Assembly (NCBI GenBank): GCA_016779125.1
Contig: JADHOF010000001.1
Span: 120-64,119, forward strand
DNA length: 64,000 nucleotides
Direction of reading: 5' to 3'
From: Verrucomicrobiia bacterium
GTDB lineage: Bacteria > Verrucomicrobiota > Verrucomicrobiia > Limisphaerales > JAYPXF01
Under the pieces are notes generated by a model. The model saw only the letters and a program-made list of their open reading frames with translations, had not been told where the DNA came from and did not search any database. This document shows positions 1 to 64,000 of the stretch, in pieces. A program made the translations under genes and the position numbers. The stretch's first letter is position 1. Every line of letters begins with the position of its first letter.

Positions 1-795
1 TTCCTTCACGACCCCGACAACATTCTGCATCTGCTGCTGAACACGGCCATGTTGTGGTTCTTTGGACGGCAGGTGGAAGGCTTTCTCGGAAGGATGGCTT
101 TCCTCAAACTCTATCTTTTCTGCGGGGTGGTCGGCGGACTTACCCAACTGCTGGTAAGCTGGTCCTTCGCGGGCAAGCTGCAACCGGAACTGGCGGTGCT
201 CGGGGCTTCGGCCGGAGTCTGCGGCCTGATCGCCGCCTTTGCCGCCATCCACTGGGAGCAGAAACTGATCCTTTGGCTTTTCTTTATCATTCCCGTCCCG
301 ATGCGAGGCAAGAATGTCGTACTCGTCCTCATGGGGCTCTGCCTTCTCGGCGCGTGGATCGGCGGTTCAAACATCGCCCACGCGGCGCATTTCGGCGGCA
401 TCTGGATGGGTCTCGTCTACATCCGCTGGATCGTGCAGGCGGATCGCGTGCTCAACGCGTGGGAGGCCCTTCGCGATCGCGTCCGGCCCCGTCCATTCAT
501 CGAACCGGTCGAATCTCCTCCGCCCCCTTTCGCCGCGGTGGATGAATTCCCTCCGGTGACGGAGCATGAACCGCAGACCGACCACGAGACCCTTGAACTC
601 ATGCGGGCGGCGACGGAATCGGCCACGACAGACCGTGTTGACGAGGGAGCGGACGAAGACCTCGCGCCCGCCGAATTCATCGCACTCCGAGTCGATCCGA
701 TTCTGGAGAAAATCAGCGAGCACGGAATCGACTGCCTCAACGAGCAGGAACGCCGCATTCTCGAACGCGCCCGCGATCTGGTCTCGCCGCGATGA
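1..795 (+). CDS. Rhomboid-family intramembrane serine protease (5' end outside window) with an acidic/Pro-rich C-terminal tail
   Basis: Frame 1 is open from nt 1 (FLHDPDNILHLLLNTAMLWFFGRQVE). It has multiple TM helices, a GASAG serine motif and a HAAHFGG histidine motif typical of rhomboids. Confidence 0.8.
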   Translation, partial: FLHDPDNILHLLLNTAMLWFFGRQVEGFLGRMAFLKLYLFCGVVGGLTQLLVSWSFAGKLQPELAVLGASAGVCGLIAAFAAIHWEQKLILWLFFIIPVPMRGKNVVLVLMGLCLLGAWIGGSNIAHAAHFGGIWMGLVYIRWIVQADRVLNAWEALRDRVRPRPFIEPVESPPPPFAAVDEFPPVTEHEPQTDHETLELMRAATESATTDRVDEGADEDLAPAEFIALRVDPILEKISEHGIDCLNEQERRILERARDLVSPR

Positions 796-804
796 CCGGG
801 CGCT

Positions 805-1344
805 TCACGGCATCGGTTGATGCAGATGGATCTCGTGCTTGAGGTAATACTCGGCGTTCCAGACGTACTTCTCCGCCCACCATTTCAAACCCCTGCGTTT
901 TTCTTCGGACAAGGCTTTGACGACCTTCGCCGGCGAGCCCAACACCATTGAGCCGTCCGGGATTTTCATACCTCCCGTCACCAGCGCCCCGGCCCCGATC
1001 AGGCACTGATTGCCGATTTCAGCCCCGTCCAAAATGATTGCGCCCATGCCGATCAGGCACTCGTCCCCGATCGTGCAGGCGTGAATCACCGCCGAGTGCC
1101 CGATCGTCGTCCATTCTCCCACACGGACGCCGTAGTCATCGGAAAGATGGACCACCGTGTTGTCCTGAATGTTGGTGTTCGCGCCGATTTCGATTCGATT
1201 GATGTCCCCGCGCAGCACCACTCCCGGCCAAACGCTGGCGTGGTCCCCCACGGTCACATCACCCAATACCGTCGCGCCTCGGGCGACATAGACGCCTTTC
1301 CCAAACTTGGGCAGTTTGCCGAAATGCTGTTCCAAGCGTTCCAT
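805..1344 (-). CDS. Gamma-class carbonic anhydrase-like / left-handed beta-helix (hexapeptide repeat) protein, YrdA/PaaY-like
   Basis: VLGDVTVGDHASVWPGVVLRGDINRIEIGANTNIQDNTVVHL plus further hexapeptide repeats. The start is chosen at MERLEQ (ATG 1344). The ORF also allows 1368 or 1431. Confidence 0.8.
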   Translation of the reverse strand: MERLEQHFGKLPKFGKGVYVARGATVLGDVTVGDHASVWPGVVLRGDINRIEIGANTNIQDNTVVHLSDDYGVRVGEWTTIGHSAVIHACTIGDECLIGMGAIILDGAEIGNQCLIGAGALVTGGMKIPDGSMVLGSPAKVVKALSEEKRRGLKWWAEKYVWNAEYYLKHEIHLHQPMP

Positions 1345-1439
1345 GTGCCGATTCCGTTCCGTGCTCATGCGGGGAGAGTTTCGCAAATTGCCGCTACTTT
1401 CAACTGACCTGACGCCCCTTTTCAGCTTCAATCGTATCC

Positions 1440-1949
1440 ATGTCAGACACCGAGCCGAAATCGAAGCCCTTGGTTGGGATCATCATGGGCAGCCAGTCGG
1501 ATTGGGACACCATGCAACACGCGGCCGATCAGCTGCGGGACCTCGGTGTGCCCTTCGAAGCCAAAGTGGTCTCCGCCCACCGCACGCCCGATCTGCTCTT
1601 CGAATACGCCTCCACAGCCGCCGATCGCGGCCTTGAGGTCATCATCGCCGGTGCCGGCGGTGCCGCACATCTTCCGGGAATGGTCGCCAGCAAGACCGCC
1701 CTGCCCGTGCTCGGCGTCCCCGTGCAATCCCGCGCGTTGAATGGTCTCGATTCACTCCTCTCCATCGTCCAGATGCCCGGCGGCGTCCCTGTCGGCACGC
1801 TCGCCATCGGCAAAGCCGGGGCCAAAAACGCGGCGCTGCTCGGGATCGCCATGCTGGGAAACAAGTATCCGGAATTCCGAGCCGCCTATGAAAGATTCCG
1901 CGCGGAACAGACCGAGACGGTTCTGACCACGCACACGCTGCCCGTCTGA
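1440..1949 (+). CDS. purE: 5-(carboxyamino)imidazole ribonucleotide mutase
   Basis: [14 protein letters not shown]...VVSAHRTPD...[26 protein letters not shown] is the classic PurE signature. The length of 169 aa fits. Confidence 0.95.
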
Positions 1950-1972
1950 TTCGGAAAGGAAAGCCCCGCCGT

Positions 1973-3316
1973 TCAGGTCAATCCCGTGAGCGTGCTCCTG
2001 CTGTCGCTGAAGGAATCCGCCTCAACCCCCATCGCCTGCGCCAAGGTCAGCAAAACATTGGCGAGCGGTGGATGATCCTTCTCGTCATGGGCAAGATGTT
2101 GCCCGTGTTTCAATCCCAGTTTGCGTCCACCAGCGACCAGCAACGGTAGATTCTTCGGCGAGTGCCCCCCACCGGCACCCGAGTTCATGCCGGAACCGAA
2201 AAAGATCATCGTGCGATCCAACATGCTGCCATCGGCCTCGCGGGTGGATTTCAGGAAGGTCAGAAAGCGGTCGAGCCGGCCGAGATGAAACCGGTCGATC
2301 TTGGCCAGACTGGCGAGCATCGCCGGATCGCCACCGTGATGGGAAAATTGATGATGCCCCTCACCTCCGCCGCCAAACCCGCCGGCCTCACGGGACCATT
2401 CGAAGGTGATCACCCGGGTCGTGTCCGTCAGAAACGCGAGATAGCTGATCTCCATCATCACATCGATCCACATCGGTCGGTCATGCGCGTTGCCCGCTTG
2501 GCTGTTCAGCTGAAGGTTCCGGCCGTCCACCTTCGGCTTCGGGACATCAACCCAGGCCTCCAGACGTTGAACCCGTTGCTCCGTTTCACGGACTGAGCCG
2601 AGATATTCGTCGAGCTTCGATTGATCCGCCTTTCCAAGCCGGTCGTGCAGCTTCTTCGCGTCCCCGAGAATGCTGTCCAAGATGGATTTCTTCTCGGCGT
2701 ATCGTTTCAGCGTGGCCGCGCGGTCCGTCGCGCTCTCGGGCACAAACAGCCGATCGAACAGACGTTGCGGCGAATTCTCCGCCGGCAGCGGCGTACCACT
2801 GCGGCCGAAGCTGAGAGTATGACTGTGCCCGGCCGATCCCGTGCCGGAACCATCCGCCAGCTGAAGAGACGTGAAGCGCGTGTCCTTGCCATGTTTCTCG
2901 GCGATGATCTGATCAACGGAAACGGTGTTCGTGTAGTCCGATCCCGGCACGGCTTTCAGGTCGGCACCGGTCAGCCACGTGTCCGCGCCGCTGTGCCCGC
3001 CCGTGCAACGTGGATGCCCGAGTCCCGAAAGGACGGTGAAGTCGTCGCGATGTTCCTTCAGCACGGACAGCGACTTGGACAAAGCATAGCTCCGCCCGCC
3101 CTCCTTCGGCAGCCATTCCATGATATTCACCCCGTTCGGAATGTAGCAGAAGATCGCGCGCGGCTGGACCATGTCGGACTTCGCCAAGGGCTTGAACTTG
3201 GACGGAGCCCCCAGCGCCGCCGGCATCATCGCGTCGAGTAGCGGAAGGGATAGACTGACCCCAAGGCCGCGCAATACGTGACGTCGGGACAACGGGGATT
3301 TGAGGTTCAGGTTCAT
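1973..3316 (-). CDS. DUF1552-family protein with Tat-type signal (usual partner of DUF1592-family proteins in PVC bacteria)
   Basis: N-terminal RRHVLRGLGVSLSLPLLDAM and the GHHQFSHHGGD motif. It lies in the same operon as the DUF1592-type gene. Confidence 0.75.
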   Translation of the reverse strand: MNLNLKSPLSRRHVLRGLGVSLSLPLLDAMMPAALGAPSKFKPLAKSDMVQPRAIFCYIPNGVNIMEWLPKEGGRSYALSKSLSVLKEHRDDFTVLSGLGHPRCTGGHSGADTWLTGADLKAVPGSDYTNTVSVDQIIAEKHGKDTRFTSLQLADGSGTGSAGHSHTLSFGRSGTPLPAENSPQRLFDRLFVPESATDRAATLKRYAEKKSILDSILGDAKKLHDRLGKADQSKLDEYLGSVRETEQRVQRLEAWVDVPKPKVDGRNLQLNSQAGNAHDRPMWIDVMMEISYLAFLTDTTRVITFEWSREAGGFGGGGEGHHQFSHHGGDPAMLASLAKIDRFHLGRLDRFLTFLKSTREADGSMLDRTMIFFGSGMNSGAGGGHSPKNLPLLVAGGRKLGLKHGQHLAHDEKDHPPLANVLLTLAQAMGVEADSFSDSRSTLTGLT

Positions 3317-3325
3317 GTGATTTGA

Positions 3326-3772
3326 TCAAGCGTTTCTCAGCCACGTAACCCTCAGATCAGACATACCCAGAAAGTATTTGTCCAAGGTCACAATTCCATA
3401 GGCCCCGGCTTTGGCGAACGCAGCCAGGTAGGCATCCGTCCATGCGGAATGTTTTGAATGGGCCGACCGGGTCAATTGCCTGAACTGTTCTTCGAGACCG
3501 ACAGGCTCGTTCGCAAAATTTACCCGCGGATCTCGGACCAAATGTTCAAAACATTCCCATGCCCCCGCCTGCGACACCGCGTTCCCGTCCCCCATCACCT
3601 TTGCGTTCGTGAGATGCCGCAAGAGCGCCATCTGGGTGATGCGACAAAACGCGCAGCTGCCGTCGCGCTGCTCATCAAACCAGGCCAGCGCCACCGTATG
3701 GTGCAAGTGATCCGCAGCCACCAAGGCCAACCACACGTTGGCATCGACGATGTTAGTCCCAGAGGCTGCCAT
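3326..3772 (-). CDS. vapC: PIN-domain ribonuclease toxin (VapC family)
   Basis: IVDANVWLALV...HH..A..WF is a PIN N-terminal acidic motif. It is 148 aa and overlaps the upstream small ORF by 20 nt. Confidence 0.75.
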   Translation of the reverse strand: MAASGTNIVDANVWLALVAADHLHHTVALAWFDEQRDGSCAFCRITQMALLRHLTNAKVMGDGNAVSQAGAWECFEHLVRDPRVNFANEPVGLEEQFRQLTRSAHSKHSAWTDAYLAAFAKAGAYGIVTLDKYFLGMSDLRVTWLRNA

Positions 3773-3989
3773 CCAGATCTTCCCTCGTCGGATCGATGAT
3801 TCTTCCCGTGCCGGGGATCAACGGGAGTGAAACCCTCTGAATCCCTCCCGGCGCCGACTCCCCGGCATCATCTGGAATTACCGTTAGAAAGCCCTTGCCG
3901 TGCCTGGGGAGCAAACCGGGTTCGCGAGCGGTCACCAACCCGTCGTCAATATCTACTTCAAGCGTCACGAGGCTCATAATTCGATTCAA
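3753..3989 (-). CDS. Putative antitoxin partner of VapC (family not recognised)
   Basis: A 78-aa ORF immediately upstream of the PIN gene and overlapping it. The call rests on position only. The start could be 3989 or 3977. Confidence 0.4.
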   Translation of the reverse strand: MNRIMSLVTLEVDIDDGLVTAREPGLLPRHGKGFLTVIPDDAGESAPGGIQRVSLPLIPGTGRIIDPTREDLDGSLWD

Positions 3990-4017
3990 ACTCTCTGCTC
4001 ATTCTCCACCTCAACCG

Positions 4018-6852
4018 TCATTTGGTCAAAAACGGTTTACTTGTGGCGATATAGTGAATCAAGGAGCGAAGGGTGTATCCGTTGTTTTTCATCGCGCCCA
4101 CGGCCTCCGACACGAAGGGCGCGTCCGCGACACCCAGTTCGCGGCCGACGGCGTAGCTGAGCATCTTGCCGGCGATGCATTTAAGGAACAGGTCTTCCTT
4201 CTTCACCAGCGCGTCCTGCAGATCCTCGATCCCTTCGATCTGGGTGCCGTCCGGAAGCTGCGAGGCCGCGTTGATCTTCGGATCGTTGTCCTGCACGCGT
4301 CCCTTCCAGCCGAAGCCTTCCCGCTCCCGCCACTCGCCGGCGGCGTTGAAATTCTCCAATGCGAAGCCGAGTGGATCGATCTTGTCGTGGCAGCGCGCGC
4401 ACTGGGGCAGTTCACGGTGAATCTCCAGACGCTTGCGAACGGTGGCCTTGTCGATCCCCGGCACCTTCGGCGAAAGGTCCCCCGCGTTGGCGACGGGCAG
4501 GCCGGGATCTGTCCCGAGGATGTTTTTAAGCAACCAGACACCGCGTTTCACCGGCGAGGTGCGCGTGCCGTTGGACGTGATGCTCAGGATCGACGCCTGG
4601 GTCATCACACCGCCGCGCTTGGATCCGGCCGGCAGACTGACCCGCCGAAACGCGTCCCCCCGGACGCCGGGCACGTTGTAGAAGCGGGCGAGGCGCTCGT
4701 TAAGGACGGCAAAATCCGACTTGATCAGGTTCAACGCGCTCAGGTCATGCCGCAGAATCTCGGCGAAAAAGTTTTCCGATTCCGCGACGGCCGAGGTTTC
4801 AAGATGCCGGTCGTATTTCGGATACAGGTCCGACGCGGGTGGATTGGCCCCGACCTCCCGGAGTCCCAGCCATTGCCCGGCGAAGTTTTCCGTCAACGCC
4901 GCAGACCGGCCGTCCTCCAGCATCCGATCGACCTGCGCCAGCACCACGCCGCCGTCGAGCAACTTGTCCGCGTCCGCCAGTTCGAACAATTTTTCATCCG
5001 GCATGGTGGACCAAAGAAAATAGGAAAGCCGGGTCGCAACTTCGTGGCTGGTCAACACACGCGGATTGCCGCCCGAACCCGGGCCCGGTTCGGCCAGATA
5101 GAGAAAGTCCGGCGAGGCCAGCACGCCGATGAGGGGAATCTTGATCGCCTCGACAAACGTGGGCTTGTCGTTCCGCACGGCGTCGTAAAGCTTCATCTTC
5201 GTGTCAATCTCACCGGCCGTAACCGCACGCCGGTACGCCCTCCGCATGAACGTCGCCAACACGTCGCGCGCGTATGCCCGCTCGTCGGAGTTCGCCAAGG
5301 TCGAATCGGGGAGAATCGTTCGATGGCTCGGAGGTGGCCAGGATTCGTAAACCGGCCCTTCCAACTCGAACCAATCCAGCCACGCTTCCGGCCTCGCGAA
5401 GTCATCCCCCGTCTGACACCAAAAATTCTCCAATACGGAAGGAATACTGTAGGCGTATCGAACCTTGATGCCCGCCTTCTCGGTGGTGAAACGCGTGCGA
5501 AACTCGTAGACCTTCGGTTCGGACTTTGGAGCGTCCACATCCCACTCGGCCACGGTTGCGGGTTGTCCTCCCAGATTGACCAGCAGTTGCAGCCGGGGCG
5601 GGCCATAGTCATAGATCCGATCATTCTCAAAGTGTTTCAGATCGGTCGACAGGCTCTTGCGTCGCCGCTCCGCGTCTCGCGGATCTTTTTTGGCGCGCTC
5701 GACGATACGAGCCTCCAAGGACTTGCGCGCTCCCGCGACAACCTCGGCCCGATCCGGCACCCGGCCACCAACCCTCACCCGGATGACGTACTCGCCTTCG
5801 GTAAAGACCCGAAAGTCGCGGGCGTCGGGAACCAGATTCCACGAGTCGTGATGCATCACGGTGAAGTCGCCCTCCTTGCGGTTCTTTCCTCCGTGGACAA
5901 TCGGACGCTGTTTGCCGAGCTGAATCCGGTGACTGTCACTGTCCCCCTCTTCCGGTTGAAAACGCCATTTGATCTTCTCGGGCTGCGGCCCCTCAACCAA
6001 AGCCCGATCAAGAATCCCTTGGGCCATTTCGATGAAGAGTTCCAGGTGGAGCGGCGAGATGGTGAGCGCCGCAGAGTTGTTGTCGAATCCGCCCGCCGCC
6101 GGATCCTGCGGAAAAGCGGACACATCGTAGTCCACGCCGGTCAGATCGCGGATCGTGTTCCGATACTCGGTGCGATTCATGCGACGCAGAACGATCGCGC
6201 CGTCGCGACGAACCAGTTCCGCGGACACCATCTGCCTTGTGATCCAATCAACCACCTTGGCCACCTCATCGGTCTTCGGTTGCGGCTCTTCTTCCGGCGG
6301 CATCTCATGACTGTTGAGCACATCGACCACCTCGCCCCATTTCTCCTTGGTCGCCGCGTCCAGAAAGTCGGTGCTCAAATCGCGGTCCACGCGGAAGCTC
6401 GCCTTGTCCTTCTCAGGTCCATGACATCGCACGCAATGCGTCTTCAAGAAGGGCTGAATCGTGCCCGTAAAACCCGACTCGTCCGCGTCAAACGAAACAT
6501 TCCCCGACGAAGAGCCGTCCCCGAGCAGACCCGCCCGCAGGTCGCCGCCGCGATGGCCGCCACCCAGTTTCAGGAAGGCGAACGTCCCGACCGTCGCAAC
6601 CAACAGGCAGACGCCCGCTCCGACAGAAAGCTTCTTCCACTTCTTCTTTCCCCTCGAAGCCGAGGCGACCTCCATCCCGTCACCATCCGGCGGCACGATT
6701 CCTTCGACCTCCGCCAAAGGGATCCAACCCTCGATCCCCTCGTGCCAGGCCCGATCACGCGGCGACATGCTTCCCTCCGCGAGATACCGGTTCATCTCCT
6801 CAAGCGAGTACGGACCAAAGTCCTCCCCATTCCGTTGAATATAGATCTGCAT
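4018..6852 (-). CDS. DUF1587/DUF1592/DUF1595/DUF1588/DUF1585-type multidomain protein with a cytochrome-c-like CxxCH, an N-terminal GYF_2-like domain and one TM helix
   Basis: CVRCHGPEKDK and CARCHDKIDPLGFALENF motifs, 944 aa, paired with DUF1552. The N-terminus is IYIQRNGEDFGPYSLEEM...WHEGIEGWIPLAEV, followed by the TM helix LSVGAGVCLLVATVGTFAFL. Confidence 0.8.
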   Translation of the reverse strand: MQIYIQRNGEDFGPYSLEEMNRYLAEGSMSPRDRAWHEGIEGWIPLAEVEGIVPPDGDGMEVASASRGKKKWKKLSVGAGVCLLVATVGTFAFLKLGGGHRGGDLRAGLLGDGSSSGNVSFDADESGFTGTIQPFLKTHCVRCHGPEKDKASFRVDRDLSTDFLDAATKEKWGEVVDVLNSHEMPPEEEPQPKTDEVAKVVDWITRQMVSAELVRRDGAIVLRRMNRTEYRNTIRDLTGVDYDVSAFPQDPAAGGFDNNSAALTISPLHLELFIEMAQGILDRALVEGPQPEKIKWRFQPEEGDSDSHRIQLGKQRPIVHGGKNRKEGDFTVMHHDSWNLVPDARDFRVFTEGEYVIRVRVGGRVPDRAEVVAGARKSLEARIVERAKKDPRDAERRRKSLSTDLKHFENDRIYDYGPPRLQLLVNLGGQPATVAEWDVDAPKSEPKVYEFRTRFTTEKAGIKVRYAYSIPSVLENFWCQTGDDFARPEAWLDWFELEGPVYESWPPPSHRTILPDSTLANSDERAYARDVLATFMRRAYRRAVTAGEIDTKMKLYDAVRNDKPTFVEAIKIPLIGVLASPDFLYLAEPGPGSGGNPRVLTSHEVATRLSYFLWSTMPDEKLFELADADKLLDGGVVLAQVDRMLEDGRSAALTENFAGQWLGLREVGANPPASDLYPKYDRHLETSAVAESENFFAEILRHDLSALNLIKSDFAVLNERLARFYNVPGVRGDAFRRVSLPAGSKRGGVMTQASILSITSNGTRTSPVKRGVWLLKNILGTDPGLPVANAGDLSPKVPGIDKATVRKRLEIHRELPQCARCHDKIDPLGFALENFNAAGEWREREGFGWKGRVQDNDPKINAASQLPDGTQIEGIEDLQDALVKKEDLFLKCIAGKMLSYAVGRELGVADAPFVSEAVGAMKNNGYTLRSLIHYIATSKPFLTK

Positions 6853-7006
6853 TCTGGAAACCGATCAACAAACTAAGGCAACATCCCTCGGCATAAAGCC
6901 TCTTTTCGGTCCGGGTTCCATGGTTTCAGTCACAATCCCGACGCCTGCTTGCCGGCGGTTCCCTCTTTGACTAGCTTCCGCTTGCTTTGATCTTCCGCCC
7001 CTTCGC

Positions 7007-8221
7007 ATGGCCTTCGACAAAACAAAGCTTAGCGACCTGAAACTGGATCGTGAGAACGAAGATCGCCCTTCGCGATCAGGCGTCCTCTGGCTTGTGCTGC
7101 TGTTGGCTGCGGCGGGCGGTGCGGTGTGGGGCGCGCTTTGGTGGCAAAAGGGTGCCACGCTGGAAGTCATGACGGTGCCGGTGCGCAGGATCACGACGGG
7201 GGAAAACGCAACGGTCCTGAACGCCACAGGTTACGTCGAACCGCGTCGTCTCTCCACCGTCTCATCCAAGGTCACCGGCAAGATTACGGAGGTGCTCGTC
7301 GAGGAGGGCATGCGGGTCGAGTCGGGACAGGTCCTCGCACGACTGGACACGACCAACATCGACGTGAACCGGCGATTGGCCGAGGCGCAGTTGGCCGTCT
7401 CCAAATCGGCCCGGACAGAAACCATGGTCAGGCGGCACGAGGCGGATCTGGAATTGCAGCGCGTGAAGAGGCTGGTGCGGGAGGAAATCTCGACCCGGAC
7501 AGAATTGGACAGGGCCACGGCCTCTTTCGACGCGATCGTCGCCCAGCTGGAACGACAGAACGAGGAGGTGAAAGTCGCCGAGCGGCAGGTCGAACTCTGG
7601 CAGCAGGAGTTGGAAGACCGGGTGATCCGCGCTCCGTTCACCGGCGTTGTCGTGGACAAGAACGCACAGCCGGGGGAGATGATCTCACCGATGTCCTCCG
7701 GTGGTTTTACACGGACGGGGATCTGCACGATCGTCGACATGAATTCCTTGGAGATCGAAGTCGATGTCAACGAGGCCTATATCAATCGCGTCCGGCCAGA
7801 CATGCCCGTGGAGGCCAGGCTGGACGCCTATCCGGACTGGAAAATCCCCTGCCGGGTCGTCGCCATCATTCCAACCGCGGATCGAAACAAGGCCACCGTG
7901 AAAGTCCGTATCGCCTTCAACAAACTGGACGAACGCCTGTTGCCGGACATGGGCGTCAAGGTCGCGTTCCAGTCCGTGCCCAACGAGGCCGCGCCCGCCG
8001 TTCAATATGTCATTCCCTCGGCAGCGGTAACGGAACAAGGCGGAAGAAAGGTCGTTTATATGATCTCAAAAGGGGTTGTGGAACGGCGGGCCGTGACTTT
8101 GGGGGATGAGAACAACGGCGTCGTGACGGTTCTGGCCGGCGTCAATGGCGGCGAGAAAGTTGTTTCTCCTGTTCCCGACGGCTTCAAGCCAGGCATCAGC
8201 GTGAAGGAAAAAATACAATGA
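7007..8221 (+). CDS. Efflux periplasmic adaptor (HlyD/MacA-like membrane fusion protein)
   Basis: N-terminal TM helix, coiled-coil hairpin region and beta-barrel region (RAPFTGVVVDKNAQPGEMI). Its stop overlaps the ABC ATPase start. Confidence 0.85.
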   Translation: MAFDKTKLSDLKLDRENEDRPSRSGVLWLVLLLAAAGGAVWGALWWQKGATLEVMTVPVRRITTGENATVLNATGYVEPRRLSTVSSKVTGKITEVLVEEGMRVESGQVLARLDTTNIDVNRRLAEAQLAVSKSARTETMVRRHEADLELQRVKRLVREEISTRTELDRATASFDAIVAQLERQNEEVKVAERQVELWQQELEDRVIRAPFTGVVVDKNAQPGEMISPMSSGGFTRTGICTIVDMNSLEIEVDVNEAYINRVRPDMPVEARLDAYPDWKIPCRVVAIIPTADRNKATVKVRIAFNKLDERLLPDMGVKVAFQSVPNEAAPAVQYVIPSAAVTEQGGRKVVYMISKGVVERRAVTLGDENNGVVTVLAGVNGGEKVVSPVPDGFKPGISVKEKIQ

Positions 8222-8916
8222 GTGAAAACGGTGAGGTGCTTGTGAAAGTAAGCGCGGCGGACAAGATCTATCGGCGTGGTTCCGAGGATCTCCACATCTT
8301 GGACAAACTGGAACTTGAGGTTCCACGGGGCGAATTCCTCGCCCTCATGGGCCCGTCCGGATCGGGCAAGAGCACGCTGTTGAATCTCCTCGGCGGCATC
8401 GATCGACCGAACTCCGGTTCTGTTCAAATCGACGGCGACGAGATCAGCCACCTCTCCGACCGCCGCCTGGCGGCCTGGCGTTCGCGGCATGTGGGCTTCG
8501 TCTTTCAGATGTACAATCTTCTGCCGGTTCTGACCGCGGCACGAAACGTCGATCTGCCCCTGCTGCTCACGCGTCTCTCCTCGAAGCAGCGCCGGAAACA
8601 GGTCGAGCTCGCGCTTGGCGCAGTCGGCCTGTCGCATCGTCTCGATCACTATCCGCGCCAACTCTCCGGCGGCGAGCAGCAACGCGTGGGCATCGCCCGG
8701 GCCATTGTCACTGATCCGTCGATCCTGCTGTGCGACGAACCCACCGGCGATCTCGACCGCAAGGCCGGGGATGAAATCCTCGACCTGTTGCAGACGCTGA
8801 ACCGGGATCAGGGCAAAACCATCATCATGGTGACGCACGATCCGCACGCCTCCGCCCGGGCGACTCGAACGCTCTACATGGATGAGGGGAAACTGCGAAC
8901 GGACAATCCAGCATGA
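8218..8916 (+). CDS. ABC transporter ATP-binding protein (MacB/LolD-type)
   Basis: Walker [10 protein letters not shown], signature LSGGEQQRV and Walker [13 protein letters not shown]. Confidence 0.9.
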
Positions 8917-10070
8917 AGTATCTGCCGCTCATCTGGGCCAATCTCAAGCGCCGCAAACTGCGGACCGGGTTGACGATGTCCAGCATCCTCATCGCCTTTC
9001 TGCTCTTCGGCTACCTGTGCGCGATCAAGGAGGCGTTGTCCGCCGGAGTCAGCGTGGCCGGCGCGGATCGCCTGATCGTGCGGCACAAGGTCTCGATCAT
9101 CCAACTCCTGCCCCAAAGTTACCTCGAACGCATCCGCCGTATCGAGGGGGTGAAGGAGGCGGCCCACGCGACCTGGTTTGGCGGCATCTATCAGGAACCC
9201 CGGAATTTCTTCGCGCAAATACCCGTGGTGCCGGAGGAATACTTTTCAATCTACGACGAATTCAGACTGCCGGAGGCGCAGATGAAGAAATGGCTGGCGA
9301 CGAAGAACGGCGCGGTGGTCGGCAAGAACACAGCGGATCGTTTTGGGTGGAAGATCGGCGATCGCATCCCCATCCAGGCGACCATCTACGAGCAGAAGAA
9401 CGGCGAACAGATGTGGGAATTCGATCTCGTCGGCATCTACGACAGCGAAAAGAAGGGCGCAGACACCACACAGTTCTTTTTCCGACAGGACTACTTCGAC
9501 GAGGCCCAGTCCGTCACGGAAGGCATGGTCGGATGGTATTTGATTCGGGTGGATGATTCGGGACATGCCGAAGCTGTGGCCAAGGCGATCGACGAGGAGT
9601 TCGCCAATTCACCTTATGAAACCAAGGCCGAAACGGAGGGAGCCTTCGTCCAGGGGTTCGCCAAACAGATCGGCAACATCACCGCCATCATGATCGCGAT
9701 CATGAGCGCCGTGTTCTTCACGATCCTGCTCGTGGCCGGCAACACCATTGCGCAGTCCGTCCGGGAACGAACCGAGGAAATCGGCGTTTTGAAATCGCTG
9801 GGCTTCACCAACCTTCAGGTGCTCGGGCTGGTGCTCGGAGAATCCTGCTTCCTCTCCGTCCTGGCCGGTGGAGCCGGTCTGGCTCTCGCGTTCGGTTTGA
9901 TCTCACGGGGAGACCCGACAAACGGTTCATTGCCCATCTTCTACCTGCCAACCACAGACCTGATCACGGGCATCCTTCTGATGTTGGTGCTCGGACTGTT
10001 GACGGGACTTGCCCCGGCAATTCAGGCCACGCGGTTGAAGATCGCCGACGCCTTGCGCCGCGCCCATTAG
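8913..10070 (+). CDS. ABC transporter permease, FtsX/MacB-like
   Basis: N-terminal TM helix, large periplasmic domain, C-terminal FtsX-type 3-TM bundle (EIGVLKSLGF). 4-nt overlap with the ATPase gene. Confidence 0.85.
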   Translation: MKYLPLIWANLKRRKLRTGLTMSSILIAFLLFGYLCAIKEALSAGVSVAGADRLIVRHKVSIIQLLPQSYLERIRRIEGVKEAAHATWFGGIYQEPRNFFAQIPVVPEEYFSIYDEFRLPEAQMKKWLATKNGAVVGKNTADRFGWKIGDRIPIQATIYEQKNGEQMWEFDLVGIYDSEKKGADTTQFFFRQDYFDEAQSVTEGMVGWYLIRVDDSGHAEAVAKAIDEEFANSPYETKAETEGAFVQGFAKQIGNITAIMIAIMSAVFFTILLVAGNTIAQSVRERTEEIGVLKSLGFTNLQVLGLVLGESCFLSVLAGGAGLALAFGLISRGDPTNGSLPIFYLPTTDLITGILLMLVLGLLTGLAPAIQATRLKIADALRRAH

Positions 10071-10084
10071 GAGGAATTCACGCC

Positions 10085-11275
10085 ATGTTCCGATTCATCC
10101 GACAAGCCTTCGAAATCACCCGCCTCTCTCTCGCCACCCTGGGCCAACGCAAGGGCTCGTCATTCGCCTCCGTCTTTGGAATCGCCGGCGTCGTCGCCGT
10201 CTTTGTCGGCGTGCTCTCCATCGGACAGGGCTTTCGCAACGCCATGACCATCGCGGGCTCTCCGCGCAATGCGGTCGTGCTGCGAAGCGGCGCCGATTCG
10301 GAGATGATGAGCGGTGTGAGCCGGGAAGAATCTCGAATCATCAGCGAGGCGCCGGGAATCGCGAGGGGTGGCAACGGACCTCTCTCCTCGGCGGAACTCT
10401 TCGTGGTGATCAACCTGCCCAAGCGCTCAACCGGCACGGATGCCAACGTCCCGCTGCGCGGAGTCGGCCAGGAAGCGTTCGACGTCCGGGACGACATCGA
10501 AATCGTGAAAGGCCGGCGTTTTGAAACCGGCAGGAACGAGGTCATCGTGGGCCGTGCCGCCGCACTCGAGTTCGCCGGCCTTGAATTGGGAGGCAAGGTG
10601 GAGGTCGGCAAAAACGAATGGACGGTTGTGGGCATCTTCACCCAGCGCGGAGGCATCGCTGAATCGGAGATGTGGACGGACGCCAGCGTCCTGCAATCCG
10701 CCTACCGCAGAGGGGACACCTTTCAAGCCGTCTATGCCCGACTGACCGGTCAAGAGGCATTCAACGAATTCAAGGATGCCCTCACCACCGATCCGCGCCT
10801 CAACGTGAAGGTCATCCGACAAACGGACTTCTACTCCGAACAATCCACCGCCATCTACAATCTCATCGTCGGCCTCGGAGCCATCATCGCCATCCTGATG
10901 GCGGTGGGTGCGGTTTTCGGAGCCTTGAACACCATGTTCAGCGCGGTGGCCACCCGGACGCGGGAAATCGCCACCCTGCGCGCGCTCGGTTTCAACGGCC
11001 TGCCCGTGGTGGTTTCAATTTTGCTCGAGTCCGTCGTCCTGGCACTGGTCGGCGGAGGACTCGGCGGCGGGTTGGCATGGTGGGCCTTCGACGGATACCA
11101 GGCCTCGACCATCAACTGGCAAACCTTCAGCCAGGTCGCCTTCGCCTTCGACGTGACCCCGTCCCTGCTCGCCCAAGGCATCTTCTACGCGACGGTGATC
11201 GGAATGGTCGGCGGCCTCTTCCCCGCCATTCGCGCAGCCCGCATGCCGGTGGCCACGGCCCTTCGGGAAATCTAG
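10085..11275 (+). CDS. ABC transporter permease, FtsX/MacB-like (second copy)
   Basis: Same architecture as the preceding gene (REIATLRALGF). Confidence 0.85.
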   Translation: MFRFIRQAFEITRLSLATLGQRKGSSFASVFGIAGVVAVFVGVLSIGQGFRNAMTIAGSPRNAVVLRSGADSEMMSGVSREESRIISEAPGIARGGNGPLSSAELFVVINLPKRSTGTDANVPLRGVGQEAFDVRDDIEIVKGRRFETGRNEVIVGRAAALEFAGLELGGKVEVGKNEWTVVGIFTQRGGIAESEMWTDASVLQSAYRRGDTFQAVYARLTGQEAFNEFKDALTTDPRLNVKVIRQTDFYSEQSTAIYNLIVGLGAIIAILMAVGAVFGALNTMFSAVATRTREIATLRALGFNGLPVVVSILLESVVLALVGGGLGGGLAWWAFDGYQASTINWQTFSQVAFAFDVTPSLLAQGIFYATVIGMVGGLFPAIRAARMPVATALREI

Positions 11276-11365
11276 CCAAGCGCCATTCCGCAGGCCGTCA
11301 TGACGAGCGGCGCAGTGCCACATTTTCTGATCGATACAACTCCGCCCAAAAAACATTCTCGACGT

Positions 11366-12046
11366 ATGAAAAAAACCGCCTTCATCACCACCCTGCTCGC
11401 GAGCTTGTTCGTCTTGACCACCGTCGAAGCCGGCGATTTCAAGACGACGCTCTTCGCGGACGATTTCTCGGGATCGAAAATCAAATCCGAGTGGAAAAGC
11501 TGGAAGAGTGAATCCGTCGTGCGCGACGGCGTGCTGGTCGGAATCACCCCAAAGACCGCCGATCACCCCTCCGTCAACACAATCAAACTCGGCCCGCAGG
11601 CCGATCTGGAAGTGTCAGTCTCGTTTCAGTTCAACGGTTCCCCCAGCTTCTCGATCATGTTCCGCGATCTTGAATACAAAGGCTCCCACGCCGGCCATAT
11701 TTGCCACGTGGCTGTCAGCCCCAAGTCGCTGACACTCTACGACGGCAAGACCGGGCTCTTCCGCAAGGACATCCGTGAAGCCCGTCAGGCCGGAAAAAAA
11801 CTCGACGCGGCCACGCAGAGCCTGCTCGCCAGCAAGACCTCCCGCAACAATCTCAAGCTCGACCCCAAGGCCTGGCACGACCTGGTCATCCGTATCGAAG
11901 GCGATGTCCTTGAAGTATTGATCGACGGCAAAAAGGCCGGACGCCTCGAGTCCGAAGGCATCGCACATACGACCAAATCCGAAATGAACATCACCACCGT
12001 CAACCGCGAGGTCCACTACGACAACTTCGCCGTCCGGGCGCGTTGA
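11366..12046 (+). CDS. Secreted concanavalin/LamG-like protein (DUF1080-like)
   Basis: Signal peptide MKKTAFITTLLASLFVLTTVEA. The beta-rich body ends in VHYDNFAVRA, resembling the DUF1080 layout. The start is taken at the signal-peptide Met, not the ORF-track start 11300. Confidence 0.5.
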   Translation: MKKTAFITTLLASLFVLTTVEAGDFKTTLFADDFSGSKIKSEWKSWKSESVVRDGVLVGITPKTADHPSVNTIKLGPQADLEVSVSFQFNGSPSFSIMFRDLEYKGSHAGHICHVAVSPKSLTLYDGKTGLFRKDIREARQAGKKLDAATQSLLASKTSRNNLKLDPKAWHDLVIRIEGDVLEVLIDGKKAGRLESEGIAHTTKSEMNITTVNREVHYDNFAVRAR

Positions 12047-12127
12047 TCGCCACGCGGGCGAAAACGAGAGTGGTTCGAACGCTTTCAGACAAACCTCCGA
12101 CAACCTCTCCGGAACGCCCCGCAGGCT

Positions 12128-13498
12128 TCATGCGGATTCCTTACCAGGCAATCTGACCACAAAGGTGGCCCCTTCCCCGGGCCGACTCAGGCATTCCACG
12201 GAGCCGCGCATCGTCTCAACCAGTCGCTTCACGATACAGAGCCCAAGTCCGTTCGAGGATTCCCCTCCGGTTGGCCGCGCACTGAGGCGGGTGAATTTTC
12301 GAAACAGCTTTTTGCGATCTTCCTCGCTGATTCCCGGCCCCTGATCGAGAACATCGACTCGGCCCATGCCGTCCTCCAATGCCACGCTCACTTTGATTTC
12401 CGACGCCTTTGGCGAATACTTCAAAGCGTTCGAGACGAGATTGTCGAGGACTTGGATCGCCGCGCTCCGGTCTGCCCTGACAAGCACTTCGGCAGGCGCA
12501 TCCAACCGCAAGCTCGATCCTTTCGTGACGGCATTCTGAGCGTTCTGATCCACTGCCGCGCGGGCGATTTCCCTGAGATCATGGGTCTCGATTTTCGTGG
12601 AAAAGAGCCCTTCCTCAATCGCATTCACGTCGAGCAAATCACGAACCAGGTCCCGCATCCGCGTGCCGGACGCGTAAATGTTCCCGGCCACCGCGTCGAC
12701 CAGCTCCGGGCGTCCCATTCTCAGAAGCTCGGCGCTGGTGATGATCGTCGTCAGCGGATTGTTCAGGTCATGGGCGGCAATGCTCAGGAACTCGTTCTTT
12801 TCCCGGTTCAAATGAGCCAGTCTGGCATTGGTCGACTCCAGCTTTCCCATTGCGTCCTTCAAGGCCCGATGAGCGCGACTCCGACCGGCTTCGAATATGA
12901 GCCCCAGACCAAACAGAAAGGCGATCAAACCCGCATAGCCCACAGCCGAGATCATCGAATGCCACTCGGGCCGATAGGTCGCGGGCGGATGCCATTCGTT
13001 CATGCTCGCCACCGCGACGGCCCCGGCCGCAGCGAGACTGACCAGACACCAAAGCCAAGCTCCCCTGCGTCCCACCAGCAACAGCGCGCACAAGGGGACG
13101 ACCGCCAACCACGCGATGGCGTGGCCATATAATCCTCCTTCGACGAGGCAGAGTGCGGACAAACCCAAGGCGAGAACAAAGGAAAGCAAATGCCCGCCGA
13201 GCGCAACGGAACCGGTCGATCGCATCACCAAGGGTGTGAATGCGAGAAGTGTGCAGCTGACCCCCAGGATCTGAGCACCGAAATAATGACCAATCGCGGT
13301 GTAAAACGCAGCGTATGCCAGACCGAAGAAAATTCCCAGAAAGCCGAATCCAGTCACCATTCCCGCCAATCTCCTCCGGTCGGGATCACCGTCAAAGTCA
13401 TCCCCAAGAAAACGGGACGCCAAGCCCGCCACCACACCGTCGATCCGCATTCTCACGGACAGTCTGGTCGCTTTGCTCTCTGAATCCGTCGAATGCAA
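12128..13498 (-). CDS. Membrane sensor histidine kinase (about 6 TM helices at the N-terminus, HisKA + HATPase_c); no response regulator adjacent
   Basis: H-box FLSIAAHDLNNPL, N-box NLVSNALKYS and G-boxes DQGPGI / GLGLCIVK. Confidence 0.85.
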   Translation of the reverse strand: MHSTDSESKATRLSVRMRIDGVVAGLASRFLGDDFDGDPDRRRLAGMVTGFGFLGIFFGLAYAAFYTAIGHYFGAQILGVSCTLLAFTPLVMRSTGSVALGGHLLSFVLALGLSALCLVEGGLYGHAIAWLAVVPLCALLLVGRRGAWLWCLVSLAAAGAVAVASMNEWHPPATYRPEWHSMISAVGYAGLIAFLFGLGLIFEAGRSRAHRALKDAMGKLESTNARLAHLNREKNEFLSIAAHDLNNPLTTIITSAELLRMGRPELVDAVAGNIYASGTRMRDLVRDLLDVNAIEEGLFSTKIETHDLREIARAAVDQNAQNAVTKGSSLRLDAPAEVLVRADRSAAIQVLDNLVSNALKYSPKASEIKVSVALEDGMGRVDVLDQGPGISEEDRKKLFRKFTRLSARPTGGESSNGLGLCIVKRLVETMRGSVECLSRPGEGATFVVRLPGKESA

Positions 13499-13601
13499 TC
13501 GGCAATGAAATTAGTTCCGAACGCGGGTGCTTGCAAACGAGTCCGACAATGAATTGGAACGACCGTCAGCAGATCCGCAGTGGTGGTGCCGGAGCAAGCG
13601 T

Positions 13602-13625
13602 GGTTCGAGGGTTCGAGGGTTCGAA
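13602..13625. repeat. Tandem 8-bp repeat GGTTCGAG GGTTCGAG GGTTCGAA in the intergenic spacer
   Basis: Read directly from the sequence between the DUF336 gene stop and the histidine kinase start. Confidence 0.9.
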
Positions 13626-13667
13626 AGCTGACTGCTGGAAAATCAACACCAAGTCTACCGAAGGAGG

Positions 13668-15275
13668 TTAAAGCGCCGGATTTCTGGGAAACTTCACGTA
13701 GGGCAATCTCGCCCCACGATGAATAAAACGATCCGAGCGGATGTTGTCGGGCGCGGGGAAAAGCGCCGCGCCGCTTGCCGCCACGATGTCGTCCTGATCA
13801 ATGCCGTCTCCACTGACGCCGATCGCGCCGATCATCACGCCGTCCCGATACAGGGGAATTCCGCCCGGAAAGATGGTGATGCCATTCGGCAGGTTCGGAT
13901 TCACGGCCGTGCTGGAGGTGAAGGTCGCTCCGCTCACCGGATTGAACACGGAGGCCGCGACCGGCGTGATGATTGAAAATCGATCCTGCAAGCCATGGAA
14001 GGCACCCGGCACCGTGCCGACGATTCCCGGCGGATAAAAAACCTGCGCGAGAAAACCCACGGCACGAGTGGAGAACGCCCGGGTTTCATCGGAAAAAAAC
14101 ACGCTGGTCCTGGCCTTCTGCACGGCGACATCCCAGCTGAAACGCGTCGAGTCCGGAGACGTTCCAAAGGTTCCCAACACAATCGGCGGCGAGCCGTCCA
14201 CAGCCGGATTGTTCACAACCGAAATGTAGGCCTGCATCTGCCGTCCCCGTGGCAGCCGGATGCCGGCACGGGTCGTCCGCACGCGATCCGCAGCCGCCGC
14301 GATGATCGCCGTCACTTCCGCCGCCGTGAGCCGGGCGGTTCCTCCCGGCAGCGCCACCACCGACGGATCGCCGACAATGGGCTGGCGCAACTCACCGGTC
14401 AGGCCTCCGAAGGTCGCGACGGGATAGCTGACACCAAAGGTCGTAAAGGGACTGGCGGTGATTGGAAACGTGGCATACACGGCCCCGATGGTTCCCAGCG
14501 GTGCCACCAAACCCAGGCTGGTGTTCGATGTGACGTAGGGAACCCGGATGCCGTCGATAAACACGTGCGAGCCGTGGATCGCCGGATCGGGTGCGAAGCC
14601 GATCTGCCCGGACAGCGCGACGTCCTCGTCCATGTCGGGCGCGAGCACGCTCTCCGTCGTGATGTCCAGCGGCCCGTCTCCGTCGCCCGCCACGCCCACA
14701 CCACCGACCAGTGAACCGGCCTTGTAGAGAGGAACTCCTCCCGCCGTTCCCGCCAGCCCCCCGGACACCGGCAACGGCACCGCCGCGCCGTTCACACCGC
14801 TCGCCCCCGCGCCGACACTGAACGTCCCCGGATCCTTGAATCGATTCACATCGCTGAAGGAGAGTTGTGAGAAGTTCACGCCGACCAACGGCCCGGGCGG
14901 TCGATTCCGAGCGCCGGCCGGGAAATGACGCTGAACGATCGCCGCCGCCGTGCGACTGGTGAAGGCGTGATTGTCGCTGCTCAAAAACGCGGCCGTACCC
15001 GCCTTGGCGATGGCGTTCGGAAGTTTGTCGAGAAAGGCCGCGCTCGCGGTGTCGCCGTCCGCGCTCCAGACGCCAAGAAGATAGCCTTCGCGATCCACCA
15101 CCGCGATCACGCTTGCCGGGGAAACCACCGAAGCCCGGGACACCGCCTGCGCGATCACGATCGACACGTCCCCCGCCGTCATCTGCGCGCGCGCCGACAC
15201 CAGCTGGCAGACGACGCAAACAATGATCAACAACCGTGTCACCTCGACAGCTTCTCCCGCCCAGCGGCCCCGCAA
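13668..15275 (-). CDS. Secreted protein with two GlcG/HbpS-like (DUF336) haem/corrinoid-binding-type domains
   Basis: Two copies of the DUF336 C-terminal signature (GGVPLYKAGSLVGGVGVAGDGD and GGIPLYRDGVMIGAIGVSGDGIDQDDIVA). The signal peptide is TRLLIIVCVVCQLVSARAQ. The start is TTG 15275 or GTG 15242. Confidence 0.7.
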   Translation of the reverse strand: MRGRWAGEAVEVTRLLIIVCVVCQLVSARAQMTAGDVSIVIAQAVSRASVVSPASVIAVVDREGYLLGVWSADGDTASAAFLDKLPNAIAKAGTAAFLSSDNHAFTSRTAAAIVQRHFPAGARNRPPGPLVGVNFSQLSFSDVNRFKDPGTFSVGAGASGVNGAAVPLPVSGGLAGTAGGVPLYKAGSLVGGVGVAGDGDGPLDITTESVLAPDMDEDVALSGQIGFAPDPAIHGSHVFIDGIRVPYVTSNTSLGLVAPLGTIGAVYATFPITASPFTTFGVSYPVATFGGLTGELRQPIVGDPSVVALPGGTARLTAAEVTAIIAAAADRVRTTRAGIRLPRGRQMQAYISVVNNPAVDGSPPIVLGTFGTSPDSTRFSWDVAVQKARTSVFFSDETRAFSTRAVGFLAQVFYPPGIVGTVPGAFHGLQDRFSIITPVAASVFNPVSGATFTSSTAVNPNLPNGITIFPGGIPLYRDGVMIGAIGVSGDGIDQDDIVAASGAALFPAPDNIRSDRFIHRGARLPYVKFPRNPAL

Positions 15276-15360
15276 GCAAGGTCAAACTTCATTCAAGCGC
15301 CGGACCAGAAGCCCGATTGACCTTGCCGCGCTCTTCAAAATTCAAGTTTCATCCCGCGAC

Positions 15361-17937
15361 ATGCCGGTCCGACTGAAGCAATGGTACCTTTCCTCCTCAA
15401 GGTGCCTTCGTCGGCTGGGCGGACTCGCTCTCCCTCTCTTCGCAACCCATCACGCCGCCATCGCGGATACCATCGGGGACGCGTTGGCCGAACGCGATCG
15501 GCTCAAGCCCCTTCAGGAGAAAACGCCGGGACCGCCACCCGCAAGCCCGTCGTCCTTCAACCCCGATCCCGGCGATCCGTTCGCCTTCCCGCTGACGCTG
15601 TTCACGGATGCGTCCGGCGAGTGGCGTTCCGAAGTAACCCTGTCGCTCGGTTCCGCTCCGGCACCACCGGGTGATTTCAATCCCGACCCGGCCACGACGA
15701 CCGCCATCCCGACGCCCGCAGCGGAAACTTATCGTCTCGATTTGCGACGAGGCGACAGCCACGCCCCTCAAACTCCGACGCAGTTCAACCCGGATCCCGG
15801 GGCTCATCTCAAGCCCCCGCCGCCGCCGCGTTACTACCCCTACCGTTTCGAACTCACGGACCCGCAAGTCGCGAACCCTCTGCCCTCGGAGCTGCGCTTG
15901 CCGCGCGAAGCCGTCCGGCATCTGGAGTTGGTCCCGGTGCCCGAAGCAAAAGGAAACCCGGGCGGGACGCTCCCGCCCTATGCCGGGTCGCCCAAACGCC
16001 TCAATCAACTCATCCCCTTCTCCGCCTCGACCCATGTGAGTTACGGACTCGATCCGCTTCCCGCCGAGCAATCCCTCCCGCGAAACGGCACGATCCGCAA
16101 TCTGCCCGCGCCGACTCATTTTGGCAGTCACGGTCTTCATCGAGATCACCACGCCACGCTGCCTCCGCATACCGCATCCAAGAACGACCGCTACCGCGTC
16201 GGCTTCATGCCCTGGCGCCGCTACACCGGAGGCAGGCTGGAGGAGCAACCCTTCGGCTATCCCGATCCCGAACTGTGGCACTGGTATCGGCAAAGCCGGC
16301 TGAAGGGCGATCTGCCGATCATCGGACAGGACATCTTCCTCAACCTGACCGCCTTCTCCCAGACGCTCTTCGAGGCACGGCGGGTTCCCACACCGAGCAT
16401 GATCAGCGCGGCCGTGCCGGGCCAATCGGAGTTTTTTGGACGCGGCGAGCAGATGGCGGTGAATCAGAATCTCGGCTTCAGCATGAGCCTGTTTCGCGGC
16501 GAGGCCCTTGCTTTCAAGCCGCTGGAGTGGGAGATCAAGCTGACCCCGATCTATAACATCAACTATGTGGAGACCCGGGAGACGGGCCTCGTTTCGCCCG
16601 ATCCGCGCGGCGTGCTGGGCGGCGGTCCGGGCAACAATCTCATTCCGGTCGGCAACGGCGGCGTGGTGAATCCCGGCGACATCGACGCCCTTCTCAACGG
16701 CCAGCTCTTCACGCTGGCAGACCTGACCGGCACACGCTCCACCACGCGAACGCGGGAGTATCTGGCGCTTCAGGAGGCGTTTCTCGAACTACACCTCGGC
16801 GACCTCTCGGACAATTACGACTTCTTCGCGTTCCGTGGCGGCAACCAGCATTTCACAAGCGACTTTCGCGGCTTCCTTTTCAACGACATCAACACCGGAT
16901 TTCGCGTCTTCGGCAACTATTGGAACAACCGCCTCCAGTACAACGCCGCGCTCTTCCTCATGCGGGAGAAGGACACGAACTCGGAACTCAACTCCTTCAA
17001 CAACCGCCACCAACAGGTCGTCGTCGCAAACCTGTATTGGCAGGATTTTCTCACCAAGGGCTACACCGCGCTGTTCAGCTTCCACGCGAACCACGACAAC
17101 GAAGACCTCTTTTACGACCGCAACGATCTCATCGTGCGCCCCGCTCCGCTCGGCACGGTCGTTCCCCACGAAGTCCGCGCCTACTACCTCGGCTGGGGCG
17201 GCGACGGTCACTTCGGCCGATTGAACATCTCGCACCAGTTCTATCAGGCCTTTGGCCGGGATGAATTCAACGGCTTGGCGGGCCGGCCCGTAAACCTCGA
17301 CGCGCAGTTCGCCGCGCTGGAACTCTCGCTCGATCAGGACTGGCTCCGCTACAAGGCCTCCTTCGTCTACGCCTCGGGAGACGCCAATTCCGAAGACGGC
17401 ACCGCGACCGGTTTCGACACCATTCTGGACAACGTGAACTTCGTCGGCGGCCCCTTCAGCTACTACCTGCGACAGGGTTTCAATCTGGGCGGCACCGCCA
17501 TCAATTTCAAACAGCGCGACAGCCTCGTGCCGGACCTCCGCTCCAGCAAGGTTCACGGCCAGGCGAACTTCGTGAACCCGGGCGTCTATCTCTGGGGACT
17601 CGGGCTCGAAGCGGAAATCACCCCGAAGTTTCGCGCCTTCGCCAACGCGAACTACATCCGCATGGCCGAGACCGATCCCATCCGCACCGCGTTGCTGGTG
17701 GACAAGGTCAGCCGCGAGATAGGTTGGGACCTCAGTCTCGGAATCCAGTATCGCCCCATGCTCACCGACAACGTCATCATCAACGCCGGCTTCGGCGCGC
17801 TGTTGCCCGGGCAGGGCTACCGTGACATCTATCGCCGCAACCCCAATCCCGTTCCCGGCTTCCAACCTTCCAGCGACGCCGGCAAGGTGGACGGATTCCT
17901 TTACAGCGGGCTTTTCGCCCTGACCCTGACCTACTGA
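15361..17937 (+). CDS. Large outer-membrane beta-barrel-like protein with a Pro-rich N-terminal extension
   Basis: N-terminal signal-like segment, about 300 aa of Pro-rich region, then alternating amphipathic beta-strand-like sequence ending in aromatic ...FALTLTY. The start is taken at ATG 15361 rather than ORF-track 15223. Confidence 0.6.
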   Translation: MPVRLKQWYLSSSRCLRRLGGLALPLFATHHAAIADTIGDALAERDRLKPLQEKTPGPPPASPSSFNPDPGDPFAFPLTLFTDASGEWRSEVTLSLGSAPAPPGDFNPDPATTTAIPTPAAETYRLDLRRGDSHAPQTPTQFNPDPGAHLKPPPPPRYYPYRFELTDPQVANPLPSELRLPREAVRHLELVPVPEAKGNPGGTLPPYAGSPKRLNQLIPFSASTHVSYGLDPLPAEQSLPRNGTIRNLPAPTHFGSHGLHRDHHATLPPHTASKNDRYRVGFMPWRRYTGGRLEEQPFGYPDPELWHWYRQSRLKGDLPIIGQDIFLNLTAFSQTLFEARRVPTPSMISAAVPGQSEFFGRGEQMAVNQNLGFSMSLFRGEALAFKPLEWEIKLTPIYNINYVETRETGLVSPDPRGVLGGGPGNNLIPVGNGGVVNPGDIDALLNGQLFTLADLTGTRSTTRTREYLALQEAFLELHLGDLSDNYDFFAFRGGNQHFTSDFRGFLFNDINTGFRVFGNYWNNRLQYNAALFLMREKDTNSELNSFNNRHQQVVVANLYWQDFLTKGYTALFSFHANHDNEDLFYDRNDLIVRPAPLGTVVPHEVRAYYLGWGGDGHFGRLNISHQFYQAFGRDEFNGLAGRPVNLDAQFAALELSLDQDWLRYKASFVYASGDANSEDGTATGFDTILDNVNFVGGPFSYYLRQGFNLGGTAINFKQRDSLVPDLRSSKVHGQANFVNPGVYLWGLGLEAEITPKFRAFANANYIRMAETDPIRTALLVDKVSREIGWDLSLGIQYRPMLTDNVIINAGFGALLPGQGYRDIYRRNPNPVPGFQPSSDAGKVDGFLYSGLFALTLTY

Positions 17938-17938
17938 C

Positions 17939-20900
17939 ATGAAACTTGCCCGCGCACTCATCACGGCCCTTGCGCTCCTGATCCCGGGGACCTTCGTCGC
18001 CGCGGAAGAAACCGGCTACGGCCCGCCGATATCCGTCGCGACAACCGCGCCCCCCGCAAAAACCAAGACGCTGCCGCCGCCCAACTGGATCGATCAATCG
18101 CGGGACGAGGCCCGCCGCAAAAGCGCAGGCTGCCTCGAATGCCATGTCGGCCTCGACGCCCACACGATGCACACCTCGCCAAACGTCGTGCTCGGCTGCA
18201 CCGACTGCCACGGCGGCAACGCCACGCCCGGACTCACCTTGCGAAAGGCCCACGTCACCCCGCGCCACCCGGAACTCTGGCCCGGCTCGGCGAACCCGAA
18301 CAACTCCTCCGTCATTCTCAACCACGAATCCCCCGAATTCATTCAATTCGTAAATCCAGGCGACCTCCGCGTGGCCGAAAAGGCCTGCGGGCTCTGTCAT
18401 CAGAAAGAGATCCGCGACGTCTCGCACAGCATGATGCGCCACGGTGCCATGCTCTGGGGCGCGGCCCTCTACAACAACGGCGGATTCCCCCACAAGAACT
18501 ACCGCTACGGCCAGGCTTACGCGGAGGACGGCACCGCCCTGCGCCTGATCAACCGTCTGATCTCCACGAACTCGAACGGCGAAATCGTCAATCCCATCAC
18601 GCCAAAGATGACGCTCGAATACGGCATCCTTCCCTACATCGATCCCCTGCCGCGCTTCGTCATCGGACAACCGAGCAACATTCTTCGCATCTTCGAACGC
18701 GGCGGAGAGAAACCGCTCGAACTCGGCATCCCGAACATTTTCGAACCGCCCGGCCGGCCGCTTCGCCGCCTGTCCGATCGCGGACTCGGCACCCTGAACC
18801 GGATCGATCCCGTGTATCTCAATCTCCAGAAAACCCGCCTGCACGATCCCGTGCTCGACTTCATGGGCAGCAACAACCACCCCGGCGACTATCGCTCCAG
18901 CGGTTGCACCGCCTGCCATGTCATTTACGCGAACGACCGCTCCCCCTCCAATTCCGGCTGGTATTCCAAATACGGGCACCAGGGACTCAGCTTCAGCGGC
19001 GATCAGGCCATCCGGAAGGACGAACGCGGCCATCCGATCAAGCACGAGTTCACCCGCTCCATCCCGTCCAGCCAGTGCATGAACTGCCACATGCATCAGG
19101 GCAACCTCTTCGTGAACCCCTTCCTTGGCTACACGTGGTGGGACCAGGAAAGCGACGCCAAGTTCATGTACCCCAACCCCCGCAACCCGCTCGCGGACGC
19201 CCCCCACTTTCGTGGCACCAAGGAGCGGAGCGCATTCACGGAACAGAAAAATCCCACCGACGAGGAGATGGTGGAGAACATCGTCAAAAATCCCGAAGCC
19301 GCCGCCGCGCGCGGACTGTGGGGCGACCTCGATTTCCTCGAAAAGGTCGCCGAGCTGAACCCGAAGCTGAAGGAGACCCAATTCGCCGACTACCACGGGC
19401 ACGGCTGGGTCTTCCGCGCGGTGTTCAAAAAGGACCGTGAAGGCAATCTCCGCGACATCGACGATCAGCTCATTCCCCAGGACGATGAACACAAGTTCGC
19501 CAAGGCCGTCCACCTGAAGGACATCCACCTGGCCAAAGGCATGCAATGCGTCGACTGCCATTTCAAGGTGGACGCCCACGGCGACGGCATGCTCTACGGC
19601 GAACCCCGGGCAGCCACGAGCATCGAGTGCATCGACTGCCACGGCACGGTCAACGAGCGTCCAACCCTGCGCGCTTCCGGCAACGGCGGAAAATACCTCA
19701 CCAACGACCGCGGCGTGGATCTCGCGGCGACCAGCACGCCCTGGGGACCGCGCTTCGTCTGGGAGGGCGCCAAACTCGTCCAACAGTCCTCCATGTCACC
19801 GGACATGCGCTGGGAGATTCCACAGACCATCGACGTCGTGAACCCGCGCCATCCCAAATACAACGAGAAGGCCCGCTACGCCAAGACGCTCCGCCGGGAC
19901 GGCGAGACCTGGGGCGATGTGCCCGCGAAAAACGAATGCCCCGAGGCCCTCGCCCACGACAACGGCAACATCTCCTGCCAGATCTGCCACAGCTCCTGGG
20001 CAACAAGCTGCTTTGGCTGCCATCTCCCGATGAAAGCGAACCAACGGACGGCACTGAACAAGTTCGAGGGCATGACCACCCGCAACTTCACGTCCTACAA
20101 TCCGCAGGTCGTTCGGGATGACGTGTTCCAACTCGGCATCGACGCGACCTACAAGAGCAATCGTGTCGCGGTGCTCCGCTCCTCCAGCGCCGTCGTCGTC
20201 GGTTCGCAGAATCAGAACCGCGAATGGATCTATTCCCAGCAGCAGACCGTCAGCGCCGAAGGCTACAGCGGCCAGGCCTACAACCCGCACTTCCCCCACA
20301 CCACCAGCGGCCGCGGCACCACCAAAAACTGCACGGAATGCCATCTGTCCAAGGCCAACGACAACAACGCCTGGCTCACATCGCTGCTGGGCTTCGGCAC
20401 GGGGACGGTGAATTTCTTCGGGCGTTTCGCCTGGGTTGGCGCGGGCAAGGACGGACTCCATGGCGTCGCATGGACGGAACGGGAAGAACCACAGGCCGCC
20501 ATCGGCAGCCATCTCCACAAGATCGCGTATCCGGACAACTACCTGAAGCATCTGGAGAAAACGGAACAACTCGACGAGGCCTACCATCATCCCGCCGAGG
20601 AGATTCTCGATCTCACCCTTCGCGGTGAATACCTCTACACCGCCAACGGGCCCGGCGGTTTCCGCGTCTTCGACGTCGCGAACATCGACCAGAAAGGCTT
20701 CAGCGAACGCATCGTCACCGCGCCGGTGTCCCCGCTCGGACAGCGCACCTACCTGAAAACAAAATACGCGACGAGCGTCACCCTTCCGAGCACGTTGGGC
20801 ATCGACCCTCTCCGAAGCCGGATGACGAACGACCATGACCACCCGGATTTTGGGAAGATCGGAAACGACAACCAGGAACAGCCGATCAGCCTCATCTATG

Positions 20901-21919
20901 CCTGGGTCTTCATCACCGACCGCGAGGAAGGCCTGGTCATGAACACGGTGGGCACGCTGGTGGACGGCGATCCGAGCAACAACTTCCTGGACAAGGAAAA
21001 AGTCATCCGCTTCAACCCGGACAACCGGCTCAAAGGCGCGATGCATTCCTACATGGCCGGCACAAACCTCTTCCTCGTCGCGGACAAGGGACTCTTTGTT
21101 CTCGGACTCAGCAACACGGAACTGACCGCCCCCACGATCAACGCCGAACTCACCACCGGAGAATTCACCCAGCCTCGCGCCGTCGGCGTGCAGTTCCGCT
21201 ACGCCTTCGTGACGGACGCGGAGGGTTTCAAGATCGTCGACATTTCAACTCCGACAAAACCGCGCGCGATCCCGTCGGCGACCATTCCGCTGAAGAACGC
21301 GGGCCGCTTCTACCTGGCCCGCAACTTCGCCTGCGTCGCCAACGGCCCGGAAGGCCTCGCGATCATCGACATCACCAACCCGGAAAAACCGCGATTGCAC
21401 GAGATGTTCAACGCCGACGGGCAACTGAACGACACACGCGCGGTGCAGATCGGCTCGGTAAACGCCTCGATGTACGCCCTCGTCGCCGATGGTCGCAACG
21501 GGCTGCGCGTCCTCCAGATGATCTCCCCGGCGAACGTGCCGAACTACATGGGATTCCAGCCCGCGCCGAAACCGACCTTGATCGCCACCTACCCGACCCA
21601 CGAGCCCGCGGTCGCGGTTTCCCGGGGATTGGATCGGGATCGCGTCGTGGATGAAACCGGCAATCAGACCGTCGTGTTCGGACGCCGCGGTTCACGTCCC
21701 TTCAACCAATCGGAGGTGGCCAAGTTTCTGCGGCACGAATCGACGCCGGGGAGCGGCACGCATGACGGTCCATTGTTCTTTGTCGAAGACCTGAAAGGCC
21801 CGGGCCGCCGCATCAACCAGGCTGTGGCGAAGCCTCGCGATTTCCCGAGCGAAGAAGAACCCTCCCTGATAGCGCCGGCCAACGATCGACTGGTCCGGCG
21901 CGGTCGCCTGAATCCCTGA
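17939..21919 (+). CDS. Multihaem (10 x CxxCH) c-type cytochrome fused to an LVIVD-repeat-like beta-propeller
   Basis: Signal peptide MKLARALITALALLIPGTFVAAEE. The ten motifs are CLECH, CTDCH, CGLCH, CTACH, CMNCH, CVDCH, CIDCH, CQICH, CFGCH and CTECH (nt 18131-20344). The C-terminal repeats are GFRVFDVANI, GFKIVDISTPTKP, GLAIIDITNPEKP and GLRVLQMISP. Confidence 0.85.
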   Translation: MKLARALITALALLIPGTFVAAEETGYGPPISVATTAPPAKTKTLPPPNWIDQSRDEARRKSAGCLECHVGLDAHTMHTSPNVVLGCTDCHGGNATPGLTLRKAHVTPRHPELWPGSANPNNSSVILNHESPEFIQFVNPGDLRVAEKACGLCHQKEIRDVSHSMMRHGAMLWGAALYNNGGFPHKNYRYGQAYAEDGTALRLINRLISTNSNGEIVNPITPKMTLEYGILPYIDPLPRFVIGQPSNILRIFERGGEKPLELGIPNIFEPPGRPLRRLSDRGLGTLNRIDPVYLNLQKTRLHDPVLDFMGSNNHPGDYRSSGCTACHVIYANDRSPSNSGWYSKYGHQGLSFSGDQAIRKDERGHPIKHEFTRSIPSSQCMNCHMHQGNLFVNPFLGYTWWDQESDAKFMYPNPRNPLADAPHFRGTKERSAFTEQKNPTDEEMVENIVKNPEAAAARGLWGDLDFLEKVAELNPKLKETQFADYHGHGWVFRAVFKKDREGNLRDIDDQLIPQDDEHKFAKAVHLKDIHLAKGMQCVDCHFKVDAHGDGMLYGEPRAATSIECIDCHGTVNERPTLRASGNGGKYLTNDRGVDLAATSTPWGPRFVWEGAKLVQQSSMSPDMRWEIPQTIDVVNPRHPKYNEKARYAKTLRRDGETWGDVPAKNECPEALAHDNGNISCQICHSSWATSCFGCHLPMKANQRTALNKFEGMTTRNFTSYNPQVVRDDVFQLGIDATYKSNRVAVLRSSSAVVVGSQNQNREWIYSQQQTVSAEGYSGQAYNPHFPHTTSGRGTTKNCTECHLSKANDNNAWLTSLLGFGTGTVNFFGRFAWVGAGKDGLHGVAWTEREEPQAAIGSHLHKIAYPDNYLKHLEKTEQLDEAYHHPAEEILDLTLRGEYLYTANGPGGFRVFDVANIDQKGFSERIVTAPVSPLGQRTYLKTKYATSVTLPSTLGIDPLRSRMTNDHDHPDFGKIGNDNQEQPISLIYAWVFITDREEGLVMNTVGTLVDGDPSNNFLDKEKVIRFNPDNRLKGAMHSYMAGTNLFLVADKGLFVLGLSNTELTAPTINAELTTGEFTQPRAVGVQFRYAFVTDAEGFKIVDISTPTKPRAIPSATIPLKNAGRFYLARNFACVANGPEGLAIIDITNPEKPRLHEMFNADGQLNDTRAVQIGSVNASMYALVADGRNGLRVLQMISPANVPNYMGFQPAPKPTLIATYPTHEPAVAVSRGLDRDRVVDETGNQTVVFGRRGSRPFNQSEVAKFLRHESTPGSGTHDGPLFFVEDLKGPGRRINQAVAKPRDFPSEEEPSLIAPANDRLVRRGRLNP

Positions 21920-21924
21920 GTGCG

Positions 21925-23184
21925 ATGCGCAAACGCCTTCAAATCTTGATCACGCTCCTGCTGCCCATGCTGGCGGCCGGACAGGATCAGGTCCGCACCG
22001 TCGCCGGATTCGCCGGAGAGCCGGGAACCCTTGATGGCGTCGCGGCGACGGCACGCTTCAACGACCCGGCCGGAATCGCGATCGGCCCCGACGGCACCGT
22101 CTTTGTCGCGGACAGCCGCAACCATGTCATCCGCGCCGCAACCCTCGCGGGCGTGGTGACGACGCTGGCCGGCGAGGCGGGAGAAATCGGATCAAGCGAT
22201 GGCGTCGGCTCCACCGCGCGCTTCAATCATCCCACCGGCATCGCCGTGAGGCCGAACGGATCAATCGTCGTCAGCGACACAGGCAATCACACACTCCGCC
22301 AGATCACCACGAACGGCTCCGTCACCACACTCAGCGGATTCGCCGAATCGGCCGATCACGTTGACGGGCCGGCTGCGGCCGCGCGCTTCCGTTCCCCGCT
22401 CGGTCTCGCCCATGCACCCAACGGCGATCTCTACATCGCGGACTGCGGCAACCATGTGATTCGGCGGCTCGACGGCACCGGCCGTGTCACCACTTTCGCC
22501 GGCCGCGCGGAGATCTGGGGAATGCAGGACGGCACCGGCACCAACGCCACATTCAACAGCCCGCTTGGGCTTGCCTTTGATTCTCAAGGAAATCTCTTCG
22601 TCAGCGACGCGAACAATTTCGTCATTCGAAAGATTTCATCGAGCGCCCAGGTCCGTCTCTTCGCGGGCGATCCGGGCAGGGATGGAATCCGCGACGGAGC
22701 AGACGCCCGATTCGGTAAACCAGCCGAGTTGGTCATTGATGCGCACGACAACCTCTACGTCGCCGACTCACTCAACCACGTCGTCCGACGCGTTCGGCCG
22801 GACGGCTTTGTCAGCACCGTCTCCGGTGTCATACGTGCGTCAGGCGTGACGGACGGACTGAACGGAGCCGCCCGGTTCTTCAACCCCTACGGCCTTGCCA
22901 TGACGGCCACGGGACGCCTGCTCGTGTCCGATTCCTACAATCAAACCCTCCGCGAAATCACCGCTCCGTTCACCCTTGCCTACCTCACAGGCGAAAATCA
23001 GATCGTTCTGACCTGGAACACGGTGCTTGGCGAACGCTACCGGGTCGAGCGCGCCTCAACGCTCTCACCGGACCAATGGGTGCCCCTTGGGGAAATCCAA
23101 AGTGCGACCGACCTTTCGACAAGCTTCACCAATTCATTGCCGGTGGGAGATGCCGCCTTTCTCCGGGTCGTTCGTCTCCCCTGA
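21925..23184 (+). CDS. Secreted NHL-repeat beta-propeller protein with a C-terminal beta-sandwich-like tail
   Basis: Signal peptide plus six repeats of the type F(N)xPxG(I/L)Axxxx G.(L/I)(Y/F)(V/I)(A/S)D..NH.(I/V)R. Confidence 0.8.
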   Translation: MRKRLQILITLLLPMLAAGQDQVRTVAGFAGEPGTLDGVAATARFNDPAGIAIGPDGTVFVADSRNHVIRAATLAGVVTTLAGEAGEIGSSDGVGSTARFNHPTGIAVRPNGSIVVSDTGNHTLRQITTNGSVTTLSGFAESADHVDGPAAAARFRSPLGLAHAPNGDLYIADCGNHVIRRLDGTGRVTTFAGRAEIWGMQDGTGTNATFNSPLGLAFDSQGNLFVSDANNFVIRKISSSAQVRLFAGDPGRDGIRDGADARFGKPAELVIDAHDNLYVADSLNHVVRRVRPDGFVSTVSGVIRASGVTDGLNGAARFFNPYGLAMTATGRLLVSDSYNQTLREITAPFTLAYLTGENQIVLTWNTVLGERYRVERASTLSPDQWVPLGEIQSATDLSTSFTNSLPVGDAAFLRVVRLP

Positions 23185-23194
23185 CACTTGCGAC

Positions 23195-23226
23195 AAAAAA
23201 ACCCGCGACCGAAGCCGCGGGTTTTC
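23195..23226. terminator. Bidirectional intrinsic terminator between convergent genes
   Basis: AAAAAA-ACCCGCG-(accgaagc)-CGCGGGT-TTTT. The 7-bp GC stem is extended by A/T pairs, with an A-run on one side and a T-run on the other. Confidence 0.6.
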
Positions 23227-23254
23227 GAGTTTGGAATATTGAGAGATCCGCGCC

Positions 23255-24604
23255 TTAGACGATCTTGCGCTTCCAGATCTTGTCGCCGGGAACGGGAATC
23301 GGGTACTCGCCGTTCTCGTCCGGACCGGTGGGCGGTTTCGAATCCCATGTGATGCTTTCAGGCATCAGTTGCACCTTCGAATTCAAGGCCTGTTCCCAGG
23401 TCACTTCGCCACCGGTGTAAGTCGCCATACGTCCCAAGATGGACGTCAGCGTGCTCTTGGCGCCGTAGTAGGCCTCATTGTAAGGCTCGTTGTGACGGAT
23501 CGCGGCGAACAGGTCGTCATGCTCGATCTGATAAGGGCTCTTCTCGTCGCGGTCCTTCTTGTAACGCCAGTTGCCGCCCTTGCCGAAAATCTGGTGGGCA
23601 CCGATGTCAGCGTGGCCCGTCGCCCCTTGCACGTGCTCGGAAACGGAATTCCAGCAGCCGCGAATGTGACGGCATTGGCTGAACAACCACGAGCCGTCAG
23701 CGTATTGGTACTCGACCGCGTGGTGGTCGAAAATCTCGCCATACTTCTTATCGGTGCGGACCTGACGGCCGCCCATGCCCCGGGCGAGGACCGGAAATCC
23801 GTCCTTCAACCAGTTGATGACGTCGAGATTGTGGATGTGCTGCTCGGTGATGTGATCGCCACACAGCCAGTTGTAGTAGTACCAGTTGCGAAGCTGGTAT
23901 TCCAATTCGGTCTTGGCCTGTTCGCGGGTGGCGCGGGGATCCCACACGCCGCCGCCGTTCCAGTAGGCGCGCATCGAAACGAGATCGCCGATGGCACCAT
24001 CTTTCAGACGCTTGATCGTCTCGATGTAACCCGGTTGATGATGGCGTTGGAGACCGACACCGACCTTGAGGCCCTTCTTGTCGGCTTCCTTGGCGACTTC
24101 CAAGACCTTGCGGACACCCGGCCCGTCGACGGCGACCGGCTTCTCCATGAAGACGTGTTTGTTCTGACGGATGGCTTCCGCAAAATGGTAGGGGCGGAAT
24201 CCGGGAGGCGTGGTGAGAATCACCAGATCAACCTGCTCGATGACCTTTTTGTAGGCGTCCGGGCCGACGAAACGGTTCTCGTCCGGCACATCGACCTGTT
24301 TTTCGCTCTGTTTCTTGAGCAGGGCATGGCGCTCGTCGAGCTTGTCCTTGAAGACGTCGGCCATGGCGACGAGCTTGACGCTTTCACCCGTGCTGAGCGC
24401 CTGCGACGCGGCGCCGGTGCCACGACCACCGCAACCAACCAGACCAATCTTGATGGTGTCTCCCGGCGAGATCGCCGCGTGGGCGAATCGCTCAATCGGC
24501 AGCGCGCTCAGAGCGGCTCCCGCGACGGCGGTTTTGGTGGTGTTGCCGACAAACGCGCGGCGGTTCAACGAATCACTCTTGGGGGTTTTCTTTGATTCTT
24601 TCAT
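23255..24604 (-). CDS. Gfo/Idh/MocA-family oxidoreductase with Tat signal
   Basis: SLNRRAFVGNTTKTAVAGAALSAL followed by the Rossmann motif IGLVGCGGRG. Confidence 0.9.
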   Translation of the reverse strand: MKESKKTPKSDSLNRRAFVGNTTKTAVAGAALSALPIERFAHAAISPGDTIKIGLVGCGGRGTGAASQALSTGESVKLVAMADVFKDKLDERHALLKKQSEKQVDVPDENRFVGPDAYKKVIEQVDLVILTTPPGFRPYHFAEAIRQNKHVFMEKPVAVDGPGVRKVLEVAKEADKKGLKVGVGLQRHHQPGYIETIKRLKDGAIGDLVSMRAYWNGGGVWDPRATREQAKTELEYQLRNWYYYNWLCGDHITEQHIHNLDVINWLKDGFPVLARGMGGRQVRTDKKYGEIFDHHAVEYQYADGSWLFSQCRHIRGCWNSVSEHVQGATGHADIGAHQIFGKGGNWRYKKDRDEKSPYQIEHDDLFAAIRHNEPYNEAYYGAKSTLTSILGRMATYTGGEVTWEQALNSKVQLMPESITWDSKPPTGPDENGEYPIPVPGDKIWKRKIV

Positions 24605-24706
24605 TTGTGATCGATTTACAATTCTTCCGTGCTGGGTTTCGAACGCGAACGCCGTGAACGGGAGGGACGGCAGTAAATGTCATCCCCCGAACGGTGTCCA
24701 CACTCT

Positions 24707-26431
24707 TTAATTCTCCACCGGTCGGCCGCCGTTCCAGTAGTCGTGTAGCGTCGCGGCATCATCGACCTTGAGCGGGATGATCATGCGGAAACCCAGAAAC
24801 TGGGCGTCCGTGTGATACCAGATGCTCTTGGGCAATTGCGGATCTTGGACCTTCCAGTTTTCCTCCGATGAAATCCGGGCGGCACTGCGGGCCATATCTT
24901 TCGGATGATCCCAGGAACCTCCGCGCACGGCACGGGGATACAGCTTGGTGGGACGGTTGTAAGGATTGTCCACCGCCTTGAGCAGGCCTTGATAGTTCGG
25001 CTCATAGGCGTCCATCACCCATTCGGCGACATTGCCGTGCATGTCATGCAGCCCCCATGGATTGGGTGCCTTCGTGCCGACCTTCTGATACTTGAATTCT
25101 CCGTTGTCCTCATACCACGCGTATTCGCCGATCAGGGAGGGATCGTCGCCCCAGGAGTAGGCGGTGGTGGTGCCGGCACGGCAGGCATATTCCCATTCCG
25201 CCTCGGTGGGCAGACGCAGGTAGTAACCCGTTTTGGCACTCATCCATTGACAATATTTCCGGGCCGCGTGCTGCGTCATGCTGATCGCGGGAAAGCCGTC
25301 CTTGCCCATGCCAAAACTCATTTCAACGTAGGGTTGTGTCGGCCGCGCGACAGCGTCGGAAACCGCGTCAATCTTCGGGTCGGTCGGCATGAAATCCTTG
25401 TACTTCCGTTCCTCGTCGCGATACATGAACAGTTCGAACTCGGTCCAGGTGACCTCAAATTTACCCATCCAGAAGGGCGCGATCTTGACTTTGCGTTGAG
25501 GGCCCTCGTCGTCCTTGCGATTGGCTTCTCCCGCGGGACTGCCCATCAGGAACTCACCGCCCGGAATCGGCACCATGGTGAAGGTGATCTCCGTGCCGGG
25601 AATCGCGATTTTCAACTCTTTCATCTCGGCTTCAGTCTTGGCGGGAAGCTTGGCGAGAATCATTTCACGGATCTTCGCGATGGTCGCCCCCTCATCCGAG
25701 TCGGACCCGACCGCCTTCTTCTTCGGCTCCAGCTTCGCGTCCTTCGGCATCCATGCCCCTTGCGAAATCCAAAGTCGGATGATTTCGATTTCCTCCTTGG
25801 GCAACGGACCGCCCTTCTTTTTCGGCGGCATCAGCAGATCATCATCCTCGGCAAGGGTCATTGTCGTGTAGACCCAGCTCTTGTCCGGGTGTCCGGGAAC
25901 GACGCCCGGACCACTCTCGCCACCTTTGAAAAGATCGGAGCCGTTGTCCATCCGAAGCCCGCCCTTGTCGTGATCCTCCCGGTGACAGGCAACACAGTTG
26001 AACTCAAGGATGGGCTGCACGTCCTTGACGAACCGGGCCTTCTTCTGCGCCGCCAGCTTCGCGTCCGCAGGCCAGTCCGCACCCTCGGCGATCCAGCGGC
26101 TCAACAGATCGATCTGCGTTGAATTCAAAAGCCCTTCCTTGGTCGGCGGCATGACGTCGTCATCGTCCTCGCCAAGCTTGCAAAGTTCCAGGAAGACGCT
26201 GTCACCCGGCTTGCCGGCGTTGATGATTTCGGGGTCGTCGAAGGCCTGCGTCCTGGTCTCCAGGCTGAACTTGCCCTTCGGCTTCGCCCCGCCGTGACAG
26301 TTCACGCAGTGGACCTCCAACAAGGGCTTGATCTCGGAGGTGAAATCAACCTTCGCGGCCTCGGTCGTGACCGGCAAAAGCAGGCTTCCGCCCAGCATTG
26401 TGGCGGCCAAAATTCCTTTTCGGTTTCTCAT
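24707..26431 (-). CDS. Two PSCyt1-type (planctomycete cytochrome c) domains fused to an FGE/SUMF1-type (formylglycine-generating-enzyme-like) domain
   Basis: CVNCHGG...MPP...WIAEGADWP and CVACHRED...MPP...WISQGAWMP, then WGLHDMHGNVAEWV and RGGSW. The ATG at 26431 gives a signal peptide. ORF-track start 26473 is a TTG. Confidence 0.85.
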   Translation of the reverse strand: MRNRKGILAATMLGGSLLLPVTTEAAKVDFTSEIKPLLEVHCVNCHGGAKPKGKFSLETRTQAFDDPEIINAGKPGDSVFLELCKLGEDDDDVMPPTKEGLLNSTQIDLLSRWIAEGADWPADAKLAAQKKARFVKDVQPILEFNCVACHREDHDKGGLRMDNGSDLFKGGESGPGVVPGHPDKSWVYTTMTLAEDDDLLMPPKKKGGPLPKEEIEIIRLWISQGAWMPKDAKLEPKKKAVGSDSDEGATIAKIREMILAKLPAKTEAEMKELKIAIPGTEITFTMVPIPGGEFLMGSPAGEANRKDDEGPQRKVKIAPFWMGKFEVTWTEFELFMYRDEERKYKDFMPTDPKIDAVSDAVARPTQPYVEMSFGMGKDGFPAISMTQHAARKYCQWMSAKTGYYLRLPTEAEWEYACRAGTTTAYSWGDDPSLIGEYAWYEDNGEFKYQKVGTKAPNPWGLHDMHGNVAEWVMDAYEPNYQGLLKAVDNPYNRPTKLYPRAVRGGSWDHPKDMARSAARISSEENWKVQDPQLPKSIWYHTDAQFLGFRMIIPLKVDDAATLHDYWNGGRPVEN

Positions 26432-26555
26432 GATTGCGGGCGTGGACGCTATGAACTCGGGGATTCTTTGCAAAGCACAAGTTCAGGACGTCCGCCGCGC
26501 TCCGCAAATTTACCCGTCCGCACGTTTTTTCCGAAAACGCGGAAGGGCCGGCTCC

Positions 26556-26876
26556 CTAGTTTCCCGTCCGATTGGTCTGCGGCGGGTCGAAGCGGATGAT
26601 GAACTCGTCCGGTTTGCCGAAGCCCAGCTGCTCGCGGGCGCGACGTTCGATCGCCTCGGGATCCGTCTGCAACGCGGTGATCTCGCGCTCCATCCGTCGA
26701 CCGGCCGCCTCCTCTTTCTGGATCGCGGTCTCCAGCTGGAGATTCAGTTCTCGATAGCGTTGATTCTGCTTGAAGAGCGGCACGTAAAACTGCGCCAGGA
26801 GAAGCACCAGGGCGACGAGGAGGCAGACCAGCAATCCCTTCGTCAGTATGTCGAGTATGCCCATATTCGGTTTCAT
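26556..26876 (-). CDS. ftsB: Septum formation initiator (FtsB/DivIC family)
   Basis: Single TM helix followed by a coiled coil, ending in DPEAIERRAREQLGFGKPDEFII. The start is placed downstream of the preceding gene's stop. Confidence 0.7.
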   Translation of the reverse strand: MKPNMGILDILTKGLLVCLLVALVLLLAQFYVPLFKQNQRYRELNLQLETAIQKEEAAGRRMEREITALQTDPEAIERRAREQLGFGKPDEFIIRFDPPQTNRTGN

Positions 26877-26916
26877 CCCGCCGAGGAAGCCACTAAACGG
26901 AAACGCCCCCGCAACT

Positions 26917-27264
26917 TCAACGGTAAACTGCTTTCCAGCTTCGCAGGACACCCTCCGAATCGAACGTGAAGCGTATCAAGCGATCGGGAAATTCAATCGA
27001 CTGCCCGAAGGTTGTGAAACCACCCGGATAGGTTTGATAGGTCGACATCCAATTCCCGCCCCGCTTCTGGAGCCAATCGCCGACCCGGCTCCGGTCCGAG
27101 AGCGAGGTTTCCCGTTCCGGCGGTCCCATGTCGCGCACGATGTCATCGTAGGTGGCGACACCGACCCGGGCGTCCCACGCGGCGTTTTGCCGTGTGGCAC
27201 AACCGGAGATTGCGAGTCCCGCAAGAAGGCAGACGACGGACAGGAGACAGTTACGCGTTTTCAT
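26917..27264 (-). CDS. Small lipoprotein (possibly BamE/SmpA_OmlA-like)
   Basis: Lipobox LLAGLAISGC. It is 115 aa and has a weak BamE-like layout. Confidence 0.55.
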   Translation of the reverse strand: MKTRNCLLSVVCLLAGLAISGCATRQNAAWDARVGVATYDDIVRDMGPPERETSLSDRSRVGDWLQKRGGNWMSTYQTYPGGFTTFGQSIEFPDRLIRFTFDSEGVLRSWKAVYR

Positions 27265-27267
27265 ATT

Positions 27268-28257
27268 TCAAGCTCGTGGATGCGCCTGATCGTAGGCCTT
27301 TTTCAATCGATCCGTGGTGAGGTGGGTATAGACCTGCGTGGTGGCCAGATTCGCGTGCCCCAGCATCTCCTGCACGCTACGCAGATCCGCGCCCGCGTCC
27401 AGCAGATGAGTCGCGTAACTGTGACGCAGCTTGTGCGGGGTGATGGCCGGATCCAGTCCCGCTGCGACCAGATATCGCTTGAGCCGTGTCTGCACAAGAA
27501 CCGGATAAACGGGCTTGTCCGGCTTGGGGCGCGCGAAAAAAACGGGCAAATCCCCTCCGGGCGTGAAGGACAAAGCCTTCCAATAGGCCTCAATCGCGTT
27601 CAGCGCCGGTTGCCCGATCGGCACAAGCCGCTCTTTCTTGCCCTTTCCGCGCACCCTCACGATCTGCTCGCCCCAAAAAAGATCCTCCGCCAACAAACCG
27701 CACAATTCGCTCACACGGAGTCCGCAGGAATAAATTGTCTCCTGAATCGCCGCGTCTCGAAGGAACGGCAGGGGATTCACCTCCTTCTCGGAACGTCGGG
27801 TCAACTCTTCCAATTCCCTCGTCGGTGCCGACATCAGGGCATGCACCTGCTCCGGCGTCAGAAATCGCGGCAGCCGTTTTTCAAGCTTGGGCACGGCGAT
27901 GTTCCGGATCGGGGTCAGCTCCACCACCCCACGCCGAACCAAGAACCGATAGAAGGAACGAAGCGCGCTGAAGCGCAATTGAATGGCCGCCCGTTTCAAT
28001 TCCCGTCGGCTCAGATATCGAAGGTACGCCCGAAACCGGTCTCGCTCCAAGGTACGCCAGTCCGGTTTCTGATCCGTCTGCGAAAGGTGCCATTCACAAA
28101 ACTCCCCCAGCGCGTGCCGATAGTTTCGAATCGTGTATTTGGACGCGCCTTTCTCGTTGCCCATGTAGGCGAGAAAATCCGCCACCAGCGGATCATCCAC
28201 ATTTTCATCGGCCGCGTTCATCGTGTGAGGATACGCCTGACTCGCCGGCTTGTCCAA
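27268..28257 (-). CDS. Tyrosine recombinase, XerC/XerD family
   Basis: N-terminal SAM-like domain, catalytic region GLRVSEL and HKLRHSYATHLLDAGADLRSVQEMLGHANLATTQVYTHL. The start may be 28221. Confidence 0.9.
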   Translation of the reverse strand: MDKPASQAYPHTMNAADENVDDPLVADFLAYMGNEKGASKYTIRNYRHALGEFCEWHLSQTDQKPDWRTLERDRFRAYLRYLSRRELKRAAIQLRFSALRSFYRFLVRRGVVELTPIRNIAVPKLEKRLPRFLTPEQVHALMSAPTRELEELTRRSEKEVNPLPFLRDAAIQETIYSCGLRVSELCGLLAEDLFWGEQIVRVRGKGKKERLVPIGQPALNAIEAYWKALSFTPGGDLPVFFARPKPDKPVYPVLVQTRLKRYLVAAGLDPAITPHKLRHSYATHLLDAGADLRSVQEMLGHANLATTQVYTHLTTDRLKKAYDQAHPRA

Positions 28258-29755
28258 GCGCGCCCAGAACGCGACCGACCAGCCGACCGCTGGTCAATGC
28301 CCAGGCGATATGCAATCCGTGGCCCCAGAGGATTTGTCCACCAAGCCCGTTCTGACCAACAGCGTACAGGCCCGGAATTGGGACGCCGTCCCCGTCCAAC
28401 ACCCGAAGGTCCTCGTCAATCGCCGCGCCGCCTTCCGTGGTGGTGAAACAGGCCTTGGCCGGACCGAACAAGACCCATCGAGTTCCAACGAGGGCATGCT
28501 GGTCTCCCTTCCGACCATGCGGATCCGGTCGGCGTCCTTCGACGTATTCATTGAACGCGAAGATCGCACCTCCCGGGTCGCCACTCATTCCCGCAGCCTG
28601 GCAGATCTCGGCAGGCGAATCTCCGGCGAAAGCAATATCCTTCCTCAACCGCAGATAGTCCTCCACGTAGGCGTAGGCAATCTTCGGCGCGGTCGAAATG
28701 AAATGCGGCCAGCGGGAGTACCGCTCACACAAACGCTGATCCAAGAGCAGGAAGGCCTCCTTGCCCGATTGGGACGCGATCGCAATTTCCCGGTCCGGCC
28801 ACACCGTCTCGTTGCAAAAACGCTCCCCCTCGCGATTGAGGAGAATCGCCCCGTCGTCGAAAAGGGCGTTCTCGGGATGCTGCCAGGTCACCAACAGGCG
28901 TTTGACATAGGCATTCGTCACGAATTGGGGAACACAAGGCATCGCGAAGCCCAGAAGCCGGGACAGCAGCCCCGAACCCGGAAGCAGCCGACTGAAGAAA
29001 TCCCCTCTCCGAGGCGGCACGAATCTGAGTTCCGGTCCGTAGGTCACATCCATGTTGAGCATTTTCGCCCCCGCCGCCTCGGCCAATCGATGCCCTTCTC
29101 CCGTGGCGAAGGAATTGATTCCGTCAATCCGCCCGAACCGATCCCCCTTGTGCCGCGCAATCAAATCGTGCGCGTTCGCGTAATCGCCGCCCGCCAGCAC
29201 CACGCCGCGACGGGCGTGCACCGGTTCCCCCAGATCGGTCCGCAATCCGACGACCCTGCCGACATCGTCGCGGATCAGATCGTTCGCCGTCACCCCGCAT
29301 CGCAACTCACCACCAAGGCCCGCCAAGCGGGCGCTCAACGTCGCAATGTAAGCCTTCGCGTTCGGAACAACGTTGTGCATTCGCGGCACCCGGTTGGGCG
29401 GCTCGGGATTCGGTCCGTGAAACACCAGCCCCATTCCCATGAGCCAATCCAAGGTGTCCGCCGTGTGGCCGAGAAAAAACCGACGCAGAGCTGCGTTGTT
29501 TCGCGACTCGATCTCGGCCGGAGCGAAACGGCCGGCATCCTCCTCGTGATCCGTCGTCGAATCAGCAATTCCGGCCACCCGCTGCAACGCGGTGAGATTT
29601 CCGGTGAAGGATCCGACCGCGATACCGGTCGTGCCTCCCGCTTCGGGACATTTCTCAAGAACAAGCACGGAGCAGCCGAGCTCTGCGGCACTTACCGCAG
29701 CAGCCAGCCCGCTCCCACCCGCTCCCACGATCAGCACGTCATACTCGGGTTTCAT
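28205..29755 (-). CDS. FAD-dependent oxidoreductase (fumarate reductase / KstD-like flavoprotein family)
   Basis: YDVLIVGAGGSGLAAAVSAAELG dinucleotide-binding motif. The start is taken at ATG 29755 (MKPEYDV) rather than ORF-track 29950. Confidence 0.8.
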   Translation of the reverse strand: MKPEYDVLIVGAGGSGLAAAVSAAELGCSVLVLEKCPEAGGTTGIAVGSFTGNLTALQRVAGIADSTTDHEEDAGRFAPAEIESRNNAALRRFFLGHTADTLDWLMGMGLVFHGPNPEPPNRVPRMHNVVPNAKAYIATLSARLAGLGGELRCGVTANDLIRDDVGRVVGLRTDLGEPVHARRGVVLAGGDYANAHDLIARHKGDRFGRIDGINSFATGEGHRLAEAAGAKMLNMDVTYGPELRFVPPRRGDFFSRLLPGSGLLSRLLGFAMPCVPQFVTNAYVKRLLVTWQHPENALFDDGAILLNREGERFCNETVWPDREIAIASQSGKEAFLLLDQRLCERYSRWPHFISTAPKIAYAYVEDYLRLRKDIAFAGDSPAEICQAAGMSGDPGGAIFAFNEYVEGRRPDPHGRKGDQHALVGTRWVLFGPAKACFTTTEGGAAIDEDLRVLDGDGVPIPGLYAVGQNGLGGQILWGHGLHIAWALTSGRLVGRVLGALGQAGESGVSSHDERGR

Positions 29756-29843
29756 CCGCCTTCGAAGCCTGCGAGCGGCGTCCGTCGCCCGCAAGCCAAG
29801 GCTTGATTCACGACAGCAATGCGTCTGCAATCCGGGACCGCTC

Positions 29844-30668
29844 ATGAAAACCACCTCGCGCCTGTTCGCCCTCTTCTTCCTGCTCACGCTTTCCGCGACC
29901 GCCGCCGAACCCGAAAACGACCTCATGCAAAGCGCCCACCGCTTCGACACCTCGCTGACGCGCGCCGTGTCGCTTTCCTACCTGAAGTATCTGCCAAAAG
30001 GCTACGAGGCGGACACCAATCGAGAATGGCCGCTGATTCTCTTCCTCCACGGCGCGGGCGAGCGCGGAAGCGATCTGAAACAGGTCGCCGTGCACGGCCC
30101 GCCGAACCTGGTTTCAAAACATCCGAGGGAGGCAAAAAGTGAAACCGCGGCGGACCGGGAATCTCGCCTCGAGGCAATCCGCCTTCTCAAGGACAACTTC
30201 ATCGTCGTGTCCCCGCAATGCCCCGCCAACGATCTGTGGCACGCGGAAGACCTCGAGGCGCTGCTGAACGACATCGAAAAAAACCATCGCGTGGACAAAA
30301 AGCGGATTCATCTCACGGGCCTGAGCATGGGCGGATTTGGCACCTGGGATCTCGGACTGAAACTGCCCGAACGCTTCGCGACGCTGACCCCAATCTGCGG
30401 TGGGATCAATTCGATCGTCACCTTGCTCAACCGCCGTCATCCGACCCGGGGCAAGCGGCAGCAGGAACTGCCGATCTGGATCTTCCACGGACTCAAGGAT
30501 ACCACGGTGCCGCCCGCCGAATCGGAACGGGCCAAGGCCCTGCTGGAGAAACTGGGAAACAAGAAAATCAAGGCGACCTGGTATCCGGACGCCGGCCACG
30601 ATTCATGGACGGCGACCTACGCCGATCCGGAGTTATACCGGTGGTTTCTGGCCAATCCAAAACAGTAG
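29844..30668 (+). CDS. Secreted alpha/beta-hydrolase esterase (carboxylesterase / PHB-depolymerase-like)
   Basis: Signal peptide MKTTSRLFALFFLLTLSATAA, HGAGERG, and the nucleophile elbow GLSMGG. Confidence 0.75.
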   Translation: MKTTSRLFALFFLLTLSATAAEPENDLMQSAHRFDTSLTRAVSLSYLKYLPKGYEADTNREWPLILFLHGAGERGSDLKQVAVHGPPNLVSKHPREAKSETAADRESRLEAIRLLKDNFIVVSPQCPANDLWHAEDLEALLNDIEKNHRVDKKRIHLTGLSMGGFGTWDLGLKLPERFATLTPICGGINSIVTLLNRRHPTRGKRQQELPIWIFHGLKDTTVPPAESERAKALLEKLGNKKIKATWYPDAGHDSWTATYADPELYRWFLANPKQ

Positions 30669-30671
30669 CGC

Positions 30672-31652
30672 TCAATCAAGTCCGGCGGCCTTTTTGGCCC
30701 GCGCAAGGACATCGGCGGCGACTTCGCGGGCACGCTCCGCGCCCCGTTTCAGGACGCCCTCGACATAGTCGAGATTCGCGGCCAACTCCGCTCGCTTCTC
30801 GCGGGCGTCGGCGAAGTACTCCCAACAGAACCCGAACAGATCCTTCTTCAACGAGCCGTAGCCATAACCGCCCGCGCGAAGCTTTTCCTCGACCTCCCGG
30901 GCAACGTCGGCCGGGGCCACGAGTCGCACCAGCTGGATTCCGAAATTCTGGTCCGCGTCCGGCTTGGGCTCATCGACACCCCGGCTGTCCATCACCATGG
31001 ACATGATCTTCTTTTTGATCGCCTTCTCCTCGCCGAAGATCTCGATCGTGTTGCCGTAGCTCTTGCTCATCTTCTGGCCGTCGGTGCCGGGAACGACCGC
31101 GACGGATTCCTGAATGCGGGGCTCGGGCAGTACGAACGTGTCGCCGTAGGTGTTGTTGAATTTGATGGCGATGTCGCGCGTGACCTCAAGGTGCTGCTTC
31201 TGATCGCGACCGACCGGGACCACGTTGGAATCAAACAACAGTATGTCTGCAGCCATCAAAACGGGATAAGCAAACAGCCCGTGATTCACCTTCTCCTCGT
31301 CGCCATCGGCGAGCTTGTCCATCTTGTCCTTGAAACTGTGGCAGCGCCGCAGCAACCCCATCGGCGTCATCGTGCTCAGCAGCCAGGTCAACTCGGCGAC
31401 CTCGGGAACGTCGGACTGTTTCCAAAAGACGGATTTCTCGGGATCCAGACCGCAGGCCAGGAAATCAAGGGCGACATCCAGGCTGTTCCGACGCCGTTCC
31501 GCCGCGTCAAACAGGGACGTCATGGAATGATAGTTCGCGATAAAATAGAACGCCTCGCCCTGCTCCTGCAGCTCGATGGCCGGCCGCATCATCCCGAAGT
31601 AATTTCCGAGATGCAGCGCGCCCGAAGGTTGAATGCCCGACAAAATCCGCAT
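30672..31652 (-). CDS. trpS: Tryptophan--tRNA ligase
   Basis: GIQPSGALHLGNY (HIGH-type motif) and KMSKS. It is 326 aa. Confidence 0.95.
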   Translation of the reverse strand: MRILSGIQPSGALHLGNYFGMMRPAIELQEQGEAFYFIANYHSMTSLFDAAERRRNSLDVALDFLACGLDPEKSVFWKQSDVPEVAELTWLLSTMTPMGLLRRCHSFKDKMDKLADGDEEKVNHGLFAYPVLMAADILLFDSNVVPVGRDQKQHLEVTRDIAIKFNNTYGDTFVLPEPRIQESVAVVPGTDGQKMSKSYGNTIEIFGEEKAIKKKIMSMVMDSRGVDEPKPDADQNFGIQLVRLVAPADVAREVEEKLRAGGYGYGSLKKDLFGFCWEYFADAREKRAELAANLDYVEGVLKRGAERAREVAADVLARAKKAAGLD

Positions 31653-31745
31653 GGGCGCGGACGGTAGCGATGCGCCGCCGGCGAATCAATCGCGGAGCGA
31701 AAGCGGGGTTGCAAGGCGGCATCAATCCGGTAAACCCTCCGGCCC

Positions 31746-32720
31746 ATGATTGATAAATTGACGGACGAGGCGTTTGCAAACGGTCAAATCATCCGCGAAC
31801 CGGTCGGCGACGGTCAGGGCTACTGGGTCGGATGCCCCGGAGCCTTTTACGACGAGACGGATGCCGCGTGGTATCTGACCTACCGCATCCGCCGCCCTCG
31901 GGGAGTTCAACCGGAACGGGGCGGTGAAGTCCGCGTCGCAAAATCATCTGACCTACAGCACTGGGAAGACGTGTTGACGATTCACAAGGATCAATACAAC
32001 ACCGCCTCAATCGAGCGCAGCGCGGTCCGCCGTGGCCCGGACGGCCTGTGGCGCTACTTTTCCAGCTACGTCGACGCCGAGGACGGCCGCTGGTGCACCA
32101 ACATGATTTCCGCCCCGAGCGTCGCGGAACTCAATCCCGCCAACCAGAAGGTCATATTCAAGGCCGCCCCGCTGGGTTTGGAAGGCGTCAAGGATCCGTG
32201 GGTCATGGAGCGGGACGGCACCTACTACATGTTCCTCAGCATCGCCCTGCCGATCGAGGGCGCATCGGACGATGCCCACAAGACTCTGGACATCTACAAC
32301 ACCGGCCAATGCAAATCCGCAACCGGTCTGGCAAGCTCGAAGGACCTCGATAACTGGGAATATCACGGAACCGTCTTTCAGCCGGAGGGCAGCGGGTGGG
32401 ATCAGTATTGCCGCCGAATCAACTCCGTCGCTTCCGTCGGCGGCAGGCACTACGCCTTCTGGGACGGCAGCGCGAGTCACCTGGAAAACTACGAGGAAAA
32501 AACCGCCTTCGCCGTCAGCGACGATCTCCGCAATTGGAAGTCACTCAATCCGAACGGACCCGCTTTTCTGAGTCCCTTCGCGTCAAAGTCCATCCGCTAC
32601 ATCGACGCGCAAGCGCGCGACGGCAAATGGTACCTCTTCTACGAGTTCGCCCGCGAGGACGGTGCCCACAACCTCCGACTGATCATTACGGACGAAGCTG
32701 GTCTGCAACTCGACAACTGA
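31746..32720 (+). CDS. Hypothetical protein, possibly a glycoside-hydrolase-like beta-propeller
   Basis: Repeated W/Y-rich blade-like segments (DPWVMERDGTYYMF, DGKWYLFYEF). No catalytic motif is confidently recognised. Confidence 0.35.
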   Translation: MIDKLTDEAFANGQIIREPVGDGQGYWVGCPGAFYDETDAAWYLTYRIRRPRGVQPERGGEVRVAKSSDLQHWEDVLTIHKDQYNTASIERSAVRRGPDGLWRYFSSYVDAEDGRWCTNMISAPSVAELNPANQKVIFKAAPLGLEGVKDPWVMERDGTYYMFLSIALPIEGASDDAHKTLDIYNTGQCKSATGLASSKDLDNWEYHGTVFQPEGSGWDQYCRRINSVASVGGRHYAFWDGSASHLENYEEKTAFAVSDDLRNWKSLNPNGPAFLSPFASKSIRYIDAQARDGKWYLFYEFAREDGAHNLRLIITDEAGLQLDN

Positions 32721-32739
32721 ACCAAGCATTCCCGAAAAG

Positions 32740-32755
32740 TTCACCGGTTCACCGG
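32740..32755. repeat. Direct repeat TTCACCGG x2 (two ACCGGT half-palindromes) upstream of the pseudopilin gene
   Basis: Read directly. It is followed by the AT-rich stretch TTTATATTT, about 70 nt upstream of the start codon. Confidence 0.8.
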
Positions 32756-32826
32756 TCCAGTTTATATTTGGGGTTGCGATCGAACATGCCGAAAACTAGC
32801 TTCGAACCAACCACCCTCGTTCGACC

Positions 32827-33204
32827 ATGAAAACTTCCAGCACCCAACCTACACGCGCCAGCGCCGGATTCAGCCTGATCGAAATCGCCATCGTCGTCGC
32901 TGTGATCGGCGTCCTCGCGATGGTCGCCCTGCCCAACCTTTTCTCATCCCGAAAGACCGCCGAGGACAAGGTCTGCATCACAAATCTAAAGGCACTCGAA
33001 GCGGCCAAGGAATCCTGGGGCTTTGAGAAAAGCAAGGCCTTGGAGGACACTCCAACCTACGAGGACATCAAACCCTTTCTTTCAAGAAACCAGGCGGAAA
33101 GCATCTGCCCGCTCGGTGGCAAATACACCCTTGGTTCGCTGCAGGAAAACCCGACCTGCGAATACGCGAACTTGGGCCACAAGCTTCCAGACGAAGCGGA
33201 ATAA
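32827..33204 (+). CDS. Prepilin-type N-terminal cleavage/methylation domain protein (T2SS/T4P pseudopilin-like)
   Basis: GFSLIEIAIVVAVIGVLAMVALPNL is the class III signal motif. Confidence 0.75.
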   Translation: MKTSSTQPTRASAGFSLIEIAIVVAVIGVLAMVALPNLFSSRKTAEDKVCITNLKALEAAKESWGFEKSKALEDTPTYEDIKPFLSRNQAESICPLGGKYTLGSLQENPTCEYANLGHKLPDEAE

Positions 33205-33223
33205 GACCCGTCTTCACGCACAG

Positions 33224-34018
33224 TCAGTCGGCTTCACTCCCTTTCTTGATTACCGCCGCCAGCTTGCGGGCGCGGTGGATCCATTCCAGCTCCTGCCGGC
33301 GCTGAAATTCCGGCGTGAGGGCCTCCTCATTCAAAACGCCTTCAACCAGTTGCAAAGCCCGCGCCCGGCCGCCGGAAGCGCCTGACTCCGCAAGGGTCTC
33401 CGCAAGTCGCACACGCGGTTGGGCGAAGGAGTGATGCTCGATCGCGCGTTCCCAGATTCCGATCGCAGATTCCCTTTCACCCAATTGGGTCAGGCATTCC
33501 CCGAGTGCGATGAGCGTGTCCCCGTAATCATGCTTCGGATTGCCCAGGCAGACGTTCTCAAGGTAACCACGCGCCTCCGCGGGGCGCCTCAAGGCGAGCA
33601 GAGTCCGCCCCAGATGGGCTTCGGTGTCCTCGTCGTCCGGTGCGCGATCCAGCGCGGCGCGATAATTCTTTTCCGCCTCGGAGTATTTCCGCTGTTTGAA
33701 GAAAAGATCCGCCAGCTCGTGATAGTGATGGGCGTTGTCGAGGTGCAGGATCTTCTGCTCCAACTCGCGAATCCGGCGGCGATCGGCCGAACCGGGAAAA
33801 CTAAAGACCGCACCACCCCCGGACCGCAGATAAACGAGCAGAAAGTACAGAACCGTGTTCAACGGAGGGAAAAGAATCAGGAAGACGACCCACAGCCATT
33901 GCTCACGCTTGATCGCGTCGATGAGCATCCAGATAAAACCGAGAAACAGGATCAGCGTCAGTGGACTCCCCACATACCCTTGCCATCCCCACGATATGTC
34001 CGTCTCCGTTTCCGTCAT
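33224..34018 (-). CDS. Membrane protein with PLDc_N-like N-terminal TM domain and TPR repeats
   Basis: WMLIDAIKRE..W.VVFLILFPPLNTVLYFLL followed by TPR-like helices. The start is taken at MTETETD (34018) to avoid running into ilvE. Confidence 0.55.
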   Translation of the reverse strand: MTETETDISWGWQGYVGSPLTLILFLGFIWMLIDAIKREQWLWVVFLILFPPLNTVLYFLLVYLRSGGGAVFSFPGSADRRRIRELEQKILHLDNAHHYHELADLFFKQRKYSEAEKNYRAALDRAPDDEDTEAHLGRTLLALRRPAEARGYLENVCLGNPKHDYGDTLIALGECLTQLGERESAIGIWERAIEHHSFAQPRVRLAETLAESGASGGRARALQLVEGVLNEEALTPEFQRRQELEWIHRARKLAAVIKKGSEAD

Positions 34019-34109
34019 GCGTGCCCCATTCAATTCCGCGGCGGCTCCAACGTCAATTCCCGCATTGCGGCCCGGAATGCGTTTCCCTACTGTGCGCGCG
34101 TTTCGGCAA

Positions 34110-34976
34110 ATGAAAGTTTTTATAGACGGCAAATTCTACGACGAAGCGAAGGCGAAAATCTCGGTTTTCGACCATGGACTTCTTTACGGCGACGGGGTTT
34201 TTGAGGGCATTCGCGCCTACAACGGACGCGTCTTTCGCCTCAAGGAACACATCGACCGCCTCTTCTGCTCGGCGAAGGCCCTGCTCCTCGACATCCCGAT
34301 GTCGCACGAGGCGCTGATGAAGGCGACGGTTGAAACCTGCCGCCGCAACAAGGTCACGGAGGGCTATATCCGGCTCGTGGTCACCCGAGGCGTCGGCACG
34401 CTCGGACTCAACCCCTTCCGCTGCCCCAAAGGTTCCGTGATCATCATCGCAGGCAAAATTCAGCTCTATCCCCCCGCCCTCTACAAGAAGGGCATGGAGA
34501 TCGTCACGGTCGCGACCACCCGCAACCTGCACAATGCGCTCAACCCGGCAATCAAGTCGCTGAACTACCTCAACAACATTCTCGCCAAAATCGAAGCCCT
34601 CAACGCGGGCATGGAGGAGGCGATCATGCTCAACGCGGATGGCTACGTCGCCGAATGCACGGGCGACAATATCTTTATCATCAAGGGCGACCGCCTCTTC
34701 ACCCCACCTCTCTATGCCGGCGCGCTCTACGGCATCACACGCGGCGTCGCCATCGACCTGGCCCGAGAAAAAGGGTTCACCGTCGAGGAGACAAACCTCA
34801 CCCGCTACGATCTCTACAACGCCGACGAATGCTTCCTCACCGGCACTGGCGCTGAAGTCATTCCGGTCGTGAAAATTGACGGGCGCACCATCGGCAGCGG
34901 CAAGCCGGGTGCCAGCACCAAGGACCTGATCAAACGCTACCACGCCTTGACGAATTCCACCGGCGAGCCAATCTGA
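34110..34976 (+). CDS. ilvE: Branched-chain-amino-acid aminotransferase (class IV)
   Basis: ISVFDHGLLYGDGVFEGIRAY, KSLNYLNN and ECTGDNIF. The start is at MKVFIDGKF. Confidence 0.9.
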   Translation: MKVFIDGKFYDEAKAKISVFDHGLLYGDGVFEGIRAYNGRVFRLKEHIDRLFCSAKALLLDIPMSHEALMKATVETCRRNKVTEGYIRLVVTRGVGTLGLNPFRCPKGSVIIIAGKIQLYPPALYKKGMEIVTVATTRNLHNALNPAIKSLNYLNNILAKIEALNAGMEEAIMLNADGYVAECTGDNIFIIKGDRLFTPPLYAGALYGITRGVAIDLAREKGFTVEETNLTRYDLYNADECFLTGTGAEVIPVVKIDGRTIGSGKPGASTKDLIKRYHALTNSTGEPI

Positions 34977-34982
34977 CCTTGG

Positions 34983-35492
34983 ATGAAGTGCAACGTCTGC
35001 AACGAAAACGAGGCCACCGTGCATCTGACCCAGATCGTCGGGGAGAAGATGCAAAAGGTGGACCTCTGCGAGAGCTGCTCCAAGGAGAAAGGCGTCGGCG
35101 ACCCGACGGGATTCTCTCTGGCGGACATGCTCCTCGGTCTGGGTGCCTCAAGTGAACTGGAGGAAGCCGGCGACGGCGATGCCAAGTGCTCCGCATGCGG
35201 CTACACTCACGCAGATTTCAAAAAAGCCGGCCGTTTCGGCTGCCCCGAGTGTTACCAGACCTTTTCAGACGGGCTTGAGCAACTCCTCAAACCGATGCAC
35301 AAGGGCTTGCGTCACGTCGGCAAGGCACCGCGCGGGCGAAAAAAATTCCGGGGTATCGAGCAGAAGATCAAGACCTTGGAGAAGAAGCTCGCAAAAGCGG
35401 TGTCCAACGAGAACTACGAACAGGCGGCGGAGTTTCGCGACGAGATCAAAGGCCTCCGCGAACAGCTCGAATCGACATCGCGGGAAACATGA
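34983..35492 (+). CDS. mcsA: McsA-like protein-arginine kinase activator (zinc fingers + UVR motif)
   Basis: CNVC...CESC and CSACG...CPECY zinc fingers. The C-terminal UVR helix is NENYEQAAEFRDEIKGLREQL. Confidence 0.75.
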   Translation: MKCNVCNENEATVHLTQIVGEKMQKVDLCESCSKEKGVGDPTGFSLADMLLGLGASSELEEAGDGDAKCSACGYTHADFKKAGRFGCPECYQTFSDGLEQLLKPMHKGLRHVGKAPRGRKKFRGIEQKIKTLEKKLAKAVSNENYEQAAEFRDEIKGLREQLESTSRET

Positions 35493-36568
35493 AACTCACC
35501 GAGTTTATCGCCGCATCGCCGGAAGCCTGCCATCGCCCCGGCCCGGGAGACCGCATCGTCATGTCCAGTCGCGTGCGGCTGGCGCGCAATCTGACAGGGT
35601 CCCCTTTTCCAACCTGGGCGAAGAAAAAGGAACGCGTCAAAGCCCTTGAGACCATCCGGCCGGCGGTCGAGTCGCTCGACGCGCTGAAAGACTCCTTCTC
35701 CGCGAATCTCGACGACCTTTCCTCCCTGGACAAACAGCTCTTGGTGGAGCGTCACCTGATCAGCCGCGAACACGCCGCCAAGAGCGCCGGCAGCGGCGTG
35801 GTCTTCAATCGCGAGGAATCGGTCTGCTTCATGATCAACGAGGAGGATCACCTCCGAATGCAGGTGCTGCTCCCCGGCCTCCAGGTCGAGGAAGCTTGGA
35901 AACAGGTCGACAAACTCGACACCGCGCTTGAGAAGAAGCTCGACTATGCCTTTTCCGACGAATTCGGCTATCTGACAGCCTGTCCGACCAATCTGGGCAC
36001 CGCCATCCGCGTGAGCGCCATGCTTCACCTTCCCGGGCTGGTCCTTTCAGAGCAGATCAACAAAATCGTCAATTCGGTCAACAAGCTCGGCTTGGCCGTC
36101 CGAGGACTTTACGGGGAGGGAACCGAAGCGCTCGGAAATGTGTTCCAGGTTTCGAACCAGATGACCCTCGGCGAGTCCGAAACGGACATTGTCGCCCGGC
36201 TTGGCAAAGTGCTCGGGCAGATCATCGAGCACGAGGAAAACGCCCGACTGACCCTGCTGGAAGGCAAGGCAAACACCGTCTACAACCACATCGGCCGCGC
36301 CTACGGCATCCTCACGAACGCCCATATCATCGCCTCCAAAGAAGCCATGAACCTGCTGTCATTGCTGCGTTTGGGCGTCGATTTCCAGATGTTCAGCAGT
36401 CTGGATCGCGCGGTGATCGACGAATTGTTCCTTTTCACGCAACCAGCCCACCTCCAAACCCAGCATGAGGGCAAACTCGGTGCCGAAGAGCGCGACGTTC
36501 TTCGAGCCACCATGCTCCGGGATCGGCTTAAAAGCGTGAAAAGACCCCATTTGCCGAAGCTCGGATGA
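35489..36568 (+). CDS. mcsB: Protein arginine kinase (ATP:guanido phosphotransferase)
   Basis: VRLARNL, NEEDHLRMQ and CPTNLGTAIRVS motifs. 4-nt overlap with mcsA. Confidence 0.9.
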   Translation: MKLTEFIAASPEACHRPGPGDRIVMSSRVRLARNLTGSPFPTWAKKKERVKALETIRPAVESLDALKDSFSANLDDLSSLDKQLLVERHLISREHAAKSAGSGVVFNREESVCFMINEEDHLRMQVLLPGLQVEEAWKQVDKLDTALEKKLDYAFSDEFGYLTACPTNLGTAIRVSAMLHLPGLVLSEQINKIVNSVNKLGLAVRGLYGEGTEALGNVFQVSNQMTLGESETDIVARLGKVLGQIIEHEENARLTLLEGKANTVYNHIGRAYGILTNAHIIASKEAMNLLSLLRLGVDFQMFSSLDRAVIDELFLFTQPAHLQTQHEGKLGAEERDVLRATMLRDRLKSVKRPHLPKLG

Positions 36569-36625
36569 GTTTGGCAAAGGCGTGGCTGGACAAACGCTTT
36601 CGATAGCGACACTTTCAACTGCTTT

Positions 36626-39124
36626 ATGAGTGACGAAGCGATGAGCAATTTCACGCCTCGGGCCCAACAGGTCCTGGCCCTCGCGCGCAAGGAAGCCGAC
36701 AGGTTCAACCACAATTTTGTCGGCACCGAGCACCTCCTGCTGGGCTTGATCAAGCTCGGACAGGGCGTCGCGGTCAACGTCCTGCAAAAAATGGGACTGG
36801 ATCTCGAAACCGTCCGACTGGAGGTCGAGAAACAAGTCGGCACCGGCCCCGACCAAAAACAGGTCGGCAACATTCCCTACACGCCCCGCGTCAAGAAAGT
36901 GCTCTCGCTGGCCGCCAAGGAAGCCAAGACACTCAATCACACCTACGTCGGCACCGAACACATCCTGCTCGGACTGCTCCGCGAAGGCGATGGCGTGGCC
37001 GCCCGCGTGTTGAAGAATCTGGACGTCGATATCGAGCAGACACGCGACGAGATCCTCAAGGAACTCGACCCCAATTTCACTGCGGAAGAAGAGGAAGAGT
37101 CCGCAGCCCCCGCCGGCCCCGGGAAAAAGGGCGAGCGCAAGGACGCCAAAACCCCCGCCCTCAAGGCCTTCGGTCGCGACCTAACCGAAATCGCCGCGAA
37201 AGGCGACATGGACCCCGTGATCGGCCGCGCGGATGAAATCGAACGGGTCATTCAGATTCTCTGCCGCCGCACCAAGAACAACCCGGTGCTGCTGGGCGAA
37301 GCCGGTGTCGGCAAGACGGCCATTGTGGAAGGCCTCGCGCAGGAAATCACCAAGGGCAACGTCCCGGAAATCCTCCGCGAAAAGAAGCTCATCACCCTCG
37401 ATCTCGCCCTCATGGTCGCCGGAACCAAGTACCGCGGCCAGTTCGAGGAACGCATCAAGGCCGTGATGGACGAAATCCGCCGGGCAAAGAACGTCATCCT
37501 CTTCATCGACGAGCTTCACACGATCGTCGGAGCCGGCTCGGCCGAGGGCACCATGGACGCCTCCAACATCATCAAACCCGCGCTCAGCCGGGGCGAGATG
37601 CAGTGCATCGGAGCCACCACGCTCAACGAATACCGCAAATACATCGAGAAGGACGCAGCGCTGGAGCGCCGTTTTCAATCGGTCAAGGTGGAGGCTCCCT
37701 CCGTCGAGGACGCCATCGCAATCCTCAAGGGCCTACGATCCAAATACGAAGATCACCACAAGGCCGAAATCACGGACGACGCGGTGGAATCAGCCGTAAA
37801 ACTCTCGGATCGCTACATCATGGGCCGCTTTCTCCCTGACAAGGCGATCGACGTCATGGATGAGGCCGGAGCCCGTTCCCGAATCTCGGCCATGACCCGC
37901 CCCCCGGAGGTCAAAGGCCTTGAGGCGGAAATCGAGGAAATCAAAATCGCGAAAGAGCGCGCCATCAAGGATCAGGATTTTGAAGGCGCCGCCGCACGCC
38001 GCGATCAGGAAAAGCAGGCAAAGGAAAAGCTCGAGTCCGTCCTCACCGAATGGCGGGAGAAGAGCGAGGAGAAGCGGGTCGTCGTGGACGAAGATTGCAT
38101 CATGCAGGTCGTCGCCAAATGGACCGGCATCCCGCTCAAACGCATGGAGCAGGACGAAGCCAAGCGTCTGCTCGAAATGGAGAAGGTGCTCGAAAAGATC
38201 ATCGTTGGACAGTCCGAGGCGGTCAACGCCCTCTGCAAGGCTCTGCGCCGATCAAGGGCCGACCTGAAAGACCCGAATCGCCCCATCGGCACATTCGCTC
38301 TCCTTGGTCCGACAGGCGTCGGCAAGACTCTGCTTGCGAAAACTGTCGCCGAACAAATGTTCGGCAGCGAGAAATCGCTCATCCAGATCGACATGAGCGA
38401 GTACATGGAGAAATTCACCACCTCTCGTCTCACCGGATCCCCTCCCGGATATGTCGGCTACGAGGAAGGCGGGCAGCTGACGGAGAAGGTGCGTCAGAAC
38501 CCGTACAGCGTGGTTCTCTTCGACGAGATTGAGAAAGCGCACCCGGACGTCATGAACATGCTCCTCCAGATTTTGGAGGAAGGAAAACTGACCGATAGTC
38601 TTGGACGGACCGTCGATTTCCGGAACACGATCATTCTGCTCACATCGAATGTCGGTGCCCACGCCGCAAACCGCAGTTCCATCATCGGTTTCACGGCCTC
38701 ATCGGACGGCGTCACCTACGACAAGATGAAGGGTGAGATTTTGGACGAGGCGAAAAAAGCGTTTCGCCCCGAATTCCTCAACCGTCTCGACGACGTCATC
38801 GTCTTCCGCTCCCTCAACAAACCGGACTTGGTCACCATTCTCCATTTGGAGATCGAAAAGGTCATGATCCGGCTTAAAGCCCGCAATATCCGGCTCGAAT
38901 TGGACGAAAAAGCGCAGGATTTTCTGGTCGAGAAGGGCTTTGATCCCCAATACGGAGCCCGCCCCATGCGACGCTCGGTCGAGCGCCACCTCGAGGACCC
39001 GCTCGCGGAAGAAATTCTGCGGGGAAACCTCCACGCCAACGACCCCGTCCACGTCTCCGTCGAGGAAGACAAGCTGAAATTCACCCAGCCCGCTTCGACC
39101 GGAGAAGAAACCGTCCAGAAATAG
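36626..39124 (+). CDS. clpC: ATP-dependent Clp protease ATP-binding subunit ClpC
   Basis: Double Clp_N repeats, Walker A motifs GEAGVGKT and GPTGVGKT, and a UVR-like middle domain. The start may be 36641. Confidence 0.95.
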
Positions 39125-39178
39125 CCATTTGTCGCTCGCCGCAAGCGCACGACAGACGGCTCCCAAAAACTACGGAAT

Positions 39179-39194
39179 AGCCCTGATCAGGGCT
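39179..39194. other. Perfect 16-bp palindrome AGCCCTGATCAGGGCT downstream of clpC (possible weak terminator hairpin)
   Basis: Read directly. There is no T-run after it, so terminator function is uncertain. Confidence 0.3.
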
Positions 39195-39237
39195 CTGTGA
39201 CCTTGCGTTCGTCGATTGAGCAACCTATGGTCGCCCA

Positions 39238-42066
39238 ATGGTCCATCGGGTTCAAATAGCTCCGATCGCTCTTGCAATAACGCAATTGCTGCTCGTCGGT
39301 TCAGTTTTTCCACTTTCCGGGTTAAAGGCTCAGGAAAGTGGCGGTATTTTGCCGAATGAAATCACTTTCACCACCGACGGAGTCACTACGACCTATCAGG
39401 TTGCGCTGGACGAGTATGCACACATCACTCCAGATGGTGACAGCGCACGCGTGACCATTCACGGACTGCCCTCAGCCTCTGCCATGCACCAGCGAGCGCT
39501 CGAGGTGGAGCGGACGAGCGGAGGAAGAGTCTGGCTGGCTATGTATCCAGCGGGAAAACCAAAGGACATCTACAACCGTCATCTCCTGACGGAAGATCTC
39601 CTCCTCAAATTGAAAGAACCGGCGGACCCGAACGCTGTAGCCACCGCCCTCGGACTGACCTACCACGGGACACTCTACTATTACCCTGGAATGCATTTAT
39701 TCCGAGCAGGAGGAGCCGGCGCTTCTGCGTTCGCTCTTGAGCAGGCGAAGAACCAGCCCACCGTTCTGGAAGCCAGGCCCGTTTTTGCCCGCAGCTTCGT
39801 ACAACGGTATTTTGTGCCAGACGATCCGCTCTTCACGAATCAATGGCACCTGCTGAACACCGGGCAGAACGGCGCGACTCCTGGTTCCGACGTCAACATC
39901 ACGAATGTCTGGGAACGCTATCGAGGCAGCAACACCGTCATCGGCATTTTCGACGATGGCTTTGACATCACCCACCCCGACCTCATCGACAATCTGCTCA
40001 CGAATATGGCCTACAATCCGATTGACGGATCTCAGGACGTCACACCGCGTCCCGGTGACTTTCACGGAACGGCCGTCTCAGGTGTGGCGGCAGCAAGGGG
40101 AAACAACAGCGAGGGGCTTTCAGGGGCTGCCCCCAACGCGAGCATCGTGCCAATTCGCTTCGACTTCAACGTGGGTATGAGTCCCCTGCAAATTGCGGAG
40201 GGCCTTCTCCACAGCAACGACATCGTGCAGGTTCACAACAACAGCTGGGGAATCAACACCTCATTTTTCCTCTACGAACTCGACCCGGCTGAATCCAACG
40301 CCTTCTACACTGCAAACACTTTCGGCCGCGGTGGACGTGGCACAATTTACGTTTACTCCGCTGGGAACGACGCCCAGTCCGGTGACGATGTCAACTACAG
40401 CGGCTTCACAAAGCATATGTCGACCATCGCTGTGGCCGCGCTCAACGATCTGGGGCGCCGAGCAAGCTACAGCACCTACGGAGCGGCGACGGTGATCAGT
40501 GCCCCGGCGGGACTCGATTCCACCCGTTTCCAAGGCACCTCGACGACCGACGTTCAAGGAACCAACGGCTATAATCCAACGACGACGTTTCCGCTCGGCG
40601 ATTACACGAACCTCAACTACACGGCCAACTTCAACGGAACCTCCTCCGCCGCGCCACTCACCACCGGCGTCATCGCATTGATCTTGGAAGCCAACCCCAA
40701 CCTGGGGTGGCGGGACGTGCAGGAAATCGTGATGCGAAGTGCATCCTTGACCGACACCAATCATTTTGACTGGATCACAAACGCGGCCGGCTTTCATTTC
40801 AATCACGAGTACGGAGCGGGGATCATAAACGCGGACGCGGCCGTCATGCTCGCCACCAACTGGACCAATCTGGGGCTGAGAACCAACATATCGTTCACCC
40901 TGACCAACCTGAGTGACATCATCCCCGATTTTGACCCAGCAGGTGTTACCAAGACTTTTACCGTCACGAATCACGATCTGCGCTTGGAGCATGTCCAGCT
41001 GCACGTGAATGCCAGTCATATTTCCAGAGGGGATCTGGAGATCACCCTGACATCCCCTTCCGGCACAGAAAGCATTCTCGCCAGAACTCACTTTGACAGC
41101 AATCCCGACTACGACTGGACTTTCTACTCGGTTCGCAACTGGGGTGAATTCGCATCCGGCGGCTCAGGCAATACGAACAATCAGTGGTCCGTCACAATTC
41201 GGGATCAGAGGCCCGGCGCGAGTGGGTTCCTTTCCAATCTCCGCCTTACGCTCCACGGCACGATCACCAATTCGACAACGATCGGCTTGACTGATCCGCC
41301 CTCCATCATCGAGCACCCAACCAGCCGCACCATCACCAAAGGCTCCACCATGAAATTTCGTGTTGTTGCGAACAGCATCGCAACACCCTCTTTTCGATGG
41401 CTGTTCACCGATCCAAACGGTGCCACGACCGTCATCAACACAAACCGCAGCGAACTACAGCTGACCGCGATCGACTTCAGCAGACAAGGTATCTACGTGG
41501 CCGAGGTATTCAATCAGTTCGGTGTGACACGAAGCGCTCCGGCGACGTTGTTTGTCAACTCTCCTCCTGAGATTGCGGCGGACGGGCAACCGACCAACCG
41601 GGTCTCCGTCATCGGCGGCAACACGGCGTTCAGTGTGGCCGCATCCGGGGCCGGACCGCTTCAATATCAATGGCGCCGAAACAGCGTGCCGATTTCAGGC
41701 GCAACCTCGTCCATCCTCGTTCTGACAAATCTGCAGGCATCGGACTTCAGCACCAACGGCACGCCCGTACGCTATGACGTCACGGTTCGCAACACGCTCG
41801 CCTCGATCATCAGCAATCCGGCAACGCTCGCCGAAGCACCAGGCGTCACCTTCACCGCCCTCCCCGCCGGGCTCACAAACGGGGTTTTTCAATTCGGCTT
41901 CTCGGGTGCCCTGAACCAGAACGTCCGTATCGACGGATCAACCAATCTCACCAACTGGATCATGCTGGACACCCGCACCCTGAACGGCGGCAACGGTGTC
42001 TACTCCGACCCGAATGCGGGCACGTTCCCAGGCTACCGCTACTACAGGGTCGTCCCAATTCCCTGA
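39238..42066 (+). CDS. Secreted S8 (kexin/furin-like) serine peptidase with proprotein-convertase P-domain, two Ig-like domains and a C-terminal beta-sandwich-like tail
   Basis: Catalytic triad contexts are FDDGFDITHPDL, HGTAVSGVAAA and GTSSAAPLTTG. The P-domain is HISRGDLEITLTSPSGTESIL...WGE. The Ig-like repeats include a YQWRRN-type segment. Confidence 0.85.
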   Translation: MVHRVQIAPIALAITQLLLVGSVFPLSGLKAQESGGILPNEITFTTDGVTTTYQVALDEYAHITPDGDSARVTIHGLPSASAMHQRALEVERTSGGRVWLAMYPAGKPKDIYNRHLLTEDLLLKLKEPADPNAVATALGLTYHGTLYYYPGMHLFRAGGAGASAFALEQAKNQPTVLEARPVFARSFVQRYFVPDDPLFTNQWHLLNTGQNGATPGSDVNITNVWERYRGSNTVIGIFDDGFDITHPDLIDNLLTNMAYNPIDGSQDVTPRPGDFHGTAVSGVAAARGNNSEGLSGAAPNASIVPIRFDFNVGMSPLQIAEGLLHSNDIVQVHNNSWGINTSFFLYELDPAESNAFYTANTFGRGGRGTIYVYSAGNDAQSGDDVNYSGFTKHMSTIAVAALNDLGRRASYSTYGAATVISAPAGLDSTRFQGTSTTDVQGTNGYNPTTTFPLGDYTNLNYTANFNGTSSAAPLTTGVIALILEANPNLGWRDVQEIVMRSASLTDTNHFDWITNAAGFHFNHEYGAGIINADAAVMLATNWTNLGLRTNISFTLTNLSDIIPDFDPAGVTKTFTVTNHDLRLEHVQLHVNASHISRGDLEITLTSPSGTESILARTHFDSNPDYDWTFYSVRNWGEFASGGSGNTNNQWSVTIRDQRPGASGFLSNLRLTLHGTITNSTTIGLTDPPSIIEHPTSRTITKGSTMKFRVVANSIATPSFRWLFTDPNGATTVINTNRSELQLTAIDFSRQGIYVAEVFNQFGVTRSAPATLFVNSPPEIAADGQPTNRVSVIGGNTAFSVAASGAGPLQYQWRRNSVPISGATSSILVLTNLQASDFSTNGTPVRYDVTVRNTLASIISNPATLAEAPGVTFTALPAGLTNGVFQFGFSGALNQNVRIDGSTNLTNWIMLDTRTLNGGNGVYSDPNAGTFPGYRYYRVVPIP

Positions 42067-42174
42067 TCCAATCCCGCCTTTGTCGTGGTTATCTGAAGCT
42101 AGGCGCTTGCCCCGGCGTCGGATCCGGCTAGTTTCGACCCGTCCCATGCAGGACCCTCACCAGCAGGTTTAATT

Positions 42175-44757
42175 ATGCGCAAACTGATTGTCGTTCTCCT
42201 CGCGCTGGCCTTCACCCAGCACATCTCATTCGCTCAAAACGGCGACAAGGGCGGTGAGGAGCAGGTCGCTCCCATCCCCGCCGATAAAATCCCCCCTGCT
42301 CCCCCTCTGCCGCCCGGACAGGCATTGAAAACGTTCAAACTGCCCCCGGATTTCGAAATCCAACTCGTCGCATCAGAACCGCTCATCGACAACCCGGTCA
42401 TCGTTCAATGGGACAACGCCGGCCGCCTTTGGGTAATGGAGATGCGCTCCTTCATGCAGACGCCGAACGGGGCGGGCGAGCTCGAGCCCGTCAGCCAGGT
42501 TTCCATTCTCCACGACACGGACGGCGACGGCCGTATGGACAAGAAAACAGTGTTCTTGGACAAGCTGCTCATGCCTCGAGCGATGGCATTCACGGGCGAC
42601 GGTGTCCTGATCTGCGAACCTCCCGGGCTCTACTACTACCCGATCCTTCCTGGCGACAAACCCGGCAAACGAATCACGGTCGATCCGGATTACGCGCCCG
42701 CCGCGGTGGTGAAAAACGGGGTCATGAACGTCGAGCATGCGGCGAACGGCTTCATCCGAGCGATTGACAACTGGCACTACAACGCGAAATCAACCTTTCG
42801 ATACAGCCTGCAACAGGGCGAATGGAAGAAGGAGCCAACCTACTTCAAGGGACAATGGGGCATCAGCCAGGACAACTACGGCCGCTTAGCATTCAATTCC
42901 AACAGCGATCATTTCCGCATGGAACCCACCCCCTCGGAATATCTCCTTCGCAACCCCTTTTACCGCGATGCCAACTACAGTATCCAGCCTCTGCCCAAGC
43001 AGGACGTCTGGCCTGCCCGCATCAATCCGGGCGTCAACCGTGCCTATCGCAAAGGCACGCTCCGACCAGACGGCCGCCTCGCGAAATTCACGGGAGCCAG
43101 CGCCCTTGCCATCTATCGCGGAGGCCACTTCCCCCCCGAATTCATCGGCGACGCCTTTGTTCCCGAACCCACGGGCAATCTGATCCGTCGCGACGACGTC
43201 ACAGAATCGGAAGGCCGATTGACCGCCATCAATCCCTACGCCAGGAATGACACCGAATTCCTCACATCCACCGACGAAATCTTCCGCCCCGTGAACGCCT
43301 ACATGGGACCGGATGGGGCGATGTACTTTGTGGACATGTATCACGGCATCATCCAGCACCGCATCTTTCTGACCAGCTACCTTCGCAAGCAGGCCGAGAG
43401 CCGAGGCCTCGACAAGGTTGTCGACTACGGCCGCATCTACCGCGTCGTCCACCGAGGACGCCCTCTCGATCAAGGACCAAACCTCGCGAGGGCTTCCCCT
43501 GAAGAGCTGGTCGCGGCGCTCGCGAACAACAACGGATGGTACCGCGACAACGCCCAACGCATCCTGGTGGAAAAGGCTCCGGCCGCAGCGATCGAACCGC
43601 TCAAGAAACTCGCCACAAACGGGGCCAATCACCTCGGCCGACTCCACGCGCTTTGGACACTTTCGGGACTGGGCTTCGCCGATCTGGAAATTCTCGGCAA
43701 GGTGCTGCAAACCGAAAAACACCCGAAAGTCGTCGCGTCAGCCATTCGCCTCTGTGAACCGATCCTGAAAACCTGGGAACAGGAAGACGCGCTGAAACTG
43801 GTCGTCGCGAAGGCAACCTCAAAGGACGCCGACATCAAACTGCAGGTCGCCCTCACGCTGAGCGGCGTCGATTCGCCTCTTGCCACGAAAACACTGACGA
43901 AGCTTGCCCGGGACAACGCCGGATCGATCGCCATCCGCGATGCAATCATCTCCGGATTGCCCGGCCGCGAGTATGATTTCATCGCCGCCTTGCTCGCGGA
44001 CAAGGCCTTTTCAAAAACAAGCAAGGACCGCGAAAAACTGCTTGGCGAACTGGCCCGCTGCGTGATCATTCAGGGTCGTCGCGATCCGGTGAACAACCTG
44101 CTCACGCTGATCGGCAACGACGCCACGCTGGACTGGCAAAAAACCGCGCTGATCGTCGGCATGACCCCCGCCAAGATCAAATCCACCAAAGGGCTCCCCC
44201 CGGTGAAGGCAAAAACAATCCGACTCACGGAGGAACCCACCGCCTTCGCCGCGCTGAAAGGGATCAAAAACAAAACGGTCGCCACGGCCTTGAGCAAACT
44301 CGACGAGGTGCTCGTCTGGCCCGGCAAGCCCGGCGTCAAACCCGAGCCTCCGGTTCGCCCGCTGAACGACGAGGAACGTGTCCTTTTCGAGTCCGGCAAG
44401 CAGCTCTACGGAATGACCTGCGGAGCCTGTCATCAGGACCACGGTTTCGGCATGGCCGGGATGGCCCCCCCGCTCGCGGATTCAGAATGGGTCGCATCCA
44501 GCGAGGATCGGCTGATTCGGATTGTCCTGCAGGGCATTGGCGGTCCGATCACGGTTCTCGGTCAAAAGTTTGATATGGACATGCCCGGTCACGGCACCTT
44601 CTCGGACGAGCAGATCGCGTCTGTGCTCACCTACATCCGTCGCGAGTGGGATCATACGCACGACCCCGTCTCATCGGGAAAGGTCGCCGCTGTCCGCAAA
44701 GCGACTTCCAGCCGCGAGGAAGCCTGGACGGCGGAAGAGTTGCTCAAGCTGAAATAG
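42175..44757 (+). CDS. PVC-type haem-binding CxxCH protein (membrane-bound-dehydrogenase-like domain + HEAT repeats + C-terminal cytochrome c)
   Basis: Signal peptide, FKLPPDFEIQLVASEPLIDNPV, HEAT-like helical repeats, and a C-terminal CGACHQ with a downstream Met. Confidence 0.8.
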   Translation: MRKLIVVLLALAFTQHISFAQNGDKGGEEQVAPIPADKIPPAPPLPPGQALKTFKLPPDFEIQLVASEPLIDNPVIVQWDNAGRLWVMEMRSFMQTPNGAGELEPVSQVSILHDTDGDGRMDKKTVFLDKLLMPRAMAFTGDGVLICEPPGLYYYPILPGDKPGKRITVDPDYAPAAVVKNGVMNVEHAANGFIRAIDNWHYNAKSTFRYSLQQGEWKKEPTYFKGQWGISQDNYGRLAFNSNSDHFRMEPTPSEYLLRNPFYRDANYSIQPLPKQDVWPARINPGVNRAYRKGTLRPDGRLAKFTGASALAIYRGGHFPPEFIGDAFVPEPTGNLIRRDDVTESEGRLTAINPYARNDTEFLTSTDEIFRPVNAYMGPDGAMYFVDMYHGIIQHRIFLTSYLRKQAESRGLDKVVDYGRIYRVVHRGRPLDQGPNLARASPEELVAALANNNGWYRDNAQRILVEKAPAAAIEPLKKLATNGANHLGRLHALWTLSGLGFADLEILGKVLQTEKHPKVVASAIRLCEPILKTWEQEDALKLVVAKATSKDADIKLQVALTLSGVDSPLATKTLTKLARDNAGSIAIRDAIISGLPGREYDFIAALLADKAFSKTSKDREKLLGELARCVIIQGRRDPVNNLLTLIGNDATLDWQKTALIVGMTPAKIKSTKGLPPVKAKTIRLTEEPTAFAALKGIKNKTVATALSKLDEVLVWPGKPGVKPEPPVRPLNDEERVLFESGKQLYGMTCGACHQDHGFGMAGMAPPLADSEWVASSEDRLIRIVLQGIGGPITVLGQKFDMDMPGHGTFSDEQIASVLTYIRREWDHTHDPVSSGKVAAVRKATSSREEAWTAEELLKLK

Positions 44758-46244
44758 CTGCTACCCCTTCCGCCCGTCAAAGAGCCCTGCACGGCCACCG
44801 TGCCGTGGCGCAGCAGCAATCCGTGGGTCATGCACTTCGGCAGATCCTCGGGATGATGTGTGACCATGACGAGGCCGACCCCCATGGCAGCCACCGCGAC
44901 AAGCTGCCGATCCAAGGCGTCCCGCACGCCCTTTTCCAATCCGTCAAAGGGCTCGTCCAACACGAGCACCTCGGGATCGTGCACCAGCGCCCGTGCGATG
45001 AGCACGCGGCGCAATTGCCCGTAGGAAATCCCGGTCACCGGGCGTCTTGAAAATTCCTCCAATCCGAACAGGCTCACCAACTCGTCCACGCGCCGTCGTT
45101 CCTTGCGGGTAAGCCGGTCGTAAAGCACGTGTCCGCCAAAGTAGCCGGTCGCGATCGCGTCCGCCCCGGACAACTCCTCCCGAAACCGCATCTGAAAATC
45201 CATCGAGACGAACCCCGTCCTTTGTCGGATTTCCCACAAGGTGTGCCGGCGGGCCTCATTGAACCTCAAGACGCGGCCTCCAAGCACCGGATGCACCTCG
45301 CCCAGCAGCAGCTTGAGAAACGTGCTCTTGCCCGCGCCGTTGTGCCCCAACACGGCCCAGTGCTCCCCTTTGCCCATCTCCCAATCGAGCGGACCAAGCG
45401 CCCTCTTCTTGTCGTGATAAACCTCGGCGTGGTTGAGTCGAAACAGAAAATCTTCCCTTGGAGCCCTCGTTTCGGAATGGATCAAGTCCTCGAATTTCGC
45501 ACAGGGCGCGCACTTTGACGAAGGCCGCGAGATCGCATCCACCCGGGCTTTCAGACGGCGCAGCCGCTTGACCTGACCTGCGCCCATATGAACCGCGTGG
45601 GTCAGCGCGGGGATGAATTCCTCCCGCCGATGCGTCGCCATCACGATCCTGGTGCCGCTCTCGGCGATTCCCTGAATCCATTCCAACAGACGCCCCCGGG
45701 TTCTAAGATCGAGTCCGTCGCAGACCTCGTCCAAAAGCAGCAATGCGGGCGTCCCCACCAAAGCCCGGGCCACCAGCACGCGCCTCAACTCGCCTTGGGA
45801 CAACGTCTGCACGTTCCGCCCGATCAGGTGGGAGATCTCCAGCCGCTCACCAAGCTGCCGCGCTCCCATCTCCTGCTTCCTCGAAACGGGTTCATACAAA
45901 TAGTCCGTGTTTCGGTATCCGGTCAGAATCACATCGAAGGCTGTGCGATCCCATTCCAACGAGAGATACCGCTCCTGCATCTCCGGCGACACAAAGGCGA
46001 TCTTGTCCCGGGCAAACACCGGACTGGCCGAAACCCGTGCCCCTATCCGGTAACACCGTTCGCCTCCACCGGGGTCCGGCGCGAGCTCGCCTCGAATCAG
46101 CCGCAGAAACGTCGTCTTGCCACAACCGTTCGGGCCCAGCAGAACGTGGTTTTCTCCCTCGCCAAGCTCCCAATCCAAAGCGCTCAACACTCGCCGCCCG
46201 TCCAGAGAGACGTTCACTCCGCGAAATGAAACCAACGCCTCCAT
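44652..46244 (-). CDS. Soluble tandem ABC ATPase, ModF-like
   Basis: Two ABC cassettes (GPNGCGKT / LSQGELRR and GHNGAGKST / ISYGQLRR) and no TM domain. The 3' end overlaps the convergent gene by 106 nt. Confidence 0.8.
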   Translation of the reverse strand: MEALVSFRGVNVSLDGRRVLSALDWELGEGENHVLLGPNGCGKTTFLRLIRGELAPDPGGGERCYRIGARVSASPVFARDKIAFVSPEMQERYLSLEWDRTAFDVILTGYRNTDYLYEPVSRKQEMGARQLGERLEISHLIGRNVQTLSQGELRRVLVARALVGTPALLLLDEVCDGLDLRTRGRLLEWIQGIAESGTRIVMATHRREEFIPALTHAVHMGAGQVKRLRRLKARVDAISRPSSKCAPCAKFEDLIHSETRAPREDFLFRLNHAEVYHDKKRALGPLDWEMGKGEHWAVLGHNGAGKSTFLKLLLGEVHPVLGGRVLRFNEARRHTLWEIRQRTGFVSMDFQMRFREELSGADAIATGYFGGHVLYDRLTRKERRRVDELVSLFGLEEFSRRPVTGISYGQLRRVLIARALVHDPEVLVLDEPFDGLEKGVRDALDRQLVAVAAMGVGLVMVTHHPEDLPKCMTHGLLLRHGTVAVQGSLTGGRGSSYFSLSNSSAVQASSRLEVALRTAATFPDETGSCV

Positions 46245-46249
46245 CTTGA

Positions 46250-46798
46250 TCAGAATTCGGAGACTTCAAACTCCGACTCGAACCAGATGCCGTTGAATTC
46301 GAACTGGATGATCGGCGGATCAAAACGACCCAGGTACCAGGTCACGTCGTTTCGCGGCTGGAGCTCCCGCAACACCTCCTCGGTCATTTCCTCGTCCAAG
46401 GACAAGAATCGATACCGGTTCTGCCGCAAACCGTCCTTCTTCATCCGGCGTTTCAGATCCTCCGTCTCGGCGCGGAGCGAACGGACAATCCACACCTCGC
46501 CGTTATGCACCTTGACCGCGAGTTTGTTCAGTTTCTTGGTGTCGCATTCCCCGCATTCAGCCCAGAACGCCGGCTCCATTTGATAGTCCAGCTGCACCAG
46601 GTCGGGAACAAAGGGGATGTAATCATCATGCAAAGCCGTCTGCATCTGGATCCGTTCGCGGAACAGGATCAGGTACCCGAACAGGCGTTGCAGGACCACC
46701 CGCTCGTCCTCGTCCAGGGACTGCACGACGATGATCTTGGTAGGCAGCTCGCGCTGACGTTCCTCACTACGTAGATTGAAGACGTACTTGATGACCAT
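46250..46798 (-). CDS. YaeQ-like protein (PD-(D/E)XK-fold family), tentative
   Basis: 182 aa. By eye the layout resembles E. coli YaeQ (DERVVLQRLFGYL vs ERMMLRLLAWL; FWAECGECD..KLNKLA vs LWIELGLPD..RIKKA). This was not verified by search. Confidence 0.45.
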   Translation of the reverse strand: MVIKYVFNLRSEERQRELPTKIIVVQSLDEDERVVLQRLFGYLILFRERIQMQTALHDDYIPFVPDLVQLDYQMEPAFWAECGECDTKKLNKLAVKVHNGEVWIVRSLRAETEDLKRRMKKDGLRQNRYRFLSLDEEMTEEVLRELQPRNDVTWYLGRFDPPIIQFEFNGIWFESEFEVSEF

Positions 46799-46814
46799 GG
46801 CCGCCCCCCCGGGC

Positions 46815-48107
46815 TCACGGGCCGACGTAAACGGGCATCTCCTTCGTCACCAACTTGAGTAGATGCGAGGCATCCCAGTTCGCGAGACGGAAACAGCCGT
46901 GTGATTCCGTCCGCCCGATTTTTTCAGGTACCGGCGTGCCATGAATTCCATACCCCGGCTTGTCGAGACCGATCCAAGCGGTCCCGACGGGATTATTCGG
47001 GCCCGGAGGAATGGTCAACTTCGTTCCCAAACGTCTGGCCTCCTCAGATTCCGGGAAATTCTCGGGATCAAAGGTATAGTTGGGATCGACCGCGAAATTC
47101 GCCACCCTCAGTTCGCCCACCGGCCGCTTCTCGACCTTTGCTGCAATGCTGCAGGGGAAGTGGGCCAACAGGTTCGATCGCGCGCCAAAAGCCTGCAAGG
47201 TCCGATTCGTCAGGCTGATTCGCAGGAATGCCGCCTTCTCCTCGGGCTCGGGATATTGAATCAGCGGCACCTTCACCCGGTCGCCGACCCGGACCTTGCG
47301 CCAGTCCATTTTGGGGTTTAGCTGCTCGATAAATCGGGGATACGCGTGGCTCTTCTCCGCCACCAATTCAAGAACGCTCTCATACCCCAGCAAATCCTGC
47401 CCCGACTTCGCCATCCATGTCTTGCCGACCGTCCTCAAATTTGCCACATCATTGGACCCCACCACATAGCTCGTGTAAGGAGGCAGATTCAGAATCAGAC
47501 GCGACTTGGTTCTCAAGTCCGGCTTTCCGTTTATCTCCAAACCCTCTCGTTCCTGAAACGCCTTGATCGCCGCAGTGGTCTGTGGTCCCGACAGACCGTC
47601 AAGAATCCCCGGCGAAATCGCCATTCTGGAAAGCGCGATCTGCACATCGAAGGTCGACCACGCGGAGCGGGGCTTAAACACATCGTCCGCCAAAGAATTC
47701 ACGTTTTCCGCCGCCTTCGTCACGGTGGAGGGCTGGGATGGAATCGGCACAGGCTTCGCGGAGACGTTTGTATCCGTTGCCGCCACAGGCGGAGGCAACG
47801 GGGCGGGCGCAAGATTCCGCAGCGGCGGAGGCGGTTCCGGCAGGGTTCCAAAATCGAGGCTCGAAATCGGCTTCGGGGGCGGGTTCACCTTGGCTGGTTT
47901 CGCGGATTCCGTCACCCCCGCGTCCCGTTTGACAAAGCGCTGCAAAGGAGCGGGCAACGCGATACGGCCCGTCTTCCCCGCCCACCAACTCGCGCCGATC
48001 AACAGGACAAGAAGAAGCAACAAAGCTCTCCACGAGCCCCGCTTCTTGGGTGCGGAAGCAGTTTGCGGCTTGTATCGCGTGTATATTCTTTGTTTTCGCT
48101 TGGCCAT
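46815..48107 (-). CDS. L,D-transpeptidase (YkuD) with a PG_binding_1 domain
   Basis: GPQTTAAIKAFQEREGLEINGKPD and the catalytic segment GIHGTP....GRTESHGCFRL. Confidence 0.85.
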   Translation of the reverse strand: MAKRKQRIYTRYKPQTASAPKKRGSWRALLLLLVLLIGASWWAGKTGRIALPAPLQRFVKRDAGVTESAKPAKVNPPPKPISSLDFGTLPEPPPPLRNLAPAPLPPPVAATDTNVSAKPVPIPSQPSTVTKAAENVNSLADDVFKPRSAWSTFDVQIALSRMAISPGILDGLSGPQTTAAIKAFQEREGLEINGKPDLRTKSRLILNLPPYTSYVVGSNDVANLRTVGKTWMAKSGQDLLGYESVLELVAEKSHAYPRFIEQLNPKMDWRKVRVGDRVKVPLIQYPEPEEKAAFLRISLTNRTLQAFGARSNLLAHFPCSIAAKVEKRPVGELRVANFAVDPNYTFDPENFPESEEARRLGTKLTIPPGPNNPVGTAWIGLDKPGYGIHGTPVPEKIGRTESHGCFRLANWDASHLLKLVTKEMPVYVGP

Positions 48108-48218
48108 TACGGCGGAAGTGGGGATTCAATTGAAATACGGCCCCCGGCGCAATGTGTTTTCGCGGCGGGGCGGGTGCTTGACCTGCCTAGGTGGCCACCT
48201 ACTATCGCGGCGCGTTTT

Positions 48219-49181
48219 ATGAGAATTTGGCTGATCACATGGTTGCTACTCGGCTCGGGACTCCTCTCCCGTGCGGCGGATTCGCCGCAGCTGCTCAATG
48301 GAATCGTGGCCATCGTCAACGACACCGTCATCACGGAGAACGAAGCCCGCGAGTATATCGAACCCGTGATCGACTTCCTCAAGGAACGCCACCGCAACAA
48401 TTCGGGAGCCTTCCAGGAGGAAGCCATGAAGGCCTACCGCGACGGCTTGAACCAACTCATCGAGCGGCAGCTGATGCTGGACGATTTTAAGAAGGCCGGA
48501 TTCAACCTGCCCGAGCGCTTCATCGAGGACTTCGTTCAGGAACGCATCCGCGAGCAGTATGGAGACCGCTCGCGCCTCATCAAGACGCTGGAGGAACGCG
48601 GACGCTCCTACGCCGAATTCCGACAGGAAATCCGCGACCAATTCATTGTGGAGCAGATGCAAAACTTCCATATCTCCTCCGCGATCATCGTGTCCCCCGC
48701 CGACATCGAGAAATACTACCGCGAACACATCAAGGACTACCGCCTGCCGGACCAGATCAAGCTCAGCATGATCGTCCTCAACAAGCAGGAAGGCGCGGAC
48801 AATTCCGGCATCGAAGCGCTCGCGACCGAAATCCTGAAAAAGATTCGCGGCGGGGCGGACTTTGCCGAGATGGCAAACATCTATTCGGAAGGATCACAGC
48901 GAACCGAGGGCGGCGACTGGGGTTGGATCGAGACCAAGGTCCTCCGCGAGGAACTCGCCAAAGCCGCGAGCCTGCTCAAGGCCGAAGAAGTCGGCGAGGT
49001 GATCAACACGCCCGACGCCGCCTACATCATGCGCGTCGACAAAATCCGCATCGCCTACGTCCGCCCCCTTCATGAGGTTCGGGCTGAAATCGAAAAAACG
49101 CTGAAGGCCGAGGAGCGCAAACGTCTTCAAGACCAATACGTCTCACGGCTTCGCAAGAAGGCTTTCATCCGCTTTTTCTGA
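48219..49181 (+). CDS. SurA/PrsA-like parvulin-type peptidyl-prolyl isomerase, secreted
   Basis: Signal peptide MRIWLITWLLLGSGLLSRA, SurA_N-like IVAIVNDTVIT, and the parvulin region GGDWGWIE. The start is ATG 48219, not ORF-track 47346. Confidence 0.8.
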   Translation: MRIWLITWLLLGSGLLSRAADSPQLLNGIVAIVNDTVITENEAREYIEPVIDFLKERHRNNSGAFQEEAMKAYRDGLNQLIERQLMLDDFKKAGFNLPERFIEDFVQERIREQYGDRSRLIKTLEERGRSYAEFRQEIRDQFIVEQMQNFHISSAIIVSPADIEKYYREHIKDYRLPDQIKLSMIVLNKQEGADNSGIEALATEILKKIRGGADFAEMANIYSEGSQRTEGGDWGWIETKVLREELAKAASLLKAEEVGEVINTPDAAYIMRVDKIRIAYVRPLHEVRAEIEKTLKAEERKRLQDQYVSRLRKKAFIRFF

Positions 49182-49200
49182 CCCCGCGCGGCGGCTCCCG

Positions 49201-50178
49201 ATGAGGGCGTTCACAACCATCGCCGCCAACACCTTCCTTGAGCTGGTCCGGCAGCCGGTCTTCCTGTTGCTTAGCACGGCCACAACCTCCTTCATCATCA
49301 TTCTCGCCGGCATGCCCTACTTCGGGTTCGGTGAGGACGCCAAGCTGGTTCGCGACAGTTCGCTCGCCATCACCCTGTTCGTGGGACTCCTGGCTGCCGT
49401 GGTCGCGGCCTCCTCCGCCGTGGCCGGCGAACTCCGGACTGGCACCGCCCTCGCCGTCCTGTCCAAACCCGTCCCCCGCGTCGCTTTCCTGCTGGGAAAA
49501 TACTGTGGCATCGTCGCCGCCGTCTGGCTGCTGGCCTTCACGAACCTTCTCGCCTCCCTTCTCGCAAGCCGCATGGCCTATGATGCCTACGGCGACGCCG
49601 ATACGCTCGGCATCGCGGTCTTCTTCGGGGCCATCGCCCTTTCCTTCCTTTTCGGAGCCTTCACAAACTACTTCCACAGGCGAAACCTGTCCGGCGACGC
49701 GTTCCTCTCACAGGTCATCCTTGTCACCGGCGTCTTTCTCATCCTCACCTTCGCGGTCGAACTCAAACATCCCGGCCAATCCGCCGCCCAAACCGTCGAT
49801 TGGCGACTGCTCCCGGCCGGTGCCCTGATTCTCTTCGCACTGCTGCTTCTCAGCGCCATCGCGCTGGCCTGTTCCACGCGATTGGACACCGTGCCCACCC
49901 TCATCGTCTGCACGATCATCTTTCTCGCCGGCCTCGTGAGCGACTACGCCTTTGGACGCCCCGCAGAGCAGGGAGCCTGGTGGGCCGCGATCACCCACGC
50001 GATTCTGCCCAACTGGCAGCTTTTCTGGATCACCGACGCCATCCAGTCGGACCGCACCCTCGACGGCATCTGGCGCTACGTCGCCAAAACCGCGATCTAT
50101 CTCTCCGCCCATATTGGCATCGCGCTCGTCGTGGCCTATTCCCTCTTCGAAAACCGCGACCTCGCGGGTGATGCCTAG
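49201..50178 (+). CDS. ABC-2/NosY-like integral membrane permease
   Basis: Polytopic membrane protein with the GELRTGTALAVLSKPVPRVAFLLGKY motif typical of ABC-2 permeases. Confidence 0.65.
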   Translation: MRAFTTIAANTFLELVRQPVFLLLSTATTSFIIILAGMPYFGFGEDAKLVRDSSLAITLFVGLLAAVVAASSAVAGELRTGTALAVLSKPVPRVAFLLGKYCGIVAAVWLLAFTNLLASLLASRMAYDAYGDADTLGIAVFFGAIALSFLFGAFTNYFHRRNLSGDAFLSQVILVTGVFLILTFAVELKHPGQSAAQTVDWRLLPAGALILFALLLLSAIALACSTRLDTVPTLIVCTIIFLAGLVSDYAFGRPAEQGAWWAAITHAILPNWQLFWITDAIQSDRTLDGIWRYVAKTAIYLSAHIGIALVVAYSLFENRDLAGDA

Positions 50179-50289
50179 TCGCCTAAAATTGAACATCCCA
50201 AGGCGAAGCCCCTCCAACACCGGATTGCCGAGCTCCATTCCGGGCTCGCGCATCCCTCACAATCCGCCTACTTTGGCCCACTCAGCACC

Positions 50290-51510
50290 ATGATCGATCT
50301 GACCGAAAACATCGAAAAACAGCCTGCCTCGACCCCGACGGACAACCGCGAAAACGTCGTTTCCGTTCGTGCTTTGAGCAAAGTCTTCAAAGATTTCTGG
50401 GGCCGCCCGAAAGCCAAGGCTGTCAACGACGTCAGCTTCGAGATCAAGAAGGGCGAAGTCTTCGGCCTGCTCGGCCCGAACGGTTCAGGCAAGTCCACCA
50501 CGATCAAAATGTTGCTGGGCCTGCTCAATCCCACCAAGGGATTCATCGAGATTTTCGGCCACTCCCCGCGCCACGTGAAGACCAAGGAACGCATCGGCTA
50601 CCTGCCCGAGGAATCCTACCTCTACAAATACCTTGATTCCCGCGAGACGCTCGACTTCTTCGGCAACCTCTTCCAGCTCCACTCGGAGGAGCGCGCGAAA
50701 CGCGCCGAACAGCTTCTCGAAATGGTCGGCCTCAATCAGGTGCGCAGCCGCACCGTCGGCGAGTTTTCGAAAGGCATGCAGCGTCGTATCGGCCTCGCCC
50801 AGGCGCTCATCAACGACCCCGATCTCGTCATTCTGGACGAGCCCACCGCCGGCCTGGATCCCATCGGCTGCCGCGAGGTCAAAGATCTCATCACCGCCCT
50901 CGCCAACCGCGGCAAGACGGTCATCATTTCCAGCCACCTGCTCTCCGACGTCGAGGATGTCTGCGACCGCGTCGTCATCTATTACGGCGGCAAGATCCAG
51001 GCGATGGGCACGCTCAAGGAACTCCTCACCGAGCGCGAAACCGTCCGTCTCACCCTGCCCACGCTGCCACGCGAAAAAATGGATCAGGTTCTCGCCATGA
51101 TCCGCAAGGATGTCGCCGAAGACCGCATCCAGATCGACAACCCGACGCAGAACCTCGAAAGCTACTTCCTCGGCGTCGTCAAGCGCGCCCGCGAAAACGA
51201 GCAGCAAACCTCCGGCGCAACCTCAGGCAGCACCGTCGCCCACTACCTTCGCGAAGGGGGCGAGGAAAAGGATCAGAAGGCCAAAATCCTCGACCGCCTC
51301 GCCGCCGATCTGGCACCGACACCGATCGCCGAGCTGCTGGAAGAGAAACCCGCCACCACCGAACAAAAACAGGACGCCAATCTTGCCAGCCTCGCGGAGG
51401 CGGAAGCGCCAAAACCCGTCGCACCCGTCGTCTCCAAAGCCGCCGAACGAAAAGCGTCCGACGAAAAGGCCGACGACAAACTCTCCTCCCTCCTCGGCGG
51501 CGACAATTGA
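50290..51510 (+). CDS. ABC transporter ATP-binding protein (ABC-2 type) with a roughly 100-aa low-complexity C-terminal tail
   Basis: GPNGSGKSTT, FSKGMQRR and ILDEPTAGLD motifs. The tail is rich in A/E/K/P. Confidence 0.9.
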   Translation: MIDLTENIEKQPASTPTDNRENVVSVRALSKVFKDFWGRPKAKAVNDVSFEIKKGEVFGLLGPNGSGKSTTIKMLLGLLNPTKGFIEIFGHSPRHVKTKERIGYLPEESYLYKYLDSRETLDFFGNLFQLHSEERAKRAEQLLEMVGLNQVRSRTVGEFSKGMQRRIGLAQALINDPDLVILDEPTAGLDPIGCREVKDLITALANRGKTVIISSHLLSDVEDVCDRVVIYYGGKIQAMGTLKELLTERETVRLTLPTLPREKMDQVLAMIRKDVAEDRIQIDNPTQNLESYFLGVVKRARENEQQTSGATSGSTVAHYLREGGEEKDQKAKILDRLAADLAPTPIAELLEEKPATTEQKQDANLASLAEAEAPKPVAPVVSKAAERKASDEKADDKLSSLLGGDN

Positions 51511-51552
51511 TCCGCACCCGGGGAACCGCGCGACATTGGGGCATCCGGCGTC

Positions 51553-52944
51553 ATGAAAGGATATGACGCGCTTCCTAAAAGCTGGCAGCCGGTTCTTTCC
51601 GTCGCTCGTCTGACGTTTCGGGCGGCGACCCGGTTTCGGGTGGTGCAGTTTCTTGTCCTCCTGCTGCTGGCGTTGGTGGTTTCCCTGCCGCTGGTTCTCA
51701 AGCACGACGGCACCGCGCTCGGCCTCGCGCGCATCGTCATCACCTATTCACTCGGTTCGATCATCACGATCCTTGGATTCTCGACCCTGTGGCTCGCGGT
51801 GGGCAATCTCGCGCGCGAGGTGGAGGACGGGCAGATGCAGATGCTCGCGGTGAAGCCCTTGGCCCGATGGAAGATCCTGTTTGGCAAATGGCTCGGCATC
51901 ATGGCGGTCAACACGCTGCTGCTGGCCGTCAGCGCCACGGCCGTGGGATCGCTGCTGAATTATCGCTCCCGACAACTCAACGCCGACGAACGACAGATTC
52001 TGACCGAACAGATCCTCACCGCGCGGGCTCCGCATCGCGCTCCGACGCCGGACTTCGACGGCATGGCGCGTGAACAGCTCGAAGCCTCGGTCGCCGAAAA
52101 CCAGCCGACCGAATTCGATCGACCAAGCGTGCTCGCGAAGATCCGGGCGGATCTGCTCGCCCGCCACGAGGCGGTGCTGCCGCAATACGTCCGACAGTGG
52201 AAGATTCCCGGCTCCACGACCGACAGGCCCGCCATGCTGCGCTTGAAGTTTCGCACCGCGCGCGGCGTGCACGAGCCGGTTCGGCTTCCGACCGCTTGGA
52301 TCTTCGGCGAAATCAATTCATCGAACCACGTCCGCCTCGAGGCTGTGCTGACCACGGACACGTTTCACGAATTGGCCGTTCCGCCCGACCTCGCCGACAC
52401 GGATGGACTGTTGCCCGTCCACTTTGTCAATCTGACCGGCGAGACCGTCGTCTTTGACCTCGCCGACGGCCCCGAGCTGCTCGTCCCGGAGGCGGGCTTC
52501 CCCATCAACCTGCTGCGGGCGTTCGCCATCTTGTATTGCTGGCTCGGACTCGCCGCCGCGCTCGGACTCGCCGCCGCCTGCCGGCTCAACTTCAACGTCG
52601 CCGCCTTCTTCGCCGTCAGCGTCCTGCTCATCGGAACCTTCGACGGCACCATCGCGGACGTCTCCGAGCGCGGCTCCGTCTGGAACATCCCCGAACCGGA
52701 ACTCGTCACCACGGCGCACCGGGTGACGGACTGGCTGTTGGTGCCGATGATCCGGTTGCTCGACTTTCTGCTCGGCGCCATCACCAACTACTCGCCCATC
52801 GAATCCCTGAGCCTCGGTCGCAGCGTTTCCTGGACACAGGTGGCCGCGGCGTTTGGGCAATGCTGGCTCGGCTTCGGCGGACTGCTCGCCATCGTGGCCA
52901 TCACCGCGTTCAGCCGGCGCGAACTCGCCAACCCCGACTCATGA
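51553..52944 (+). CDS. ABC-2-like membrane protein with a roughly 200-aa extracytoplasmic insert
   Basis: EVEDGQMQMLAVKPLARWKILFGKWLG motif and multiple TM helices. It is a paralogue of 63321-64000. Confidence 0.6.
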   Translation: MKGYDALPKSWQPVLSVARLTFRAATRFRVVQFLVLLLLALVVSLPLVLKHDGTALGLARIVITYSLGSIITILGFSTLWLAVGNLAREVEDGQMQMLAVKPLARWKILFGKWLGIMAVNTLLLAVSATAVGSLLNYRSRQLNADERQILTEQILTARAPHRAPTPDFDGMAREQLEASVAENQPTEFDRPSVLAKIRADLLARHEAVLPQYVRQWKIPGSTTDRPAMLRLKFRTARGVHEPVRLPTAWIFGEINSSNHVRLEAVLTTDTFHELAVPPDLADTDGLLPVHFVNLTGETVVFDLADGPELLVPEAGFPINLLRAFAILYCWLGLAAALGLAAACRLNFNVAAFFAVSVLLIGTFDGTIADVSERGSVWNIPEPELVTTAHRVTDWLLVPMIRLLDFLLGAITNYSPIESLSLGRSVSWTQVAAAFGQCWLGFGGLLAIVAITAFSRRELANPDS

Positions 52945-54806
52945 GGCGCGCGATTTTCAAACCCGTTCTGCTCGGCGCGTTGGTGATCGCGTTGCTGGTG
53001 GTCGGCTCGGTCACACAACGTTCGCTCAACAAGGACCGCGCACGACTTCAGTTGACGGCACAGCTTCCCCTGGACAACGCCCCGCCCGCCCTCGCCTTCA
53101 CCACCGTGGCGTTGGGTGGATTTCGCGGTCTGATCGCGAACGCGCTCTGGCTGCGCGCCAGCGAACTGCAGGAGCAGGAAAAGTTTTTCGAACTCATCCA
53201 GCTCGCCGACTGGATCACCAAACTCCAGCCCCGCTTCCCCACCGTCTGGTCCTTCCTTTCCTGGAACCTCGCCTACAACGTCTCGGTGAAATTCCCCGAC
53301 GACGCCTCCCGTTGGAAATGGGTGCGCGAAGGCATGGTGCTGCTGCGAGACGAGGGTCTCCGATACAATCCCGGCGAGGCCGATCTCTATCACCGGCTCG
53401 CCTATCTCTTCCAACACAAGCTGGCCGATGATCAGGACAACGCCCACCAATTCTACAAGGCCGCCTGGAAAGCCGAGATGGAGCAGCTGCTCGGTCGCGA
53501 TCATCCCGACTGGAAAGCGCTGATCAATCCAGCCACGGAAGAAGAGAGAATCCGCTCGCGCCGCGTCCGGGAAGAATATCGGATGGACCCCGAATTCATG
53601 CGCGAGATCGATCGCCGATACGGTCCGCTCGAATGGCGCCTGCCGGAATCCCACGCGGTTTACTGGGCGGCCTACGGTCTCGAGCACACGCGCACCAAAC
53701 GCCCGATCGACCTTCGCCGCGTCGTCTATCAAAGCCTGCAGACGGCGGTTCATCGCGGCCGCCTGATCGATTACCCGGAAGACGGGGGCTTCGAGCTTGC
53801 CCCGAATCCGGCGCTGATCAGCGCCGCCCACGAAGCCTATCTGGAAATGAAGGGCAAGGATCCCGATCTGAAGAGCAACATCGGCGACGCCCACAAAAAC
53901 TTTCTTCTCTACGCGGTAACCCTGCTGGACGGCGAGGCCCGAAAGGTCGAGGCGGCCAGATGGTTTCAATACCTGAAGGAGCAATATCCAGAAGCTGTCG
54001 CGGAATACGCGGACTATCGCGATTTCATTCAACGCCGCGTCGTCGAGGACGCCTTGCAAGGCGGACCGGACAAGATTCGCCGCGTCCTTCGCGCGCTCAT
54101 GACAAGCCACTTCCGCTACCTCGCCCTCGGTCAGGGAGATCTCGCGACCCTGATGCTCGAAAAATCACGGCACGTTCGCGAAGCCTACGAAAGACGATTC
54201 CGTCAGGCGGATCAGGAGCGCGTCCAGATTCCTTCGCAGAAAAAACTTCGCGAGGAGGTGCTGAAGGAAAAACTGTCCAATCGACCGCCGCTCGGCTTTT
54301 CGGACCCGATGGCACTCCGGCTTTGCACGATCTTGCAAATTCCGTTTCCCGCCTCGGAACGGGCCTCGTCCACGACGCCCCGTTTGAATCCCGGCACAAA
54401 CTCCTTCGCCGCTCCGACACGCGAGGCAAACGAGGCCTTTCTTAAAACAAACGCCCGTCAGCCCGACATCGAGGGAACCGAGCTGGGACTGCAATGGAAG
54501 ATCTTGAAACACGGCACAGGAAAACTTCCGCGCCCGGACAGCATCGTCCGCGTTCACTACACCGGCCGCCTGATCAACGGTTCGGTTTTCGACACCACGC
54601 GCGACTCCGGAAAGCCCGCCGAGTTCAAACTCGATTCCGTCGTCAAAGGCTGGCGTGAAGGACTTCTGCAAATGAGGGAGGGCGGACATCGCCTGCTCTT
54701 CATCCCGGCCCGGCTCGCCTACGGGGATCAGGCGCACGGCGCGATCCCTCCCCACAGCACGCTGATCTTCGACATCGAACTCCTGGAGGTGACAAATGGA
54801 AACTGA
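52941..54806 (+). CDS. Uncharacterised membrane-anchored helical protein ('ALGGFRGL' family) fused to a C-terminal FKBP-type PPIase
   Basis: N-terminal TM helix, conserved LAFTTVALGGFRGLIANALWLRA...WITKLQP, and a C-terminal FKBP fold (VRVHYTGRL.NGSVFD...GW.EGL..M..G....L.IP..LAYG). Its ATGA start overlaps the previous stop. Confidence 0.7.
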   Translation: MRRAIFKPVLLGALVIALLVVGSVTQRSLNKDRARLQLTAQLPLDNAPPALAFTTVALGGFRGLIANALWLRASELQEQEKFFELIQLADWITKLQPRFPTVWSFLSWNLAYNVSVKFPDDASRWKWVREGMVLLRDEGLRYNPGEADLYHRLAYLFQHKLADDQDNAHQFYKAAWKAEMEQLLGRDHPDWKALINPATEEERIRSRRVREEYRMDPEFMREIDRRYGPLEWRLPESHAVYWAAYGLEHTRTKRPIDLRRVVYQSLQTAVHRGRLIDYPEDGGFELAPNPALISAAHEAYLEMKGKDPDLKSNIGDAHKNFLLYAVTLLDGEARKVEAARWFQYLKEQYPEAVAEYADYRDFIQRRVVEDALQGGPDKIRRVLRALMTSHFRYLALGQGDLATLMLEKSRHVREAYERRFRQADQERVQIPSQKKLREEVLKEKLSNRPPLGFSDPMALRLCTILQIPFPASERASSTTPRLNPGTNSFAAPTREANEAFLKTNARQPDIEGTELGLQWKILKHGTGKLPRPDSIVRVHYTGRLINGSVFDTTRDSGKPAEFKLDSVVKGWREGLLQMREGGHRLLFIPARLAYGDQAHGAIPPHSTLIFDIELLEVTNGN

Positions 54807-55173
54807 ACCGAATCGTCTGATCACGGAAGCCGAGAAGGTTGTGACTCAAACCTTGGCGCAGCTCCCGGACGAACTGCTAGAAACCGCGCTCGCGGTTTCG
54901 GTCTCATACGAGGGGCAACCCGATGCCGCGTTGATCGCCGAAGGCATCGACCCGGGCACGCTCGGTCTCTTCACAGGCCCGGATCGAGCGGAGCATGAAG
55001 GCGCGCTGGATCCCTTTCCTCCCCAAATCACGATCTTCGTTGAAAACCTTTACCTCTTCGCCGGCTACGACGAGGAAATCTACCGGGACGAGGTTCGCAC
55101 AACCTACCTCCACGAGTTGGGCCACTACCTTGGCCTCGATGAAGAAGATCTGACCGCGCGTGGTCTGGAGTGA
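54796..55173 (+). CDS. Small zincin-like metallopeptidase-family protein (DUF1025-like)
   Basis: HELGHYLG motif near the C-terminus, 125 aa, 11-nt overlap with the upstream gene. Confidence 0.65.
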   Translation: METEPNRLITEAEKVVTQTLAQLPDELLETALAVSVSYEGQPDAALIAEGIDPGTLGLFTGPDRAEHEGALDPFPPQITIFVENLYLFAGYDEEIYRDEVRTTYLHELGHYLGLDEEDLTARGLE

Positions 55174-55188
55174 CCCGTCCCTTCCCGA

Positions 55189-55914
55189 TCAGGCGAACTG
55201 CTTCTTCACCCAGGCGGTCACCGCATCCACCATCGGCTGGCAATGTTCGCCGGCGAACACGTGATTTGACCCCGCGAGTTCGATGAATTCGGCATTGCTG
55301 CCCGCCTTGGCAAGAATGTCCCTCGTGTCCTGAATGAGCACAACGTCGTCCTCCGTGCCATGAATCAGCAGCCAAGGCACCGCGATCTTCGATCCCCGTT
55401 CCACAACGGTGTCGATACCACGCAGATCCGCCATGTAAGCGGACGAAAGCGGACAGTCCTCGTCATCCCACATCAATCCTTTGTCCGGCTCCACATCGCC
55501 GAACTCCGTCTCGGCAAATTTCTTCGTGCTCACCATGCCCGCCAAAGAAACAAGCTGGCGAATACGCGGGTCCTCGCTTGCGCGAATCACACCGACCGCG
55601 CCGCCCATGCTGTGCCCGACAAAGCAGACTTCACGATCCCCCAAGGCATCGATCACCGCACCCAGATCGCCCACCTCTTTCGTGATCGTGCAATCGGTGA
55701 ACCTGCCTTCGGAATCACCATTTCCCGCAAAAGAGAAACGCAGCGCGTTGATGCCGGCGGCCGCCAGTCCTTCCGCCAGTGCCACCACGAAGGGACGATC
55801 CTTGTTGCCCGTCACCCCGTGCCCGATGACAACAACCTTCTTCGAAGCCCCGTTTCCCTCGTGGTAGGTGAAATCAATCTTTTCACCCTGCTCGTTGCGA
55901 ATTTCGGAAATCAT
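55189..55914 (-). CDS. Alpha/beta hydrolase
   Basis: GHSMGG nucleophile elbow and HG...D acid/His region. The start is taken at MISEIRNE. Confidence 0.75.
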   Translation of the reverse strand: MISEIRNEQGEKIDFTYHEGNGASKKVVVIGHGVTGNKDRPFVVALAEGLAAAGINALRFSFAGNGDSEGRFTDCTITKEVGDLGAVIDALGDREVCFVGHSMGGAVGVIRASEDPRIRQLVSLAGMVSTKKFAETEFGDVEPDKGLMWDDEDCPLSSAYMADLRGIDTVVERGSKIAVPWLLIHGTEDDVVLIQDTRDILAKAGSNAEFIELAGSNHVFAGEHCQPMVDAVTAWVKKQFA

Positions 55915-55963
55915 GGCGGCTCTTGTATCGACAGCCTCCGGCACCGGCCAGCAAAATCCCGGC

Positions 55964-58279
55964 ATGACAGAGACTCCCGCCGTCACGCCCGCCGAAACAA
56001 CCCTGCCCCGGGCGCATTGGCGAATGTCCGCGCCGGCGGAGAATCATCTGCGCATTCAAACCGCGACCAAGGCGACGCATCATCGCAACCATTCCTGGGC
56101 CATCGAATTCATCGCTCAAACAGCTGAACCGCCTCAACCGGTCATTCGCTCCGAAAATCTGTCCGTCGAAACACCCGCCGCCGCCTGCAATCTCGATCCC
56201 AAAGCCGCCCGGTTGCAGCTGCGGTATCATGCGAGGCATCCGCCGCTGGCGATCGAATCAATCCGAACCGGCCCAAAAACATCCGTGTTCGAGATTCCCC
56301 TCGGCAAGGAGGACACGGTCTACGGTCTCGGGCAGGGCACGGGGACGCTGAACCGCCGCGGGCAGAAGAAGGAGCTTTGGAACATCGACGTGCTCGGACA
56401 CGCGTCCTGCATCCATCCCAACCTGCGGAGGCTCTACCAGTCGATTCCGTTCGTGATCATCCTGCGGGACGGATTCGCGACCGGTCTGTTTGTCGATGAT
56501 CCGGGCCGCCAGATCTGGGATCTTTCCGAAGACCGCGTGCGCGTCGAATCCCACTTCAAGGCCTTGGATCTGCATCTTTTCACGGGCCCGACCGTTCCTT
56601 CCGTCCTGGCGCAATGGACATTCGCGACCGGCCGCATGCCGATGCCGCCGCGATGGGCCTTGGGCTATCATCAATCTCGCTACAGCTACGGAAGCCGGGA
56701 AGAACTGGAGAAGATCGCATCCGAGTTTCGGCAGCGAAAAATCCCGTGCGACGGACTGCACCTCGATATCGGTCACATGGACGGCTACAGAGTGTTCACA
56801 TTCGGCAAAGCCTTTCCAAAGCCGAAGGAGATGCTCGCCGGACTCGCGGCCGACGGCTTCAAGGTGTCCGCCATTGTTGATCCCGGAGTAAAGGACGAGC
56901 CAAAGTTCCCCGTCCGCCAGCGGGGCCTCGCCGCGAACGCGTTCGTCAAATCCCGCTCGGGCGGAAACCAACGAGGCAAGGTTTGGGCGGATCGCTCGCT
57001 GTTTCCTGACTTCTTCTCAGCAACAGCGCGGGCGTGGTGGGGCAGCGAGCAGGCCCGATTTCAAAAGCTGGGTCTGGCCGGTTTTTGGAATGACATGAAC
57101 GAGCCCGCGATCTTCGACGGTCCCGGCAAGACGCTGCCCGAGGATTCCGTGCATCAAACCGACAACGGGCGCCACCGTCATTGCGAACTTCACAATGCCT
57201 ACGGCACCCAGATGGCCGCCGCGTCGCGGGCGGGGGCCTTGCTGCACGATCCCGATGCCCGACCGTTCATTCTTTCGCGCGGAGGCTGGGCAGGCATCCA
57301 ACGTCATTCCGCCGTGTGGACCGGTGACAACAGCTCGTGCTGGGAACACCTTGCCGAATCAATCCCGATGTTGCTCAACCTCGGGCTCAGCGGCGTTCCT
57401 TTTTGCGGAGCCGACGTCGGCGGATTCCTCGACGATTGCACCGGCGAGCTGTTGGTGCGATGGACGCAGCTCGGCGCCTTCACACCCTTCTTCCGGAATC
57501 ATTGCAACAACGATTCACGCCGACAGGAACCCTGGACTTTCAGCCCGGAGGTCGAATCGATCTGCGGGGCGTTCATTTCCCTCCGCTACCAGTTGATGCC
57601 CTATCTTTATGCCCAATTCGCCCGGGCAAAGCGGGACGGCACACCGATCATGCGTCCCCTGCTCTGGCAATGGCCGACGGATCCGATCGCCGCCCGCTGC
57701 TCAGATCAGTTTCTGCTCGGCCCCGACCTGATGATCGCACCGATCTTACAAGCGGATGCCGCCGCGCGCTGTGTCTACCTGCCCGCCGGCACCTGGCATT
57801 CCTTCCTCACCGGCGAAACCTTCGAAGGAGGACAACACATCGCCCAGCCGGTTTCCCTGGCAGGCATTCCGATCTACGTCCGGGGCGGCGGACTCATCCC
57901 GATGGTACCGCCGCGCCAGTTCATCGATCACCGGGAGTCGGATGAGGAGATCCTGCTGCACGTCTACCTGGGCGGGCGGGGACACTTGGACTGGCACGAA
58001 GACGACGGGTGGTCGACCCGATCAAAACGTAAGCACACCCATTCGCGGATCATCGAGCTGACCGACCTGGGAGATCGAGGGTTCCTGCGCTTCGGTTCAT
58101 CCGAGGGCGGTCGAAAAAGCTCGGTCAAACTCTGGCACATCGCGCTTCACTGCATGGACGAGGCGTTTTCATTTACCGCCAACGGCAACGAATTCGAGCC
58201 CCAGTTCGACGAGGAGGACGGCAGTGTCCGCTTCGCTTTGGAGAATCACGGTGAAGAGTTCGAAATCCGCTGGGAATGA
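55964..58279 (+). CDS. Glycoside hydrolase family 31 (alpha-glucosidase-like)
   Basis: GFWNDMNEP catalytic signature and WTGDN. The start is uncertain (55913, 55964 or later). Confidence 0.85.
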   Translation: MTETPAVTPAETTLPRAHWRMSAPAENHLRIQTATKATHHRNHSWAIEFIAQTAEPPQPVIRSENLSVETPAAACNLDPKAARLQLRYHARHPPLAIESIRTGPKTSVFEIPLGKEDTVYGLGQGTGTLNRRGQKKELWNIDVLGHASCIHPNLRRLYQSIPFVIILRDGFATGLFVDDPGRQIWDLSEDRVRVESHFKALDLHLFTGPTVPSVLAQWTFATGRMPMPPRWALGYHQSRYSYGSREELEKIASEFRQRKIPCDGLHLDIGHMDGYRVFTFGKAFPKPKEMLAGLAADGFKVSAIVDPGVKDEPKFPVRQRGLAANAFVKSRSGGNQRGKVWADRSLFPDFFSATARAWWGSEQARFQKLGLAGFWNDMNEPAIFDGPGKTLPEDSVHQTDNGRHRHCELHNAYGTQMAAASRAGALLHDPDARPFILSRGGWAGIQRHSAVWTGDNSSCWEHLAESIPMLLNLGLSGVPFCGADVGGFLDDCTGELLVRWTQLGAFTPFFRNHCNNDSRRQEPWTFSPEVESICGAFISLRYQLMPYLYAQFARAKRDGTPIMRPLLWQWPTDPIAARCSDQFLLGPDLMIAPILQADAAARCVYLPAGTWHSFLTGETFEGGQHIAQPVSLAGIPIYVRGGGLIPMVPPRQFIDHRESDEEILLHVYLGGRGHLDWHEDDGWSTRSKRKHTHSRIIELTDLGDRGFLRFGSSEGGRKSSVKLWHIALHCMDEAFSFTANGNEFEPQFDEEDGSVRFALENHGEEFEIRWE

Positions 58280-58321
58280 ATTTAGCTATTCACGACCGGA
58301 GCCGATTTCTATCTTCACCCC

Positions 58322-58801
58322 ATGGATGAGCTTTTGAAACTACTGCGACGGGATTCCTCGCTGACTCCCGACCAGATCGCGCCGATGCTCGGCATGTCGG
58401 AGAGCGACGTCACCTCCAAGATTCGGACATTGGAGGAGAACCATACGATCCTCGCCTATCACGCCGTGTTGAATGAGGAAAAGCTGGACGTGGACGAGGT
58501 GCGCGCGGTGATCGAGGTGAAAATCACACCCGAACGCAGCGGCGGCTTCGACCGCATCGCGGAGCGGATCGCCCGCTACAGCGAGGTCAGCGCGTGCTAT
58601 CTGATGTCCGGCGGTTACGACCTCATGGTCGTCGTCGAGGGCGACAATCTGAAGAAGGTCGCGGGTTTCGTGTCGGAGAAGCTCGCCACCATTCAAGGCG
58701 TCCTCTCAACGGCAACCCATTTCATGCTGAAGACCTACAAGCAGCAGGGTGTGCTCATGCACGGGGAGAAAAACGAGGAACGCCTCGCCGTCAGTCCTTG
58801 A
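58322..58801 (+). CDS. Lrp/AsnC-family transcriptional regulator
   Basis: N-terminal HTH (LTPDQIAPMLGMSESDVTSKIRTLEE) followed by a RAM/ACT-like domain. Confidence 0.9.
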   Translation: MDELLKLLRRDSSLTPDQIAPMLGMSESDVTSKIRTLEENHTILAYHAVLNEEKLDVDEVRAVIEVKITPERSGGFDRIAERIARYSEVSACYLMSGGYDLMVVVEGDNLKKVAGFVSEKLATIQGVLSTATHFMLKTYKQQGVLMHGEKNEERLAVSP

Positions 58802-60110
58802 TCCATTCGGCGATCGCGTCGATCACATCCCCGGCCACGTGCCCCGCCGTCTCATACTCGAACGGCGTGCTCCGTCCCGTGCCAGAAATCATAAGGTGAT
58901 TCAACGCGGGAAAGCTCCTGGCTGTAACGTTGGGCCGGCCGGCCAGCCCGGCCTTCCACAGCTCGAAGTCTTTCATCGGGACCTGATAATCGCGCTCACC
59001 GTGCAGAATCAGGATCGGTCCCGAAAAGGCCTCGAGCGTCTTGACCGGATCGTAATCGCGCAGATCAAACCAATAGGACATCGGTGCCCCGAGAACGACC
59101 TCCCGGCTCTTCTCGTCCGCCGGCGACAATTCACGCACCCGGTCCGCCGCCAGCCTGAGTCCCTTCAAGCCCTCCTTGTCCCCGCCTTCCGACGAGAGAT
59201 ACTCGGTCTGATCCACGATCAGCTCCGGCAACGAGCGGACGTTTCCCGCCAATAGAATCAGCCCGGCGAGCCGTTTCGCACGAACCGCAATGCGCGGCCC
59301 AAGATGAGCGCCCAAACTGTGCCCCAACACGTGGACGCGTGATCGATCGACCTCGGCGCGACCTCCCAGAAACTCCGCCGCCAGCACGGCATCATCCACG
59401 GTTTCCTCCCTCACCGTCAGAGTTCGAAGCTGCGACATTTTGGCCTGATGGGCCTTGGTGCGTTTTTCATACCGAAACACCGCGATCCCGCGTCCCGCCA
59501 ATCCCCAGGCCAGATCGCGAAATGGCTTGTTCGCACCCACCGTCTCGTCGCGATCGTTCGGCCCCGATCCGTGGACCAGCACAAGGCTTGGCACATTGGT
59601 GACACCTTTCGGCAAAGTCAGCGTCCCATCCAACTCCCAACCCGGCTTGCCAAAGCGGACTTCCTGCTCATGGAACCGGGTCGCGTCGACATAGTCCGCC
59701 GGCTTCGCCTCTTCATGCCACGGCTGGAAGAACAAGCCCGTCACCTTGTCACCGGAATCAAAGACCACCTTGGCCTTCATGCCGCCTCGCTCGAATCCGA
59801 GCCCGATCCAGACAATCTCGTAGCCCGCCTGCCGGGCCTGACTCGTCCACAGTCTGTTTGTGAACGAACCCGCCTGCGCGACAAGTCCCTCCCAAACCTG
59901 CTTCAATCGCCCCTCGGATAACGACATCCTCATGATCAGGTTGAAGTCCTTGCGCGCGTCGGAAGCATTCCCGGCGGCCATCGCGTCCACCAACGCCGAC
60001 GCCCGCCGTTCCCGCTCCCGGGCGTCCCCACTCCCGGGATCACTCTTGCAACCACCGGCCGCGAACAATGCCAGGAGCAAAGCGAGGCCAATTCCATTTC
60101 GGTTTCTCAT
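58791..60110 (-). CDS. Lipoprotein alpha/beta hydrolase with a DUF3887-like N-terminal domain
   Basis: Lipobox LALLLALFAAGGC at the ATG 60110 start, and the GHSLGA nucleophile elbow. The ORF-track start 60443 is rejected. Confidence 0.8.
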   Translation of the reverse strand: MRNRNGIGLALLLALFAAGGCKSDPGSGDARERERRASALVDAMAAGNASDARKDFNLIMRMSLSEGRLKQVWEGLVAQAGSFTNRLWTSQARQAGYEIVWIGLGFERGGMKAKVVFDSGDKVTGLFFQPWHEEAKPADYVDATRFHEQEVRFGKPGWELDGTLTLPKGVTNVPSLVLVHGSGPNDRDETVGANKPFRDLAWGLAGRGIAVFRYEKRTKAHQAKMSQLRTLTVREETVDDAVLAAEFLGGRAEVDRSRVHVLGHSLGAHLGPRIAVRAKRLAGLILLAGNVRSLPELIVDQTEYLSSEGGDKEGLKGLRLAADRVRELSPADEKSREVVLGAPMSYWFDLRDYDPVKTLEAFSGPILILHGERDYQVPMKDFELWKAGLAGRPNVTARSFPALNHLMISGTGRSTPFEYETAGHVAGDVIDAIAEWIKD

Positions 60111-60589
60111 GGTTTTTCCAAGCTTCCAAACAAGTTTTCCACCGCGCCGATCGTCTTTCTTCGTTGCGCCCTGGCAATGATCGGCAAAAGCACAAGCCAA
60201 ACCAACAGATTGACCGCAAGAGCTCCCGTCACGCCCGCGAAATAGTGCCAGATCCAACCGTTCGGAAACGATCGGGCCGGAACGAGAATCGGAAGGACCG
60301 AAAACACGATCACGAGCGACGCGAACACCCAGGCAAGCACCCGAACGAACAATCGGGTAACCTCCCCCATTCGCGCGGCCATGTACAGCCCGTCGCTCTC
60401 CACGCGAATCTCGGCGCTCGTGATGTTGAGCAAGGGGTTCCATCTCGTTGAATTCATCCCCGGGCCGACGACGCGCAACAGGTGGTCGTTTTGATCTTCA
60501 ATTCGAAAATTCATTCCGACAAGTCGTTCGGCCAACATCCTCAACGCCCGCTTGGGCGACCCGCATAAAAAGGTGTTCTCGTAATCCAT
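60107..60589 (-). CDS. Hypothetical membrane protein (about 85 aa soluble at the N-terminus plus 2-3 TM helices)
   Basis: ORF with hydrophobic helices. ATGA overlap with the downstream hydrolase, 4 nt after the RHH gene. Confidence 0.5.
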   Translation of the reverse strand: MDYENTFLCGSPKRALRMLAERLVGMNFRIEDQNDHLLRVVGPGMNSTRWNPLLNITSAEIRVESDGLYMAARMGEVTRLFVRVLAWVFASLVIVFSVLPILVPARSFPNGWIWHYFAGVTGALAVNLLVWLVLLPIIARAQRRKTIGAVENLFGSLEKP

Positions 60590-60593
60590 ACGC

Positions 60594-60761
60594 TCAATCC
60601 TCCTCCGTGTTCTCGCGTTTGCGTTTCGCGACGGCCCGCTTCAGAATGAACTCAATCTGCCCGTTCACGCTCCGCAGCTCGTCCTCGGCCCAGCGTTCGA
60701 GCTCTTTCCACAGCTTTGGATCCATCCGCAGCAGAAAGGATTTCTTTCCCGGCGAAGCCAT
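60594..60761 (-). CDS. Arc/MetJ-type ribbon-helix-helix DNA-binding protein (55 aa, not in the supplied ORF track)
   Basis: My own translation is MASPGKKSFLLRMDPKLWKELERWAEDELRSVNGQIEFILKRAVAKRKRENTEED*. It shows the beta-strand / helix / S.N..I..IL helix pattern of Arc-like RHH proteins. It starts 1 nt after the SPFH stop. Confidence 0.6.
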   Translation of the reverse strand: MASPGKKSFLLRMDPKLWKELERWAEDELRSVNGQIEFILKRAVAKRKRENTEED

Positions 60762-60762
60762 C

Positions 60763-61704
60763 TCAATGATGAAGCGTCCCTGTATTGATCACCGGAGTCA
60801 CCTCACTGTCCCCACACAACACCACCAGCAGATTGCTGACCATCGCGGCTTTTCGATCCTCGTCGAACTCGACAACCTTTTTGGCGTCCAGTTCCTTCAA
60901 CGCCTGCTCCACCATTGAAACGGCACCGTGCACGATTTTGGAACGGGCCGCGATGATCGCCTCCGCCTGCTGGCGCCGCAACATCGCCTGGGCAATCTCA
61001 GGCGCGTAAGCCAGGTGCATCAGACGAGCCTCATCGACCAACACGCCTGCCCTTCCCAGCCGCACCTGCAATTCCTCCTTCAACGCCAGCATCACCTCCT
61101 CGCCCCCACCACGAAGCGTAAGTTCATTCTCCTCCCCGTGATCATAGGCATAGCTGCTCGCAAGATGCCGGATGGCCGATTCACTCTGAATGCGGACGTA
61201 GCTCTGGTAGTCATCGACGTCGAACATGGCCTGCGCGAGATCCTTCACGCGCCACACCACGACGGCCGCGATCTCGATCGGATTTCCCTGACGATCGTTC
61301 ACCTTGATCACGTCGCTCTGGAAGTTCCGCGTTCGCATGGAAACTTTCGTGTGCAATTTTGCATAGAACGGATTGGCCCAATGAAATCCGCTCCCGAACA
61401 CGGTCCCCTTGTAGGAACCAAACAACACCTGCACCCGTCCCTCGTTGGGCTGCAGCGTGAAGTGTCCGACCAGCATGACGATTCCGGAGGCGAGACCGAA
61501 CAGACCCGCGAAAAGCAAAAACACGCCAAACCCTTTTGATCCACCGCGCTCAGCTAGCACGGTAATCCCGCCGATCATGGTCGCGACGCTGCCGAGAAGG
61601 AACAGGATGTTGACCGGCAACATCAACCATCCGCTGGCGGCACCGATGATTCGATCATGATGTGAGGTATCGTTCTTATCACTCATCTGGGGTGTTGTTT
61701 TCAT
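60763..61704 (-). CDS. SPFH/Band-7 (stomatin/prohibitin-like) membrane protein
   Basis: Two N-terminal TM helices followed by an SPFH core (VQVLFGSYKGTV...VNDRQGNPIEIAAVVVWRV). Confidence 0.85.
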   Translation of the reverse strand: MKTTPQMSDKNDTSHHDRIIGAASGWLMLPVNILFLLGSVATMIGGITVLAERGGSKGFGVFLLFAGLFGLASGIVMLVGHFTLQPNEGRVQVLFGSYKGTVFGSGFHWANPFYAKLHTKVSMRTRNFQSDVIKVNDRQGNPIEIAAVVVWRVKDLAQAMFDVDDYQSYVRIQSESAIRHLASSYAYDHGEENELTLRGGGEEVMLALKEELQVRLGRAGVLVDEARLMHLAYAPEIAQAMLRRQQAEAIIAARSKIVHGAVSMVEQALKELDAKKVVEFDEDRKAAMVSNLLVVLCGDSEVTPVINTGTLHH

Positions 61705-61716
61705 TATGCAATCAAA

Positions 61717-61726
61717 GTGATATCAC
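61717..61726. promoter_or_regulatory. Perfect 10-bp palindrome GTGATATCAC in the AT-rich leader of the SPFH operon (candidate operator)
   Basis: Read directly. It lies 13 nt upstream of the SPFH start codon, in the only AT-rich intergenic stretch of this region. Confidence 0.25.
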
Positions 61727-61785
61727 CTTATTACAAAACCCGCAAGTGAACAATTTGCTGGATTTCTCCCTGATGCGTGAGGCGC

Positions 61786-63324
61786 CTACTTTTTCGACGG
61801 GGCCAATGCCCTGTTTGGTTGGATTTCCGTTTTCGGCTGGTTATTCCTGCCGACGTCGAATTTCTTTTCTTCCTCGAGGTTGTCGACCACTTCTGCCCGA
61901 AGTTCCTTACGCCAGTCTTCCGGCAGGCCGAGCGCAATGCGAAGACGCTCGGCCATCAAGTCGTTGAACATTCCCTGACCGCTGAGGCAGTTCACCAGAA
62001 CGGCGGTACGAATCTGTTCGTAGCTGGAAAGTCCCTGAACGGTCTTCATGTAATCGGACAGCAGTCGCTTGTGATAGGCGTCGTAGGCTTTCTTCGCGAA
62101 CTTGGCGTGCCCTTGCGCCCGTTCCCCGTCACCGAGCGCCAAGTAGTAGAACGACTTGCCGAGATACGCCTCGACGATGGCCTTATTCTTATAGGGTGTG
62201 GCGGAGTTGACCTGCTTCTGGATCCGAAGCAGCACAAAGTCTTCCAACGGCATGTCCCTCACCCAGGTATGCCCCTCAGGAAAATGGGTCCGCAAATACT
62301 CGTACCACATCTTGGCGTCCTCGACGCGGTTGTGAAGGTATAGGAAGTAGACCGCGTCGTGCAGAAAGAATTCCTGTCCTCTCCCCACGTAATCGTCCTT
62401 TTCCGGAACCAGCTTCTTGATCTTCTCGTAGGTCATGTTGACCTTTTCAATGATCTTGATGTTCGGACTGAACTCCACCTGCCCCGTGTGCGGATTTGCG
62501 TCAACCGTGCCCCGCTGGAAGGCTGAAAGCATGGACTGCCACAGAATCCGGTAGATCACGATCGGATCGCCCGTCTTGGCCCGCTTCATCCCCACAACTG
62601 ACCAGTAAATCGCATGGGTCTCAGGTAGGCGCCAATCAAGTGGTCCAAACTCGTTGTCCGTCTCCCGAACAATCTCAACCTCCATCTTGAACGAGTTGGT
62701 CAACAAAGAGGCCATCCTGCGATCCTGATCCGTCTTCGGATTCAGGAATCGCTCATAATCGGGCCGCCCGTCAGGAAACACCTCGTTCATCCAGCCAAAG
62801 AAAACGCGCTTGTAGGCGAAGTGTGTCCGATCCCCAAATCGGCCGATCTTGTCGAAGAACAGCCAGCCCAGCTCGCGGTACATCTCGGTGTCCGTCGGAT
62901 TGTATCGAAGCCCGTCGTCCCGGAGCATCTTGATCCCGCTCCAAACCCATCGCCAACGATCCGCCGGGTCATCAAATGTCCGAGAGATATTGTAGGACAT
63001 GTTCCAAGCCTGGAAGCGCCAGACAGGGGTGAATGTCGGCTGAAGCTTCGTGATCCAATCGCCAAGCGTCAGCGTTTCGAAATACTTTCCTTCCTGCTGA
63101 AGCTGGTTCGATCGCAGAAACAGAAAGTTCACGATCAGTCCGCGAAACCCGCCCAAGGCGACCGTTGAGAAGGCAAGGACAGGCGGCGCGTTTTCCAATG
63201 GCTCCAACCGGGTCAGGCCAAGCGTTTCGCGTTGGTTGTTCAACCCTTGCTGGTTCCAGGAATTGACCGTCAAGGCAAGCACCGCCAAGACCATCAGGAT
63301 CTTCTTGTAATGGCGTCCTGTCAT
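61786..63324 (-). CDS. Paralogue of the 'ALGGFRGL' helical protein (no FKBP domain)
   Basis: It aligns by eye with 52941-54806 over about 480 aa (LAFSTVALGGFRGLIVNFLFLRS...GDWITKLQPTFTPVW...LRDDGLRYNP...GPLDWRLPETHAIYW). Confidence 0.7.
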   Translation of the reverse strand: MTGRHYKKILMVLAVLALTVNSWNQQGLNNQRETLGLTRLEPLENAPPVLAFSTVALGGFRGLIVNFLFLRSNQLQQEGKYFETLTLGDWITKLQPTFTPVWRFQAWNMSYNISRTFDDPADRWRWVWSGIKMLRDDGLRYNPTDTEMYRELGWLFFDKIGRFGDRTHFAYKRVFFGWMNEVFPDGRPDYERFLNPKTDQDRRMASLLTNSFKMEVEIVRETDNEFGPLDWRLPETHAIYWSVVGMKRAKTGDPIVIYRILWQSMLSAFQRGTVDANPHTGQVEFSPNIKIIEKVNMTYEKIKKLVPEKDDYVGRGQEFFLHDAVYFLYLHNRVEDAKMWYEYLRTHFPEGHTWVRDMPLEDFVLLRIQKQVNSATPYKNKAIVEAYLGKSFYYLALGDGERAQGHAKFAKKAYDAYHKRLLSDYMKTVQGLSSYEQIRTAVLVNCLSGQGMFNDLMAERLRIALGLPEDWRKELRAEVVDNLEEEKKFDVGRNNQPKTEIQPNRALAPSKK

Positions 63325-64000
63325 GACCCCCCTCCCTGCAGGCCCGCCAATTCCCGCCGATTAAAAAGATAGATTCCGCTCACCGCCATCAGTCCGCCCA
63401 GCAGAAAGACCTGTTTCAGAAAAGCCCCTCCAACCGTGCCCCAGGAAACACTTCTGCCCACACTCAAGTCCGAGATGGGGGACGCCCCTTGGGCGAGACT
63501 CACGATTTTGTGAAGCCCCTTGAAGATTGGCAGGATATAGGGGTCGATGACCGCCGTGGTCCGTTTGCCGGTTTCGTCATCAATGTCCCCGATCGTCCTC
63601 TGTTCGACAATCGTCGTAAGCAGGCCTCCCGACATGAAGACGATGAGAATTGTGATCGTGAGGAAGGAGGCGACGGGCAGGGTCAAAAAGGCCGAGGCCG
63701 CCAACCCCACAGCCGCAACAGTCGCGAGCCAGAACAGAATCACAAGCAGGCCGCGCAAATAGTTCACCTCGAACGACCCCTGCGGATAGAGAACCTCCAA
63801 CTGATCGGTCAACGGAAACCGCAGCGTTCCCCGGCTGTAATTCCAAGCCTCGAGGCGCAACACGCCGTCCTTGGTAATCGCCTTTCCCGGAATCTCGATC
63901 TCGCGATAGGCGTTATGAATCATCTCCACCTCACGGGCATAGTAGCCTCCACCCCCGTCCGCATCCCCAGCGACCCACCGGACCGTGTAGACCTGATTGT
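63321..64000 (-). CDS. Paralogue of the ABC-2-like membrane protein 51553-52944 (5' end outside window)
   Basis: The frame stays open upstream of ORF-track GTG 63929 to the window edge. The C-terminus LSVGRSVSWGTVGGAF...FNRRELAG matches LSLGRSVSWTQVAAAF...FSRRELAN. Confidence 0.65.
   Translation of the reverse strand, partial: NQVYTVRWVAGDADGGGGYYAREVEMIHNAYREIEIPGKAITKDGVLRLEAWNYSRGTLRFPLTDQLEVLYPQGSFEVNYLRGLLVILFWLATVAAVGLAASAFLTLPVASFLTITILIVFMSGGLLTTIVEQRTIGDIDDETGKRTTAVIDPYILPIFKGLHKIVSLAQGASPISDLSVGRSVSWGTVGGAFLKQVFLLGGLMAVSGIYLFNRRELAGLQGGGS

Follow-up and report, generated by a model that had tools for sequence, protein, structure and literature searches.

Several described systems resemble, each in part, the locus analyzed here. 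NosDFY(L), the ABC-2 mechanotransducer that acts in the maturation of nitrous-oxide reductase, carries a large extracytoplasmic accessory protein that sits on the permease, and its ATP hydrolysis serves periplasmic maturation, not nutrient uptake. In the gliding motility of Bacteroidota, GldA/GldF/GldG and the FKBP lipoprotein GldI are an example of one envelope process that uses both an ABC-2 transporter and a peptidyl-prolyl isomerase (PPIase) of the FKBP type. PpiD/YfgM at SecYEG and the periplasmic chaperone-PPIases of the FkpA/Mip/SurA type share a layout in which a membrane anchor at the N-terminus, a chaperone-like helical module and a PPIase at the C-terminus lie next to a membrane translocase. 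LapB (YciM) is a TM-anchored TPR adaptor that works with FtsH, and eukaryotic ABCA lipid exporters have type V/ABC-2 TM domains and large extracytoplasmic domains.

The module described here, at positions 48219-55173 of a 64,000-nucleotide stretch of DNA from a Verrucomicrobiia bacterium (the window), shares traits with each of these systems but coincides with none. Like NosDFY(L), it has a PF12679 permease, a NosF-like ATPase and an accessory protein. However, this accessory protein is a TM-anchored TPR-like solenoid and not a beta-helix, NosL and NosZ are absent, and the two permeases, one of them with a probably periplasmic insert, resemble a heterodimer; neither matched NosY in the PDB at E values up to 10. 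GldA is the second-best NCBIfam match of the module ATPase, yet all four Gld models scored far below their cut-offs (e.g., GldA 208/403, GldF 21/289, GldI 18/158), no GldG-type ABC_transp_aux domain is present, and the phylum is a different one. The layout of PpiD/YfgM and FkpA/Mip/SurA recurs in the helical protein of the module, but there the helical part is an unrelated solenoid, TPR-like and about 430 residues long, an ABC-2 transporter takes the place of Sec as partner, and most family members have no PPIase. With LapB the helical protein has the single-pass anchor and the TPR-like domain in common, and the canonical operon encodes HflK/C-like proteins, which are modulators of FtsH; it has, however, neither a sequence or top fold match to LapB nor a rubredoxin domain. 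ABCA proteins are the best match of the nucleotide-binding domain (NBD), whereas the module consists of separate bacterial half-components, has its insert after TM3 and not between TM1 and TM2, and includes an additional solenoid subunit.

An ORF check of the window placed all six genes on the + strand exactly where the earlier note had them, and this check together with Pfam and NCBIfam searches bore out its spacings and domain calls (Table 1). A gap of 19 nt separates the SurA-like gene from perm1, the helical gene (52941-54806) overlaps perm2 by ATGA, so that the two products are probably translationally coupled, and the zincin gene, with its HELGH motif, overlaps the helical gene by 11 nt.

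Table 1 Features of the module and of the second operon in the window
Feature	Position	Strand	Description
Sigma-70-like promoter match	48178..48205	+	TTGACC, 16 nt, TACTAT; divergent intergenic region; 13 nt 5' of the SurA-like ATG
SurA-like parvulin PPIase, 320 aa	48219..49181	+	Signal peptide, SurA_N, one parvulin domain (Pfam, NCBIfam)
perm1, ABC-2 permease, 325 aa	49201..50178	+	PF12679 (ABC2_membrane_2), 30.3 bits, cut-off 27.2
ABC ATPase, 406 aa	50290..51510	+	PF00005 (ABC_tran), 118.7 bits
perm2, ABC-2-like permease, 463 aa	51553..52944	+	PF12679, 35.2 bits, residues 69-131
Helical protein, N-terminal part, residues 1-476	52941..54368	+	TM helix, basic linker, ALGGFRGL helix, TPR-like alpha-solenoid
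FKBP PPIase domain, C-terminus of helical protein, residues ~494-618	54420..54806	+	Mip/FkpA/FklB-type; PF00254
Zincin_1 minimal metallopeptidase-like protein, 125 aa	54796..55173	+	HELGH; PF06262, 56.4 bits
Additional SPFH/Band 7 protein, 313 aa	60763..61704	-	Downstream of hel'; PF01145, 91 bits
hel', paralogous helical protein without FKBP, 512 aa	61786..63324	-	38% identical to the FKBP form
perm2' (3' part; gene leaves the window)	63321..64000	-	Second operon

As a unit, however, the six genes are not conserved, and comparison of related loci retains only the ATPase, perm2 and the helical protein. Among 90 related loci (denominators 83 for perm2, 75 for the ATPase, 68 for the P-type ATPase and 62 for SPFH genes), the usual arrangement is an 8-gene operon of perm1, three HflK/C-like SPFH genes, a P1B ATPase with a CPC motif, the ABC ATPase, perm2 and the helical protein. 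The order of the last three exceeds chance, because the ATPase recurs upstream of the helical gene in 71 of 75 loci and perm2 directly 5' of it in 81 of 83, Lentisphaerae included; these genes are the invariant core across Verrucomicrobiota and relatives. In Lentisphaerae and other distant members, the pair of perm2 and the helical protein even persists alone. The CPC-motif P1B ATPase lies directly 5' of the ABC ATPase in 55/68 loci, and at least three SPFH genes are found in 48/62. perm1, which is 52% identical to the perm1 of a related locus (L016) and 46% identical to perm1' of a second operon, is orthologous to the gene that opens the canonical operon, and the cluster is a trimmed, lineage-specific paralogue without SPFH and P-type genes.

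This second operon lies about 7 kb from the cluster on the opposite strand, with SPFH and P-type genes and without an ABC ATPase. Beyond the window, a P1B ATPase, three SPFH genes and perm1' come ahead of perm2', again with no ABC ATPase; the full operon is visible in one related locus (L087), and the ATPase-less layout recurs in two others (L093 and L094, 59% identity). The two operons are complementary, one having the ABC ATPase but no SPFH or P-type genes and the other the converse, and this division is stable in relatives. In this lineage the single ABC ATPase gene probably also serves the second operon. The three HflK/C-like proteins, the P1B ATPase and the paralogous operon had been missed in the earlier list of partners.

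The helical protein could not be assigned to any characterized family from the letters of the DNA, and this still holds after Pfam, NCBIfam and PDB sequence searches, which gave no match for its N-terminal part, and after Foldseek on the predicted structure. AlphaFold2 models (pLDDT 86.1 and 87.7, pTM 0.81) contain a TPR-like alpha-solenoid of about 20 helices and one beta-hairpin, for which Foldseek against the PDB returned generic TPR matches only (E of at least 2e-3, TM-score of at most 0.31). The protein defines a large family without annotation or prior description. At 50% identity its members fall into about 2,700 clusters, and the species that have it, from Verrucomicrobiota, Lentisphaerae and Kiritimatiellae, number at least 596. 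A TM helix (residues ~4-24) and a conserved basic linker are followed by the most conserved segment of the family, the invariant ALGGFRGL helix (residues 49-78, nt 53085-53174), with VALGGFRGL at residues 56-64.

Its FKBP_C match (Pfam PF00254) spans residues 530-615 with 93.4 bits. The domain is 42-44% identical to the Mip FKBP domains of Legionella and Trypanosoma cruzi at an rmsd of about 1 A, and 43% identical to FKBP12, of which it keeps Y26, F36, D37, V55, W59, Y82 and F99; the active site looks intact. The fusion reaches well beyond one strain. Of the 251 homologues sampled, 57 carry it, and in the NJ tree these fall into two to three neighboring blocks, a distribution that suggests a clade of FKBP-fused forms; the fusion also occurs within full canonical operons (L002, L003, L008, L090). 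As about three quarters of the sampled family have no PPIase, prolyl isomerization cannot be the core activity.

The ABC ATPase is the best-conserved gene of the module (60-80% identity across related loci) and ends in a low-complexity tail of about 100 aa rich in A/E/K/P/S. The nearest solved NBDs are NBD2 of ABCA4/7/3/1 (E 1e-64), followed by NosF (6e-47). For perm2 there was no PDB sequence match, and its similarity to ABC2_membrane_2 is confined to the TM2-TM3 part. The external insert, first put at roughly 200 aa, is by hydropathy and charge counts a loop of 182 aa after TM3; it is probably periplasmic, since the K/R-rich N-terminal tail of perm2 implies that the loop should face outward.

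Our best guess is an extracytoplasmic client-handling role for the module. We give a probability of about 0.4 to the whole of this preferred reading, in which a paralogue of the conserved transporter core carries a solenoid platform that handles extended clients. perm1 and perm2 would form a heterodimer driven by two copies of the ATPase, and the helical protein would use its TM helix together with the glycine-rich, invariant ALGGFRGL helix to dock to perm2. Solenoid and perm2 insert might together build an extracytoplasmic platform binding extended clients of the transporter. The groove of the TPR-like fold and the fusion to a prolyl isomerase would make polypeptides the most likely clients. 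ATP hydrolysis could drive export or, as in NosDFY-type or FtsEX-type ABC mechanotransducers, mechanical work on the platform. Neither the literature nor characterized homologues offered support for any function of the module. The envelope protein-folding machine proposed earlier is among the possible interpretations. HflK/C-like proteins and the CPC P1B ATPase, the partners normally encoded with the core, instead suggest metal handling or quality control of the membrane.

The NBD likeness to lipid-transporting ABCA proteins speaks against polypeptide clients and indicates a non-protein substrate. A lipid, glycolipid or polysaccharide could be exported or flipped, with the solenoid as docking or hand-over adaptor and the FKBP domain, where present, aiding only the assembly of the machine or an unrelated partner. 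This is in line with the typical cargo of ABC-2 (type V) transporters, which is lipids and glycans, with the lack of any PPIase domain in most family members and with the invariant solenoid residues, among which W, Y, N, R and H are frequent, as they are in sites that bind glycans. We nevertheless consider it unlikely: no gene for a glycosyltransferase, for lipid synthesis or for polysaccharides occurs in the conserved operon, the fold search matched TPR-like superhelices and neither (alpha/alpha)-toroid enzymes nor lipid-binding folds, and the FKBP fusion is old and was kept across its clade.

The extracytoplasmic placement in the preferred reading depends on how the helical protein is oriented in the membrane. 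TM1 has positive charge on either side (net +2.1 and +1.7), the ALGGFRGL helix is hydrophobic (KD 1.4-1.6), and the two could pair as a hairpin and put solenoid and FKBP domain in the cytoplasm. There, the protein might be an adaptor of the LapB/YciM kind that connects the transporter with membrane quality control of the FtsH/HflKC type and, for instance, binds the long charged, acidic tail of the ATPase, with the zincin in the same compartment. E. coli FklB is cytoplasmic, and an FklB-type model (PRK11570) is the best NCBIfam match of the FKBP domain; HflK/C-like genes are the usual neighbors, and the zincin gene overlaps the helical gene and encodes no signal peptide. However, the second helix contains invariant Arg and Asn, and its unfavorable insertion energy (about +5.9 kcal/mol by a crude Hessa-scale sum) favors a single-pass anchor with an external domain. 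The hairpin would moreover leave a 25-residue loop with 3-4 K/R in the periplasm, contrary to the positive-inside rule, LapB is not among the fold matches, and the zincin is not conserved, which makes the adaptor improbable.

Equally doubtful is a NosDFY-like delivery of metals or cofactors, in which the P1B ATPase would export metal, the ABC-2 mechanotransducer would, by moving the helical protein, load metalloproteins of the periplasm or membrane, and the FKBP copy would be a derived offshoot: the CPC-motif neighbor, NosF as nearest bacterial solved homologue of the ATPase, the inclusion of NosY in the Pfam family of both permeases and a homologue fused to ApbE (NosX family) point that way, but a NosD-like beta-helix, NosL and nosZ are all missing, the permeases lack the NosY match noted above, the helical protein invariants hold no evident Cys, His or Met metal-binding motif, the copy at 48219-55173 has lost the P-type ATPase, and the ApbE fusion, seen only once, on a 3.9-kb contig where the helical part is truncated, may be an artefact.

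The bracketing of the module by two PPIase families and a peptidase, on which the earlier note had built its proposal, is mostly a local accident, because the zincin was found in 0/90 related loci and the adjacency of SurA is inseparable from general synteny. The zincin, with 27 D/E against 6 K/R, is probably cytoplasmic, given this acidity and the lack of a signal peptide, and seems to be a bystander outside the conserved system. The SurA-like gene starts at an internal ATG of a longer ORF (47346-49181), whose upstream stretch overlaps a divergent YkuD gene; orthologues have 316-320 aa. Its product scored 74.7 bits against the SurA equivalog model (NCBIfam cut-off 394), and its N-terminal sequence, MRIWLITWLLLGSGLLSRA/ADSP, resembles a Sec signal peptide; the protein is predicted to be periplasmic and outside the conserved core. 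Among the 90 loci, SurA adjoins the module only in L081-L083 (61-66% identity) and not in L089 (51% identity). In L081-L083 the YkuD, YaeQ and ABC genes upstream are conserved as well, which leaves the adjacency indistinguishable from general synteny. The SurA-like gene may still share a transcript and cooperate with the module, though not as a conserved part. Within the cluster, no terminator-like sites above chance were found. The sigma-70-like match is the sole one in 7.5 kb, which equals chance expectation (mean 1.1), and is suggestive by its position alone.

The cluster in the window (copy A) is a trimmed paralogue of an uncharacterised operon that is widespread among Verrucomicrobiota and relatives. 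The proteins of the window and those of the operon at the related locus L016 were compared by tblastn with 90 related loci, and the denominators given here count the loci with enough flank. The gene for the helical protein has perm2, the second of two ABC-2-type permease genes, directly upstream in 81/83 loci; an ABC ATPase gene (71/75), a P-type ATPase gene (55/68) and three or more SPFH genes (48/62) lie near it. The usual operon has eight genes, encoding perm1, an HflK-like protein of ~620 aa, an HflC-like protein, a further HflK-like protein, a P1B ATPase of the heavy-metal type, the ABC ATPase, perm2, and the helical protein. It stays intact at only 32-39% identity (L084, L085) and also occurs with helical proteins that bear an FKBP domain (L002, L003, L008, L090). 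The P1B ATPase of this canonical form carries a CPC motif in TM4 and has no N-terminal metal-binding domain; in the copy at L087, the last TM holds an unusual 'MHNAGS' that replaces the usual Cu- or Zn-type motifs. One of the HflK/C-like proteins has an N-terminal extension of ~300 aa with no Pfam match (L016, L084, L085, L090). The conserved gene trio consists of the ABC ATPase, perm2, and the helical protein. In L089 (51% identity) the FKBP form sits in this bare trio, and in Lentisphaerae and some others the perm2-helical pair alone remains adjacent. As far as could be found, there is no earlier description of the near-fixed linkage between the helical family and the trio of HflK/C-like proteins plus P1B ATPase.

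The window cluster departs from the canonical eight-gene layout in that the SPFH and P1B genes are absent between perm1 and the ABC ATPase. The gap between these two genes measures 111 nt, and tblastn detected no SPFH or P-type remnants in the cluster. The same genome encodes a second, paralogous operon (copy B), whose gene for the helical protein hel' has perm2' upstream, truncated by the end of the window, and a further SPFH gene downstream. On the contig, the whole of copy B comprises perm1', three HflK/C-like SPFH genes, a CPC-motif P1B ATPase, perm2', hel', the fourth SPFH gene, a small RHH_5 gene, and a gene for a 160-aa protein with two TMs. No ABC ATPase gene lies between the P-type ATPase and perm2' on this contig, and the same ATPase-less layout is found in a lineage at 59% identity (L093, L094). 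One genome thus holds two complementary derivatives: in copy A the ABC ATPase is retained and the SPFH and P-type genes are lost, whereas the reverse is true of copy B. Given this complementarity, the single ABC ATPase would serve both copies. Nothing links the genes located between the two operons to the ABC/helical system. Envelope biogenesis in Verrucomicrobiota and relatives is poorly understood, and the canonical operon, which is conserved and probably important, is therefore a concrete target. The window itself represents a natural experiment, with two complementary, partly degenerated copies in one genome, one of them fused to a prolyl isomerase.

Positions of the two operons, their surroundings and selected features of related loci
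Sequence	Position	Strand	Feature	Remarks
Window	42175-44757	+	Secreted-looking protein, 860 aa	DUF7133, HEAT_2 and C-terminal cytochrome c domain
Window	44652-48107	minus	L,D-transpeptidase (YkuD and PG_binding_1, 430 aa), YaeQ-family protein (182 aa), soluble double-NBD ABC protein (530 aa)	Block divergent from SurA-like gene; syntenic in L081-L083
Window	48219-55173	+	Copy A cluster
Window	49201-50178	+	perm1
Window	51553-52944	+	perm2	Length compared with L081, L090, P0434, P0446, P0473
Window	52941-54806	+	Helical protein with C-terminal FKBP domain
Window	55189-60443	minus, +, +, minus	Alpha/beta hydrolase (265 aa), GH31 glycosidase, Lrp/AsnC regulator, DUF3887 and alpha/beta-hydrolase protein	Between the two operons
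Window	60107-64000	minus	Copy B operon	Convergent, ~7 kb from cluster
Window	61786-63324	minus	hel', 512 aa	No FKBP; 38% identical to the FKBP-bearing helical protein
L087	1734-13218		Copy B operon
L016	1016-7198		Canonical operon with three HflK/C-like proteins and P1B ATPase
L004	11446-15675		Helical gene and downstream genes
L092	5143-11362		Helical gene and adjoining ABC cluster	Kiritimatiellae
L081	8208-10004		perm2
L090	8137-9999		perm2

All six ORFs described by the earlier note were found in place on the plus strand and with the spacings it gave, and its domain calls were borne out by Pfam and NCBIfam. With a uniform G+C of ~0.6, the base composition of the window gave no sign of a horizontally acquired island. 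The ABC ATPase matches ABC_tran (PF00005) at 118.7 bits (cut-off 25); its NBD is ABCA/NosF-like and is followed by a charged, low-complexity tail of ~100 residues. Both permeases match PF12679 above the cut-off of 27.2 bits, perm1 at 30.3 bits and perm2 at 35.2 bits, with the perm2 match confined to TM2-TM3. At the level of Pfam families, the module is accordingly predicted to be an ABC-2 (type V) transporter. A crude hydropathy scan places a loop of 182 residues after TM3 of perm2, which should face outward because the N-terminal tail of perm2 has six K/R residues. The perm2 gene overlaps the helical gene, and translational coupling of the two is probable. At 463 aa, the perm2 of the window is without the N-terminal DUF2628 extension (~135 aa) of the longer perm2 (595-620 aa) that partners many FKBP-type helical proteins.

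The SurA-like protein at the start of the cluster has a signal-peptide-like N-terminus, a SurA_N region and a single parvulin domain, with Pfam scores that all exceed the cut-offs (PF13624 48.3, PF09312 37.6, PF00639 57.2 bits); it did not reach the threshold of the NCBIfam SurA equivalog NF008038 (74.7 vs 394 bits). Its start at 48219 is an internal ATG within a longer ORF, and it is nevertheless the correct start, because the upstream part of this ORF overlaps the divergent YkuD gene and because orthologues have 316-320 aa. The zincin at the other end retains HELGH and matches Zincin_1 (PF06262) at 56.4 bits (cut-off 22.4). The interpretation in the earlier note is partly supported: the genes behind the proposed frame of two PPIases plus a peptidase are real, but together they do not make a conserved unit. 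By tblastn, the zincin was seen in 0/90 related loci and is a bystander, and the SurA-like gene adjoins the module in only 3/90, every one a close relative, so that this adjacency is without support from loci lacking shared synteny. Only relatives at 61-66% identity retain the order SurA-perm1-ATPase-perm2-helical-FKBP; their upstream genes (YkuD, YaeQ and double-ABC) are likewise syntenic, whereas downstream one of them has a sulfatase gene and the other an acetyltransferase gene. The arrangement is thus mostly local. A gene resembling that of the 860-aa DUF7133 protein is also present close to the operon in L081 and, in L090, at the edge of the locus.

The earlier note could not place the helical protein in a characterised family, and this holds for a family that is both real and conserved. 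Residues 1-490 yielded no Pfam, NCBIfam or PDB sequence match with either the single sequence or the family profile, and the profile retrieved nothing from the PDB sequences even at E = 10. More than 3,000 matches were obtained among the scored candidates of a 90%-identity database, all named 'hypothetical' unless named for the FKBP domain; the family amounts to 2,702 clusters at 50% identity (E <= 1e-3). It is present in at least 596 species genomes, nearly all from Verrucomicrobiota of Limisphaerales and Pedosphaera type, with distant members in Lentisphaerae, Victivallales, Oligosphaeraceae and Kiritimatiellae, and is restricted to Verrucomicrobiota, Lentisphaerae and Kiritimatiellae. A full-text search of the literature found no description of the family or its operon. 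AlphaFold2 modelled the full-length protein with confidence (pLDDT 86) as an N-terminal TM helix, a low-confidence basic linker, a motif helix, and ~20 helices with one beta-hairpin. The motif helix, with the invariant pattern P-P-x-L-x-F...G-G-F-x-G-x-I-x-N ('ALGGFRGL'), is the best-conserved segment of the family. Because a Foldseek search of the PDB with the full-length model returned FKBP/Mip matches only, the helical part was remodelled separately (pLDDT 87.7, pTM 0.81), and this model retrieved only weak matches to TPR superhelices (E >= 2e-3, TM-score <= 0.31), including the OGT TPR domain, designed consensus TPR proteins and Tom70/71. Pfam TPR repeats were not detected in the helical protein of the window, and any given TPR model matched 1-2 of 34 relatives, always at E >= 0.0098. 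The model depicts the helical protein, whose family is undescribed, as a putative TPR-like alpha-solenoid. An (alpha/alpha)-toroid polysaccharide lyase or hydrolase was also considered, since many of the invariant residues are W, N, Y, R or H, and was dropped as no toroid enzyme was among the fold matches.

The FKBP domain occupies the last ~125 of the 621 residues and matches FKBP_C (PF00254) at 93.4 bits (cut-off 21.1). Its model aligns with truncated Legionella Mip at a TM-score of 0.92 (Foldseek), and the domain is 42-44% identical to the Mip FKBP domains of Legionella and Trypanosoma cruzi, with superposition at ~1 A. Compared with the FKBP12 sequence, 8/10 pocket residues are kept (Y26, F36, D37, V55, I56(V), W59, Y82, F99) and two are changed (R42 to S, F46 to A). 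The domain is thus a predicted FKBP-type PPIase with conserved active-site pocket residues. The fusion is genuine and, as is apparent from its presence in 57/251 sampled homologues (>=430 residues), not specific to this strain. Its carriers form two to three adjacent blocks in the neighbour-joining tree built from the helical domain, which indicates a probably old fusion with a few losses. The prolyl isomerase is the sole functional hint for the whole helical family.

ABC-2 transporters with extracytoplasmic accessory proteins are already known, as in NosDFY, GldAFG and FtsEX. Membership in NosDFY is ruled out, as the NosD beta-helix partner, nosZ and nosL are absent from the window cluster and related operons, and perm1 and perm2 had no PDB match to NosY at E <= 10, their likeness to it being at the level of the Pfam family only. 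The GldAFG/GldI gliding-motility system is likewise ruled out by scores below the Gld equivalog cut-offs (GldA TIGR03522 207.8 vs 402.6, GldF TIGR03518 21.2 vs 288.5, GldI TIGR03516 18.4 vs 157.6 bits) and by the lack of a match to the GldG-type ABC_transp_aux (PF09822) in the cluster proteins. The FKBP domain scored below the equivalog cut-offs for FkpA (NF008150, 106.6 vs 215 bits) and BamJ (NF053689, 94.5 vs 100 bits). Judged by sequence, the cluster belongs to none of the specific groups compared, namely Nos, Gld and the SurA, FkpA and BamJ equivalogs. The nearest functional likenesses, neither of them a homology, are to NosDFY, as an ABC-2 mechanotransducer with a periplasmic accessory protein, and to the anchored chaperone-PPIases of the PpiD/FkpA type.

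One tempting proposal, to which we give a probability of only about one in eight, is an extracytoplasmic chaperone or foldase powered by ATP and built from the helical protein, perm2 and the ABC ATPase. The extracytoplasmic compartment has no ATP, and a mechanotransducer would pass cytoplasmic ATP energy to a TPR-like client platform, to which FKBP and SurA were added in this lineage; the canonical form would belong to a so far undescribed supercomplex of the envelope, specific to Verrucomicrobiota and relatives, with an HflK/C-type SPFH cage and the P1B ATPase. In the broader reading that we prefer, though at less than even odds, perm1 and perm2 would constitute a heterodimeric ABC-2 transporter, on which the helical protein docks at perm2 via TM1 and the glycine-zipper-like ALGGFRGL helix. 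The solenoid would then handle extended clients outside the membrane, while ATP drives export or mechanical work. The same transporter could instead act on a non-protein substrate. A Nos-like system for metal or cofactor delivery is another candidate. A third alternative, a cytoplasmic LapB-like adaptor to FtsH/HflKC, would place the solenoid on the other side of the membrane. The positive-inside rule gives no answer here because both flanks of TM1 are basic, and across 282 homologues neither charge bias nor a Hessa-scale sum pointed clearly to one topology. The motif helix is hydrophobic, yet has an invariant Arg and Asn and an unfavourable crude insertion energy, and a lipobox-like N-terminus was found in only one homologue. 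We lean towards a periplasmic solenoid platform, at somewhat better than even odds. Should this platform lie in the periplasm and bind polypeptides, it would exemplify ATP-coupled handling of proteins beyond the cytoplasm.

A homologue of 692 aa on a 3.9-kb Logan contig (P0153) joins a truncated helical domain to a full ApbE flavin-transferase domain (PF02424, E 9e-85); on this single short contig, the fusion could be an artefact of gene calling or, if real, a hint of cofactor maturation in the periplasm. In several canonical loci (L004, L014, L036, L052, L065), the helical gene is followed by genes for a TPR and LysM protein, an uncharacterised 266-aa protein, another ABC ATPase, and an ABC_tran_2 (PF16949) protein, which may constitute a further linked envelope ABC system. 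In the Kiritimatiellae locus L092, the helical gene follows a DUF2851 gene, not perm2, and is divergent from an adjoining GldA/GldF/GldG-like ABC cluster (ABC_tran, ABC2_membrane, ABC_transp_aux).
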